From Pseudovirgaria hyperparasitica (lineage: Eukaryota), in NCBI GenBank assembly GCA_010093815.1, contig ML996571.1: 64,000 nt of DNA; one strand, 5' to 3'. Both the position numbers and the translations under genes were made by a program. This document shows, piece after piece, positions 1 to 64,000 of the stretch (position 1 is its first letter; every line of letters begins with the position of its first letter). The notes under the pieces are model-generated. The model made no database searches. It was not told the DNA's origin and saw nothing but the letters and a program-made list of their open reading frames with translations.

Positions 1-129
1 CACTAGTATATATTATATTATATGACTTTAAGCCCCTCGTACGAAAGAAAAACTTTGAAATTTCAGAGTATACTAGGATATCTACTTTGCTATTCTCTTC
101 TATACGAGGAGTAATAGCTCCTAAATCTA

Positions 130-1260
130 TATAATTAGTTGGCTTTCTCTACTAAGACTCTTTTCCTTTCCCTTTTAACCTTATTATCATCCCTATAGAT
201 TAATTCTAGGTAATATTATCCTCTTTATCACTCTCTCTACCTTCCTTCTTAATAGATGATTGTCGTATAGAGGTTTTAGCTTCCACTATAGATGTTAGCT
301 ATATAGAAAGACTAGAAGAACTAGGTAGTATAGGGGGAGAGCCTTTAGTACTACTCGTACGAGTAAGATCTAATATATAAAGTTTCTCTTTTAGAGAGGG
401 GTAAGAAGGCTCATTCTTAATATCCTTAGGCGTCTCTAACTTAAGCTCTTTCTTGATTTTTATTTTTAGCGTACGAGACTCTCCTTTAGTTTTAACCTTT
501 ATATAACTTCTCTTAGATACTACCTTCCGGATAAGACGCTGGATTTCCGGGTCTTAAATTAGATCCTAGAAGGGATCCTTATCCTAGATTATTTTGGTCC
601 TTAGCCTCTTTCGTACGGATAGTGCTAGGCTCTTAATCTTATTCTCTACTACCTCTAATACCTATCTATATATATAGACCTGGATTAGCTTCTTTATAGT
701 ACCCTCTCCCTTAAAAAGCTTACTATATACGAAGAACTTATCCACTATATACTTCTTGTACATGGAATTTAGAAGGTTAGTTAGTTTATTCTACTAGCCC
801 TTAATACTAGTAGAGATATATAGAGAATCTGTGGCCTTAAACTCATTTAGCCATAGAGATACTCTAAACTCCTACAGAAGTATATCTTATACGAAGCTTA
901 TAATATCTTAGAAATAGGTATTAACTACCGGGATTATTATAGCTTCTATTAAGTAAATAAGTATATAAAATAAGAGAGGGGAGAGAGAGTTAACCACGTA
1001 CGACCATAGCCTATCATTCTTAGAACTATTCCTTCCTTTATACATGTAGTAACATAGTAGTATATAGAAAGGAATATCTTGCTATCCCTCTTCTTCTTTC
1101 TACTATGAGATATAGTCGTACGATATATAGATGCTTGTCTTTCCTATTTAATAAGCGGGATGTTTCCTCTCGTACGAGCAATTACCTATACGGTATCTAC
1201 TCTAGCCGGTGGCTATAGTATAAGAAGATATTAAGTTTATACCTTAGGAATAATAATTAC
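130..1260 (-). pseudogene. Probable second (accessory) ORF of the transposon, RIP-degenerated; boundaries approximate
   Basis: Minus-strand stretches read as protein-like, with only TAA/TAG stops (e.g. EVVENKIKSLALSVRKRLRTK...PEIQRLIRKVVSK...KIKIKKELKLETPKDIKNEPS). A candidate GTACGT donor lies near 1000. No family recognised. Confidence 0.4.
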
Positions 1261-1699
1261 TAGCTAGCTTAGAGGAGGTATACTCGTACGAAGAGTAAGG
1301 GATTAAGTATTTAGTATATATAATCTTAGATAAGGTAAGGGAGATCTAATTAGAGATGAAGTAAGATTAATAATCTCTATATTAATAACGAGGGTTTACT
1401 AGTAATCTAGATAGGTAGCCACTTCGTACGAAGAGTGGTACATCCTAGTTTTAGGGTAGTAGTTATAGAAAGCATTTAATACTAGCATAGCTATTTAAGA
1501 TAAGAGTGGAAAGGTTTTTATATAAGGAGAATATTAGAAAAGAGAGATAGGGCTATAAGTTATAGAATAACTAAAGTACTCCCGTACGACGCTACTTCCT
1601 AGATTATCCTTTATCTACCCTATTATTATTAAGATTAGACGCCTTAACATTCTTAAGAGGGGTTCCCTATATAGTCTATTAGTACACCGCTCTTTATTC

Positions 1700-3277
1700 T
1701 CGTACGGAAGAATAATACTTATAAACTAATTAGGATCTAGATATGGATGTACTAGAACTTCTAGCCGAGGGGCTATTCTAGTATAGATATGGTCCTAAAT
1801 CCTACGGCGTAGCTGAACATAGATATCTATAAATAGACTTCTCCGTTCTTTAGCCGTATGAAGCGGTGTACCTCTATTAAAGCTAAGATCTTCGAGCTGG
1901 TTCGTATACCATAGTAGTATATTAGATAGTAGATATACATCTATATCCTAAGCTCCTGCCTAGCCTCGGATAGTAGTAAGAGCCTCTTGATTAATAGGTA
2001 CTACTCCACGTTTAATACCTTTAGCTAGTATAAAGTAATTTCGTACGGGTGGTCTAGAGATAGTAGATAGTCGATCTCTCTATTTTCGAATAGGATGCTG
2101 ATTCCATATCTATATAAAGCTTGAAACTTCCGTATAGAGAATTAGGATATAGATTACCTAAATAGTAATCCGATCTATATAACTCTATGTATTAAAGATA
2201 CCTCTCTACTTAAGCTCTAAGAAGAAGTTCTAAATATCTATTAGCTAAGTATAATATACTACTATACGATACATACCCTCCATCGGAATAAGAGTGCCTT
2301 AGAAAGCTATACCTACTAAGCCTTAATCCTTTAATTAGATGTACTTATCCTAAACATCTAGTATTAATTTAGTAGAATCTCTAGGTCATTAACCTGGCGG
2401 AGATTCCACTAAATATTTACTATACGAGTTATCTTACTACCTCTATCACTTTATACGAAGCGTGGCTAGATACCTCTAATTCTTAAAGTTTCTAGAAACT
2501 AAAAGAGATAACTAACTACTATAGTAGATAAGATACTAATATAGGCCTAGATAATATATCTTAAGTATACATCTATATAGGTATAGATCTTAATACCGTA
2601 TAAGCTAAGCTTATGGTACCTATCTATACTCTAGATATAATCAGGACCTTTTATAATATACTAGCCTCTATAGCGCTAAAAATCATAATAGCGGCGTTAT
2701 ACGCCCTCTGGATTTAAGATCTTCATAGCCTAAAATAGCCGATCTCTAGATAGATTCTTAGAATAAGTCTTTATATATAGATAGAAGGGTATAGATACCG
2801 TGTAATCTAGACTCTAGCTCCTAGGAAATGTGCATGGAGTAGGCCTCGACTAAACCCATTAATTACTCCTGACTCTAAGCCTTCCCGTACGAGCTGCATT
2901 ACCTTCTTACTTTTAGCCTATTATGTATTAATACCCCGTACCTTTCGTACGATACCCATATCTATACGACGGCGATATAGAGAACTCTATAAGATCTTAA
3001 ACCCTTCTTCTTAAAGGATCCGAATAATCTTAGTATCTAGAAGAGCTAGTTTAAGGGTAAGAGTACGGATTCTATCCTATAGGCTCTCTCGTACGGAAGA
3101 GGGAAGTAAAGAAGAGTCCTTTTAAATCTTCTATGTAGAGAAATAGCGCTTAAGCGTACGATGGGATACTATAATACTATATACACGCTTAATCCAGGCT
3201 AGGAGATCATTCTAGGTATAACCAGAGGTATATTTTAAGATAATCTCCATCTAGAGATAGGCTATCTATTACGCCAT
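1700..3277 (-). pseudogene. RIP-inactivated DDE integrase-core transposase with N-terminal Clr5-like/HTH region; 2 introns (2798-2746, 2276-2230); C-terminal end uncertain
   Basis: Manual translation from ATG 3277 (* = TAA/TAG at Gln/Trp-like positions): MA**IAYL*MEIILKYTSGYT*NDLLAWIKRVYSIIVSHRTLKRYFST*K...GPDYI*SIDRYHKLSLYGIKIYTYIDVYLRYII*AY...PRFV*SDRGSK...MFRISTSN*RIKA**V*LSKALLFRWR|NFF...IWNQHPIRK*RDR. This matches the GPxxxWSIDGxxKL / RSDRGxE / GTSTxNQRIExWW / WNxHxIR pattern of integrase-core transposases. The GT..AG introns keep the frame. Confidence 0.85.
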
Positions 3278-3938
3278 TATATAAAGAGAGAAAATATATA
3301 TAGATAGGCACGTATTACGTACGAAGAGAGGGATATTTAGAGAGGGGGGGAGTAGGTTTAATGTATATAAGTATGCTTTCAAGGTGTGTGCCCTCGGCAA
3401 AAAAAAAGTGTGGCCCGCTGACACATACCGTCCACGATATCTACCACCTAAAACGTCAGCAGCCTATGGCCCTATTGCTCGGGCCCAATCAAAGCTGGAA
3501 GCCTCCTACTAATTACCACGCCAACATTCCCACACTCAAGAGACACTCTCTAAAACACGATTCGATATACTAAGGGGCGTGACTATTAGCGGGAGAAAGA
3601 CGCGAGCTTTCCACCTCACCTCATCTCATCAAGCTTGTCCGGGGGGACGATCGACTGCCGAGAGAGCAAAGTGCAACCAGTCCCAATCCATGGCCAAATC
3701 GTCAATCAGACTTATCTCATCCATCGCCGCTTCTCAAGTTCCAACAAACCCACTCCCGCTTGCCGCTATTACATTGACCTCGGACCCTCGCCCTTTATAT
3801 ACTCGCATGCTTCACGTTGCCTTTACCACCCTTTGCGCCTTTTACCTGATGTCACTTTCCACCTACAATCTGCTCCCACGGCAAATATACTGACACAGTC
3901 AATCAATCTATCTATCGCTCGTTGCAGATATCCATATC

Positions 3939-6681
3939 ATGCCCGGCATCCTCCCTATGAAGGTCATAAAGGTGGGGTCCAGCGCTCAGTCTCGCATAGC
4001 CCAAGCCTGCGACCGCTGTAGAAGCAAAAAAATACGTTGTGACGGCATCAGACCGAGCTGTACTCAATGCATCAACGTTGGCTTTGAGTGCAAGACCAGC
4101 GATAAGTTGAGCAGGAGAGCCTTCCCAAGGGGCTACACCGAATCACTGGAAGAAAGAGTCAGAGCTCTCGAGCTAGAAGTCCGCGAATTAAAGGATCTGT
4201 TGGATGAGAAGGACGAGAAGATCGATTTGCTTTCGAGGCTACACCCAAGCCACTCCCCTCGCTTGACTTCTTCTCCCATACACCACCCGACAGATCCGCC
4301 TACTCCTACAACAGAGAAGAGAGAAGAGTCACAAGAGAAGGATGACACTTTTAAGCTACAGCAGTCTCCGCTCTTGATGGAGGACGACAATGGTGATTCT
4401 TATTTTGCAGGACTATCTAGTGGTCACACTCTCGTTGGTAAGCTTCGTACAAAGCCTTTTTGGTGTTGGCTAACTCGTACAGATGCGTTCAAGCTCAGAG
4501 TCCAAGGAACTCAGCGCCCATGTTCTGAAATTAGACCCGACTCCTTCTTTCGCCCTCGACACGTTTCTGTTGTGGAGATTGAGCAGAATGGCAGTCGTAT
4601 CGTCTCGTGGAAAGCGCCTCCGCGTATGGTTTCCGATCAAATGATCAATATTTTCTTCCAGGAATGGGCACCCTTGTTCCCTGTTCTGCATCGGCCCACT
4701 TTCCTTACTATGTATGAGCGATATGTTGCGAACATAGAGGAGGTGACTGATAGAAACTCGCTTGCACTGCTAAACCTCGTCTTCAGCATCGGCGCCCTGT
4801 CATGCTCTGTAGGCAACACTCGCCACACAGCTGGATAATCACTAACAAGCTCACAGTCTCGCGACTCCTATGATATTGCATCCTTTGAGCTGCAATGGGA
4901 AGCCGCAATACAGTCACTCTTCTCAGAAAACTCCCTCCAGTTTCTTCAATGTCTTGTCCTCGCTCAAATCCATTGCATGCTCAGCGCCGACTATGCGAAG
5001 CTTCTCAAATACAAAGGTCTCGCTACCAGCCTACTGCTGCGGCTTGGCCTCAATCAGTCACAGAAACGCTTCGCCCTTGGCGCACTAACGATCGAAACTA
5101 GAAAGAAGGTCTTTTGGACGCAATACACTGTTGACTGGTATGCCTACCTCCTTTTTGCTCAACTCACTGGATGCTAACACAAAAAGCCTCTCTGCTGCTC
5201 AGCTTGGACTGCCTCGGATGATCAAAGAAGACAATATACACTGCGAATACCCAGTAGACGCTGATGACGAGCATGTCACAGAGACTGGCTTCTTATCGAC
5301 CTTACCAGGTGAATCTACCAAGGTTTCAAGTGCTCTCGCCTTATTCAAAGCTGCTCGTATCCTTTCGAGGGTATTGGGCCAAAGCTATCCGACATGTCCG
5401 TCGCACGACATATCATTTCGGACCATGGCCAGTCAAGCCGAAGAGCTGGACAGCTGGTACAATAATCTAGCTGCACATCTCCGTCTAAAGTTCGCGCAAG
5501 ACAAGCCTTCGGCCAATGTTACCGGAAGCCGGTCCCCAATTCTGGCCATTATGTACCATTATGTGCGATCACTCATTTTTCGGCCAGCCGTATGTGCAAG
5601 CCTTGGCCCGAAAAGCTATTCAGCAACACTTGCTGTTGGCCATTCCTCGAAGTCAATCGTTCAGATCATTCAGCTGCTGGACGAGCGCAACCTGAGCTTC
5701 TCTCTTGCTCTCAATCGCAACGAGCTGACCGTGCTCGCCGGATTCGGCCTCTTATTCCAGACATTACATACGGAACATGATGGAAGACTCGTGAAGGACA
5801 GCCAGAAAATGACCCTTGTCGTGGTTGACCTGTTGAAGAAGGCTCACGCGCCATATGCTACATCTTTCCGTCGTATCGGATACTCTATGCTTGCTTCCCT
5901 TCGTCCGACGATCAAGCAGTCGCCGCCACTATCTCGCCACAATTCTGACAGTAGCATGGGAGCGCCAAGCGAATCAGCTTTCAGTGTCACCCAGCGACAT
6001 ATCAAAGCGCTCGCTTCGCGCTTTCCTTCTATATCTCGCACTACCAACAACAATGATGCCCGCCGAGCTACCCTCCCAAATATTGGCATACTTCAGAACA
6101 ACAGCTCCACCAGTATAAACAGTCTCAATTCCAATCTGTCCGGGCCCATGTCTCGCTCCGAGCCCACGCTATCCCCAGTCAATACTCACACGCCGAAACA
6201 AGCTCGAGCCAGTACCGGGCCTCGCCAGACGCCAAATCTTGACTTTCTCTCTTTCGATAATACTCCAATTCCATCAAGCTACGAACCCACGCAGCTCATA
6301 CATCCACAGAAGCAAGAAGTTTCAACCTCAGACTGGGAGCGGCTTCTCGGTAGTCTTGACAACGGCACCACTAATATATATGACACCATTTATGGCGGTG
6401 TGCCTGCTGAAGCGCTGGTCGACGCTCCTATCCACGAGAACACGTGGACGTCTGACCTGTGGCTGAACGGCCTGGGCAACCCCCCTATTGAGCACATCTA
6501 CCAACCCAGTCCGGCAGTAGCACAGAGTGTGCTCAGTCTTTCGGATGAAAGTCTGACCAGTGGAGAGGAGTACTGCGCGGAATTGAGGAGTGTGGGGAGT
6601 TCCGGGCGAGAGCGATTTGGAAGTATTGTCATACCGGATATGAGTTCTAGTCTACCGCTGGAGACGAATTACGGGCTTTGA
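3939..6681 (+). CDS. facB: Zn(II)2Cys6 transcription factor FacB/Acu-15/Cat8 family (acetate utilisation regulator); 3 introns (~4438-4482, ~4808-4856, ~5138-5187)
   Basis: N-terminus MPGILPMKVIKVG..SRIAQACDRCRSKKIRCDGIRPSCTQC..GFECKTSDKLSRRAFPRGYTESLEERVR is the FacB signature. Fungal TF middle domain (FFQEWAPLFPVLH, RKKVFW). GT..CTAAC..AG introns join the ORF pieces. Confidence 0.93.
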
Positions 6682-7937
6682 TTTCAGCTCGACATCTCAC
6701 ATCTCATCTTGCTCTATTTACGTTAGTTTGATTGGCTATATGATATCCCCTGTCAACTCATATTTCAATTGGCGAAGGTTCCGGCTATAGGCGTTCTACT
6801 TTGGTATACACACATGTTGTAGCATGTACGAAATACGTATGCGGTCTAGTACACTTGGTCTTGGTCCCATGTTCCGCCAACCTGTCAGTCACTTCTCGAA
6901 GCGATGCCTAGTTCTCCAAAAAAGGAGTAAAAGGTCAATGTAGTTGTCAAGATATTCCATAGTTCTGCCAGCACCCGTCAATGCTATGCTATGATACCAT
7001 TCGCATGGTCCCTTAATACACAGTCGGCGTCGCGTACAAGTCGTGGCGCACTTTCGCATGCAAACTCGACCCTCCTCTGACAAAGTCTCGTTCACTGCCA
7101 AACTCCAGAAAACCGGAGCTCCAAAAAATTTCAAACTAAGCTATGCCAGTGGACCCCAAGCTGAGACGCAAAACACGTCTGGGGGTATCATGCCAATACT
7201 TATCTTCCCCTAGGCATGGGAAGCTGCCTCGCAGAAGCGAGATCGAGGGTCCGTGCGATCCACGCTGCTATCGGATTCCCTGCCGTGTAGGGCAGATCCC
7301 TGGTTGCGCGTAATATGCGTCTGATTCAAGGATGCAGTGATTATCATCCCTGTCTGTGCGTGTTAAAATCTTGCCGATATCCTGTAGGGATCCTGGTGAG
7401 CGATGCCCGAACGAGGATGAGGCATATGTCGATACGCTTCGTTCTGGAACCTTTGTGCTGCTTCTGTCGTGATCTCTTGCCGACCCCTGGACGTCGACTA
7501 TCCTGCAGGGGACTTGAGTCGTACAGTACATATTCGACAGACGATAAAGACTAAGAAGCCCGAGACGGGTAGCCGAGGCGAGGCAGAGGAGGATGGATCG
7601 TTATACAATTGGGTTGGGTGGAAACGCGGGATGGGATAGCCAAAATTTGTGGTGCTACAGTGCTGGTACTCTGAATTTTGCCAACAAAAAACGAAGCATG
7701 CAACGAAAACAAAGTGTATTTTACTCTGTTCAGCCCCGGCGTTGTTGCTACGGGAGCAAGAATGTGTGTGTATCTAATGATACACTTGCTATTAAACAAA
7801 TCCGGGGTAAAGGGCTCGACGCACGTAAGAAAACCACCCACCACACCTTGATATGCTACGCAGGAAAATACACCACCACCCCGAGAAGAATAATGGCCAA
7901 GGAAACTCGTGAAACTCGTCATCGTCATCACGTCTCA

Positions 7938-9202
7938 TCATGCTCTAGCCTGCACCGGGCTAGCCGTTTCTTCCCTCATCCGTCCACGTACATCGTCCCC
8001 ATCAAATCCACTCGCTCGTTGATTCTTCTTTTTCTCTTCCTCTAGCTTCTCCTGTAACGCGCGGTAGTACCGCCCTGCTGCTTCTCTCGTGAACTCCTCG
8101 CCCGTCACCATCGGAAACTTCTTCAGCGGTCCCTGGATTCGGGTGTCCTTGCAGGGCTGGTTGAAGAATGCGATGCTGTATCGCTCGCCATAATAATCTC
8201 CTTCCTCACAGGGTGCCTTGACGCGATGGAATGTGCTCTTGAAGCGGTCATCGGACCATGACATGAGCAGGTCGCCAATATTGCAGATGATGTCGCCAGC
8301 GGAAAGGTGCACCTTGGTCCAGGCATCACCGCGACCAAACTCCGTAACAGTTTCACGGCCCGGGCAGATCTCGAGACCGCTCTGCGAGGCGTCACGCTGG
8401 AAGAGCACAGTCAGGAAGCCCCAATCGGCGTGGGCGCTGGCGCGCTGATAGACTGTGCCGTCCGCTGTGCGTGGCGTGGGATAGTAGTGTAGCAGTCTGC
8501 AACATGTCTGGCTGTTCGGTCGAGTGATGTCATGCGCCTTGATGAAGAAATCATCCTCGAAGCCCAGTCCTCGGGCGAGGCAGATCATGAGCTTCTCACT
8601 GACGCCCTGCACACGTCTCATGAAGCGCAGACTTCGCTCCTGGAACCCGGGCAGGTTCTCGTCCGGAAGCCACATGCCGTTCATGTTCTCGCCGAATTGC
8701 ATCTGATAGGACTCCTTGATGTCGGGCATGCCCGTGGACGGCCGGACTTGGGAGCACTTCTCCCAGCCGACATTGTTGGGATTCCAGGGGACGTTTGCCT
8801 TGACGGAATCCGGAAGCGAGAAGAAGGATTCAGAGGTCTGGAACATGGACTCAATCTCAGCAAGAGAGAGCCCGTGGTCGATCACAGAGAAAAATCCGAC
8901 ATTTTCCGCAGCGTCGACGAGTTCGCGGGTTATGATGTCGATGCGGCTATCGAAGTCGTGGAGGGAGATCTACTGCGTGGTAAGTTTCGTGTTCTGGCGC
9001 GGATATGCAACAGATGGCTTGTTTTATGGGAGGACGAAGGTATCATGAAGCGCTTAGGCACGAGCACAACATAATGTCGAAGCCAGCATGTCGGTAGTCC
9101 CACCCAAGCGAGAAGCAGCGAGATACCTAGTGGCGGCAACAGAGAAGAAGTGATGTCACATACCTTTGGAATCTCACGATCAACGTATTTGGTCTTCTCC
9201 AT
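7938..9202 (-). CDS. 2-oxoglutarate/Fe(II)-dependent dioxygenase (IPNS/DIOX_N family), ~356 aa; intron 9163-8970
   Basis: MEKTKYVDREIPK|ISLHDFD..AAENVGFFSVIDHG (DIOX_N). HxD in SAHADWGFLT, distal His in STFHRV, RYS 2OG-binding motif. Confidence 0.93.
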
Positions 9203-9333
9203 TGTGTTGATTAATTGATGGTTTGTTCGCGGCTAAAGAGTCTCTAAAGTCTGGTACGAAGCAGACACGGCTGCAAGATAGCGGCTATGAACTTCTTTTA
9301 TGTCGTGCGTCGTCTCTTAATTCCTGCTGTCTG

Positions 9334-9430
9334 CTCGCCCGAGAATGCGCAAGCCATCAGACCTTCCGTCGCTACTCTCGGCCGAGCTCCGCACAAGCAC
9401 TCTGCCTTGTTAATGAAAGCGTCGGTCGAG
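9334..9430. promoter_or_regulatory. Three (C)TCGGCCGA(G)-type palindromes upstream of the dioxygenase; putative Zn2Cys6 sites
   Basis: CTCGCCCGAG 9334-9343, perfect CTCGGCCGAG 9377-9386 and TCGGTCGAG 9422-9430, ~44 bp apart. Confidence 0.55.
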
Positions 9431-9814
9431 CTGGACAGCTTCAACTAAAACTCTTTACGTATGTTTCAGCTGGTCAAGAGTGCGTGTGGTGTTAGATTAC
9501 AGCTGCATCTGAGGATGGATGGGTTGCAGTGAGTGTACGGACGACCGAAGTAAACGATGGCGAGAACACCCGGTTCTGCCTTAGGCAGGAGCCACACAGT
9601 CTGCAAATAAGAAAACATGAGCATTTTCTTATAAACTAAACATTGAGGCTGATACAAGTCTAGGATCTATAAGCTCTCAGAGCGTATCTACAGGATTCGT
9701 TTGACGCATTCTCGGTGCGTACACCAGGATCCTATCAGTTCCGAGCCGGCACTCGATCACATTCGAACCGGAACAAGAAGTCCTGCTTCTTGTTCGAACT
9801 CTGAAGACAACATC

Positions 9815-10673
9815 CTACCCGTTGCTCGGCTCACATCCCCCTTTGTCTCTCTGACATCCTAGAGGACACGCTGCATCTGGGTTGAACTGCCACTGAAACA
9901 ACGGATCCGTCTCGTTTGCCAGCAAACCACCAAGGAGCCGGCTCTGGTACGGGAAATCGAAGCTCTCTCGAAAGATGTCGATAGAGGGCACTCTGATCTG
10001 GCCCCAGCCCTCGACGATCAGAGCGTCGATACTGGTGCCATAGATATACTCTCTGAATCCAGACCATCGGATCGCAGACGCACACTGACGAAAACGTTAG
10101 TCCAAACTGCCCAAGTAGTGTTCTGATATCCTCATATTGGAAATGATGTATGAACGTCAACAAGGGGAACGTACCATAGGACAGCTCTCTGCATTCGTAT
10201 AGAATGACAATTTTGGAAACGCTTCGAGGGCTTCTTTTGGTGAGAGTCTATATCTCCCATTCGGATCCGTCAGCACTGTGGTGCAATTGATTATCGCGGC
10301 AATTTCTCCTGGACACATCGTCAACTCTCCTTTCGCGCCCCTAGCCCCAAGGCTTCATCAAGACCATACCATGCAGAATCGGGTTCCCCGTTTTACTCCC
10401 ACTATTTGCCCCGATGCAAACTTCCTCCCCAATGCCCTCTCCACTGGTATGATTGACGACCACGCTTCCAAACGGTAGGAACGGACACGGCGATCTGGAG
10501 ACGTCCAATAATGCCGCATTCGCCCGTCTCATCCAGAACGCACGCGTGACATGCGAGACATTGTTGATGGCTCTTGTGGGACTACTGGTGATGTCGAAGT
10601 TCCAATGTGCGTCCACTGTGTCCACAAAGACCAGCAAGGTGGCAATGACCTTGAAGATCAGTATGAGCACCAT
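9815..10673 (-). CDS. Zinc-dependent nucleoside/nucleobase deaminase (cytidine-deaminase fold, guanine/cytosine deaminase-like) with predicted signal peptide, 235 aa; introns 10369-10309 and 10174-10085
   Basis: Spliced translation: MVLILIFKVIATLLVFVDTVDAHWNFD...RAFWMRRAN...SPCPFLPFGSVVVNHT...GNPILHG|EIAAIINCT...FYTNAESCPM|CASAIRWSGFREYIYGTSI...GWGQI...ANETDPLFQWQFNPDAACPLGCQRDKGGCEPSNG*. Contains the HxE and CxxC zinc motifs. Exons total 708 nt in frame, with canonical GTATGG/GTACGT donors. Confidence 0.9.
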
Positions 10674-11361
10674 ATCCTGTCACAGAATCATAGGCTTTGT
10701 GTGTGTATATGTGTCTATGTTTGTATCATATATAGAGGGACCAATAGTTCTTATCACAACACCATCATTTGCTACCGGCAGTCACCCAAGGGCTCTCTTT
10801 ATAACATCACATCTACCTACATCAGTTCCACCACGCATGTATCACTCCCGTGCCACCCGTGTCACAGACACACCATCATCATCATCATCATCATTCATTC
10901 ACCAAACTATTCGTCGCGTGCTCAATGCCTCGATGCCATGGAAAGGCACAGCAAGGCAGTCATCATCGATTCATCCCACGCACACAGCCATAGCAGCACA
11001 GCACTCACTCACCTATGCGGCGTTCAGGAGTGGTGCGAGGAAGGCATCTCGAATGTCTCTCAACTAGTACATTGCTACTCGCTCGTCTGCTGCCCTGATT
11101 GCTCGGGGGCACAACATGCGTGTTTCACGAACAGAGAAAAAAAGTAAAAAATGTTTTGGATGCCTTGGTGGCCTGGGCGCCAGTCAACGAGGATCATCGG
11201 TACAAAATAGGGAGAAGCGAAACTGTGCCACAGCAGCCCTAATTATTACCGCGTACGTATTGAATGCCTCCATTGGTAAATTATACAGAGTCTTTTCCGC
11301 AACGCCACAATCAGTCAGTCCTTGGCAACACGGTGTACTCAAAAGGCTGGCAGTCTGACAT

Positions 11362-12189
11362 CTCGGCCGAGGCGTGGATGGATATGGTTTGTTGTTGTTG
11401 TTGTTGATGATGTTGTCGACAAACACGGAAACATCATCATCTTTCTCCAACCACGTACGTTCAGAGTGCTTCTCTGTCTCTCAATACGGCGCACATACCC
11501 GAAATCGTGCAGACCCGGCGTTTCAATTTGGACGACAACAGCAGTGCAGCAGCCCTTTCCACCCCCCCAAAACCAATATGCAGTCATCCAATGCCCGTCT
11601 CGCAGCAATCACAACTCGCAAAAAAGCCAAAAAACCGAAAAAAACAAAAAAGGAAAGCTCCCAGCAATGCCGCATCCCGGCACATGCACGAGAAAGAAGA
11701 AGGAGGAGAAAAAAATCCCCCGACCCGCGCCCATCCTAGCAGAAGCAGAAGACGAACACCCGAGAAAACTATAGCAACTAGGTAGGTAGGTAGTGTAGGC
11801 TGGTAGATAATTAGGTGGGTGGTGATACAGACAAGGAAAGGCTGTAAGAAAATACTGTATTGTCCCAAAAAAGAAAAAAAAAAAGAGATGGACTGCCCTG
11901 CGCCACATTGAGTAATACCTACTACTTTCGCTTTCGGCCTTAAGCAAGCATCCGGATGTGCGGTGTGCAACTGCATTGGTCAACTCCTACTCCTCCTCCT
12001 CCTCTTCCTCCCCGATGGTCCAAACTCCAAAGCATTGCTTTTCTCCCGCGCCGCCGCCGCGTGTCAGGCCTTCTAGTTCTCCGCGGGCGGACGGGTCAGA
12101 CATACTTCAGCTTGTCCAAGCCATAGGGCCTGGCCGGCCGAGCTTCCTACCCCATCACGTATTCACTTGAACAGGGGCGCCTCGGCCGA
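11362..12189. promoter_or_regulatory. Further TCGGCCGA-type palindromes upstream of the deaminase
   Basis: CTCGGCCGAG 11362-11371, CGGCCGAG 12135-12142, CTCGGCCGA 12181-12189. Confidence 0.45.
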
Positions 12190-12558
12190 TGTGGTCGTGG
12201 CCGCCATTCAATCAGCACTTGATATTAGGTGAGAAGGTGGTGGTAGTAGGCATGTGTACACGGTCGTGATGGAAGTTGCATCTACATGCATATCAATGCA
12301 TATATTGATGCGGGTGCCTCGTTGTCAATGGACCGAATACTGGATGCCATATTCAAAATGGCATGACGTGAAGTTCGAGGTCACACATATCTACTTCAAA
12401 AGTTCTATAGACCGAATACAGATACCCTGAGTCCATAGTATCGATCAAGCAATACTACACGTATTGCCGCGCTCGTCACCTGTCATAATCCCGATATATA
12501 GCCATACCGAGTAAAACCACTCCAAGATAGACCCGATGCTTTCCCATCCTAATTATCG

Positions 12559-15089
12559 TTACCAAAGATTGAACGAAACATCATTATTCGCAAGATATAA
12601 TAGATTCGAAAACGAATCTGGCCCAACAAGATCACCACTATTGTTATATGGATTCGCTGCATATGCCATGCCCCCATGCATATCGTCCTGTGGGTTTCGT
12701 AGTGTAGGATCCAGCTCTACCTGGTTCGTTGGATTGGGCAAAAAGGTATTTGGGAACTGCGGATTGAACGTGTTTGCATATGGCACGGCCTGGGAAATGT
12801 CGTTCTCGGGTGCGGGGGGTGCCGGGGGCGGCGGGGCTCGTGCATAGTAAGGGTGGGCTGTGGCAGGGGCATGTGTATTGTTGTTTAGGTGATGTTGGTT
12901 TCGCACTTCGTGGTGTTGTTGCTGAACAGTTGGATGTTGACGGGATGCATCGGGTTGTTGCTGTTCAGAGGCTTTCTTGCCGTGGCCCTCAGAGTAGCGC
13001 TTGACGAAGTTTGTGACGTCGAAGCCACGCACACGTTTGGTTGAGGCGCCGTCGTGGTCCTGGGTGTCGGCTTTGCGTTTGTTGCTGTCAAATTCCGGGG
13101 CCTGACGGGCTACGCGCTCGGCCTCCTTAAGCAGGGCAGTCAGGAGACGAGCACCTCGGATGGCTATCATGCTATTATGACAGTTTTGTAGAATCTCATT
13201 GGCCTCCTCGATCAGGCGACGGTGTTCACCGTATTCCTTGTCCGCAGGCTGACGATACAGAATGTCGAGACTGAGTATGATTGCTGCAGCGACTGAGAAA
13301 GCCTGATGAATCCAGAAAACAGGCCCATCCTCCCGTACGACAGCTTTGTACTCCCTGATAATGGTCTTCGCACAATTGAGGCAAGTCCTCCGGGTGAAGG
13401 CAAATGCAGGGTTGGTGAAGCTTGGCCCCAGAAATTTCCGATGCACCATAATGATCTTGTGATTGCCGCTGATGGCCAGCGCCCTCCGCGCCCAGGGCAC
13501 GAAATGGGGGCAATTGCGCTCCATGGGTATATCAGTCTGGAATAAAGGATTACCAGACGAAAAGACATTACGTATCTCCTTGTCAAACCTGATGACCTGT
13601 TCATATTTCGTATATGGCGTGTTGTTTTCGCTCAAAGCGTCCTGTAACCGAGGCATCAGAGCCGCAAGTCTGCTGTGTACACGACAAAAACTTGTCATGG
13701 TTGGTATCGACTCTGGAAGGCTTTCCATGTCATCATCGTTACAGTTTTTAGGTAGCTCAGATGTCGAGTAGAGAGGGTTGATGAGATATGCTTCGGAGAA
13801 TGGTATCGAAAACCAATCCTGTGTACACAGTTGCAACCAGGTTCGTCGACCGGTCTCCTTCTCTACGACACTACCACGAGCCTCGTTGTTTAGTTTGTGT
13901 AGACCTAGGCCTTGGGCCAATTTTGTTGCTGCGGCTAGCAGGACCGATTGATTATTTGAATAGCCGAGAGTGTGAGCAGCCAGTGTCAGAGTGGCTATGG
14001 CCTGTACCGAGTGTACGGAATGACGCATCGTATACTCGCCAATGTTTAGGCAGATCATGACTGCTCTGAACCACCTCTTAGATAACATTTCCTGCTCTTT
14101 CTCCTGGAAACCCCACATTCTGGCAGTATTACCAGGCGCGGACGCGAGACTAACAGTCAAGACGGAGAAAAGTAGCGCGACCCATTGTAGGTCGACGCCT
14201 TCCTGTACAATGGACCCGTTGTGAGTGCCCAAGAAGTCCTCAAGCTGTTTCTTAAAGGTGGGACCGAAGAAAGAACCATGGTACCACAGAACATGAAGAA
14301 GGTGATACTCCACAAGATACCACAACTGACGCGGATCAGGTAGCAGCAATTGTAGTAGACTGAGTTGAGAATGCTCAATTGGCTCAATGTTGTCTAGCGA
14401 TAGTGTTGTACGCGCATCACCAAGCTCGCCTGTTCGGTTTATTCCATAGTGACTTTGCGAAGAGGCGACTGTGTTATAATCGGGATTCTTCCTACGGCCC
14501 CAGGCAAGGAACTCCAGTATGGTGGCGGCATCTTCTATTTCGGATGTGTTCAGGTGTGTTTTGGCTGAGGGTTCGGTGTGATTTCGCTGCAAGGCGGGAA
14601 GTGGTTTCATAGGTGCAACCGGCGCTACATCCAATACATCAGTACTATGGCCGTTGCGCATATAGCAGTATGGTACCTGTTGGTGTGGCTACTCCGAGAT
14701 GCCGTTCAGGTACATGGCGACCGGTACTGGTGTTATTGCCTTGAAGAGCAGCTTCGAGCTCCGCGATGCGCCGCCGCAAGCCATCTACTACTATTGGATC
14801 ACTACCAGTATGAGAGCCATATGAAGAGGTATGAGGTATTTCATGACGTGTGGCTTCATGGTGCACGACCGATTGATCTCGAGGGAACTGGGGTTTGTCG
14901 ACATCGTCGTCCCGCGTACAAGCATCTTGAACGCCTCTGAGTATGGGATTAGAAACAGCCACATGGAACCAATGGTAACAACACTCACTTTCGTATACAG
15001 TTATTACACGGGATCTCCTTATTGCACTTGACCTTACGTCTTGTGCATGCCGAGCAAGCCAAACGCTTTCGGTTGACGGCGGTCGACAT
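12559..15089 (-). CDS. Zn(II)2Cys6 transcription factor with fungal TF middle homology domain; introns ~14988-14939 and ~14677-14628
   Basis: Exon 1 MSTAVNRKRLACSACTRRKVKCNKEIPCNNCIRK then RGVQDAC gives six Cys. Middle domain has ATKLAQGLGLHKL, ETGRRTWLQLCTQDW, IIMVHRKFL. Confidence 0.9.
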
Positions 15090-15110
15090 CGCTCACGTTC
15101 CAGGTTATGG

Positions 15111-15408
15111 TCGGCCGAGAGTGGGTACGGGTGACTGGACCCTATGGGAGCGTTTAGCGTTCAGCCCGTATAGACGGGACGGTATTAGAGTACATGGCGA
15201 TATTGCGGAGACGATGGCACTGCTGTTCAAATGCGCGATGTAAGGAATTAGAGTGGTGTTGAGTTCGTTGGGTCGGGGATGGTGTGACTACGACCTAATC
15301 TCCCGCGCGAAAGATCAAGCGGCCAACACCCCTACCTTCTTCGACTTGCGCGCTTCGTCAGGCCGGCTAAGGGCCGCTGCCGATCCCATCTCCTCGGCAC
15401 TCGGCCGA
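15111..15408. promoter_or_regulatory. Two TCGGCCGA palindromes upstream of the Zn2Cys6 gene (possible autoregulation)
   Basis: TCGGCCGAG 15111-15119 and CTCGGCCGA 15400-15408. Confidence 0.5.
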
Positions 15409-15554
15409 AGGTTGTTCCTACCCTCCTCACTGGTATCAGAATCGCAGTACAGATTATTCGAGACATGTCTTGTCTATGAACAGTACTATCTAGAATCCAG
15501 TCTACAATAATGAAGAGATAATGCAATTTCTATCGAACGGTCTGCGCTCAGAGT

Positions 15555-15840
15555 CTGGGGTATTTAACATGACACTGTACATTCCCACGTCTCAAAGGCA
15601 CATCCAAAGTTACATCCAACATCCACTACTACCACACTGTGCATACAGCGTTCATATATGTTGGAAAACTACATTCATGGCCTTGTTCTGCATCAGTAGC
15701 CCTGGGGTATTCAATATGACACTGCAAATTCCCCCGGTCTAAGAGGCACATCTAAAATTACATCCCCTGATAGAATGTGCGTACTGCATTTGTGTATTTT
15801 GGTGGGCTACAATCATGGCCTTGTTTTGCGATCAAGCAGT
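15555..15840. repeat. Diverged tandem duplication, period ~147 bp, 2 copies
   Basis: CTGGGGTATTTAACATGACACTG..GGCACATCCAAAGTTACATCC..CTACATTCATGGCCTTGTT at 15555 versus CTGGGGTATTCAATATGACACTG..GGCACATCTAAAATTACATCC..CTACAATCATGGCCTTGTT at 15702. Confidence 0.85.
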
Positions 15841-16445
15841 TGGCGGGAAGGGATGTGTGCATTATCAGTGTAACAGGCGCAGCGCATGGATGAATGAATT
15901 ACAAAAGATGTCTGTTGGTCTCTTATTCCTCCTCCGAGCTGGAGGAGAAGCTTACCTGCAGGGAAATGAGATCCATCAGGTCATGGTCACAGGCAGCGAG
16001 CACGCGCAGTGATAGTTCTGATCTATTTTCAAAGGTAACAAACTGACATACAAAATCCACAAAAGTTCTATCAGTCTACAATTTGGTCCTGTATCGGTGT
16101 ATGACTCGACTGGATCAAGCATACCTTCTACAAACTACATCCGTTGGCAATTTCCATGGAAATCCGGCTATAAACAATCCTGGATCCTTGGGACCAAAGT
16201 GGCTGGCCATGATGGTCCAAATGATAAGTCCTTGGTATGGTCCATTATCACAAGGCATGTTCCTGGGCTGCAAGAGGTCCTGGGGAGATGCAAGCGATGA
16301 GCTCTACCTGAGCTTTCATCCTTGACTTGGATTTGCCCAGCCTGGGTTAAGATCCAATGATTGAAATCCTTGGGGTGCATACTAACCTGAGATGCGAAGG
16401 TCGATTTTATCGAGAAGATTAAGCCGTGCGCCAATCATAGCAAGT

Positions 16446-18037
16446 TCAACCGGAAGCAGGCATGTGTGCTCGCATAATGTCTTTGAGGAGGTCGGACGCT
16501 TTCATGAAGTCGGCATAACCGGTGTCGTCGTTGGGGTCCTGAACTTTTTCAAGAAGTTGGAAGACAACCTTCCGCTGGGCAGTGAACTTCTTGGCAAGAA
16601 GTTCTTTCTGTTGCTTGGCAGCCTCTTCCGCCTTCTGGGCGCTCTGATCGACAACAGGTGACTTGGCAGCCTTTTGTCGTTTCTCGGGAATTTCATCGGG
16701 AGTGTCAGTGGCTTTACGTTTACGGTTGCCTTGGCGCTTCGTAGAGTTGTTTGTTGTGGAGGGTGTTGCATCTTGCTCAAGCGGGGAAGCACTTCCGGTG
16801 TAGTCGTGCACTCGTTTCATATGGTCAAACAAGTTGTAACGACGTGGAAAACCATTGCCAGGCAGGGAACGCTCGCAGTCGGGAAAGGAGCAGAGGTGAG
16901 GCTTAGAGCCATGGCCGTGCATTCCATGAGCCTCACGCTCATGGCGAAGGAGACAGGCAGTGGATGAGAAGGGAGTGTTGGCGCACGATGCCACCTTGCA
17001 TCGAAAAGGTCGAAGGTGCGAATCGACGTACTTGTCGTAGTTGCATTTGAGCTTTGTTGGCTTGTGTGTGCAACCAGCTTCACCTTCGTGGGGGCAATGG
17101 TACTTGTCGTCTTCTGGATTGGGTAAGGCCGAGTACAGAGGATGAGTCCGGGCCAGTTTTGTACTTTCGGCATCTTCGAGGCTGTTGGTAGAGGAAGCAT
17201 CCTCTTCGGCTTCCTCATAGTAAACTTCTGTGTCGGTAACCTTGCTGTTTTGAGTCACATCCAGCGTCTCCTCAGGGCTGAAAGGGCTGTTAGAAGCATA
17301 TTTAGAGTACACAGGGCGGGCACTGACCTTTGGAAGGTGAAGTAATTGTTGGGTGGGAAAGCCTGCTGGCTCATGGTGCCTGATGGCCATGTAATCGGGG
17401 ATGAGTCGTGGTAGATCATGGGCGTTGCATATGTACTGAACGGATATGGGCCACTGTAAGTCTGAGCATCAGTAGTAGGCCAGTGGGCTTGAGCATCAGA
17501 TGTGAAGTCAAAAGCCGGTACACTAGAAAATGCATCGGCGTTATTGAAGTCTCCGATCGCACTCCGGCTAGAACCAGACTCGCTTGTAGGAAGCGTTATT
17601 TGGCCAAGATCCGAAACAGGGCCTTGGAATGGGATAAAAGATTCAGAGCTTAAGGAAGGAGAACATAGAGAACTGGAATATGCAGGATATTGGGCCTTGA
17701 GGTCCTGGCTGTGGCCCACTGTCCCGTCAGGGTAAGTAGCCCTCCTCGATGTGTCGGGTTGGCTCATGTAAGCGCTGTCGTTCATATCTGAAGCTGCTGA
17801 GCTGCCACCGTCCTTGGAAAGAAATTGGTCCTGGATGTATGCCATTTCGGAAAAGTCTTCCACGGGAAACTGTCCTGACTGGATCCACACGGCAGTATCC
17901 AACTCTGTCAAGGAAAATGATCCAACAGGCTCGCTGAAATAACCGTAAGTTAGTCGTGTACCTCGAATGGCTGAATGACGTTTGCAGGTTTGAACAAATG
18001 AAAGATACATGATGCCAAAGTATACAGGGAAAGCCAT
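16446..18037 (-). CDS. C2H2 zinc-finger transcription factor (resembles the Cos1/Ezf-type fungal family); introns 18008-17934 and 17328-17288; alternative start 17845
   Basis: YHCPHEGEAGCTHKPTKLKCNYDKYVDSHLRPFRC..C..FSSTACLLRHEREAH..HLC..C..FPRRYNLFDHMKRVH. A 41-nt GTCAGT..CTAACAG intron reconciles the two overlapping ORFs. Confidence 0.88.
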
Positions 18038-21000
18038 GTTAGTTCACGTCCGTGGTCCTGACACGCATTAGTATACATTCAGTATGGCTATATCGTATGT
18101 ACATACCGGTCTCATGGTCTCTGAGCGTAGAACCTGGGATTAGAGCAGGCCAGTTCCAGCTGCTGCTTGTGTTAAAAGGCCAGAGGATTGACAGGAGCAC
18201 CACCAGGTGGAAGGACCAGGAGGTACAAGGAATGCCAGTAAAACTGTGGTGGAGAACAATCAGGAAATCAAGAACCAGTTAGGTATTGGCCACGATCCAG
18301 TGGAAGGACACCCGGAGGAGCAATTACAAGCCAGGTCTCACCAGTTCGTTTCCACAAAGACTTCACCGGCTAGAAGTTAGTGTATGATCAAGCATGATGA
18401 TGACCATGATTTTGCCACAGTATACGTACCACGACAAATGGATATCCTGTGGATCCTGATGGTTTTGCCAGCTCAAGAGAGCTTGGCAATCCGCGGGAGC
18501 CTCCATGGCAGGCGGGATTACGGAACCGGCAAAACAAGGGCATTGGTCAGGTCCATCGCGTCAACCGAACCATCATGTAGTCCGCAGTCGCTAAGGCCAT
18601 AGAAGCATCACTGGTCAGGTAAAGGGCAAAAGCATAGAGATAGAGGACAGAGATTGTGCCAGTAAACTGACAAGATCTCGTCCCACTCTTCACTCAGCTC
18701 GGGATCAGGCACGGATGGGTGTGAATGGACACGGAGCAAATGACCTGGATCACGTTTTACGCACATGGACAAGTCCACTGCTGGGAACCTTGGGATTATC
18801 GAACTTCATCAATAGGCCAGTGGAACCAAAGCCGGACAGGCAGGAAACTTCAGGTAGCAAGGCCAGAGTAATGGTTCGATTGTTGTTTGCGACGATGTCG
18901 AGTCGCATAGTGTCCTTGAGCTTACCTTTGACATAATCGATACCTTGTAAGTGTATAGCGATTGTGTCGACCTGGTACCTTCAGAGCAATCCGTGTGGTT
19001 TCGTCGTCAGTCCTGGTGGCCTTGAAGGTCCTGCAAATCCAGATAACGTAGGCCATAAAGTGGTCCAATCCTCGGCGGGTATCTGTATGGCAACCCGCAA
19101 TGGCAAAAAAAAGCAGACTTTGATACAAGGAGAATTACATGAATATCAGATACAGGAATACAAGGCAATGCAGAGTGGAGAAGACTGAAAAACCGTCGGG
19201 TAATACCTGGTAGAGACGGGTCCTTTCTCGCGGTTGCGAGTGTTCATCATGGGTCCGATGGATATGAATGTGATACCTTGAAAAACCTCTGGATGGCGGA
19301 TATGAACGCTCAGTGTGTCGAGGTCGATTTGATGGGTGGTTGGTAGGGAGAATTGTTGGAGAACCAAAAAGTGGTGAGCGTAGGAAGTAGAGACGTGAGG
19401 GGTGTAAGAGACAGATGACGGGAAAATGGGTGGGGGTGGGCACGCGGTGGTTTAAAGGAAACAGGGAAGGGGGCCGACGTAAGCGAGCAGCGCGACGGGC
19501 TTGGAACACGGGAGGGGATGCAGCCCGCGCCGGTGCTTGGAGACTTTCAAGTTTAGGGGGGGGAAGTAGAGGAAAAGCAGAGAGACACGGGCTGGCGTGC
19601 TGGCGGGCTGACGGGCTGACCGGCTAAAGGGGTCAGGGTTTGACGTTTCGGCCAAGTTTGCTTGACGCTTGACCCTGCCATACCCTCCCTTTCCATGAGT
19701 GTTACGAATCGGGTGTAGTATCAATGTTTGTTTACTTACGTGGGAGTAATCTACATCGATGTCGTTACACAAAGGCCTTAGCTTGACCACTTGTGGACAT
19801 AATATACGTACATAGATGGTTTACTTGCTGATCAATAAACTGTTCATCCCTGCGATACCTTTACGTAGCGAAAACGAGCGTTGAGCAGCACGAGTCACGC
19901 CCCCCTTGGCTCCCTGTCAAGATCCTGTCTTCTTCCCACAAACTGACCAGTGACAAGTGATACTACTGACAGGCTGTGCTGAATCCTGATGCTGATGTGC
20001 ACACCGTCAGGGAAGTTCTCATCTCTCATCTCTGGAATTAATCATCACTTCTCTCAGAGTTCATTATTCAAATGAGGAAGTCACGGGCACCCGGCTGGCA
20101 CAGAGTACATATTCGATCTACAACAACAAACTCCAAGCTCCACCATGCTCTCACCATCGCGACTCATGATGGCAACCTCGTGCAGAATGTCCGTGTCAAT
20201 CTGTCCTTGTCCTTGTCCGTGTCCTTGTTCTTTGATCTTGATCTTGTTCTTGCTGTCGACACGGGTGGCACGGCTTGGTCGTCGCGCTGGCTATGATCGA
20301 GAAAACGCCAGTTAATACTGTACTATAGGTAACTACTGACTACTAACTACAATCAATCACGGCATCTTGAAATTCGAGCGGCTGCGGGACTTTTCGCTCC
20401 GCCCGTCGCACCGTCTGTGAGAACCGGGAGTTGCCTGTCTCTCATCTGCCGACTGAACCAAGCACTCATACTTACTGTACATACAAATTCTGTGACTTGC
20501 CGTGAAGAAACAAGGGCCGACAGTCGAACCCCCGTGGCCTTGCAATTATTCGCAATGGCCAGCGCACACTTGGTTTTCCCCAAATGCCCAAGTGTTGCAA
20601 CAGCTGATGCAGTCTAGTTTCCATCAAGGTTTGTCGTCGCACGTTGCATCATCCTGCATCCTCTTCGTAACCGGCGAGGATAGTCATGCCTCGTTGCCAT
20701 ATCCTGAAGCCCCGTTAGGTATCGACCTGCTCATCAATTCTCGATGTGGATGCGACAAACGTTCCTGGCATTCCTCGAATGCAAGTCGAAAATCATTACC
20801 ACAACTTGTTCTATACTCCTGATTACCTACAACAAGAACCAGGGTAATAGTTCTCGAAGAATTTTGTGCTGTGTGTACAGCCGAAAGCCCTGATAAAGAC
20901 CATGTTCATGTTTCTCTCATTTCTTCTGCTCTCTGGACTATCGAATCTCAATCCGAGACTAACGCAATATGACGATCGACGAGGCGGCAACTCAGAAATA

Positions 21001-22039
21001 GGAGCTTCGTCGCAGAGTGCCTGCCGACGACTTTTACGAATCGCGCATTGCATTACTAAATGATAAATTGTTGATGGCCATTACAAGAGCCTGCACTTTT
21101 GGTAACAAGATTGATGATCGAATCAATCTGAAATGGTGCATTTCGATCTTTATTGAAGTCGCAACACACGGTGGTGTGTAGTCAGCGTCAGTCACGGATA
21201 AGCGCTCACGGGCCTGTCCTAACGAGGCAAGAATCGCATCGGCCGCAACGGCACACCACTCCTCAACGTAAGCCATGTATTTGGAGCTGATTTTCGCGGG
21301 AGCGGTACAAAGTTCGACTGTTTCGCGCTTTGACCTTGTATGGGATTGTGGGGAGAAAGGTCAATGGCGTTGGTGAAGGGCCATTCAGCCACCTTTTTGT
21401 CGGCTTGGGATACGATCAACACGATCGTTCCGAGGTCACATCGCCATTCGCTCATTGCACTGGACGCGAATCAGAAACGCCAGACGGACGAAAGTTTATT
21501 CGACTCGAAACAATCAAGCCCGGTGTTCCCTGCGCCCACCACATCTTCTGCTGGAGCGATCCACAACACCGTTGTATTGCGCGTTTTAAGATAGCCCATG
21601 GCGCAACCCTCTTGTGTGAAACTTCAGTGATCTTCTTGATGAGCAAGAACTTTGGACATATTCGGCGAAGATTCCCCCCGTCGTCCCGTGTTCAGATTCA
21701 CCTCGGCTTTCGATCTTTGGGACGCGGAGAGGCGGTCTGTGGATCGACGCACATGAGCATCCTTATCGAGATAGTGACACGTGACACTCTGCCGTCCACT
21801 CCTCGCTAATATGTTCTTCCAGCTCCGAGCGTTACTCACGCCTCCACCAATCAGACCCACACGTAGCTGTATACTTTGACGGTTTGCACATCCCCCTCCA
21901 TAACGCAATAGGGTTCGGCGACCTGGACCAACCATGACAACCTGATCTGAGAACCATCTGCGTGTGCTCCAGATCGCGGATCGCGTGTATAACAATAGCA
22001 TTACTCACCCAGCATACACACACTCACAGCAATCTCACA

Positions 22040-23086
22040 ATGGCACGACTTGCCACTGCTGGCGCTCCACCCGGCGCCCCAGATACAACATCGATCAACC
22101 TCGAGCGCATCCTATCGCGGCTAGAGCGCACACTCCTCTCTTCAAACAGCGATCCAAAGCTACGCAGGTCAGGCTTCGAACGCACAAAGGTTGGCGCAGT
22201 AGGTTCATCCCACCGCACACGGTACATTTCCCTCCGTCTCACTCTTTCCCCCCCTCCCTCCTCCTCAACTGGTCCGCCGTTGACCCCCGTGCCGTAGAAT
22301 CTCGAGCACGCAAGATCGCTCCTGCTACGACTCGAACACGAGAGCGCCGATATCAAGATCCAGTCGAGGAAGCAGACCGTGCAGGCGGAGCTGCAGGCCC
22401 GCCGCGAGCAGATCAAGCGATTGACCCAGCGCCTGTACGAGCTCAACCAGCTCGACGACTCCGAGGGGGACTCGGAGTCCGACGAGGCCGATGATGATGA
22501 TGATGACGACGAGGACTTGTTCCCGTCATATGCGCCGGCGAAGCACGCCGAGGGCGGGCTCGAGACGTCGCATACACCGCAGAATGAAGCGCTGAGGGCC
22601 GCCGCGGAGAATCTGACGTCGTCGATCCGGGCCCGGAGGCCTCAAGCGGCGGCGGCGGCGACGACTGAAGCTGCTGCGACTTCGACGACGAGAGGGACGA
22701 CGACGGGCAGCACGCCGTTTCCTGCGTCGGGTAGACCTACTACGGAGACTACTACGACTGCGACGACAGAAGCCATGCTATCACATAACAGGGCCGAGCA
22801 GGAGGATCTTACGTCGTCGCTGTTCTCGATGGCACAGGCACTCAAGGCACAGAGCGTCAAGTTTGCTCAGACGCTAGACCTGGACAAAGAAGTGTTGAAC
22901 AAGACCATTGCAGGCCTGGACAAGAACACAGACGGCATGGACGCAGCTGGGCGGAAGATGGGCACCCTGCGACGGATGACCGAGGGCAAGGGCTGGTGGG
23001 CTCGGATGCAGCTATACGCAATCATAGCCGGATTGTGGTTTGTCGCGTTTGCCATTGTCTTCATACTGCCCAAGTTTAGATTCTGA
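22040..23086 (+). CDS. USE1: ER Qc-SNARE Use1-like protein; intron ~22199-22298
   Basis: INLERILSRLE..ERTKVGA|NLEHARSLLLRLE. SNARE motif HNRAEQEDLTSSLFSMAQALK..LDKN..M..AGRKMGTL. C-terminal TM segment ending LPKFRF. Confidence 0.85.
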
Positions 23087-23265
23087 GCGCGTTTGGGATA
23101 CGGCTGCATAGCGACGGCGCACACGGTATATTAGTCCACGATTTAAGAAATTATTCTATGTTCATATCTTTCTTATGGATCATGCCATGCCAGTGCCCAC
23201 AGACCAGCTTTTTGCTAGACATGACAAAAAAACCGCCCCTTCCATCCATGCATGCCCACTTCACC

Positions 23266-24346
23266 TCACGGCTCAAACTTCGGGCTATACTTTGCACTCG
23301 CAGCCGCAAACGCTTCTCTCTTCGCCTCGATATCTGCCAAGAACTGATGTTTCGGATCCGCCGCGCGCAGCTGGCCCGTCAGGTCCGCGCTGTCCTTGCC
23401 CAGTATCGTGTTGAGCACAACCAAGTTGGCGAGCAGATCCGCATTCGTGCCGTCCATCTCGACAGCTTGCTGGAAGGCGGCCTCGGCTTCGGGTGTGCGG
23501 CCGAGGTGCAGCTCCGAGACGGCCTGGCCGAGAAGTGAGTGTACGGCCTGGCTTGCGGGGGCCTGGGCGAGCTCTTCGAAGACGTAGTATGCTTGTTGGT
23601 ATTTCTCGCCGCCCTGGTTGTTTTGTGAGTGACCAGTTTCTTCAAACCTGTTTACGTAGCAAGGGAACCTACTTCTCGCAGCCCGACCCATGACTCTGCA
23701 AGGTTGACGAGCAGACTATCTTGTGCCCATTTCCGCGCCCGCTGTGTCTCCTGAAGCGCGAGATCTGACCGGTTCTGGAGGAGGTGGATCTGCACAATGA
23801 GCGCGACGCTGTTGCTAGTAATTCAGCTCCTGTTGTTCACTGTCTATCGCCGGCTAGCGAAAACTCACGCGTCCAGACTTCCATCATGCTTCCCCAGCAC
23901 CGCCAACGCCTCTTCCGTCAGGCCCTCTCTCGCCAGAATCGTGCCCGCACACAGCTGGACGGTCAGGTTGTCGCCCGACTCGGCCGTCAGTTTTTGTGCC
24001 TTTGCCACCGCGTCTTCGCCGGCGTCGGTGTTCTTCAGATACTCGGCCAGCAGCCTGATCGCGGCGATGTCAGGGGCGGAGTCGGCGTCCTTTTTTGTGG
24101 AGGCGAGGACTTGGTTGTACTGTGCGAGGGCGAGCTGGGCGCGCAGCTTGAGGATGCGGGCGGGGAGGGCGTTGGAGGGCGAGAGGGCTGCGGTGTCGAA
24201 GTCGACGACTTGTTGGTATTGGCCTTGGTGGAAGGCGTTGTGGATGTTCACGAGCTCTGTGGTGGGGAGTTAGTAGGGGTCTCTTGAGGGGGATTTGGGC
24301 GGGGACGGGGATAGGACGTACCGCCCTCGGCTGAGTAGGGATCCAT
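23266..24346 (-). CDS. SEC28: Coatomer (COPI) epsilon subunit; 3 introns
   Basis: MDPYSAEG|ELVNIHNAFHQGQYQ..; WAQDSLLVNLAESWVGLRE|GGEKYQQAYYVFEELAQ..LHLGRTPEAEAA (TPR-like epsilon-COP). Confidence 0.92.
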
Positions 24347-25189
24347 TGTGCTGTGTGTGTGTGGAAGAGGTCAGGAAGTGCGGAATGCGTCGTCAATGCC
24401 CTGGAAGTGCACGTCGTAGAGCATTCCCGTGTGCACGCCGTCGAGATGCCACGACGTACCTAATTCGGAAGTCTTGGCGCAGGGTTGGTTGTGTCTTAGT
24501 CATCACCCCAGGCTGCCCGGTTACCTAGGCTTGAATGAATTTTCTCGTCCAATATTGGAAGGTTGACCTCAAGTCTCTATCCGTAGGAATCATGATATGG
24601 TTCCTGCGTTGGAGTTCGCATGAAGGGTGATGGATATCCGCATCTATTCTCCAGCCGACCCTCGTTCCGTTTTGATAGCAACGCAGTCAGTTACAACTGC
24701 CGGCCAAGCCAACCTCACCTGAGCCAGTCGCTCGCGCATGCCGGATAACGGACTTCAGTCAGTCTGATATCAGGAGACACTGCACAGGACGCATGCGAAT
24801 ACGACGATGTTGCAGTATGTTGACGATGCGGCTGGCAATGTACTGCAGGGCATGATGTCCCGGCGGTGTCGACCTTGAGTCAATAAGATGACGCACAGGA
24901 CTGGGGCTGCGTTCCTTGCTGTTAATGAGACATCATCCGCTAGCCGAGGGCTAGAATTCTGTCTCTGTGTAATAATAGTACGTGACTATGCAATATGTGA
25001 AAATGTAGCGGCTGGCGTCTACTAAGGATGTGTCCAATGTACTTCCGTCCTCACAGCATGAACCCCTCCCGATAATCATTCAATCTCTGTGATCACGTAT
25101 GCTATCATATCCTAGAATCAGGAAGAACCGGTTTCCGAGACACACGTGAGTATCAAAAAGCGAGCCCCTTTTCCCCTGAACCGGTCCAT

Positions 25190-25744
25190 GTGTACGCATG
25201 GGAAAGGGCGATAAACATCCGTCAGGCTCGGCTCGAAAACAAGACCCAACGCCAGCCAGGCCATGCAAGCAACTTACACGCCTCCCATCAACATGCACGA
25301 CTTCGACAATCCATGCGAACCGAACTCGTTCAGCGACTTCCGGCTTCCAGATATAGCAGTACAGTACAGCAGCAGCAAGCAGCACCCTCACCCGAGCCAT
25401 GGTCCGACACCCCATCCGACGCCCTCGTAGGGCCGCAGTCTTGCCTCTGCCCCCCCCTCCCCCCTGAGTATTTTCTTGCTCAGACATCTCCTGCCCAAAC
25501 ATCTCCTGCCCAAACATCTCCTGCTCAGACATCTCCTGCTCAGACATCTCCCGCCCAAACATCTCCCGCCCAAACACCTCCCCCCAAACCAAATCTTCAC
25601 AACCACAAAAGTAGAAAACACCCTTCTAGATCCGACCTACCCCTTTCCTTCTTCTCCAAGGTGTCGTGCCCGAGCACTATAGAACAGTGCATGAAAACTC
25701 CATCACCCACTCCACCACCCATCCTATCCACAATACACACCTGA
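25190..25744 (+). CDS. Possible orphan protein with AQTSP repeats (start and gene structure unresolved)
   Basis: 184-codon open frame. Variation between repeat copies is almost all synonymous in this frame. No recognised domain. Confidence 0.3.
   Translation: MYAWERAINIRQARLENKTQRQPGHASNLHASHQHARLRQSMRTELVQRLPASRYSSTVQQQQAAPSPEPWSDTPSDALVGPQSCLCPPLPPEYFLAQTSPAQTSPAQTSPAQTSPAQTSPAQTSPAQTPPPKPNLHNHKSRKHPSRSDLPLSFFSKVSCPSTIEQCMKTPSPTPPPILSTIHT
25478..25582 (+). repeat. 15-bp minisatellite x7 (GCYCARACATCTCCY)
   Basis: Seven tandem copies read directly from the sequence. Confidence 0.95.
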
Positions 25745-26640
25745 TACCCCATAAAAAACCCAACAAGACAGACAGACAAACAGACAGACGTAGGAGACCC
25801 CTACCTCACTATCCAGCATATATCATCCCTCGCCGAAGCCGTACGCACAAACCGAGATTCTGAGGAGTGCCTCATGCCATGGCTGCGCTTTGTGAAGGCC
25901 CTGGTTATAGGGAGTGTTTACTTTGCCTGATGTTCGGGGTTGGGGTTTGAGGGGAGGGGAGGGGAGGGGTGTGTGGGGGGTTGGTTGGTCTTGGGGGTGG
26001 GGTGCGTTGTTGTGGTGGTGGGTGTGGTGGTGGGTGTGTTGGGTGATGTGTTTCGTGGGGCTTTGCATGAAGGGTGGATGTGCCACTCACGCGGTAATAT
26101 CGGTAAGGGAAGAATGAAGCAGCTAGATAATTAGAAGCGGAAGTATACACTACCGCTACCTCCGCCGTTATTACGGAATTTCTATAGTGGTTCTATGGGG
26201 AGGTTGAGGGGGTATCGTAGTTTTGGATAGACGATTTGTTCAAGGGAGCTCAGGGGTGAGCATGTTGCGTGCTTGGTGCGTTGATGGCGCTGGTATGCTG
26301 GGGGTATGGATGCGCGCATGGTTTGCTTTATGTGATTGTATGGGCGGGTGGAGACTGTCTTTGTTGCTTTGGGTTAGAGTACTTTGAGGCTGTCTTGAGG
26401 TGGTGGTAGGGATGGTGTGTGGTGGTAGGATCGTGTAGGAGGCTTGGCTGATATGTTCTCTATTTGCATCTGATCAACCCTTTATGTCGTAGCATTCTTG
26501 CACTACCCTCCTCAGCCAACGCATCCTCGGGTCTATATGTAAACCATAGACAGCAGTCAAACAGACAGCGATGTCCCGCATACACACATACATCACATCC
26601 AAGACCCACACTCAGTCCAAACCACCCACCACGCCCACCA

Positions 26641-27843
26641 TCAAGCCCCCTCAAACGCCCTCGCAACAGCAACACTCACAACAGGATAACTCATAACACG
26701 ATCATGCAGCCCATGCCTGACAATCTGCTCTCTCACCACGCCCCCACTCCCCCTCCACTCAACCTCCCACCCACCCGCCCCCAGCCCCGTCCGCAGCTTC
26801 TCCTTCTCCGCCTCCAGCTCCTCGAACGCGAGCGACGGTGCCTCCGGGCGCCTCATCGCGTTGACAGCATGCCAGAAGACAATCTCGGAATGCACCCAGG
26901 GGATATCGTAATCGTCCTCTGCATGGATGAGCGTGACGTCGTACTTGACCCCCCGCTCACCCGCCCCTTTGCGCGTCTCACAGCGCCGGATATGCGTCGC
27001 AAGCTTGTCCTTCACCGGCCACTTACTCACGATGAAACCATTGAAGAACGCCAGCAAGGCGGGGAATATAGCAACGGGCGAGAGCAACGGGATCGTGCCC
27101 GCAACCTTGTACGTCTTGGTCAACAAGCCCACGTCCGCAAACGGCGCTACAAGCACGGTGCCGGCAAACAGGACTGGTGGGTCCAGAGCTCCTAGGTGTT
27201 CCGTGAGCGAGACGCCGACTCCCGTGCCGAGAGACTGTCCGAACACGACGATGCGCTCGGGCGGGATGTGTGCGTCGTCCATGGCGAATCTAGCCAACGC
27301 AAGGGCGTCTGTCAACAGTCCTGCCTCGGACGGCCACCCGGTGCTTGCGCCGAAGCCGCGATAGTCGATGGCGAGGATATGTGCGTTTGGTGCAGCGGCG
27401 GAGAGGGCGCGATAGCTCTGCGGCCGCCAGCCGGACCCAAGTGTGCCTGCCGCGCCATGGTAGTAGAGGACCAGCCGTGCGTCCGGGTCGTCGGTCAGCA
27501 GGCGGAAGCCCAGGCTTTGCTTGATGTCTTGACACAAACCTACAGGCTCCGCCCGGAGCGCCGCTGCATTCTTGCGGTAGGTCTCGAGCGGAAGGACATG
27601 CCAAGCATGTAAAGTCTCGCCATCGGGGGTTTTAAGGTTGAACGGTGTGACCTGATTGCGGAGGAAGCCCCATTGCTCGGGCACGTTGGCGTCTTGGAAC
27701 CAGGTGAGGGTTACGCGGTGCAGGTATATGACGTGGTCTTGCAGGGAGGGGATGGTGAGGAGGGCTAGGAAGCAAAAGTACACGCCCACGGCAGCTCCGG
27801 CCGTTCCCAGGAGGGGTTTCAGCACGGCGGAGACTGTTGGCAT
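26641..27843 (-). CDS. ABHD12-like alpha/beta hydrolase with N-terminal membrane anchor
   Basis: Single ORF. YYHGAAG oxyanion region, DYRGFG, GQSLG nucleophile elbow, HAEDD Asp, GLHD His. Confidence 0.92.
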   Translation of the reverse strand: MPTVSAVLKPLLGTAGAAVGVYFCFLALLTIPSLQDHVIYLHRVTLTWFQDANVPEQWGFLRNQVTPFNLKTPDGETLHAWHVLPLETYRKNAAALRAEPVGLCQDIKQSLGFRLLTDDPDARLVLYYHGAAGTLGSGWRPQSYRALSAAAPNAHILAIDYRGFGASTGWPSEAGLLTDALALARFAMDDAHIPPERIVVFGQSLGTGVGVSLTEHLGALDPPVLFAGTVLVAPFADVGLLTKTYKVAGTIPLLSPVAIFPALLAFFNGFIVSKWPVKDKLATHIRRCETRKGAGERGVKYDVTLIHAEDDYDIPWVHSEIVFWHAVNAMRRPEAPSLAFEELEAEKEKLRTGLGAGGWEVEWRGSGGVVREQIVRHGLHDRVMSYPVVSVAVARAFEGA

Positions 27844-28344
27844 TTTGTGAGATGTTATTAATTACCAAGGGGGATGGGAACGGTCGTGTATGTATATGTA
27901 TGCGGTCAAGAGGATTTTGGCGCGCGGCATGGTGTTTGTTGATCAATTTATGAGGCGGCGGAGCTCATGCATAAGTATGAGGGTTAGTTAGGTAGGTACC
28001 TAGAGTGGGTCTTTGCCAAGATATATCTTGAGTTTTAGCCCCTTGCATTGGACGGGAGGTGGAATTGTCGGGCACACAACAAACACTTATATCAAGTGTG
28101 CCAGAGGCTTCTTCGTTGATTGCTTTGCTTTGCTATGCCTCTGCGTTATATATTGATTCATCAGTCGTACGGCCAGATATATACATGCACCCGATTCCAT
28201 GCCACCATCATCCTATGTACACCCTACCTATGTATGTTACCCAAGCCCTATATACACGCCATCCCATCCCACCCTCTATTCCCATCCACTCCCGCTCCCA
28301 ACATCCCCACGCATCGCAGCACGGTCAAGAGCACCACCGTCTAA

Positions 28345-30124
28345 TCAGGCACTCAAGACCCGCCCAACAGGCCCCGGCGACACAGCCTTTTCGATGTACA
28401 GCACGCCGCCCTTGCCCTGCTTGGCACCCTCGACATCGTCGGCATCATCGAGATGGCAGCTGGCATCGCGGGCGCCAAAGATGACCTCCATATCCTCAAG
28501 CGTCTTGCCCTTGGTCTCGGGCACGAAGAACCAGGCCCAGAAGCCCATGAGGACCATCAGGCTGGCGAAGAACATGTAGGTGCCGTAGCCGAGGGAGGTG
28601 ATCATGTAGGGGGTGGTGCGGGAGATGATGAAGGACCAGAGCCACTGGTCTGGACGGGGCGGGGTGTTAGTATGGCTTGAGAAGGATAAATAGGGGTTTC
28701 TTCAGGACAACTCACCGGCTGTTGTCAGCGCGACACAGAGCAGTCGGATGTCGACGGGGAAGATCTCGCTGCAGTAGACCCAGGTGATGCCCTGCCAGGT
28801 CGCGCAGTAGATCAGCCCGTACAGATAGACACACACCATGGCGAGATAGCCCCAGCCGTCCCTCGAGACATCGCCGCGGGCGGCAGCCCGAGCCGGGTCG
28901 TTCTTGAAGACGTAGCCGCCAAGATACCACATGGGCAGCGAGCCGATGAAGGCGCCGTAGATGAGGCCGTTCTTGCGGCCGATGCGCTCGACGAGGTAGA
29001 CGCTGAAGATGATCATGCCGAGGGTCTTTGCGACGCCGTAGAAGCCCGTGGCGAAGAGCTTTGTTTCGGTGCCGGTGATGCCGAGGGTTTCGAAGATGCG
29101 GGGCGAATAGTAGCTTTTGAGAGAAGGGTTAGAAGAAGGGGGTGGGTGGTGAGCAGTAAGCAGCAGGGCGGGGAGTGTGGTACGTACGTGATGATGTTGA
29201 CGCCAGTCAGGTTCTGACATGCCATGAGGAGGAGACCGATGCCGATGCGGTTGCGGGTGCCTTTCTGGAGGATGCGTTTGGCGTAGTATGTCTTGCTGTG
29301 CTTGACGCCCGGGGGCGGGCGGCCGACGAGGGTCTGCAGACGAATCTCCTCGAGCTCGCCGCGGATGTAGTCGTGGTCGGCAGGCAGCTTGCGGATCCAG
29401 CTGAGGGTGGCGGCGGCCTCCTCCCAGCGGTCCTGCTTCACGTACCAGCGCGGACTCTCGGGACACCAGAAGATGCCAGCGAGGAGAAGCACGCCGGGGA
29501 CGAGCTGCAGGGCGAGGGGCACGATCCATTGGGTGCGGCCGGAGCTGGAGATTGTGCGTGCGACAATGTAGTTGATCCAGAAGCCAAGCATGCCGCCGCC
29601 CTGCGACAAGATCTCGAAGATGCCCACAAGTCGACCGCGAATGCTGGGAGGCGATGTCTCTGCAATGTAGACGGGGACGAGGAGAGAGACGGAGCCGATG
29701 CCGAAGCCGGCGATGGCACGTCCGGCGTAGATCATGGCGAGTTGACCGTGGGAGGCAGTCTAAAGGGGCTCGTTAGTGACGTGCTGCTGCTGCTGCTGCC
29801 ACTTCCCAACGTCCAGGCCCTAGAACGCACCATGATTGTGCCGCCGACCAGAAAGGTGAGAATTGCGCCGATGATGGCATTCTTCCGACCGTAGCGTTCG
29901 CCGAGGGGAAAGGTGAGGAGAGCGCCAAAGAAGGTGCCGGCCTGGAAGGTTGAGACGATGTTGCCCTGGAGCGTGTCACGCTCAAACTGGGAGCGGCCAT
30001 TGAGGCCAAAGTCACGCTTGAAGGAGTCGAGGGCCATGGTGCCGCCGATGACGGCGGTGTCGTAGCCCACTGGTTATGATGGTGAGCATACTGAGTGTGA
30101 TGATGCTGACAGGTAGTATATAGT

Positions 30125-30158
<34 letters not shown>

Positions 30159-30267
30159 ACTCACTGGCCAGACTGCCCATGGACACAATCAAGGCCATCA
30201 AATGCACGCGCCAGTTGCGAACCTGAGGCGGATCGGAGGTGCCATCGGCATGGAGCTTGAAGCCCAT
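28345..30267 (-). CDS. MFS sugar-porter family transporter, quinate-permease-like; ~4 introns
   Basis: PPQVRNWRVH, GYDTAVIGG, GERYGRK, GRAIAGFGIG, VYIAETSPPSIRGRL, PESPRW, QNLTGVNII..YYSP, SEIFP, VPETKGKTLE. Confidence 0.93.
30128..30155 (+). repeat. (GA)14 microsatellite in intron 1 of the MFS gene
   Basis: Read directly from the sequence. Confidence 0.95.
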
Positions 30268-32386
30268 GATGGCAATTTTACTTTCTCAAACAAGCAAAGT
30301 CAAGGACAAGAGTGGAATCAGCCTCGTGGGGGAGAGTGGGTTAGAGAGCAAGGCAAAGACCCCAAGACCCTAGGAGAGTGAGTGGTGATAAGGCAGGTCA
30401 AGGCCCGGGCGTGCATGAAGTATATATGCGTTCAGTGGAGACGAGTGGGGGAGGAGTTCACGATAGACACAGGCAAGCAAGGACGGGACCGAATCAGGAA
30501 CATGTCAAAGGGAAAGTTCCAGGCCATCTAGGGCAGGCTGGCACGTGGGAGTAGAGACTAAGGGAGTGGAAATGCGATTATTCTGGAAGGGCAGAGATTG
30601 GGTGGATTGGGTGAATCTGGGGTAGAGCAGATGATGCGGGGGAGAGGCATGCGGGGAGTTGTCCGTACGCCACCAGCCGGGGAGAGATGGGGAAAGATGG
30701 CATGTATAGGAGGAGGAGAGGATAGAGGATGTATGGCAGCAGCGGAGTGAAGAGATGGGGCTTGTTATGCACAGACGGCGCCACAAGGACTTGTGCCACG
30801 CGGCAAGAAGGACAGGCGGTGGATGAAAGCGGTTCACTTGCCATGAGAAGGGAGAGTCAAGAGTCAAGAAAGGAAAGGGCGGGCAAGGACAGGAATCTAG
30901 ACCATGCTACGCTATATTCGACGGCCGAGGAGCAGGAGGAGCAGGAGGAGTAGAAGGGAAAGAAGAGAGAGGAGAAGAGTTTGAAGAAGGAAAGAGGGCG
31001 AGTCAGTGTGCAGTAAGCTGGCAGGAATGATGAATCATGCATGAGAGGGAGAGTGGGAGGGAGAGGGAGAGACAGAAGGTTGAAGGGAGAGAGAAGCAAC
31101 AAGGCGAGAAGTGGGAAGGAGCAGGGTGGAATGTGAGAGCGGGCTTGGCGTCCGCTGATGAATGCTTGGCGGCAGGCTTGGAAGGGACGAACGGGGAAGA
31201 GTGGGCGGCAGAAGGTTGGCAGCAGCAGGAGCAGCAACAGCAGCAGGAATCTCGATCGATGTCATGGCCGATGATGCGCACGTAGATTATTAGTGGCAGC
31301 CAGTGTGCATTTGCCTTGCATCAACCATCTCATCTGTCTGCACAAGTGAAGAGAGAGAGAGAGTGTGTGTGTGTTGGCGCGACAACAACAAGGGAATGAG
31401 AGATGATGACTTGGTACCTAGTGTTTCCATCTGGCATGGCAAAAGACAAAAAGAGTGACGTTGTGCATCAGCCACACTCGCATTCTCGCCTTCTCTCATT
31501 CTGTCATTCCGTCTCTGCTTGCGGCGATGGCGATGATGAATGGATGCAGATGGAACTGGACGAAAGCGTCAACAAGGGAATGTGGCGATTGCGTGGCGGG
31601 TGCGAACAGGCAGGCACGAGGCATAATAGCAGCAGCTACGGCAGGTACGCTACTCCAGTCTGTTGAGGGCGCAGCAGCATCATGTCGTGTCGGTCGTCTA
31701 GCTCATCCAATACAGTAATTGATTAGGTCAGGCACAAGAAGAACTCCACACCCCAAGTATGTGTCAGCATTGGGTGCGCATTGTCTGGCACCACATGCCA
31801 AATGCCACAAAGACTTGTGCACCCACACGCGGACCTTGGCAGCCGTCACCGATTCTTCCTTTTTGCCCTCCGCTGCCGCCGCCGCCACTTTTTTTGTGAG
31901 GAGTGTGTGTCGAGCAAGTTCAGTCAGTCCAGGCTGTTGATTGGCTGCATTCATTGCTCTGCCCCCCCCCCTGACCGCGCGCCCAGTTCAAGGCGGCGCC
32001 CAAGACCGCCCAAGACCGCGCCCAAACACGCAGGACGTCACTTGTTTGGCGCGTTCCAGAGAGAGTGAGAGATCGGAGAGAGGGAGTTCCATGCCTCCTC
32101 CATGCCTCTCCGCCGTTGCTATGCTTGCTTGCTCCACCTTTCCTTTATGCTCCATCCATCCATCCATCCAACACTTCTCTCCTGCACAGCCCCCAGTCCT
32201 CATTGCAGTAATATACTTCTACTTCCTACCACACATCATGCCTGTCCTCTTCACCTAATCACTACTACCCATCACTAATACCCATCTCTCTCGCCCTCTC
32301 TCTCTCTCGATATTCACTCCCTGCGCCTGGCACACTGCCTTCGCCCTCTCACCTACTACGCCAAGCCAGCTTCCACGACCACCGTG

Positions 32387-35300
32387 ATGCCTCTACACTC
32401 CGCCAGCGACCACGACCCGCCGCCCAACGACGGCCGCCTGGGCCTCCCACGCATCAATGTCGAGAACTTGGTAAGCCAATCTTCACAGCCTCACTCTTTC
32501 ACTCAAGCCGTCGTGCTGCCCTCAAAACTAAGCTGCCTACTGACCGGAACAGGGCGGTGATGAGCCTGACACTATATCTCCCGACCCTACCACTACCTCT
32601 GCCTCGCACTCTCCCACTACCATCTCAAGAGACCGCTCCCTCTCGCAATTGTCTGCTCAATCCTTTTCCGGCAGAGAACGCTCAATGTCTGGCAGTACGG
32701 TAGCTACCGGTTCCCATCTCGAACCGCCGCCTCCACGCACTCCCGGTGGCGCCTCGTCCAGCGCCTCTACCATCATGGGCTTTGACGAGCGCGAAGATGC
32801 CCTGAAGCCCGATCCCAACACTGAAGCCGACTTCAACGTCGAAAATAACTGTTTCGCCTTCTCGCCCGGCCAGCTGAACAAGATGCAGAATCCAAAGTCG
32901 CTACAGGCTTTTGTTGCACTTGGTGGTCTGCCCGGTCTGGAGCGCGGTCTGCGGACGGATATCGATTCCGGTCTGAGCATCGACGAGACCAGCCTGTCTG
33001 GCATCGTCAGCTTCGAGGAGGCCAGCACATACTATCGCAAGGCTCGCGACGTCGAGGGCACACACGAGCCGCGTCCCGTCTTCACCAGGACCCACACCAG
33101 CCACCCGGACACCCCTGCCACGGGCTCCTACTGCGACCGCATCCGCGTCTACAACCGCAACGTCCTGCCCGAGAAGAAGGCTACTCCGCTGCTGAAGCTG
33201 ATGTGGGACGCCTTTCACCAGGACAAGATTCTCATCCTGCTCTCCGTCGCCGCCGTCATCTCGCTCGCCCTGGGCATCTACGAGACCGTCGGCGTCGAGC
33301 ATGAACCCGGCACCCCCATGCCCGTCGACTGGGTCGAGGGTGTCGCCATTTGCATCGCCATCATCGTCATCGTCTCCGTCGGCTCGCTCAACGACTGGCA
33401 AAAGGAACGCGCCTTTGTCAAGCTCAACGCCAAAAAGGAAGACCGCGAGGTCAAGGCGATTCGCTCGGGCAAGTCCATCATGATCTCCGTCCATGACATC
33501 ATGGCCGGCGACGTCCTGCACCTCGAGCCCGGCGATCTCATTCCCGTCGACGGCATCTTCATCAGCGGTCACAATGTCAAGTGCGACGAATCCTCGGCTA
33601 CGGGGGAATCCGATCAGCTCAAGAAGACTGGCGGCGAGCAGGTCCTGCGACTCATCGAGCAAGGTCACACCAAGCTCGCCGACATGGATCCTTTCATCAT
33701 CTCTGGCAGCAAGGTGCTCGAGGGCGTCGGCACCTACCTCGTCACGTCCGTTGGTGTCAACTCGAGCTTCGGCAAGATTCTCATGTCCATGCGAACCGAC
33801 ATGGAAACCACGCCGCTGCAGGTCAAGCTCAACGGTCTGGCCGGCGCCATTGCCAAGCTGGGCTCTGCCGCTGCCGGCTTGCTCTTCTTCATTCTCGTCA
33901 TCCGCTTCTGCGCCGAGCTGCCCGGAAACAGCGACACCCCCGCCGAAAAGGGCTCCCAGTTCATCGACATTCTCATCACGGCAGTCACCGTCATTGTCGT
34001 GGCCGTGCCCGAGGGTCTGCCGCTCGCCGTCACCCTGGCCCTGGCCTTTGCCACCACCCGTCTTGTCAAGCTGAACAACCTCGTCCGCATCCTCAAGTCC
34101 TGCGAGACCATGGGCAACGCCACCACCGTCTGCTCCGACAAGACCGGCACCCTGACCCAGAACAAGATGACCGTCGTGACGGGCACGTTTGGAGACGACC
34201 ACTTTGACGACAAGAGCCAGTCGGCCGACGCAAAGCGCAACGCCGGCTGGGCACAGGGCCTCAGCCGGGAGGCCAAGCGACTCCTGGTCGACTCCATTGC
34301 CCAGAACTCGACGGCCTTTGAGAGCGATGGGAACAACAGCAGCGACGAGCTCTTCATCGGCTCCAAGACCGAGACTGCCCTCCTGACCTTTGCTCGCACC
34401 GTCCTCGGCATGGGCTCGCTGTCGGAGGAGCGTGCGAATGCGCAAATCGTCCAGCTCCTGCCCTTTGACTCGGGCCGCAAATGCATGGGTGCCGTACAGA
34501 AGCTCCCCAACGGCACCTATCGCTTCCTCGTCAAGGGTGCCTCGGAGATTCTCGTCCGGATGTGCTCGACCATCAACACGTCCACTGCCGGAATTGCCAG
34601 CCTCGATGCCTCGCACCGTGAGAATCTCGAATCCGTCATCAACGAGTACGCCCAGCAGTCGCTCCGGACCATTGCCCTGATCCACCGCGACTTCAAGCAG
34701 TGGCCGCCCGTCGAGGCTGTCGACGCGCAAGACCCCTCAAACGCCGACCTCGCCGCTCTCCTGCACGACATGAACTTTATCGGTGTCGTTGGCATCCAGG
34801 ATCCGCTCCGTCCGGGTGTGCCCGAGGCCGTCGCCAAGGCCCACCACGCCGGTGTCAAGGTGCGCATGGTGACGGGCGACAACATCAACACGGCCCGCGC
34901 CATCGCAACAGACTGTGGCATCTACACCAACGGCATCGTCATGGAAGGCCCCGAGTTCCGCACCCTGTCGCACGAGAAGATGCTCGAGATTCTGCCCACG
35001 CTCGAGGTCCTGGCCCGCTCCTCGCCCGAAGACAAGCGCATCCTCGTAACGAAGCTCCGTGAGATGGGCGACATTGTCGCCGTTACCGGTGACGGCACCA
35101 ACGACGGGCCCGCCCTCAAGGCGGCCGACATTGGCTTCTCCATGGGCATTGCCGGCACCGAAGTCGCCAAGGAGGCCTCGGCAATCATCCTCATGGACGA
35201 CAACTTTGCCTCCATCCTGACGGCGCTCATGTGGGGTCGCGCGGTCAACGACGCGGTCCGCAAGTTTCTGCAGTTCCAGCTGACCGTCAACATTACCGCC

Positions 35301-36208
35301 GTCGTCCTCACCTTTGTCTCTGCACTCGCCAACCCGAACGGCCGACCCGTGCTGACGGCCGTGCAGCTCCTCTGGATCAACCTCATCATGTAAGTCTTGA
35401 CCCTCGTTGTTGTCGATATGTGCAGCCCGGACAATCACTAATGCTTCGTTCCAGGGACTCCCTCGCCGCGCTCGCCCTTGCTACCGATCCCCCGACCGAG
35501 GAGATTCTCGACCGCAAACCCGCCAAGCGCAGCGCCCCGCTCATCTCCATCATCATGTGGAAGATGATTGTCGGCCAGGCCGTCTTCCAGCTCGTCGTCA
35601 CCTTTGTCATGTACTTTGCCGGCCCGCAGATCTTCAACTTCCCGGCCGTCGAGGTCAATGGCAGTCTCGCCCTGCCGCGCGACCACCCGCAGCTCCGCTC
35701 CATGGTCTTCAACTGCTTCGTCTGGATGCAGATCTTCAACCAGCTCAACAACCGCCGCCTCGACAACCGGTTCAACGTCTTTTACGGCATCCACCGCAAC
35801 TACTTTTTCGTCGCGGTCAATGCCATCATGGTCGGCGCCCAGATCCTCATTGCCTTTGTCGGTGGCCGCGCCTTTGAGATTGAGCGTCTCACCAGCCGTT
35901 CCTGGGCCGTCTCCATTGTCGTTGCGCTCTTCTCGCTGCCCTGGGCAGTGCTCATCCGCCTCTTTCCCGACGCCTGGTTCGCCGCGATGGCGCACGTGGT
36001 TGGGATCCCCTGCCTCTTCGTCTACCGCCCGCTCAGCCGCTGGTCCTCCAGCTTCGGTCGCTCGGTCGGCAAGCTCTTCAAGCGGAAAGGCAAGAAGTCA
36101 TCAGACGACAGCAGTGAAGAGGAAGGGCCGGTCGCAGGCGGCGGCGGCGACAAGGAGAAGGCGGCAGACCTCGAGTCTGGCGTCAAGAAGGCGGTGGGCA
36201 CGCAATAA
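32387..36208 (+). CDS. PMC1: P2B-type (PMCA/Pmc1-like) Ca2+-transporting ATPase; introns 32471-32552 and ~35390-35454
   Basis: DESSATGES, VAVPEGLPLAVT, CSDKTGTLT, KGASE, MVTGDN, GDGTNDGPALK, QLLWINLIM|DSLAALALATDPP. May be a paralog rather than the strict ortholog. Confidence 0.92.
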
Positions 36209-36251
36209 CTTGATTGAGCCAATCGATTGTCTTTTTTGTTTTTTATACGAC

Positions 36252-36272
36252 CTACTACTACTACTACTACTA
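36252..36272 (+). repeat. (CTA)7 microsatellite
   Basis: Read directly, in the 3' flank of the ATPase gene. Confidence 0.9.
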
Positions 36273-36650
36273 CATACCACCGCCATATACCACTACTACC
36301 CCGGCGCCCTTTCTCTATCTCTCTTTTTCCAAAGTCGTACATCTCGCATGGCGTTTAGACGGGTTTACTGGGCATTTACAACACTATAGAGCAAACATGT
36401 GACGTTTGGGCACTGTATATATGGGATGGAATCTGATTGGATAGTATTGCATGCATAGTATGTGGAGAAGCTGCAGGGCTGATTCCCGAATCTTGATATA
36501 GTTGGTCATAATAAAAATGTTGAATTGGAAGAATGTTTTATAAAAAGAAATGTGTGCTCTGTTGGCCCCTTGTGGAAGGACAGCGAGGACGTGTATGTCA
36601 GGCAGGTCAGGGGTATGCATTCCACCGGCCTCACTCCCGAGGAGCAGTCA

Positions 36651-36715
36651 CAGCACAGCACAGCACAGCACAGCACAGCACAGCACAGCACAGCACAGCG
36701 CAGCACGGCACAGCC
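36651..36715 (+). repeat. (CAGCA)n microsatellite, 9 perfect + 4 variant units
   Basis: Read directly from the sequence. Confidence 0.95.
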
Positions 36716-36880
36716 CGACGACGACCTATCGGATGGATCCTAGTCCGGCAGCGGCCCGTGATCTACGCAGCCCCCCCCCCCCTAAAAGATCCATTCCGCC
36801 AACCCACTCCTCCAATCATATATTTGCATTCGTACCTCTCAACATGTTGTCTCTTCTTGTTTCTTTGTTGTCTGTCTACA

Positions 36881-37400
36881 AGGCTGGCTGGCTAAATGGT
36901 TGACAGGCTGGATCACTGGCTGGCTGGCTGGTTGTCTGGCTGGCTGGTTGTCTGGCTGGCTGGCTGGTTGTCTGGCTGGCTGGCTGGCTAAATGGCTGGC
37001 TGTCTGACTGGGTGAATGACAGGTAGGTAGGCGCGCGCGCACAACGGTGTGTCTTTTCATTCTTTCGTCCTTTCGTCCTTTCGTCCCATCCGTCCGTTCA
37101 CCTGTTCGGTTCATTGCATGCCCGGCTGCGGCCTTCTTTCGGTCTGTGAATAGAGTCAGGAGGTTGGTTGGTTGGGTGGTTGGTTGGTTGGTGAGTGTGT
37201 GTATCTGTATGTATGTGTTTGCGTGTATATATGTGGCTGAGTCACTGAGCCACCTCGCATGGATCCATCCATCCAGGCATTCGTCCATCCATCCAGGCAT
37301 TCATCCAGGCATTCAACCAGGCACCAAACCCACCATAAGCACCAAGGCAGGCACCGGGACCAATCTCAACTACAGTGTCCTTGGTCCATCCATCCATCCA
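36881..37400 (+). repeat. Compound simple-repeat tract: (TGGC)n with GTTGTC spacers, (TTGG)n, (CCAT)n/CATCCAGG units
   Basis: Read directly from the sequence. Confidence 0.85.
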
Positions 37401-38225
37401 TTCGATCTGTAAGGCAACCGGTATAATCCAGAATCTCACTCTGTTCTCTTACGTTCACGCACATACATGCGCGCACTTTTAGAATTGCCGTCTTTCTAGT
37501 TGGCCATCTTTCATCTATCTAGCTATGCAGTCAGCAATCTATCCAGTCAGCCAGTCAGTCAGCTAGCTGATCACCGGTCTAGCAGACTGCGGCGGTTGCG
37601 TATATGCCGCGGTTTCTGACCTGTCTGATCTGATCTGACCGGAAGGCAGATTGGATGGTTGTATTGTTTGGATAGGTGGACGGCAATGCAAGGCAGGGCA
37701 GGACAGGGCAGGGAAGGGCGTACTAAGACAAGGCGTGGTCAGCCAAAGACATGACAAGACATGACAAGTCAGGACAGGATAGCCCAAGGCATGGTAGATA
37801 CACCGGCCAGCTAGGAGATCTAGCAGTGTCGACGGCGCGAGGCTGTGTAGACAGTGAGAGATCCCTGGACGGAGGAGTGTTTTCAGAGAAACATCCCTTG
37901 GTAGTGTCTTATGGCATGATATACCTACTTGATGGAAGGATCCTACTGCTTCCTCTATGTATCCTCTGTCTTCTGGCCTCTATCCTCTGTCCTATGTCTG
38001 ACTGACTAACTAACTAACCGAGTAAGTAGACAGAATGAGAGAATCTTGACTATGAGCCATCCACGCCCCTATCCACAGCCGCCGGCCATCACACATCAAC
38101 AAAGAGCTCCACACTCTGATAACAACCCCTTTATTCCATACCATCTCATCGTCAGAACACAACACACAACCACCCCAGCCCAAGCCCCATTCTACACCTC
38201 CCACACCCACCCCCAACCTCACCCC

Positions 38226-39857
38226 TCAAGATCCCCCCTCCAGCCCCTCCTCCACCCCATCCACCGCACACCACATATACCGCTGAACAGCGTCTGGCAA
38301 GCTGAGGAGGTGATTGAGCAGACTATTCACATCAATGTCGTCCTCGTCGTCGTTGTAATGGCCCGGGCAATCTAGATCTAGACGGGCGGCGACGGTTCTG
38401 GCAATGAACTTTTTCAGGCCAGGACGACGGTGCCAGGAGAGTGGGAGGTGGACGGTTGTTGGTTGGGGGGCTTGGGCGGTGGTGCTGGTGTTGTGGGATG
38501 GGTTGTTGGGGGATAGGGGTGGTTGGTGGTGGTGGTGGTGGTGCGCTGTGGTGAATGTTGGGGTGGAGGAGGAGGGGGAGGAGGAGGAGTTGGGGTGTGT
38601 ATTGTAGTAGTGTTTACTGGGCGCGTCGATGTGTCTGTCGTTGCGCACATAGGCCTCTACGTAGTCTTGAATAAATCCATTAACAGCGGCGGTGTCTCTC
38701 CGTTCGTCGTCGTAACCTTCGTGGTTTGGAGCGTTGACTAGGAATCCGGGCTCGCGCGCTGTGATGAAACTCTCGTCGTCGTCTTCCTCGTCGAGGTGTG
38801 CATTGTAGTATTTTCCATCGTCCGCCTCGATGTGTCTGTCATGCGCCTCCACGTAGTCTTTCTTAGTTCCATCATCAACAGCACCAGTGCATCTTCGCCC
38901 ATCTGCGTCTATCACTCCGGCGTTCGGATCTGACTCCAGTTCTCGCAACACCTCGGAATCCAGAAAGTCAAAGACGTCTACACGGACCCCCGGATCCATT
39001 CCCGCGAGCAGCGGCGTCCTGCCATCTTGTCCTGCACCGGGCACAGGCTCCGCGTCGCTGACCAGATACGCCATGACAGGATTGTCCGGACAACACCCAC
39101 GTATCCCGTCTGCACTCTCCGACCGCACATCCCCGAGTGTGAGGATGCTGCTACTAGCATCACCGGACTCGGCTTGCGGTGCTGTAGTCTCCGGCACTTC
39201 GGGTGCTAGCACAAACTCCGCTGAATCACCGTCCTCGTCAGCCTCATCCTCTAGCCCAACATGCTGCAGAGTCTTCGTAGGACGCTCGGTAGACTCCCCC
39301 TCTTGCCCTTGCTCCTCCTGAGCCAGCGCATGCCCTTTTAACGACACACCTCCGCTGCTCGCCGTATGTTTGCCTTTCCCCCTCCCCTTCTCCTTCCCCT
39401 TCCGCGTCCCCGTGCGTGTCTCCGTCCGCCGCCGCACAAACCGTCGATGCTCCGGCTCAATCGCAATCTCGCATTCCGCGCTGCTACCACCACCACCACC
39501 ACCACCACTACCACCACCAAAGATCGACACAGCCTTTGCCCGGCGCGGGAGGAACCACGTCGAGCAGGAGGAGTACTGGCTACGGGCGCTCTTCCCCGAT
39601 GACGACGACGACGACGAAGGAGTGCTCGACTTTGTAGATGCTGGCTTCTTCGCGGACCGGCGGGGGGAGCGAGACGGGGAGCGAGAGGAGGCCTTTAAAG
39701 AAGAAGAAGAAGAAGAAGAAGAGTGGGGGGAGACTATGCATGACGATGAGGAGAGGAGGGCGGTATTTCGCGTCAGAACGACTGGGGCGCGTTCGACGGC
39801 GGTGCGGGCCGGGGATGGGAGTTCCGCGGTCTTGTAGTAGGCTGGTGAGACGTGCAT
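38226..39857 (-). CDS. Low-complexity orphan protein, 543 aa, with an internal duplication
   Basis: Uninterrupted ATG-initiated ORF with Ser/Gly/His/acidic tracts and a repeated DYVEA..DRHI...YYN.H motif. No known domain recognised. Confidence 0.55.
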   Translation of the reverse strand: MHVSPAYYKTAELPSPARTAVERAPVVLTRNTALLSSSSCIVSPHSSSSSSSSLKASSRSPSRSPRRSAKKPASTKSSTPSSSSSSSGKSARSQYSSCSTWFLPRRAKAVSIFGGGSGGGGGGGSSAECEIAIEPEHRRFVRRRTETRTGTRKGKEKGRGKGKHTASSGGVSLKGHALAQEEQGQEGESTERPTKTLQHVGLEDEADEDGDSAEFVLAPEVPETTAPQAESGDASSSILTLGDVRSESADGIRGCCPDNPVMAYLVSDAEPVPGAGQDGRTPLLAGMDPGVRVDVFDFLDSEVLRELESDPNAGVIDADGRRCTGAVDDGTKKDYVEAHDRHIEADDGKYYNAHLDEEDDDESFITAREPGFLVNAPNHEGYDDERRDTAAVNGFIQDYVEAYVRNDRHIDAPSKHYYNTHPNSSSSPSSSTPTFTTAHHHHHHQPPLSPNNPSHNTSTTAQAPQPTTVHLPLSWHRRPGLKKFIARTVAARLDLDCPGHYNDDEDDIDVNSLLNHLLSLPDAVQRYMWCAVDGVEEGLEGGS

Positions 39858-41300
39858 TGCGGGATAGTGGAGTGGTGTGGAGTTGTCTTGGTTTGTATGT
39901 CTGACTGTGGTGCTGGCGATTTACCCCCAAGTATGTATATATATACATACATTCAACCTCATAATCCATCGTTACACATCCAGCTCTTGCACTAGCTTCA
40001 ATCGACGAGCCGCCAGTGTTGCTTGTCCATCTATGAAGAGCCCCTCGCCTTACATGGCTCTGAGAGGGGTTCTTGAAAGGGGGAGGTGCTGAGTTGCTGC
40101 CTCGACGATGTGGCGGTCGAGGCAGACAGCTCTGTTACAGACAGACAGGCTTGTTAACAATGCATGACTTTTGCGTTCCTGTTTGAAGGGCCCGGGGGAG
40201 TGGGAGACTTATGGTGTTTGTTTGCCACCTTGCCATACGATACGGCATCTTACTGTGCTACGCCAGGCTATGCGGACAAAGAATGCTACTCGGTACCTGG
40301 CACTCGAGCCACCACGGTAAACAATGCATGTCCGGCTAGGCACACAACGAGATCTGCACGTACCTTGTTCAGCCATCTCCACAGTGTGTTGTGACACCTA
40401 CCTGGCATAACATACTCCAGACATGTATACTACAGCAGCCATCTTGACAGGTAGGCTAGATATACTCTGTCTAACTCACTTGCCTCCGTAGTCCTCGCAC
40501 CTAGAGCAGATATCGCCTTGAAGAAAGAAGGCACTTACCCGTTGACAGCAGACTATGTATAAACCCAAGCCGCAATCAAGCCCTACCCGAGTCCCCTCGT
40601 CCCCACGCGACTCTTCACCTCATGCACTGCCCCATTACATACCTTGTCAACATGATTATCGACACGCACTAGCTCATCAGTCCTGCACTGTTCCACCGCT
40701 CCGCAGGCCTGGTAACTGACACTCTGGCAGCATTCACCAACAGCAAGGCTCCCGATACAGACCCTCTGCTCTTTCGATCGTATGAATGTAGATGCGCTCC
40801 GCCCCCCTGAGTCGGCGCCAAGTCCTGCCTGACACTGGAGCTCTGGGGCTTTAGCAAGCGCTGTGTATTACCATAACGGCCCAGCGAGCCGGGATAGAAA
40901 TTCATTACATAAATCACGAGCGAGCTCGGCCAAGGGCAAAACTCGACGCTGCGGGGGAGCGCATACGGGCCTGCTAGGGTGGCGTTCACAGCCGCGCTGT
41001 TGCTGGACAGGCTGCCGTGGACGTAGTCGGCTTTGTAGTAGCTTTCTCGCCCGCTGACAATGAGGCCAGATATCTTGAGAGGATGGTAACTTCTTCATGC
41101 GGCCTTGTCCGACCTGTGCCCCTTTGCGTGCTGCTCTTATAGCAACATCGAAGTGAGCTCTTCTCTGACGAGTGAACATGCGCTCGAGAACAAACACGCT
41201 CTTCTTGTTCGCGCTCTGGGCTAGGCCATGGACTATCAGCCAGGCTGCACCATCTACACAGGCTATCCATACAGGCCTAGCGGTAAATCTGCTCTTCATC

Positions 41301-42871
41301 CTACGCAAGTCCTGACTGCAGCCAGGGGTCATCGCGAAGCTCCTTTGCCGTGCTCCTATCCTCTGGCACCCATTGAAGCATCCTCCTCACGAACTTGAGG
41401 AAAAGCGCTTTTTCTTCTCCGACCATGCATGTGATGCAGTCGTCAAGTTTGACATTGGTGGGAATGATTTCAGGATGTTTGAAGGAGCCTGTTATCAAGA
41501 TCAGAGCTATGATTCAACTGGTGCGTGTTGAGACCTCAGACATGCCTTTTGAGTCGAAGAACGGTCCGCCATAGTACTCACGGGCGGTATCACACCAAGC
41601 ACCGTTTGGACCGGGAAACGAGCGTTCCCAGGGGATGTCACGCCAAAGTTTTTCTCGATCAATGAGCTTCTGCGGCGGTGGTCCGAAAATTGCAATCATC
41701 TCGGCGATATGTGCCCGAGCGGTGTAGACACCATTTTGTGACTTGAGGTGGGCGAATAGCTCCTTGTCTTCTAATAATTCGAAAAGCTGCACAGTGTTAT
41801 CACTTTTTACTAATGTATTCAATTTGACAAAAGTGCTTACAAGGACACCCAAGTTCCAGATGTCGACGCTGTATGTCCATGGAACTCCAAGCAGGACCTC
41901 TGGAGCATGGTAGAGAGGAGGTTGTATTGGATGACGGAGGGGCTTCTCTCCATCGCCTCGGTGTGCCAGACCAAAATCGACAATCTTCGGCAGCATCAAG
42001 TATGACTTCAGGGTGCCAAAGTTGTTGTGTGAGAGATATATGGTCTGATCGCCGACTCTTTTTCGAGGCATTGGATGGTCACCTTGAGCCTCCACGTACT
42101 CTCCAAGCACGCTCGGATCCTCGAAAGACATCAGTATATTATCTGCCTTGAGATCTAAAGCCACGGTCAGTCTTGGCTAGTCAGGGTGTCTGAATCACCT
42201 CTAGAACAGACCTGTATGGATGACCTGGCATTCGGAATGGAGATAGTCCAACCCCTGCAATATAAAGTCGACATGCACCTTAAGGAGCTGAGGCGGAATA
42301 GCATCACCAACAAGACGGTGTTGAAGCTGACTTAACGGCTCCCGCATAGCCTCGAAAACCAGACATAGATGAGTAGCTCCAGTGGGGCTGGTTGCTATGA
42401 AATCATCAATTGCAGCCCTTACAAATGCAAAGCCAGCGATAGAAGTGTCTTTAGCGAGACGTTTGTTGATATCGAGCTCATGCAAAACCATGTCATCATA
42501 GTCAGGGTTGGAGGTAGCAATCTTCAGAGTCACATATCGGTCCGGCACCCTTCACAGATTGTCAGGCTTAACCCATGATTTCAGGAACGAGAGAAGAACC
42601 GTGACCGCTCTAGATCCCTTGCAAGCCATACAGTAGAAGCTGTGCCCCATCCGATCTTCGTTAGGATTTTATATCGGTCATCAAGGACTTCGCCCGGATG
42701 TGCAGGGTAGTAGAACTCAGGTCGATAACCTGGCACTCGCTCCTCTTCAATCAGGACGTTAGTGGGCAGTATGCTTGGAGGTCGTGAGAGGCTCGTTATC
42801 GGCCTTGACGTGATGTATGCCGAATGTGAGCATAATGACCGAACGCGTCGACACTGATGGCGCATAATCAT
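41301..42871 (-). CDS. SRPK-like (CMGC; Sky1/Dsk1-related, fungal expanded group) Ser/Thr kinase; 4 introns
   Basis: IEEERVPGY..FYYPAHPGEVL..RYKILTKIGWGTASTVWLARD, YVTLK, HLCLVFE, LDYLHSECQVIHT|DLKADN, DFG, IQP..YHAPE, DIWNLG, MLQWVPEDRSTAKEL..DPW. Confidence 0.9.
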
Positions 42872-43796
42872 TGTCTCCTGCTTTCGATCGCATCTCCTTG
42901 AACCAGCCTTTGGCGTGCGGTTTGTTGTCTCGTCTGGATCTTGTAAGACGCTAACCTAGATCCGGCACGCCTAGCGTACTACCACCAAAATAAGGATTGC
43001 CATAAGACTTTCGATAGTCTCCCACTTGAAAGCCGTCCTCGAGAGCTGATATCCCTTTTTGTGACACTTGTCATATTCGAAGTGCTGTTACACCACATAG
43101 CCTGTTGACTTGTTCCAAGTACTTGTCCTCGGATGCTGATATGGCATGTCATTGCGCTCTTTGTTGGGTTGATTCACTTGTTCACTCCCCCTACAGCTAG
43201 CATCGAAGACTACCTTCCTCAATCTGCATGTTCTAGCACCCTTCTCCGTCCACCCAGCTCCTTTCGATCTAAACTGCTTGGACTTCCTTGCGTGCGATAC
43301 CTTCGCAGATGTAGGCCCACTAAGAGTCGATGCAGCGGAGTCTTTCTAAACCGGTTAACTTTCAAACACTTCACGCGACACCCCGTCAGCTAAGATTCAC
43401 TCAGGGGTATATATTTGACCACCATGTCGGTGGAGTCTCGAACCTCTTTTTAGTATTAGTTCGGTGAGAAAGTATTGCTGATTGTCGAAACAAATCCCCT
43501 GCCACAAACGATTTGCCTAATCTGCGAGAGGCCCACCTGTCAAGCCTCCACCCTGCCCTGACTCACCCGAGCTAATCCGTAAGGCAGCTCCCCTCGCATT
43601 TCCGAACAAATAAAGATGTCTTCCCGTGGGGGAATCGGGGCTAGTAAGCACCCCCTGGTCACAACTGCATGATGCGTAGTGTTACACGTTTCGATTATTT
43701 CAGCACAAGCAGATTAGATGAGATGTTTTGATGGTCATGTCCATAGTATCATTATGCTTACTCCTTCCCCTGTCCTTTTCAATATATCTCGCCGTA

Positions 43797-45732
43797 TCAC
43801 CACTTCGTTCCGTTCGATGCTGCCTCGGGCGGGTAGACCACAATACGGTCCAGGTCTGCACCCTTATAGTCGAATCCATTGTACAGTCCACCGACTGTGA
43901 TGTTGTTGTTCTTGCCCTTGTTCAAGTTTAGTAGTAAAGGGGTTGAAAGTATGATGCTTTTGTGCGTATCGCGTTGGAACAGAGTTTGGACATTATCCTC
44001 GTCACCGTTCACGACGACGCTGCTGATGCGCCGGAGCTGCCAGGTTCCACCAATGCGGTCCGGAGAACCGCCCGCTACGTGGAATGGTAAATTAAGGGTA
44101 TCTTTGACATGTTAGGCTGAGAACTTACGTTGATCACCGAAACCCATGTCATCCGTGTCTAATTCCAATTAGCAGCATGAACGTGAGGAGTTTCGTCGCG
44201 CCGATAGCTTACTTTGATAATAAAAGGATACCCACTGAGGCTTCCCAGTGCCTTCAATGCCCTCAAAGGTGACAGTACTGTCATTGCCATATATGCCTGT
44301 CACAATTGTGTTGCCGCTTGCAAAACTCTGTGCATCTGCGTTAGGTTGGGCGTTGACTGAAACAAGTCAGGACATACTGCCTCCTGCTTGAAAGCATTGC
44401 CGTTGACTTTTGCATCGTGAGCATAGTAAGATCTACCCCTGATGGCCTTCCACTTGCCCGTGTGGCTTGGAATCGTTAGCAGAGCCATTGAACTGGTCTT
44501 AAGCATCTTACACGTCCAGGTCGTAAATATCATGCCACTCGATTTCGAGTGTCTTCTTATCATCGTCAATGTGCATCGGCAGCCATATATATCTGCTTTC
44601 CCACAGTGAATTTGAATCCCACTGTTAGCACGGTCAGTGCTGAACGTGCTTGACGCGAAAGCCACGAGTAATACACGTACTTGATCACCAATATACAAGA
44701 AAGTAGTTTGCGCACTTCCATTGATACGCAAGGCGAATCCGGATTGGGAGTTGAAAGTTCTTGTGTTCAAAGGCGACACAAAGGATGGTTGAGACCACGG
44801 ACCGGCAAGAGAGTCCGCGCGGAAAACAACAACATCTACACATGTGTTAGTATTTGATCCACTAGTCGTTCGAGTGAGCAGGACTGTTTGGTCTATAGCC
44901 AGTCTTGTGGCTCATCAGGGCATAGTAGCTTTTGTCGGTCTGGATGATCGTTGGAGCTTCGAGGTCGTACTTGTCGAATCGATGGACGACCGAATCCAGT
45001 GCCGAAACCTCCTCGTTGTAACTAGTCAGATAGACATCACGACCCTCCTTACGATCACCGTTCGAGTATAGCGCATACGATCTGCCATCCTTGTAATCGG
45101 TAAACATGCCAAAGTCCTGGCTCCAATTCCCAAGCGGGGCTGTTGCACTGAGGAAGGTGTAGGGCCCAGATATGGTATCTGCTGTAGCAAGACCTTGGAG
45201 GAGTAGGCCGTAGGTACTGTTGTCAGCGTGCCACCACATCTATCAGCCGATTAGACCGGTCTAGATAAGGTCCTACGAGCGTACTCACGTGGTACTGTTT
45301 TGATGCATCACTCCATACAACCTTTGGACGTTGAATCACATTCTGCGGAGATATATAGGGATGTCCCTCGATGGGCTCTGATGGTTGTTAGTATAGTAGA
45401 GAGGCGATACACGGTGACGTACGTAGAGCCTGCCCATGATGTTCCCAAGTTGCCAGATCATCAGAGCTGTAGATGGAGTCAGGGGGTGCTCAACACCTCC
45501 ATCACGTAGAAAATTACCTGTACACAGAAACACCACCACCTTCCACTTGGCCTTCAACTTTGTATTCTCCAAACAGATAGAAGCGACCAGTGTCTGGATC
45601 AGTGGTAATACAACCAGCATGGGCGTTGACAAGATTGCCGTCCGTGTCTAGCCATCGAGCCCCTGGGACTATATATTTTGCTCCTACTAGAGTAGCTAGG
45701 CTTGCACAAAGGACATGGATAGTGAAGAACAT
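43797..45732 (-). CDS. Secreted GH43 exo-beta-1,3-galactanase-like enzyme (GH43_24-like) with C-terminal CBM35-like domain; 10 exons
   Basis: Signal peptide then IVPGARWLDTDGNLVNAHAG, YLFGEYK, IQRPKV, MWWH, SQDFG, DLEAP, SHKTGYRPN, TFNSQ, GDQ|WDSNSLWESRYIWLP, C-terminal GADLDRIVVY. Nine introns reconstructed in frame. Confidence 0.88.
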
Positions 45733-46944
45733 GTTCCCTACTAAGATATAGGTATATTTATATGGTAAACGTACATGCCCATTCCAGCCTTATATGACTT
45801 GCATCTTGAAATGTGCAAGTTGTAGCCAAGTCACAGCCGGGACATATTGCCCCGAGCTCTTCTCTCGCTGTGATTAACACGGGCTAGATGCGGGGTTGGA
45901 GGGTTTCGTGACTCTATATTTCCCGTCTCTGGCCACAGGTTGCTCATTTATGCAGGAAGTATGGCTCGAAGCAAGATCCTCTGGGCTGTGCGTTCACGAT
46001 ACAAAGCAAAGAAAGCAAACCATTAATGTCATGACGCTGTCCTGAGTCATGATGTCGCTTTAATTTCCCGCTTGAATGTGCCCGAGTGCAACCTTTACAC
46101 GGCCAAGCAACGACTACAGGATCTCCATACAAGTACTTGACGTGAGCGAAGACAGGACGTCATTCCTGCAGCTGGCATCGCCACTAGTAGCCGTTCTGGT
46201 TCTTTGTAGGTGCTATGCATGGATCCTCTATGCCGGTGTGCATGCGAGGGTCTGCATAGAGCAAAGTATTGTTGGCATACAGAAAGTTATGAAGACTCGA
46301 GACGTTGTAGAGTGAATTATGGCGATGATAGTTTGCTGTAGGTAAACAACTGATCATTAGGCAGCCAGACTGCCACATCCGGACTCGGAGACTATGGGAT
46401 CTTAGTAAGCAAAAGTGAGGCCCCCCGCGGACGACTACAGCCTAGGTGGCGGACATGCCAACACATTCGCATTCAGAGTCACACTCATATTTCATATTCA
46501 TATGCTTCAGCTGCCGAAAAGCCTCCTCTAAGATCTCTTTCCAGTCTGTCGATAGAAAGAACATGATAGCGAACTGAACACGTGCAGCTAGTGACTCGTG
46601 AGCATCAATCCGTTGGGATAGACCTTTAACTTTTCGCTCTTCCAGCAGCCCGCTACGCCAGCTGTTGCGCCGCCGCCAAGCCATAGATTGGCATTGGCTT
46701 CTCTCCGTCGGACATCAATTAAGACTAAACGCGCCGCCACGTCCAGCCAGACGCTCCGCCACCGATTCAGCTTGTCAGCTAATGCTAATAATAGTTGTGT
46801 TTCCTCGACGCCGTGCGAGTCTCACCCCCTGCATCACTCTTCGGCTATCAACTCATTGCTCGTCCTCGTTGTTGTGCGTTCAAAGCCCAAGACATCACCT
46901 ATAGCCTCTACACATAGCAGATCTCCGCCAAACTCTCTCTCAAG

Positions 46945-48075
46945 ATGATGCGAAAGAAGACAAGCTTTACCACGGTCACACCGCTCCCGACCTTCATTCC
47001 ACGTCAGCTTGCTATCGACATGCTTCATAGCCATGAGGAAGTCATCAAGATCAATCCACTAGTGCTGGACGTCAAGCCGACAGAGGCTCCGCGCGATGCC
47101 CCTGCCGACGAATTCTATTCCACATGGTACGAGATAACTCAGCGCATCCAGTACGTTCCTGGTATGGGAAAGATGGGTTCTGGAAAGATTGCCTTCAAGG
47201 GCTGTTTCCACAATATGTCTTGGGGCCTACAGACGCACACCCTTGCCCCGGCAGGTGTGGATCTCCGCAACAAGTGGCAAGTCTGTGGAAATGAACCTGG
47301 CGAACCAGTCATTGCGCAAGAGCTTGGGATTGGTGCACCACCAGAGGGACTGTATCTGCGAGAGGACATCGAAGTCAAGTGCAACATGGCCATGATTAGT
47401 TTCGTCAAGAAGGAACTAAAAGCTGCTTCCAAAGTCATGGTAGATCGAATCATTAAGAAAGCGGAATTACTCGACTCCGGCGTACTACACGCCATGTTCG
47501 ACGATGGAAAGCTCAAGACGTTCAACCCGGCAGACCGCACTGCTGTAGTGTCGCCTAGACCTGGCTCGGGACAATATCAAAATCCTCTCGGATCGCCTGT
47601 GGTGCCTCCGTCGCCCGGTTTTGGTGGAAATGTTCATCGCCCCGGGCACAATGAAGCCATACCCATGGAGCTACCTGGCGACTTCTCATATGCCAACCAA
47701 CAACCACAACAGCAACAACATCAACAGCAAGGTTATTTGAATCCTCAATATGACAGATACTCCATGCAGTCGAATCCAGGCGCGCGCTCACCAGGACAAG
47801 AAGGTAGTAATTGGTCTGATAACAGAAGTAATAATAGCTCACGCCCTACTTCATACTCCTCAGACGGAATAAGATCTCCAGGTCCCGAGCAGGGTCATTT
47901 CGCCGCAGAATTACCAACCCATCAAGAGTTGGATGAGCACCATACGGCCAACAATGCTCCACAAGTCCCACCAAAAGTCCCCACCGATCAAAAATCACCT
48001 GCGATATATCAGACATATAACCCACAAGACTACGGCCCAGATCATCGACCTGGCCAAAACACCCAAAGGTGGTAA
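46945..48075 (+). CDS. Conserved fungal hypothetical protein (DUF7053-like N-terminal domain, disordered P/Q/S-rich tail)
   Basis: 376-aa ORF. TTVTPLP.FIPRQLAIDMLHSHEEVIKINPLV, GLQTH, LYLREDIEVKC pattern; the domain name is from recall only. Confidence 0.8.
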   Translation: MMRKKTSFTTVTPLPTFIPRQLAIDMLHSHEEVIKINPLVLDVKPTEAPRDAPADEFYSTWYEITQRIQYVPGMGKMGSGKIAFKGCFHNMSWGLQTHTLAPAGVDLRNKWQVCGNEPGEPVIAQELGIGAPPEGLYLREDIEVKCNMAMISFVKKELKAASKVMVDRIIKKAELLDSGVLHAMFDDGKLKTFNPADRTAVVSPRPGSGQYQNPLGSPVVPPSPGFGGNVHRPGHNEAIPMELPGDFSYANQQPQQQQHQQQGYLNPQYDRYSMQSNPGARSPGQEGSNWSDNRSNNSSRPTSYSSDGIRSPGPEQGHFAAELPTHQELDEHHTANNAPQVPPKVPTDQKSPAIYQTYNPQDYGPDHRPGQNTQRW

Positions 48076-49021
48076 GGACTGCACGGCCACTAAGGCTATC
48101 CGAAGAAACTGTTAGCGGATGGTATCTTCTTGAATGAATAGAACGGATGTTCACGAGACTCCTCGGAACCTCGTATGAATCATGTCGGGCACTAGGTCGC
48201 GACAGTCTCCGCGCTACTTTAATGATAGACTGGCAGAGTATACCCGTGCAATCGCCACACGGATATTGGCGCTCTTGGAACCGATTGCCATGAAAATGCA
48301 TGAGATATTTCCCTACGAACCAAAGCGCGTGCCCCGCGCTATGATACCCGCACATAGCATGGTTTGTTGGCAAGGCGAAGACCATTGGTGCTTGGTCTGA
48401 TAAGCATTGGGATTTGACGCAATACAACATAGCAGCTACTACTTTAGTTTATAAACAAGTAATGACGATATTTACCTCGACTTTGCCGCTCAGACGTGAC
48501 CATTTGAAGCAACCGCCAAGCACCTGAGATATGGAGTCATCCCTACATTTCACCCCAAACACGTACCGATACTTATTTCGAACGCCCTTTGGGAGGAATT
48601 TAGGAGACAACATGGCTCTAGCTCCCTGGCCCGATCGAGAAATTTGGACGACGCCATGATTAACATCACATATTTTAGAAGTTTGGGTAGTTTACCGGGG
48701 TATCAAAAGTGCGAGGCAAGCGGGAAAATTGTGGTTCGCCATTCAAGCTAGAGGAGTCGAAACGTTACAATATCGTACCGTCGGCTGGAGTGCGACTGGG
48801 TGAAGTGTGCTACACAGTCGCTAATTACCATCAATACTCACTTCTCAGTCTGGATCCCACTGATGTGTGTGATACCTAGAAGGTGCCTAGTACTGGGTTG
48901 TCTCGGATTCCGATACCCACACGGAGATGACACTGCTCTCGCCAGTCGTAGGTCTGTCTATATGTATCTTTTCACGCTTGATACGTCCTGGAAACACAAC
49001 ATGTAAGTCTAATGCTTGACT

Positions 49022-51514
49022 TTAACCCATCCAGTTCCGAATCTCATCAAGCAAGTCTAGCTTTACTTTTGGTTCCACTCTATCCTTCACTTTATTCTGT
49101 ATCTCGACCACATCATTTAAGATCGCACCGACACCAAGGACGTCCTTAGCAGCCGCACGCAGTTCTACTAGATTCTGTGTGAGTACGGTTCCAAGCGCGA
49201 AACATGCCGTCCTGATAGCGTCGCAGAGATGCGTCATGAGTATTGTCAATTTCTTCTCTGCTGCTGGGTCCGATCGCGTTCCTGCAATGTCTTTATGTGA
49301 ACGATCAAGTCCTCGCGTGATGTCTGATATGAGTTGTGCAGTGGACTCAAGGATAGCAAAAGCGTGCTCTGGGTCAGGTGTTTGTTGTTTGCTGAGTAGC
49401 ACAGCGTAGTTTAGATACACCGTTGCAACAGCGACTGCCAGTAGACCATTCTGTGTGACACGTTCTCCTAGGTGTGGCGACAACGCGGAATGGACCCGAA
49501 TGAACGCCTGGCCTATCGCTGAGTGGTTCTTCTCGTTCATGAAGAGATTAGCCACGGTCCTAGTAGCCATCGCAGTGTTCATGGAAGCAGATGAGATATC
49601 GAAAAGGCCACTGTCGATGAGCTGATCGATAATGGGTGCCTTATCTGACATCTGGTCGAACGGTATCTCCGAGTCTGCTGCCGCAACACGTAGTAAGTCC
49701 AGACAGGGAAGACGTTTCTGTTCAGGCCATTGCATACACATGTTGATGATGATTTGGACTCCGGCAGGATCTAATGCTATCAGATTCCTTGTCTTGTTGG
49801 CCTCGTTCTTTGTCTTATTTTCGTTTAATTGATCTGACAGTTTGTTGAGGACTGCTTCGTCAGCTGAGCTTAGTGCAAAGCTATCAGATCCATTTTCAGC
49901 GAGAGCCTTGCTGTACTCCATGATCTTGCGGTGGATGACTTTAAGGTCAGCTTTTGTGATCGATTCGAATTTCTCATATGGTATCGTAGAGTCTGTAGGC
50001 TCCCTTCGATTCTTGAAGATGAACGCTGCGATCTCTTGATAGTAGGCGACCGGCAGATTGTGATCCTCTATAAATTTCTGTGACACTTTGTATGGGTCGT
50101 CACTGATATTGTATGGAAGATTGAGATTAGGTTGATCGTCCGCGATGTTGATGCTGAAGACATGATCGTACATTTGGCCGTTATATTCTGTCTTCGGGGG
50201 CGCCTTTCTGTTTGTCTTCTTCGGGCCGTCGGACCCCGCTGTTGATGATGACGTTTCAACCTCTCCACGCAAGATCCATTGATTCTCAATAGGATCCCAA
50301 GAGTACGCCCAAAGTGACCCATTGTCGTGTCGAATGACTACATTTCCACCGTATCCACGATTTTGCTCGAGCCATTCAAAGTCATGGATATCCTTGGGAT
50401 CAAGTTCTGTACCACCTTCCTTAGCACCTGCAATCTCTTGCATCAGAGCCTCGTGGGCTTCAAGATTTTGTCGCTCCAGTGATTCGCTAAAGATACGCAC
50501 GACAGGTCCATTCGTGACTGCAAAATCCCCAGTACTCGCATTTATCAAAATCTTCCAAAGTCCCGTGGTTGGTTGCTCTATTGTTTGTTTGCATGTCTGC
50601 TGCCAGACTTTCACAGTCGCATCTTCAGAGCCAGATAATATCGTTCCATCTGCGAGAGCCGCAAGGCTATATACATGATTCTTGTGACCAGTAAGCGCAG
50701 CTTTGGGTTCGCCATTGAGCGTCCATAACGTAATGATTGTATCATTGCCAGAAGAAGCAAAATGGGCACCTGAGTTGTGGTCCACAGGGAGCTTACAGAG
50801 TGATCGTATTGGCTCGTCACTTGCTTTGAACTCGTGGATCGGGGTCCCGTCGACATTGTAGATTCGAATGCAGCCATCACCCCAGCCTAATGAGCTATAA
50901 GTCCACGCACATTACGGTTTAGGAGGGTATCTCTCACCCGTTATGACGGTTTCCCGGTCGTATCCCACAATGGCTAGGCAATTGCGTTCATAGGGTCCTA
51001 TTACTTTTTCGTCGTCCCACTGGCCCACCTTACGTATTCGAACCGTGTGGTCCCAACCACCACTGACAAGATAATGGCCATGCTCGGTTGTTTCCAGGGG
51101 ACTGACCTGACCTCCATGGCCAGGAAGACGAATCTCAGGTGGATCATCCTGGGAGTTTGTCGGTTGTCTGACATCGATTTCGGATTCTTGGCCTCCAGTC
51201 ACAACTAAGCCTTGTGGATATGTGTCTGACGGTGGGATAAAGGTCACAGCCGTTATATAGCAAGGAGGCCCTTTCAATGTGCGAGATTTGGTAGCAGATA
51301 AGACACGAGATTTGTAGGTCGGCGGGGATGAGGAGACACGCTCCCACAAAAGAGACTTTCCATCTCGCGCAGCAGATGCTATCTGTGAGAAGTCTGTGGC
51401 GGCGATATCTCGCACCTATTTGAAGATTAGTTCAGGAGCCAAAAGGTGCAAGGCGACGCGGGGTTGTACCTCATTTGTATGCCCTGCGAGAACAGCAGAG
51501 ACCTTGTATGTCAT
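49022..51514 (-). CDS. DOA1: Ubiquitin homeostasis protein Doa1/Ufd3/PLAA (WD40-PFU-PUL); introns ~51469-51416 and ~50937-50888
   Basis: MTYKVSAVLAGHTNE|VR, WD40 repeats (SGGWDHT, SGSEDATVKVW). PFU domain EYNGQMYDHVFSINIADDQPNLNLPYN..DPY..SQKFI. PUL domain WP..KRLPCLDLLR. Confidence 0.92.
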
Positions 51515-52856
51515 GATCGCTCTTTGGGGAATACCACAGGGACCGGGATTCCAGACTTCAAGTAAATAAAAAGGGGGACAGGATCGGAAACGAAAAGCTA
51601 TTTAGACAATTCCTCGATGATGTCTGCATTCAGATGAGAAGCGTCATGATTCTGCCGCTACAAGCTACCAAAATAGGCAGCGGTGAAGAGCTTCCACCCC
51701 CACTCCCAGAATTACCTAAGGCGGAAGAGACGAAAGAGCGCCGCACTAACTCTCTTCATGGATAGGTATTAGCATAGACGATCTAGAAAACCTTGATAAC
51801 GAACGGCGAAACGGCTTAGACAATCTCTAACTCAGCGATTCTTGACGAAATATCCTCCATCATCAGTGGGTTTTATCCTTCCATCCTCAAAAAGGCACGA
51901 ATATCAGTGGAAGATGCCACGCTACACGTGTTAAAATAATCACGCCTTCAAAAGTCTTGCATTCGACATGTTAATTCGAGACGAGCTCATGTTCGTCAGC
52001 AAGATCTAGAGTATAATGGACGCATAAATAATCAGTAAGGTTCACGTTTGGGTATTTCAACCATCGGTCCAGGAAACACAGCCACGATCTGGAACGGCTC
52101 CAGATGATCGGAGTATTCATCACGCACATCTGAAGCCCGGAGCATTACTCACTGCAGTATCTAAGTTGGTTCTCCGTCGGCATTACTCATGCTTTTCCAG
52201 GGCTTAATGTTCTGAACCATGGTCGGACGCGTCGTATGGTCACGGAGAATACGGTGATTCCGAAGAGCGAGAATAAGTAAAAGCCTTCTTCGTAGGCGAA
52301 ACTGCCCAGGCCATTGGACCCTGCATCCATCTCAAAACATGCCGCAAATTCTGACATTATTGAGCATCACTGAGCTTAGCAGGAGCATGACCCTTGACTT
52401 CGGTTTGTCGTAGATTTCTACTGAGGATGCAGCTTTGTGGGCCCTCGCTCCTCCAGCGCCACACATAACACATGTGGCGCTCACGCATGCGCATATAGTT
52501 TGGCTCTAGACTTGGGCTACTTTTCATTCAATGGTCCGTATATGACTGGTGACTGTGGCTCCATACGTAATGGCTGTGAACAGAGAGGTATAAGTATCTC
52601 GGCTAGGTCACAATTTCGGAGCCAATTATCTGAAACAAGTTTTGTCGAGAATTTTGTTTCTCACTCACTACCGCCGTGCGTGCAGCTGATCTACACATCT
52701 CCCGAGCGTATCATCATCCTATCTCCTGCGGCACACTCCTCGGAGTCGAAAAGCCCGACGTCATAATACAGCTTCCCCTGAACCTTGGTTCAGTCATAAA
52801 GCGATACTCTGAGCATTTGCCCTTGGGCAAACAACTTCGATTGTCACGCTGAAATT

Positions 52857-53888
52857 ATGCCCTACATATCAGACTCAAATTCGTACACCAGCACAGGCCT
52901 GGAGAAGTACGCACACCACGCAGTAATGAAGTTAATCTTATCGACTAACAGGCTCAGACTCCAAGAATCAGGCAAATATGCCGATCTCACAATCAGATCT
53001 AACAACCGAGATTACTACGCCCACAAAGCAATTGTATGCTCGCGATCCGATTTCTTCGACGGTGCATGCAGTAGTTCGTTCCTTGAGGCTCAAACAGGTA
53101 TCATCGATTTGAGCGAAGATGACGAGAATACCGTCGAGCACATGATCAACTGTAAGTCAATATGCTCTGCCGAACATGATTGTACATTCGCCTGACATCT
53201 CTCAGACTTTTACCGCCTGGACTACACTCTCCAAGAACGTTCGTCTCCACGACGAAACTCCTCACCATGTAGACAAACATCGTCCAGCCCACCACGCCCG
53301 TTACGCCGACCTCGCCGCCGGTCTGTCAAAGTTCGCAGTCTAATTTTCGAGGACCCGCTCCTTGCCCAAGCTGTAGCCACATCGCCTGTTACCGACGCAT
53401 CAATCACTGCATCGGGTGATGATTCGATCGATCAAGAGCACGAGTCAAAGCCTAAACTAATGGATGAAGATACGGAGACGTACGACGAGTTCGCCGACGC
53501 GTATTCAGACGAGTTCGAAGAGCATCCCGAACTAGGGTATAACATTACAGAGCCTATCGAGCGACCATCGCAAGATGAGCTCGTCTCTCACGCTATGGTG
53601 TACGCCATCGCTGAGAAGTACGGTATACCAGGTTTGAAAGTGCTTGCTCGAAAAAAGTTTCTCGCGAACCTTTATACCCATATTCCCTACACCTCGTTCT
53701 CATCTGCGTTAGCAGAGGTATATACATCCACGATAGACTCCGATCGAGGGCTGCGAGAGCCAATGTTGCAATTGTTTCGGCAGAATCCTCAGCTTGTGTT
53801 CAGGAGCGATATACGAGAGGTTATGGAGGACATCGACGATATTCATATGGAGATCGAGCGAGCAATTAATGGAATGCCTACGAGGTGA
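52857..53888 (+). CDS. BTB/POZ domain protein; 2 introns
   Basis: SGKYADLTI..YYAHKAIVCSRSDFFDGAC..FLEAQTGIIDLSEDD..VEHMIN|YFYRLDY; HAMVYAIAEKYGIPGLK..A..KF; EVYTST..DRGLR. Confidence 0.9.
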
Positions 53889-54216
53889 AATGGTATCGCA
53901 TGTGGAATAGCAGTTATGGGAATAATTCTTTCGAGAGAAAAAGCTCATGATTCTCATTGGAACATGCTATCCATTCTTTAGTTTAACAGCTACATTGAAA
54001 AAGATACTGAGTTGCAACAATGAGAGTTGGCCTTCCTAAGCCAGTACTAAATATCCAATGCTTTCTCCGAAAGCAGATCTATGCTACGTATGCACTGAGA
54101 CATTCATATAAGAACGAACAGACGCGAAATGCTCGCGCGTCCGTGTGCAGTGTGCCAGAGTTATACAAAACACCCTGATTATATGACTGCGGGCCATGAA
54201 CCTTTCTTTGGATCGT

Positions 54217-56032
54217 TCAAGCGGACATAGCGATTCTGCGTTCCTTGAATTCCTCAAAGAATTGCTCCATCTCTTCTTCGACAAGGTCCTCAATCTTGCT
54301 CTCAAGCTTGGAGAACTTGGTAGAGAGACGGTTGGATTCCCTGTGAGCATGCTCGATAGCGCTGTTAAATGACTCCTCGAGCTCCTCGGCAGTTGGGAGG
54401 GCGATCATGAAAGTGTCCCCCTCAACGTCGCTTTTGACGGTGTAGCTTCCTTTGCCGACAATATCAGAGTAGTTGGAAGAACCACCACCGTTCCAAGCGA
54501 GGATATTCGTTGTGCTGCTGGGAACCTCGGACAGAGCACCTTTGGTAGCAATAGAAATGATGTCTTTCTTGAGCTTGGCAGGTGTAATCTCAGCAACCGC
54601 ATAAGAAGAGGACTTAGCGGGCTGGAGAGAGAGGTAGTAGGCCAAAAGACCAGCAATGTGAGGTGAGGCCATGGAAGTACCCGAGATGGTGTTGGTGCTG
54701 TTCTCACCAGCATTCCAAGTGGATTTGATGTTGAGACCAGGGGCGAAGATGTCATTGCACTTGCCAAAGTTGGAGAAGTAGGCACGCTCATCGGCGAGGG
54801 TGGATGCACCCACAGTAACGGCTTTCTCAGCGGAAGCAGGAGAGTAGTTGCAAGAATCGGCATTATCGTTACCAGCCGCAACTGCGAAGTGGATGCCAAT
54901 CTCAACAGCTGCATTGACAGCCCGATCCAGGGTTGGAGACTTGCCGCCACCAAGACTCATGTTGGCGGCGCTGCCTTTCCACTTCTTAGAGACCTTCCCG
55001 GCCTTGGCTTCCTCAACCTTTTTCAAGTGCGCTTCAGCAGCCCACTCGACCCCACTGACAACGTCCGACATAGATCCGGATCCGTTGGAGCGTAATACCT
55101 TGACAGCGTATACGTTGGCTTTCTTGGCAACACCATACTTCTTGCCAGCAATCGTACCGGAACAGTGCGTCCCGTGGCCGTTGCCATCCTCATCGGCATC
55201 GCCAGATGGAATTGTCTTGCCCCAGTGGGCACGTCCTTCGAAATCGGTGTGCTTGATGTATGTTCCAGTGTCGATGACGTAGACATCAACGCCCTCGCCA
55301 CCATCCGCAGAGTATAGGTACTTGTTATAGGTGCCGAAGGAGAGACTGTCGCGGTGTGAGATACGAGCAAGACCCCAGGGGGAGTTTTTGTCTGTCTCGT
55401 AGTCGTCTTTGACTGTGGTCAAAGTGTGGACCTCTTGGTCAACTTCGATATGATCTACCTGTTCAGAGAAATGTGTCAGCCTTACTCCGGTTCGAAATCA
55501 ACATCACGTGCTAAGATGACCTCGAAACGAACTTCCTGAACAGCTCAGCGTGTCGATGCAGTACAGCATTCTGACGCATGAGCACTGCACGACAGTGAAA
55601 GGTGTGCGTCCAGACTTCAAGTCTATCGAAACTACTAGAGGGGGAGATAAAAGGAAGGCTTACATCAGGGTGTCTTCGAATCTGTTCAATGGTCTCTTCA
55701 TCGAAGTGACCAGAGTACCCAAAGAAGTCTCCAATATTGTAAGTATGTTTCAAACCCTTGAAGACTTCGTCCAGCAGCGGGAACTGGCCACGCTTCTTGA
55801 GCTCTGAACGCTCAGACTCGCGAGTGAGGTGCAAGTTCTGGACCCAAGCGTGGTGCTCTTTGGCCTCGGCATGCTTGACATGGTCCTTGAACTTGATGAT
55901 ATACGAGTTAGGGATCTCTTTAGCATTTACTGAAGAGAGAATTGGCGCGGCATCTTTGTGGATTGTGCCAATGTTGAGGACAGGTGAAGCTGCTGCCAGC
56001 AGAGGCAACAGCGCTACGAGGAGCGATTTCAT
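54217..56032 (-). CDS. PRB1: Vacuolar subtilisin-like serine protease (proteinase B/Alp2/PepC type); intron ~55663-55459
   Basis: Signal peptide MKSLLVALLPLLAAASP and I9 propeptide. Catalytic triad VIDTG / GHGTH / SGTSMASPH. C-terminal extension typical of vacuolar members. Confidence 0.95.
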
Positions 56033-56972
56033 GATGACAGAAGCTCGAGCTGACGTCAAGCTGGTGTCGAACGGAACAAAAGGATAGATAGATGGAGGTA
56101 AGCAACAGAGTCAAGATGGAAAGATGTCTGAAGACGGGGAATGTGGGAGGTATATGTAGACGGAGGAGAGGTGACTGAGGAGCTATCGAGGCGGTTGGGG
56201 GAGCGATGGGGGATGACGCCTTGGTCGAGCTCCCCCAGCTGATTCCGGCCGATAAGAGCGGCACGAGACATCATCCACTAGGCGGCTGTGCTCCAGCCAA
56301 TAACAAGAGCGAGAGTGGAGCTCCCCAACCAGCTCCTGTCACTCTAGCCAGCTCACAAGCCACATCCTTTGGGGTCGTGAGGCGTGCCCTGACATCGTCA
56401 ATAATGCATGTGCATGTAATACAGCTGCCTGAAGGGATTATCAGCGCGCTACTCTGTAATAGACTGGCTCAAACTATGAAGACTCTACGCCCAGCCTGTG
56501 CATATCAACTATGTCTACATCTACTATATCTGTTTTCCTGTGTGTGATATAGCCTGGACTACACAACTAAGCTCTTGTCAGTAGACAGTGAAACTGCCCG
56601 TTCATAGAGAGATATAGTCAGACGGCCTATTGACCTAAGCCATTAATTTCACCTAAAGCTTCACGACTGTCGCTACTAGTCAAATGATGGAATTTGCTTT
56701 CCTTTAGAGCCACCGCTGTCAAAAGTACAATCTGACTGTCGCGCACTCCACCTGGGCAGTTTCGGAGGTGCTGACATTTCTGGCGCATTGGCGCTCTTGC
56801 CTGTGCCCGCGCCTACGACGATCCACGAGCGTATATACAGAACACACTGTATCGAACACGCAAGAATTGAAGACAGCGAGCCGACCCGTTACTCCCAGCG
56901 AAGAGATGCACCCTTCCCTGTCCATCCCATCACATGCTGAGATCCTAGATACCTCTTCAGCAGAGGCCCACC

Positions 56973-59900
56973 ATGGATGGTCGCCAGCGCCGTCATAGGT
57001 CCTCCACAGCTGCCTCGCGTTCCTATAATCCGAACAATCCTCATATCGACCAGCTCCAATCTTTGTTCCAGGCTCTCTCAAAATCAAGTGCCTCTCCGAG
57101 ACCGACCATCGAGTCCATACAGAATCAATGCGATGTATTACGAAGAATAAGGCAAGCTCTCATTGACTCTGCCAATCCAACACAAGCAAAAGACGCGTTT
57201 AGATATGCCTCAGGCTTCAACGGTCTGTTGGATGCAGTTCGTTCGGTATCTGGGTATTACGATCCCGGTACGCTGAGCGCTGAAGAGAATGCAGCCTTCT
57301 TCGAGCTCCTAGGGGCTATCTTGGATGTTCTTTCTGAAGCTTCGAATGAGCATTCTGGCAACCGCAGATACTTTGCCAAGAAAGTTGACGGCGGAGGATG
57401 GAAGGCTCTTGAACAAGCTCTGGCCAGTACTGGCATTGGGGCCGGTCACTTCAACGACGCCTTAGACCACTCGGGACAGGAACAGCTATTCGGAAGTCTA
57501 ATCGCTTTTGCACTTGGAGAGGATTCGATAAGACCGGTGTTCCGTGGCATAAGCACTGTCATGAATATAGCCAGCGAGACCATAGAGTCTGTCGTAGCCC
57601 CAGACCATATAACACCAAGAGCCGGCGCAGATGAGATATCGAGTGTGGCAGAATCGGAAGGCGCTTGGATAAGACATCTTGAAAATCGTATACGGCGCAT
57701 TCTTAGTGGGAAAGAAATACTACTGAACCCCGACATGATTCCCATCGTCTTCAACTTGTGGAAGGCTATGTCTAACGAAAATTCAGCTACAGATTCAAGG
57801 AATCCTTTCGCCATATCTGTACTGCTAGCCATAAGAGATATCATTTCGATGTCGGTTCATAATAAGAACGCTGTCCATGGCACGGGCCTTCTTAGCACTA
57901 TGCTCCCGATGGTCTTCACGGAATCGAGACATGTTACTGAGCATGCTATTCTCAAAAGTATCAGTGAACTTCTGATTAGGTACGGGGTCAATGACTTGAA
58001 AGATGCGTATTTTCTCTATCAGAAAGCTGGTGAATCAGACGAAGCAGGAGACTTTCTTCTGGAAGCTATGCGTGCATCCCGAGAGCCTCCATTCATGCAA
58101 TTCGACCTATCCTTGCAAGGTTATAGCTCTCTTGAGCTGAAAGATCTAGGACGTCCTTTTCCCCCAACTTCGAGTGCCGGGTACACTATCGCAGCATGGA
58201 TCCGAATCGATAGGTTTGACGAATCGTGCCACACCACAATCTTTGGCGCGTGCGACTCGACCCAGCAATGCTTCGTCTTAGCCTATCTGGAGAAGGGGAC
58301 CAAACATTTCATCCTACAGACATCTGTCTCCACACCAAAGCCGAGTGTACGCTTCCGATTTAACGCCTTCCATGAGGGCAGGTGGTACCACGTTGCTATC
58401 GTACATCGCAGACCAAAAGCCATGTCCTCGAGCAAAGCTGCACTGTTCATAAACGGGGAATTTACAGAACAGATCAAATGCGCGTATCCGATAAGTCCAC
58501 CTGCGATGAGTACAAGTACAGAAAGTTTTGCCTCCATATCGTCCAACAGCCAGAAGCTATCTCCAGTTCAAGCGTTTCTAGGGACGCCCCAAGATCTGGC
58601 GGCTAGACTGGGAAGGAATGTTGTCATTTCGCGCCTAGACGTGGCCACATTTCATATCTTCTCTGAGGCTTTATCTGACGAAATAGTACATGTTTATCAG
58701 AAAATGGGACCACGTTACTCTGGAAACTACCAGGACACACTTGGGTCTTTCCAAACTTATCGCACCTCCGCGGAGCTAAATGTCTACAACGAAATGCTAC
58801 ATCCAGGGAAGGAGGAGAAATCTGAGATAGTACAGGCCGTCCGTGGGAAAGCAAGTACCGTGTTACCAGAATCGCAGATACTTTTCAGTATCTCGCCAAC
58901 TTCTGTGATGGACGACGACGACCGCAACAACATTGATGAATCGCAGCTTATACGATCACTTTCCAAGGATGCCGCGAAAAGCCTCTTCCAGTACGCCAGA
59001 ATTGGAGGTAACTCCATTATAATCAATGCTGCGGTGCCGTCGATCAATGACGCGCTTACACAGCCCCGTGGTGTCGCTCTTCTGCTTGGAGATCCTATAG
59101 TGATAGTGCCCCAAGCCCTAGATGATGCTTCATGGCGCATAGGTGGATGTACGGCCGTGGGTCTAAAGCTTGTAGAGCTAGCTCAGAGCAAGGACGCTAT
59201 CCTTCGAGCTGTAAACATTCTACTTGAGTCAGTAGAATTCAGTTGGAGAAACAGCGAGATTATGGAAAAAGAGAGCGGATTCGCTGGGCTTGGGTCCCTT
59301 CTTCGAGAAAAACTTGGGCTTGGAAACATCACCTCGACCAATACCCGAAGCTCGACACCATTGGACGGTCGTGATCGTGACGAACTGAGCTATGAACTGC
59401 TGAAAGTAATTCTCCGATTCGTTGGTTATGTTAAAACAAGGCCAGTCGAATCACTTATAATAAATCCTCTCGCCTACCGCATTCTACTTGTTGATGCAGA
59501 TCTCTGGAGACGCTCAGCTATCGAAACGCAGAAACTTTATTACCAACAGTTTGTGCATTTTGCAGAAGACAGCAAGAATAAGACCTTCAATCAGCGGCGT
59601 TTGACGCGAACAAGTAGGTGCTAATCTGAACCTTCGACTGATTCGGCCTAACAATTCCAGGAATAGTGAAACGACTGCTCGACGCGCTGAAAGCAGAATC
59701 TTTGTGCCTGGAAGTTCTCCCAGAGTTCAAGGCCGCTTTCGTGGCTCTGCTGAAATGTTGCTTAATACCGGAAAACCTTCGCAGTGTCGCATTGTTTATC
59801 ACATACTCACTTCAAGACAGCAGGACGCTAGTAAGTCGGTCACTCTCCAAGCAGAGGAGCGTGGCGGTACCCTCAAACAGAACTACAACCTCAAATGCCT

Positions 59901-62900
59901 CTCCTTCGGGAGGCACACCTCGTTCTGGCAGTCCACTACAGAATGGCAGCCCCGCGTTGTCCAGGTTTGAGATAGGAGTAAAAGTTCTTGAGATATTCAC
60001 GGACCTTCTCTGTGATCCCGTGAGTACATACAGCATCACACGGTTCGCCAGAACAATTACCAACAAGGTACACCGATCCGTCCGGACCTATCTGCAGTCC
60101 GCGCGCTAATATAGACCCACAGTGGCTGCTTTATCTGCTCGCCGAAAATGAATCTCGTGTCATTGTTTTCGGGTACAAGATCTTGGCTCGATTACTTGTG
60201 ACAAACGGTCCTACCTATGTTAAGAAGTTTTCGGAGAAGACAGGTGGGGTCTGGATTTTAAGACAACGCTTGAGGATCTGGTGGAATATACCATCTGTGT
60301 GGGTCATATCACTTGCCATCCTCTTTGGCTTAGACATCTCTAAGGTCGATCTGGAACGCAAATTTGATCTGTTTAACCTATCCGAACTCTTTTCGCCTGC
60401 CGAGAAAGTACAAATAGTTTATCCCGAATTCATACCTGTCGTTGGGGCTCTACTCGAGACAGGATTACGCACAGTGGTCAAGGATCCCAACCATGGCGGC
60501 CAAAACCCAACGGGAAGTGTCTCGGAGAGCCTCGCGATCGAAAGCGAATCTTCAAATACCAGGAAAAGGTCTATGTCGCTCTTGCAAGAGATCGCGGCAC
60601 ATGGTGAGTCATTTCTCCTTCGATATGGTTGTCAGGTGCTAAGAGATGTAAGGCCGATCTCGATCTCTGTCAACGGGACGCATGACCGGATATGCTTCTA
60701 TACTGCATACTGTCATTCAATATTTAACAGAACTGAACTCTAAGTCCCCCTCGTACCAAGAATTTGCCATCACGTCAAACTATGTTCAAGAGCTCCTCTT
60801 TGTCCTTTATCCTTTGGTCGTGACCTCCGACACCGTAAGTGCAGAAACTGAGCTGCATTCTCGAGGATCAGCCCTTACCTTCGAAGGGCACGACGTCGTC
60901 ATTCAACCACACTCAAAGTTAACTAAGGAGCAACATGCCGTCGTTAGGACGGCCGTAGTACAATCCCCTCCGAGCCCAGCCGCTCGCACAGCCGTGCCAC
61001 TAAGGAGAGGTTCGTCCTTCATACTGGTCTCTTCTGACAATCTCAAAGGTCGTACAAGCTCACCACGCCTGCGGCCGCTTATGTCACCAGAAAAAAGCAA
61101 CACAAAAGCTCTACAAGTCGGTAGCGCAGTTGTGGAAGGCCTTCTCGAGCTTATTCTTGGGGTTTTTAGTGTCCAGCTTTTCCGTCGAAAAGATTTCGTA
61201 GGTTTTGGCCTATTCTTGAAGGTTCCCCCCGGCTTTCAAGAGCACCAAGCTTATTTCGAGTCTTACGTCCTATTACATGCAATGTCAAGCATTTCAAACT
61301 CTTTACAGCTTGATCAGAAGTTGTTTTGCGAGCCAAGGGTTCTCATCAATTTGTCCAAGTACTGTTCATATATGGCTGAAGCAGTGTTCGAAGGTTGGTT
61401 CCTCAGCGGTGCTGAGCCGCTCTTAGATTTCATTGGCAATCTTCTAGACTTTCTTCAACGTCCCGATATCGCCGCCCTAAAAAGCGTTAGGTTGTGCAAC
61501 CAAGCAATCGCAAACATAAGGGCGGTATTTTTAAGAGTCGTACTTTTGAAGCTATCGGACGTGGACGAGTCCGAGATGGAGACAGAGACGTCCTCCTTTC
61601 TGGAGAAGATGATTTACTGGCAGACGATCATCTTGTCGCCTGACAATTCCGAAGTCTACTTCCTACGACTGATGTGCTATTTGCTCTTCACAAAGCTGAT
61701 ATCGCAGAAACAGGCGGTACGCGAAGCTGCCGCGAATTTTTGGCGACTCTTACTTGTGCAAAAGCCAGAGGAAACTTCTGCAGTATTCATCAATGCCCCT
61801 GTCATAAATGAGAAACACCTCTCCGACGGATTTGCACAGCTAACCCAACTCGATAACGATACATTCCTAGAGTGGCTAGACAAGCATCGTGCTGACCTAA
61901 ATGAGTTCTTCTTTGGCACGATAGCCAAAGCTTGGGAGGACTTTGTCGATGAAGAGAATAGAAAGACGGAGGAATCGGCCAAGAGCCGAGTGAATAAACG
62001 AAGGGAACGACTCAGGCAATGGCACACTGAGCAGACGAAGTCTGATGAGGTGTGGCATCGACACGAGATCTCAACTACTCACTGGCGAGCGAACATTCAT
62101 TCGTCGGAACGTCTGAAGCATCAACGAACAGTACAGGACAATCAGGACAACCTCGGCTTTATCGCCTCTAGACTTGAGAAACTCGCACAAACACTGCAGG
62201 CCCCGTGCGGTTTATTTGGTACGAAGCCGCAGTCCAAATGGCAGCTTGATGAGACAGAGGGTCGCAACCGTATGAGAATGCGAATCTTGCCAGATACAGG
62301 CCAAGTACAAGAGGAATATCAACCCAAACGAAAGACATCTGAGGCTACGCCAAATAGAAACTTGAAAGTAGATGTGACGATTCCACGAGTGTCAACATCA
62401 CCCTCAGCCATTGATACAACTCCGTCCGGCACAAAGTCACAAATGAAAGATGTAGACCAAAACTCGAAGGATAGTAGTACACCGGCTGAGAATGCTACCG
62501 AAGAGGATGACGACTTCGAAATGGTTGATGACATTAACGAAGGAGAGAACGGATTCGAAGACAAGAACCGCAAGGTGATGCGTAGTCTTCAAATGGGTGA
62601 CCAAGTCCAGCATGTGAGCAACGTTTCTCGAATCGTCGGATTAGAAGCTTGCGAAGGACTTCTTATCATCGGAAATGATTGGCTGTATCTCCTGGATAAT
62701 TTTTTCCAGCGATCTGACGGAGAAATTGTTCGTGTATGGCAGGCTCCGAAAGAGGAACGCGACAACTATGTGCAGATGATTTCCGGGCGAGAGGCATCAT
62801 CTTCGTCCCAAGGATCTCAGTATAACAGTGGTGAGCATGCGACTCGAAATTGGCGCTGGTCCGAACTTATCAGTATCTCAAAACGGCGCTTTCTCTTTCG

Positions 62901-64000
62901 TGATGTCGGACTCGAGATATTTTTTGGCGATGGAAGAAGCTACCTACTCACAGGAGTTTCTACCTCCGTGAGAAATGATCTTTACAACAAGCTGAGTGCC
63001 CGAGCACCTCATATACACAATCCCAGCTCTATTGCGCAACTAGAGGGCTCCTGGCGTTTAGATGCACTACGGAATCCAGAAGAAGCTCCGCAGACTTTCG
63101 GCTCAAAGTTCGCAAACGTCTTCAACCCCTCTGCCATGTTCCCAGCTACAAAAAGATGGTTGAAAGGAGAAATCTCCAATTTCCACTACCTCATGCTTGT
63201 TAACACTCTAGCTGGCAGGACTTTCAATGACTTGACGCAATACCCAGTATTTCCATGGGTACTAGCAGACTACACGAGCGAAGAATTGGATTTGACGAAC
63301 CCACGTTCGTTCCGCGACCTCTCAAAGCCCATGGGTTGTCAGAGTGCTTCAAGAGAAGCCGAATTCAGGGACAGGTATCAATCTTTCGCTGAAATGGGAG
63401 ATCACAATGCCCCTCCTTTTCACTACGGAACGCACTACTCCTCCGCCATGATTGTCACATCATACCTCATTCGATTGCAGCCCTTTGTTCAGTCTTACTT
63501 ACTCTTACAAGGCGGCAGCTTTGATCACGCCGATAGAATGTTCTATTCGATCGAAAAAGCCTGGCTGTCTGCATCCAAAGACAACATGACAGATGTAAGA
63601 GAACTGACACCCGAGTTCTTCTATCTGCCTGAATTTCTCACGAACATCAACTGCTACAATTTTGGCACCAGGCAAGGCACAGGCGCAAAAATCGACAATG
63701 TGGTACTACCCCCATGGGCAAAAGGAGACCCGCACATATTCATTACCAAGCACCGAGAAGCTCTTGAAAGTCCTTTCGTGAGCAAAAATTTGCACCATTG
63801 GATTGACCTTGTCTTCGGATTCAAGCAACGAGGCGAAGCCGCAATCGAAGCTACTAATGTCTTTCACCATCTCTCTTATCAAGGTGCAAAGGATCTGGAC
63901 AACATTGAGGATCCGCTAGAACGTTTAGCTACGATAGGCATCATTCACAACTTCGGCCAAACACCACATCAGATCTTCTCGCGGTCTCATGTCCCCCGTG
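56973..64000 (+). CDS. BPH1: Beige/BEACH domain protein (Bph1/WDFY3-like), truncated by the window end; introns near 59613-59661, 60068-60122 and 60605-60650
   Basis: ConA-like region GYTIAAWIRID..WYHVAIVH, WQLDETEGRNRMRMR, PH region SKRRFLFRDVGLEIFF. BEACH motifs ISNFHYLMLVNTLAGRTFNDLTQYPVFPW, HYGTHYSS, DVRELTPEFFYLPEFL, WIDLVFG, NFGQTP. Confidence 0.95.

What the first reader, a model, noticed from the sequence alone, without database searches (positions are those of the whole stretch)
7938..15408. Candidate self-regulated module: signal-peptide deaminase + 2OG dioxygenase + Zn2Cys6 factor
Seen: three consecutive minus-strand genes (dioxygenase, HxE/CxxC deaminase, Zn2Cys6 TF), each with TCGGCCGA-type palindromes upstream. 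Known: the IPNS/DIOX_N family includes thymine 7-hydroxylase, and cytidine-deaminase-fold enzymes act on guanine, cytosine, nucleosides or blasticidin S. Inference: an uncharacterised pathway that deaminates an extracellular (possibly modified) base or nucleoside analogue and then hydroxylates or demethylates it, for nitrogen scavenging or detoxification. No transporter was found in the module.
Basis: partly seen in the sequence, partly recalled or inferred. Interest (0 to 1): 0.8.

Follow-up and report, generated by a model that had tools for sequence, protein, structure and literature searches.

The report
Fungal regulator-dioxygenase pair with inserted secretory deaminase
A fungal transcription factor and an oxygenase that travel together in many fungi, usually beside a nucleobase transporter and a different deaminase, here flank a secretory-type deaminase carrying the same DNA palindrome, which points to an undescribed breakdown pathway for a nucleobase-like compound.

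Summary
Three minus-strand genes lie at 7938-15089 in a Pseudovirgaria hyperparasitica scaffold: a 2OG/Fe(II) dioxygenase, a CDA-fold deaminase with a signal-like N-terminus, and a Zn2Cys6 factor. Five of the window's six TCGGCCGA copies sit in their non-coding flanks (about 1 expected in 64 kb).

The factor and the dioxygenase are a conserved pair. They share a scaffold in 10 of 12 named species seen in both hit lists. They are neighbours in 15 of 75 metagenomic fungal loci. The palindrome CTCGGCCGAG recurs 140-260 bp upstream of the dioxygenase in its five closest relatives.

In other fungi the pair is joined by an NCS2 nucleobase permease and an amidohydrolase-superfamily deaminase.

The CDA-fold deaminase itself is linked to the pair nowhere else: 0 of 75 loci, and different scaffolds in 4 of 4 species. 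Its two introns are unspliced in the only transcript-like contigs available. Its membership therefore rests on position and two to three motif copies in this one species.

No substrate is shown. Verdict: a real, apparently undescribed regulon and cluster, with the three-gene module only partly supported.

The parts
7938..8969 (-). 2OG/Fe(II) dioxygenase, exon 2 (includes the stop codon)
   Evidence: Pfam DIOX_N 58.1 bits and 2OG-FeII_Oxy 62.3 bits. It matches P0036 (356 aa) at 100% identity over 100% of the query. Transcript-like contigs of both runs carry the 8969->9164 joint.
9164..9202 (-). 2OG/Fe(II) dioxygenase, exon 1 (ATG at 9202)
   Evidence: Gene model. The intron 8970-9163 is removed in contigs of both runs.
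9377..9386 (.). Exact palindrome CTCGGCCGAG, about 176 bp upstream of the dioxygenase ATG
   Evidence: The same motif lies 144-256 bp upstream of the dioxygenase in loci L001-L005.
9334..9343 (.). One-mismatch copy (CTCGCCCGAG) beside the exact site
9815..10084 (-). CDA-fold deaminase, exon 3 (includes the stop codon)
   Evidence: Gene model, letter for letter the same as P0001. The second Zn-ligand cysteine of the CPMC motif (C147) starts this exon.
10175..10308 (-). CDA-fold deaminase, exon 2
   Evidence: It carries the catalytic E of HGE and the first cysteine of CPMC. Both flanking introns (10085-10174 and 10309-10369) are present, not removed, in the contigs that cover them.
10370..10673 (-). 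CDA-fold deaminase, exon 1, with a hydrophobic signal-like N-terminus (ATG at 10673)
   Evidence: Mean Kyte-Doolittle hydropathy is 3.03 over residues 1-10.
11362..11371 (.). Exact palindrome CTCGGCCGAG, about 690 bp upstream of the deaminase ATG
12135..12140 (.). CGGCCG core copy (context TCGGCCGG)
12181..12190 (.). One-mismatch palindrome (contains TCGGCCGA), about 1.5 kb upstream of the deaminase and 130-210 bp past the 3' end of the factor's contigs
12559..14624 (-). Zn2Cys6 factor, exon 3 (includes the stop codon)
   Evidence: It matches P0156 (808 aa) at 100% identity over 100% of the query. Joint 14624->14677 in both runs.
14677..14936 (-). Zn2Cys6 factor, exon 2 (linker and a heptad-like stretch RRRIAELEAALQ)
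   Evidence: Joints 14624->14677 and 14936->14989 in both runs.
14989..15089 (-). Zn2Cys6 factor, exon 1 (most of the Cys6 cluster; ATG at 15089)
   Evidence: Pfam Zn_clus, E 7.3e-8. Gene model.
15110..15119 (.). One-mismatch palindrome (contains TCGGCCGA), about 22 bp upstream of the factor's ATG and inside its transcribed leader
   Evidence: The contig reaches 15222.
15400..15409 (.). One-mismatch palindrome (contains TCGGCCGA), about 312 bp upstream of the factor's ATG and about 180 bp beyond the end of its contig

Best explanation
The Zn2Cys6 factor and the 2OG/Fe(II) dioxygenase are a regulator-target pair conserved across Pezizomycotina. They belong to a variable catabolic cluster for an amino-substituted, nucleobase-like N-heterocycle.

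Inferred mechanism. The factor binds as a homodimer to the spacer-less inverted CGG repeat CTCGGCCGAG. Sites lie in front of the dioxygenase, in front of its own gene (autoregulation) and in front of other cluster genes.

Shown by comparison. In other fungi the cluster adds an NCS2 (xanthine/uracil-type) permease and an amidohydrolase-superfamily deaminase. Some loci instead or also carry TauD-type dioxygenases and an NCS1 permease.

Inferred for this species. Neither the permease nor that amidohydrolase is in the 64-kb window. A secretory-pathway CDA-fold deaminase lies between the pair and carries the same palindrome. It has probably been drawn into the regulon and supplies the deamination step outside the cytosol. 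The product would then be imported and oxidised (hydroxylated or demethylated) by the cytosolic dioxygenase.

My odds for the separate claims: the pair and motif form a regulon, about 0.75; the substrate class is nucleobase-like, about 0.6; the CDA-fold deaminase is a working member, about 0.45.
For: (1) The motif is clustered. Five of six TCGGCCGA copies in the window lie in the three genes' non-coding flanks, against 1.02 expected, with P = 1.2e-4 for the clustering. Exact 10-mers precede both the dioxygenase and the deaminase.

(2) The pair is linked. Orthologues of the factor and the dioxygenase have the same scaffold length in 10 of 12 named species present in both hit lists. These include locus tags RB595_004912 and RB595_004915 and an 83-kb contig; an unnamed 7.9-kb contig matches as well. 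The factor lies next to the dioxygenase in 15 of 75 metagenomic loci, and in 10 of the 22 loci with at least 3 kb on both sides. Factors taken from five of those loci (L002, L004, L012, L041, L047) hit only this factor gene in the window, not the second Zn2Cys6 gene.

(3) The motif is conserved. TCGGCCGA lies 144-256 bp upstream of the dioxygenase in L001-L005; the distance in the window is 176 bp. Ten of 13 dereplicated factor-linked loci have at least 2 CGGCCG in the 700 bp upstream, 33 sites against 3.2 expected. These loci amount to about 5 of 8 independent lineages. In L004 three divergent promoters (TauD-dioxygenase, TauD-hydrolase, factor-NCS1 permease) each carry a CGGCCG-core site, a full TCGGCCGA in the first two. 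In L047 an exact 10-mer lies about 150-175 bp upstream of the factor.

(4) The context points to a nucleobase-like substrate. An NCS2 permease (TIGR00801, 307 bits) is next to the dioxygenase in 9 loci. A TRZ/ATZ, 8-oxoguanine or guanine deaminase-type amidohydrolase is next to it in 14 loci. L004 carries an NCS1 permease.

(5) The deaminase looks catalytically intact. H101, E103, C144 and C147 are invariant in 31 homologues. Its fold is nearest to guanosine deaminase, guanine deaminase and TadA.

(6) There is a precedent. The S. pombe zinc-cluster factor Toe2 has a ChIP-derived inverted-repeat CGGCCG motif, and the authors suggest it may bind as a homodimer (passages read).

(7) The factor has a heptad-like stretch after the Cys6 cluster, which fits dimer binding to a palindrome.
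Against: The deaminase has no hit in any of the 75 dioxygenase loci. Its orthologues lie on scaffolds different from the dioxygenase or the factor in 4 of 4 comparable species, although the Phyllosticta comparison may span different assemblies.

In contigs of both available runs (one sample) the region 9164-10681/10701 is continuous, so both deaminase introns are retained, while the dioxygenase and factor introns are removed. No contig shows the spliced deaminase form.

Eleven of 35 family members end in ER-retrieval-like tails: RDEL, KDEL, HDEI, HDEV and several -EL endings. The family may therefore work inside the secretory pathway rather than on external nutrients.

Two of the deaminase-side sites are far from its start (0.7 and 1.5 kb). 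One abuts the factor's 3' end.

Three factor-linked lineages (L006, L047, L036/L042) have no CGGCCG in the 700 bp upstream of the dioxygenase.

Only 5 of 9 permease-amidohydrolase promoters carry CGGCCG, and 4 of these 5 come from one lineage.

The rest of the genome could not be searched, so the amidohydrolase and permease may exist elsewhere in it. No binding, induction or enzyme activity has been measured.
Confidence: 0.5

Rival explanations
1. The deaminase is a passenger. The conserved unit is only the factor and the dioxygenase. A rearrangement placed an unrelated secretory-pathway deaminase gene between them. The palindromes at 11362 and 12181 would then serve the factor or the dioxygenase (distal or 3' sites, or a long upstream transcript) rather than the deaminase. 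The deaminase would do something unconnected, such as acting on nucleosides or nucleoside antibiotics in the ER lumen or outside the cell.
For: The deaminase is absent from all 75 loci. It lies on different scaffolds in 4 of 4 species. ER-retrieval-like tails occur in 11 of 35 relatives. Its introns are retained in the only transcript-like contigs, which also run continuously from the deaminase start region into the spliced dioxygenase. In most other loci the pair is divergent and shares one promoter, so the extra sites here could be leftovers of a rearrangement.
Against: An exact 10-bp palindrome identical to the dioxygenase site lies in the deaminase's 1.9-kb upstream region. Only 2.1 matches with up to one mismatch are expected in the whole 64 kb. 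The enzyme class (deaminase of the guanine/guanosine/TadA clade) matches the step that a clustered amidohydrolase supplies elsewhere. That amidohydrolase is missing from this window.
Confidence: 0.33
2. The palindrome belongs to a different regulator, for example the second Zn2Cys6 gene at 3894-6681 or a broad-domain factor. The neighbouring factor would then not be self-regulated and might not control these genes.
For: No binding data exist. CGGCCG-type sites can be read by more than one zinc-cluster factor, S. pombe Toe2 being one example. A second Zn2Cys6 gene lies about 1.3 kb beyond the dioxygenase's 3' end.
Against: The motif travels with the conserved factor-dioxygenase pair across lineages that resemble different fungal classes. 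It occurs in front of the factor itself in L047 and in the shared divergent promoters. The second Zn2Cys6 gene is not hit by the factors tested from five of those loci.
Confidence: 0.1
3. This is a fragment of a secondary-metabolite cluster, in which the dioxygenase and the deaminase tailor a natural product under a cluster-specific Zn2Cys6 factor.
For: Zn2Cys6 factors and DIOX_N-type dioxygenases are common in fungal biosynthetic clusters (general knowledge).
Against: Pfam found no core synthase (PKS, NRPS or terpene cyclase) among the 46 ORFs scanned across the window, nor among the ORFs next to the pair in 16 of the other loci (14 in L004; 124 in 10 loci; 58 in 5 loci). The one squalene-hopene-type cyclase, in L006, lies about 7 kb away among unrelated housekeeping-type genes. 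The dioxygenase is 64-75% identical across classes, which is unusual for tailoring enzymes. The recurrent partners are a nucleobase permease and an aminohydrolase.
Confidence: 0.04

Closest known systems
Aspergillus nidulans nicotinate (hxn) regulon: HxnY dioxygenase, HxnR factor, clustered transporters
   Same: It is a Pezizomycotina cluster for breaking down an N-heterocycle. It holds a DIOX_N + 2OG-FeII_Oxy dioxygenase of about 350 aa, transporters, divergent gene couples with shared promoters, and a pathway-specific factor (passages of PMC8478523 read).
   Different: HxnR is a C2H2 factor with a predicted GHGGGG-type site, and the hxn transporters are MFS. Here the factor is Zn2Cys6, the site is CTCGGCCGAG, and the partners are an NCS2 permease and an amidohydrolase. 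No hxn-type neighbours (MFS partner, molybdenum hydroxylase, OYE reductase) were seen around the dioxygenase in the loci scanned.
Neurospora crassa thymine 7-hydroxylase (thymine dioxygenase, PDB 5c3p)
   Same: It is the best solved-structure match of the dioxygenase by sequence (E 2.5e-21, 79.7 bits over residues 24-279) and acts on a nucleobase.
   Different: The score is far below that between orthologues (495-541 bits, 64-75% identity). It is a family relative, not an orthologue. The substrate cannot be inferred from it.
CDA-fold purine and triazine deaminases: B. subtilis GuaD (1wkq), N. europaea NE0047, Arabidopsis guanosine deaminase (7dbf, 7dc9), M. smegmatis Msd (5xko); also TadA/ADAT2
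   Same: HxE and PCxxC zinc site. The predicted fold (pLDDT 83.7) is nearest to these: 7dc9 E 8.3e-8 and TM 0.71 by target; NE0047, Msd, ADAT2 and TadA follow closely.
   Different: Only 16-24% identity. It has a signal-like N-terminus, six extra conserved cysteines, conserved N-X-T sequons and a C-terminal extension of about 70 residues. Some members carry ER-retrieval-like tails. The database name 'guanine deaminase' is not backed by any test (E 0.004 to 1wkq).
Schizosaccharomyces pombe Toe2 (binuclear zinc-cluster factor)
   Same: Its ChIP-derived motif is an inverted CGG repeat without spacer, CGGCCG, and the authors suggest it may bind as a homodimer (bioRxiv 10.1101/2024.08.20.607873, passages read).
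   Different: Orthology with the window's factor was not tested because no Toe2 sequence was available. Toe2 target genes were not examined here.
Aspergillus nidulans purine regulon under UaY (recalled, not from a call)
   Same: A Zn2Cys6 factor controls nucleobase permeases (UapA/UapC, NCS2 family) and catabolic enzymes, including a 2OG-dependent xanthine dioxygenase. As I recall it, the site is TCGG-N6-CCGA, which has the same half-sites.
   Different: The half-sites here have no spacer. The UaY regulon is largely unclustered, and XanA belongs to the TauD family, not the DIOX_N type. All of this row rests on recall.

Membership tests
Cytidine/deoxycytidylate deaminase superfamily (PF00383) | Zinc-binding and catalytic H-x-E motif plus P-C-x-x-C motif | tested here: met
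   HGE at residues 101-103 and CPMC at 144-147. H101, E103, C144 and C147 are invariant in 31 homologues.
Cytidine/deoxycytidylate deaminase superfamily (PF00383) | Profile score above Pfam's gathering threshold, and the deaminase fold | tested here: met
   PF00383 scores 38.2 bits against a cut-off of 25. The AlphaFold model (pLDDT 83.7) matches GSDA, ADAT2, TadA, NE0047 and Msd at probability 1.00.
CDA-fold guanine deaminase (the database name of P0001) | Close sequence relation to characterised GuaD or NE0047, and guanine-specific pocket residues | tested here: inconclusive
   The match to 1wkq is only E 0.0042. The hits are spread over guanosine, guanine, triazine/isoguanine and tRNA deaminases at 16-24% identity. 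Pocket residues were not analysed.
Secreted or secretory-pathway protein | N-terminal signal peptide, with lumenal hallmarks (disulfide cysteines, N-glycosylation sequons) | tested here: inconclusive
   A hydrophobic N-terminus (10-residue mean hydropathy at least 1.5) occurs in 29 of 35 family members. The rest look like truncated models. C63, C86 and C110 are invariant, and C219, C223 and C230 nearly so. The sequons N74-H-T and N203-E-T are conserved. No signal-peptide predictor was available.
PcbC/IPNS-type 2OG-Fe(II) oxygenases (DIOX_N + 2OG-FeII_Oxy) | Both Pfam domains above threshold, with the H-x-D...H iron triad and a 2OG-binding Arg | tested here: met
   DIOX_N scores 58.1 bits and 2OG-FeII_Oxy 62.3 bits. 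H193, D195, H261 and R276 are invariant in 17 orthologues. Their roles are assigned from family knowledge.
Thymine 7-hydroxylase | Orthology to the characterised N. crassa enzyme | tested here: not met
   79.7 bits to 5c3p, against 495-541 bits between members of this dioxygenase's own orthologue group.
HxnY (nicotinate cluster dioxygenase) | Divergent pairing with the MFS transporter hxnP, and other hxn genes nearby | tested here: not met
   No such neighbours appear in the loci scanned. The only MFS gene, in L047, is about 5 kb away and is not a divergent partner. Direct sequence comparison with HxnY was not possible.
Zn2Cys6 (Gal4-type) fungal transcription factor | CX2CX6CX5CX2CX(6-8)C cluster, followed by a dimerisation coil and a fungal-specific middle domain | tested here: met
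   Zn_clus E 7.3e-8. The Cys6 pattern CX2CX6CX5CX2CX7C lies in residues 12-40, followed by the stretch RRRIAELEAALQ. Fungal_trans is only a weak match (E 0.019, below the cut-off).
Fungal catabolic gene cluster with a pathway-specific, autoregulated factor | Conserved co-location of the members across species | tested here: met
   This holds for the factor, the dioxygenase, the NCS2 permease and the amidohydrolase. It is not met for the CDA-fold deaminase (0 of 75 loci; 0 of 4 species).
Fungal catabolic gene cluster with a pathway-specific, autoregulated factor | A shared cis-element in the members' promoters, including the factor's own | tested here: met
   Three lineages lack the motif upstream of the dioxygenase.
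Fungal catabolic gene cluster with a pathway-specific, autoregulated factor | Co-induction by the substrate and dependence on the factor | not testable with these tools
   Only assembled contigs of one sample were available. These cannot give expression levels or conditions.

The most novel reading that the evidence does not exclude
A widely conserved but undescribed Pezizomycotina pathway breaks down an amino-substituted purine- or pyrimidine-like compound, for example an oxidised or methylated guanine or adenine derivative. It comprises an NCS2 permease, a TRZ/ATZ-type aminohydrolase, a PcbC-type 2OG dioxygenase and a Zn2Cys6 factor that reads the spacer-less palindrome CTCGGCCGAG. In Pseudovirgaria the cytosolic aminohydrolase arm has been replaced, without homology, by a secretory-pathway CDA-fold deaminase. 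This moves the deamination step outside the cytosol and gives a first functional context for an uncharacterised fungal family of secreted or ER-resident deaminases.
Probability: 0.25. Interest if true: 0.75.

Novelty: new variant of a known kind. Interest (0 to 1): 0.58.

Why it matters
Fungal breakdown of N-heterocycles is known in detail for only a few routes, such as purines and nicotinate in Aspergillus.

This locus gives three testable things. The first is a factor-motif pair (Zn2Cys6 with CTCGGCCGAG) conserved across fungal classes. The second is a recurrent four-gene cluster whose enzymes imply deamination followed by 2OG-dependent oxidation of a transported nucleobase-like compound. 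The third is a family of several hundred secretory-pathway CDA-fold deaminases that databases call 'guanine deaminase' without evidence.

Identifying the substrate would fill a gap in fungal nitrogen scavenging. It would also correct a widespread annotation.

Tried and rejected
- Pfam on single deaminase exons gave nothing useful. This was resolved by using the full database protein P0001.
- The window's own genome is not held. No genome-wide motif scan was possible, nor a search for the amidohydrolase or permease elsewhere in this fungus.
- The records behind the metagenome loci could not be searched for the deaminase.
- The look-up of sequencing runs: no RNA holder listed. The two runs found (one sample, one study) have no kind on record. 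I used only what their contigs cover or bridge, and neither depth nor uncovered stretches.
- Eight literature searches were run. 'TCGGCCGA' returned primers and unrelated uses. Searches combining nucleobase, amidohydrolase, dioxygenase, cluster, Zn2Cys6, thymine 7-hydroxylase, xanthine dioxygenase and uric acid-xanthine permease found no description of this cluster. The species name brought only taxonomy and genome papers (listing only).
- Iyer et al. 2011 (PMC3239186): the passages read contain no secreted fungal TadA/GuaD-like clade.
- S. pombe SPCC1494.01, an 'iron/ascorbate oxidoreductase family' gene, is listed as induced in a paper on nitrogen-limited culture (PMC4614384, one table row read). 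Its tie to this dioxygenase rests only on the 'UPF0676-like' name of P0040 and on my recall that UPF0676 is that gene. It is a lead, not evidence.
- A secondary-metabolite reading was rejected because no core synthase was found.
- HxnY identity was rejected on gene context.
- Complex prediction, the search of protein representatives and the second structure job were not used. None would have changed the verdict.

Full report
**What is there.** The window comes from a 1.67-Mb scaffold of the dothideomycete Pseudovirgaria hyperparasitica. Each of the three genes matches a database protein of that species at 100% identity over the exon tested, with the same total length as my model. All three genes are on the minus strand.
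- The dioxygenase is 9202..9164 + 8969..7938 (356 aa). Pfam gives DIOX_N + 2OG-FeII_Oxy.
- The deaminase is 10673..10370 + 10308..10175 + 10084..9815 (235 aa). PF00383 scores 38.2 bits and the HGE and CPMC motifs are present.
- The Zn2Cys6 factor is 15089..14989 + 14936..14677 + 14624..12559 (808 aa). Zn_clus has E 7.3e-8 and a heptad-like stretch follows the cluster.

Contigs of two public runs (one sample, kind not on record) skip exactly the dioxygenase intron and both factor introns. They therefore behave like cDNA and confirm those two gene models.

**The motif.** TCGGCCGA occurs six times in 64 kb against 1.02 expected, and none of 100 shuffles reaches six.
- Five copies lie in this locus: 9378, 11363, 12182, 15111 and 15401. 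The sixth is inside a P-type ATPase frame.
- The chance of such clustering in the finding's interval is 1.2e-4.
- The full element is the 10-bp palindrome CTCGGCCGAG. It is exact 176 bp upstream of the dioxygenase ATG and about 690 bp upstream of the deaminase ATG. Single-mismatch copies lie at 12181, 15110 and 15400.

Two qualifications apply. The 15111 copy lies in the factor's transcribed leader. The 12182 copy sits just past the factor's 3' end.

**The factor and the dioxygenase are a conserved pair.** The dioxygenase belongs to a very conserved orthologue group, 64-75% identical across Eurotiomycetes, Dothideomycetes, Sordariomycetes and Leotiomycetes.
- I compared the contig-length column of the two protein searches. 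Orthologues of the factor and the dioxygenase share a scaffold in 10 of 12 named species present in both lists.
- The ten are Corynespora, Paraphoma, Karstenula, Periconia digitata, Dactylonectria estremocensis, Mytilinidion, Plectosphaerella, Aulographum, Colletotrichum sublineola (an 83-kb contig) and Gaeumannomyces hyphopodioides (locus tags 004912 and 004915).
- An unnamed 7.9-kb contig matches as well. The two species that differ are Thyridium curvatum and Aspergillus karnatakaensis.
- A scan of metagenome contigs with a dioxygenase alignment returned 75 fungal loci. The factor lies beside the dioxygenase in 15 of them, and in 10 of the 22 loci with at least 3 kb on both sides. The two genes are usually divergent and share a promoter.
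- Factors taken from five of those loci (L002, L004, L012, L041, L047) hit only this factor gene in the window, not the second Zn2Cys6 gene at 3894-6681.

**The motif is conserved with the pair.**
- In the five loci with the most similar dioxygenases (L001-L005), TCGGCCGA, mostly as CTCGGCCGAG, lies 144-256 bp upstream of the dioxygenase.
- Ten of 13 dereplicated factor-linked loci have at least two CGGCCG cores in the 700 bp upstream. That is 33 sites against 3.2 expected from the loci's own background. These loci reduce to about five of eight independent lineages. L006, L047 and L036/L042 have none there.
- In L004 three divergent promoters (TauD-dioxygenase, TauD-hydrolase, factor-NCS1 permease) each carry a CGGCCG-core site, a full TCGGCCGA in the first two. 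In L047 an exact 10-mer precedes the factor.
- A spacer-less inverted CGG repeat has a precedent as a zinc-cluster site. S. pombe Toe2 has a ChIP-derived CGGCCG motif, and the authors suggest it may bind as a homodimer (passages read).

Binding by the window's factor, and hence autoregulation, is an inference from these patterns.

**What the conserved context says about function.**
- Next to the pair, or next to the dioxygenase alone, an NCS2-family nucleobase permease recurs in 9 loci (TIGR00801, 307 bits).
- An amidohydrolase recurs in 14 loci, two of them only as short weak fragments.
- The amidohydrolase's best matches are atrazine chlorohydrolase/TRZ-ATZ hydrolases, 5'-deoxyadenosine/MTA deaminases, 8-oxoguanine deaminase and guanine deaminase. 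All are below the family cut-offs, so it is an uncharacterised aminohydrolase.
- L004 instead has two TauD-type dioxygenases, two alpha/beta hydrolases, an NmrA-like gene and an NCS1 permease.
- One Curvularia gene model fuses the factor with a TauD domain.

This is the signature of a catabolic cluster for a transported, amino-substituted N-heterocycle: uptake, deamination, then 2OG-dependent oxidation.

The dioxygenase's best solved relative is N. crassa thymine dioxygenase. The score is only 79.7 bits, against about 500 bits among its own orthologues. It is not a thymine 7-hydroxylase orthologue. Its gene context does not match the nicotinate-cluster dioxygenase HxnY either.

**The deaminase.**
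- It is a distant CDA-superfamily member. The predicted fold (pLDDT 83.7) is closest to Arabidopsis guanosine deaminase, ADAT2/TadA, NE0047 guanine deaminase and Msd, at 16-24% identity.
- Its family is eukaryotic and mostly ascomycete, with some agaricomycetes. The nearest Atlas clusters hold 50-127 members each.
- Family members share a hydrophobic N-terminus (29 of 35), six extra conserved cysteines and conserved N-X-T sequons. The family therefore belongs to the secretory pathway.
- Eleven of 35 members end in ER-retrieval-like tails, including RDEL and KDEL. The window's protein does not.

The case for the deaminase belonging to the module:
- It lies between the conserved partners.
- An exact copy of the palindrome lies upstream of it.
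- It is the same kind of enzyme as the clustered amidohydrolase, which is absent from this 64-kb window.

The case against:
- It is absent from all 75 dioxygenase loci.
- It lies on different scaffolds from the dioxygenase or the factor in Baudoinia, Cladophialophora bantiana, Pleurostoma and Phyllosticta.
- The contigs that cover it are continuous across both of its introns, so the introns are retained. The same contigs run on into the spliced dioxygenase.

These contigs cannot show strand or distinguish separate molecules. A read-through RNA, an antisense RNA or poor splicing would all fit.

**Verdict.** The factor-dioxygenase-palindrome unit is real and conserved. I found no description of it, or of the four-gene cluster, in eight literature searches. 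The three-gene module as stated is only partly supported. The deaminase may be a lineage-specific recruit that replaces the amidohydrolase step without homology (my odds about 0.45), or it may be a passenger (about 0.33). No substrate is shown. The rest of this genome could not be searched, which leaves open whether the permease and amidohydrolase exist elsewhere in it.

Noticed in passing
window 9164-10701: In both runs one assembled contig runs continuously from just upstream of the deaminase ATG, through both deaminase introns (unspliced), into the spliced dioxygenase mRNA. This may reflect read-through, overlapping UTRs, an antisense RNA or intron retention. Strand cannot be told from contigs.
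   Followed up: partly
window 15140-15193: One run (X2) shows an extra 52-base joint with GT..AG ends on the minus strand, upstream of the factor's ATG. It is a possible alternative 5'-leader intron, lying between the ATG-proximal palindrome (15110) and the contig end.
   Followed up: no
window 10741-12166: A separate contig of run X1 covers almost the whole 1.9-kb stretch between the factor and the deaminase. It ends 15 bases from the palindrome at 12181. It could be an upstream transcript of the deaminase or a non-coding RNA. The stretch contains CT-rich low-complexity runs.
   Followed up: no
window 3894-6681 (+): A second Zn2Cys6 / Fungal_trans gene is convergent with the dioxygenase. It is not hit by the factors tested from five of the other loci.
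   Followed up: partly
window 15547-18043 (-): A contig that reaches beyond the laid stretch covers 15547-16500 and ends about 140 bp from the palindrome at 15400. The ORFs at 16449-17468 and 17258-18043 had no Pfam match, but their translation shows C-x-x-C...H-x-x-x-H zinc-finger-like spacing.
   Followed up: no
window 1-4000 and 22000-36000: Base composition shifts sharply: GC 0.34-0.40 in the first 4 kb and 0.55-0.62 between 22 and 36 kb, against about 0.50 around the locus.
   Followed up: no
L004 8217-20783: This is a larger version of the cluster: TauD, the dioxygenase, an alpha/beta hydrolase, an NmrA-like gene, a second TauD, a second hydrolase, the factor and an NCS1 permease, with CGGCCG-core sites in three divergent promoters. 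Its factor is 73% identical to that of Corynespora cassiicola.
   Followed up: partly
L012 4289-4462 and L014 6620-6793: Short amidohydrolase-like fragments (46-48% identity over 63 residues) lie beside the factor. They may be remnants of a lost amidohydrolase gene.
   Followed up: no
L013 7525-8274 and L009 10062-10670: In L013 an isochorismatase-family hydrolase lies upstream of the dioxygenase, in a locus without the factor. In L009 a second 2OG-FeII_Oxy gene follows the amidohydrolase.
   Followed up: no
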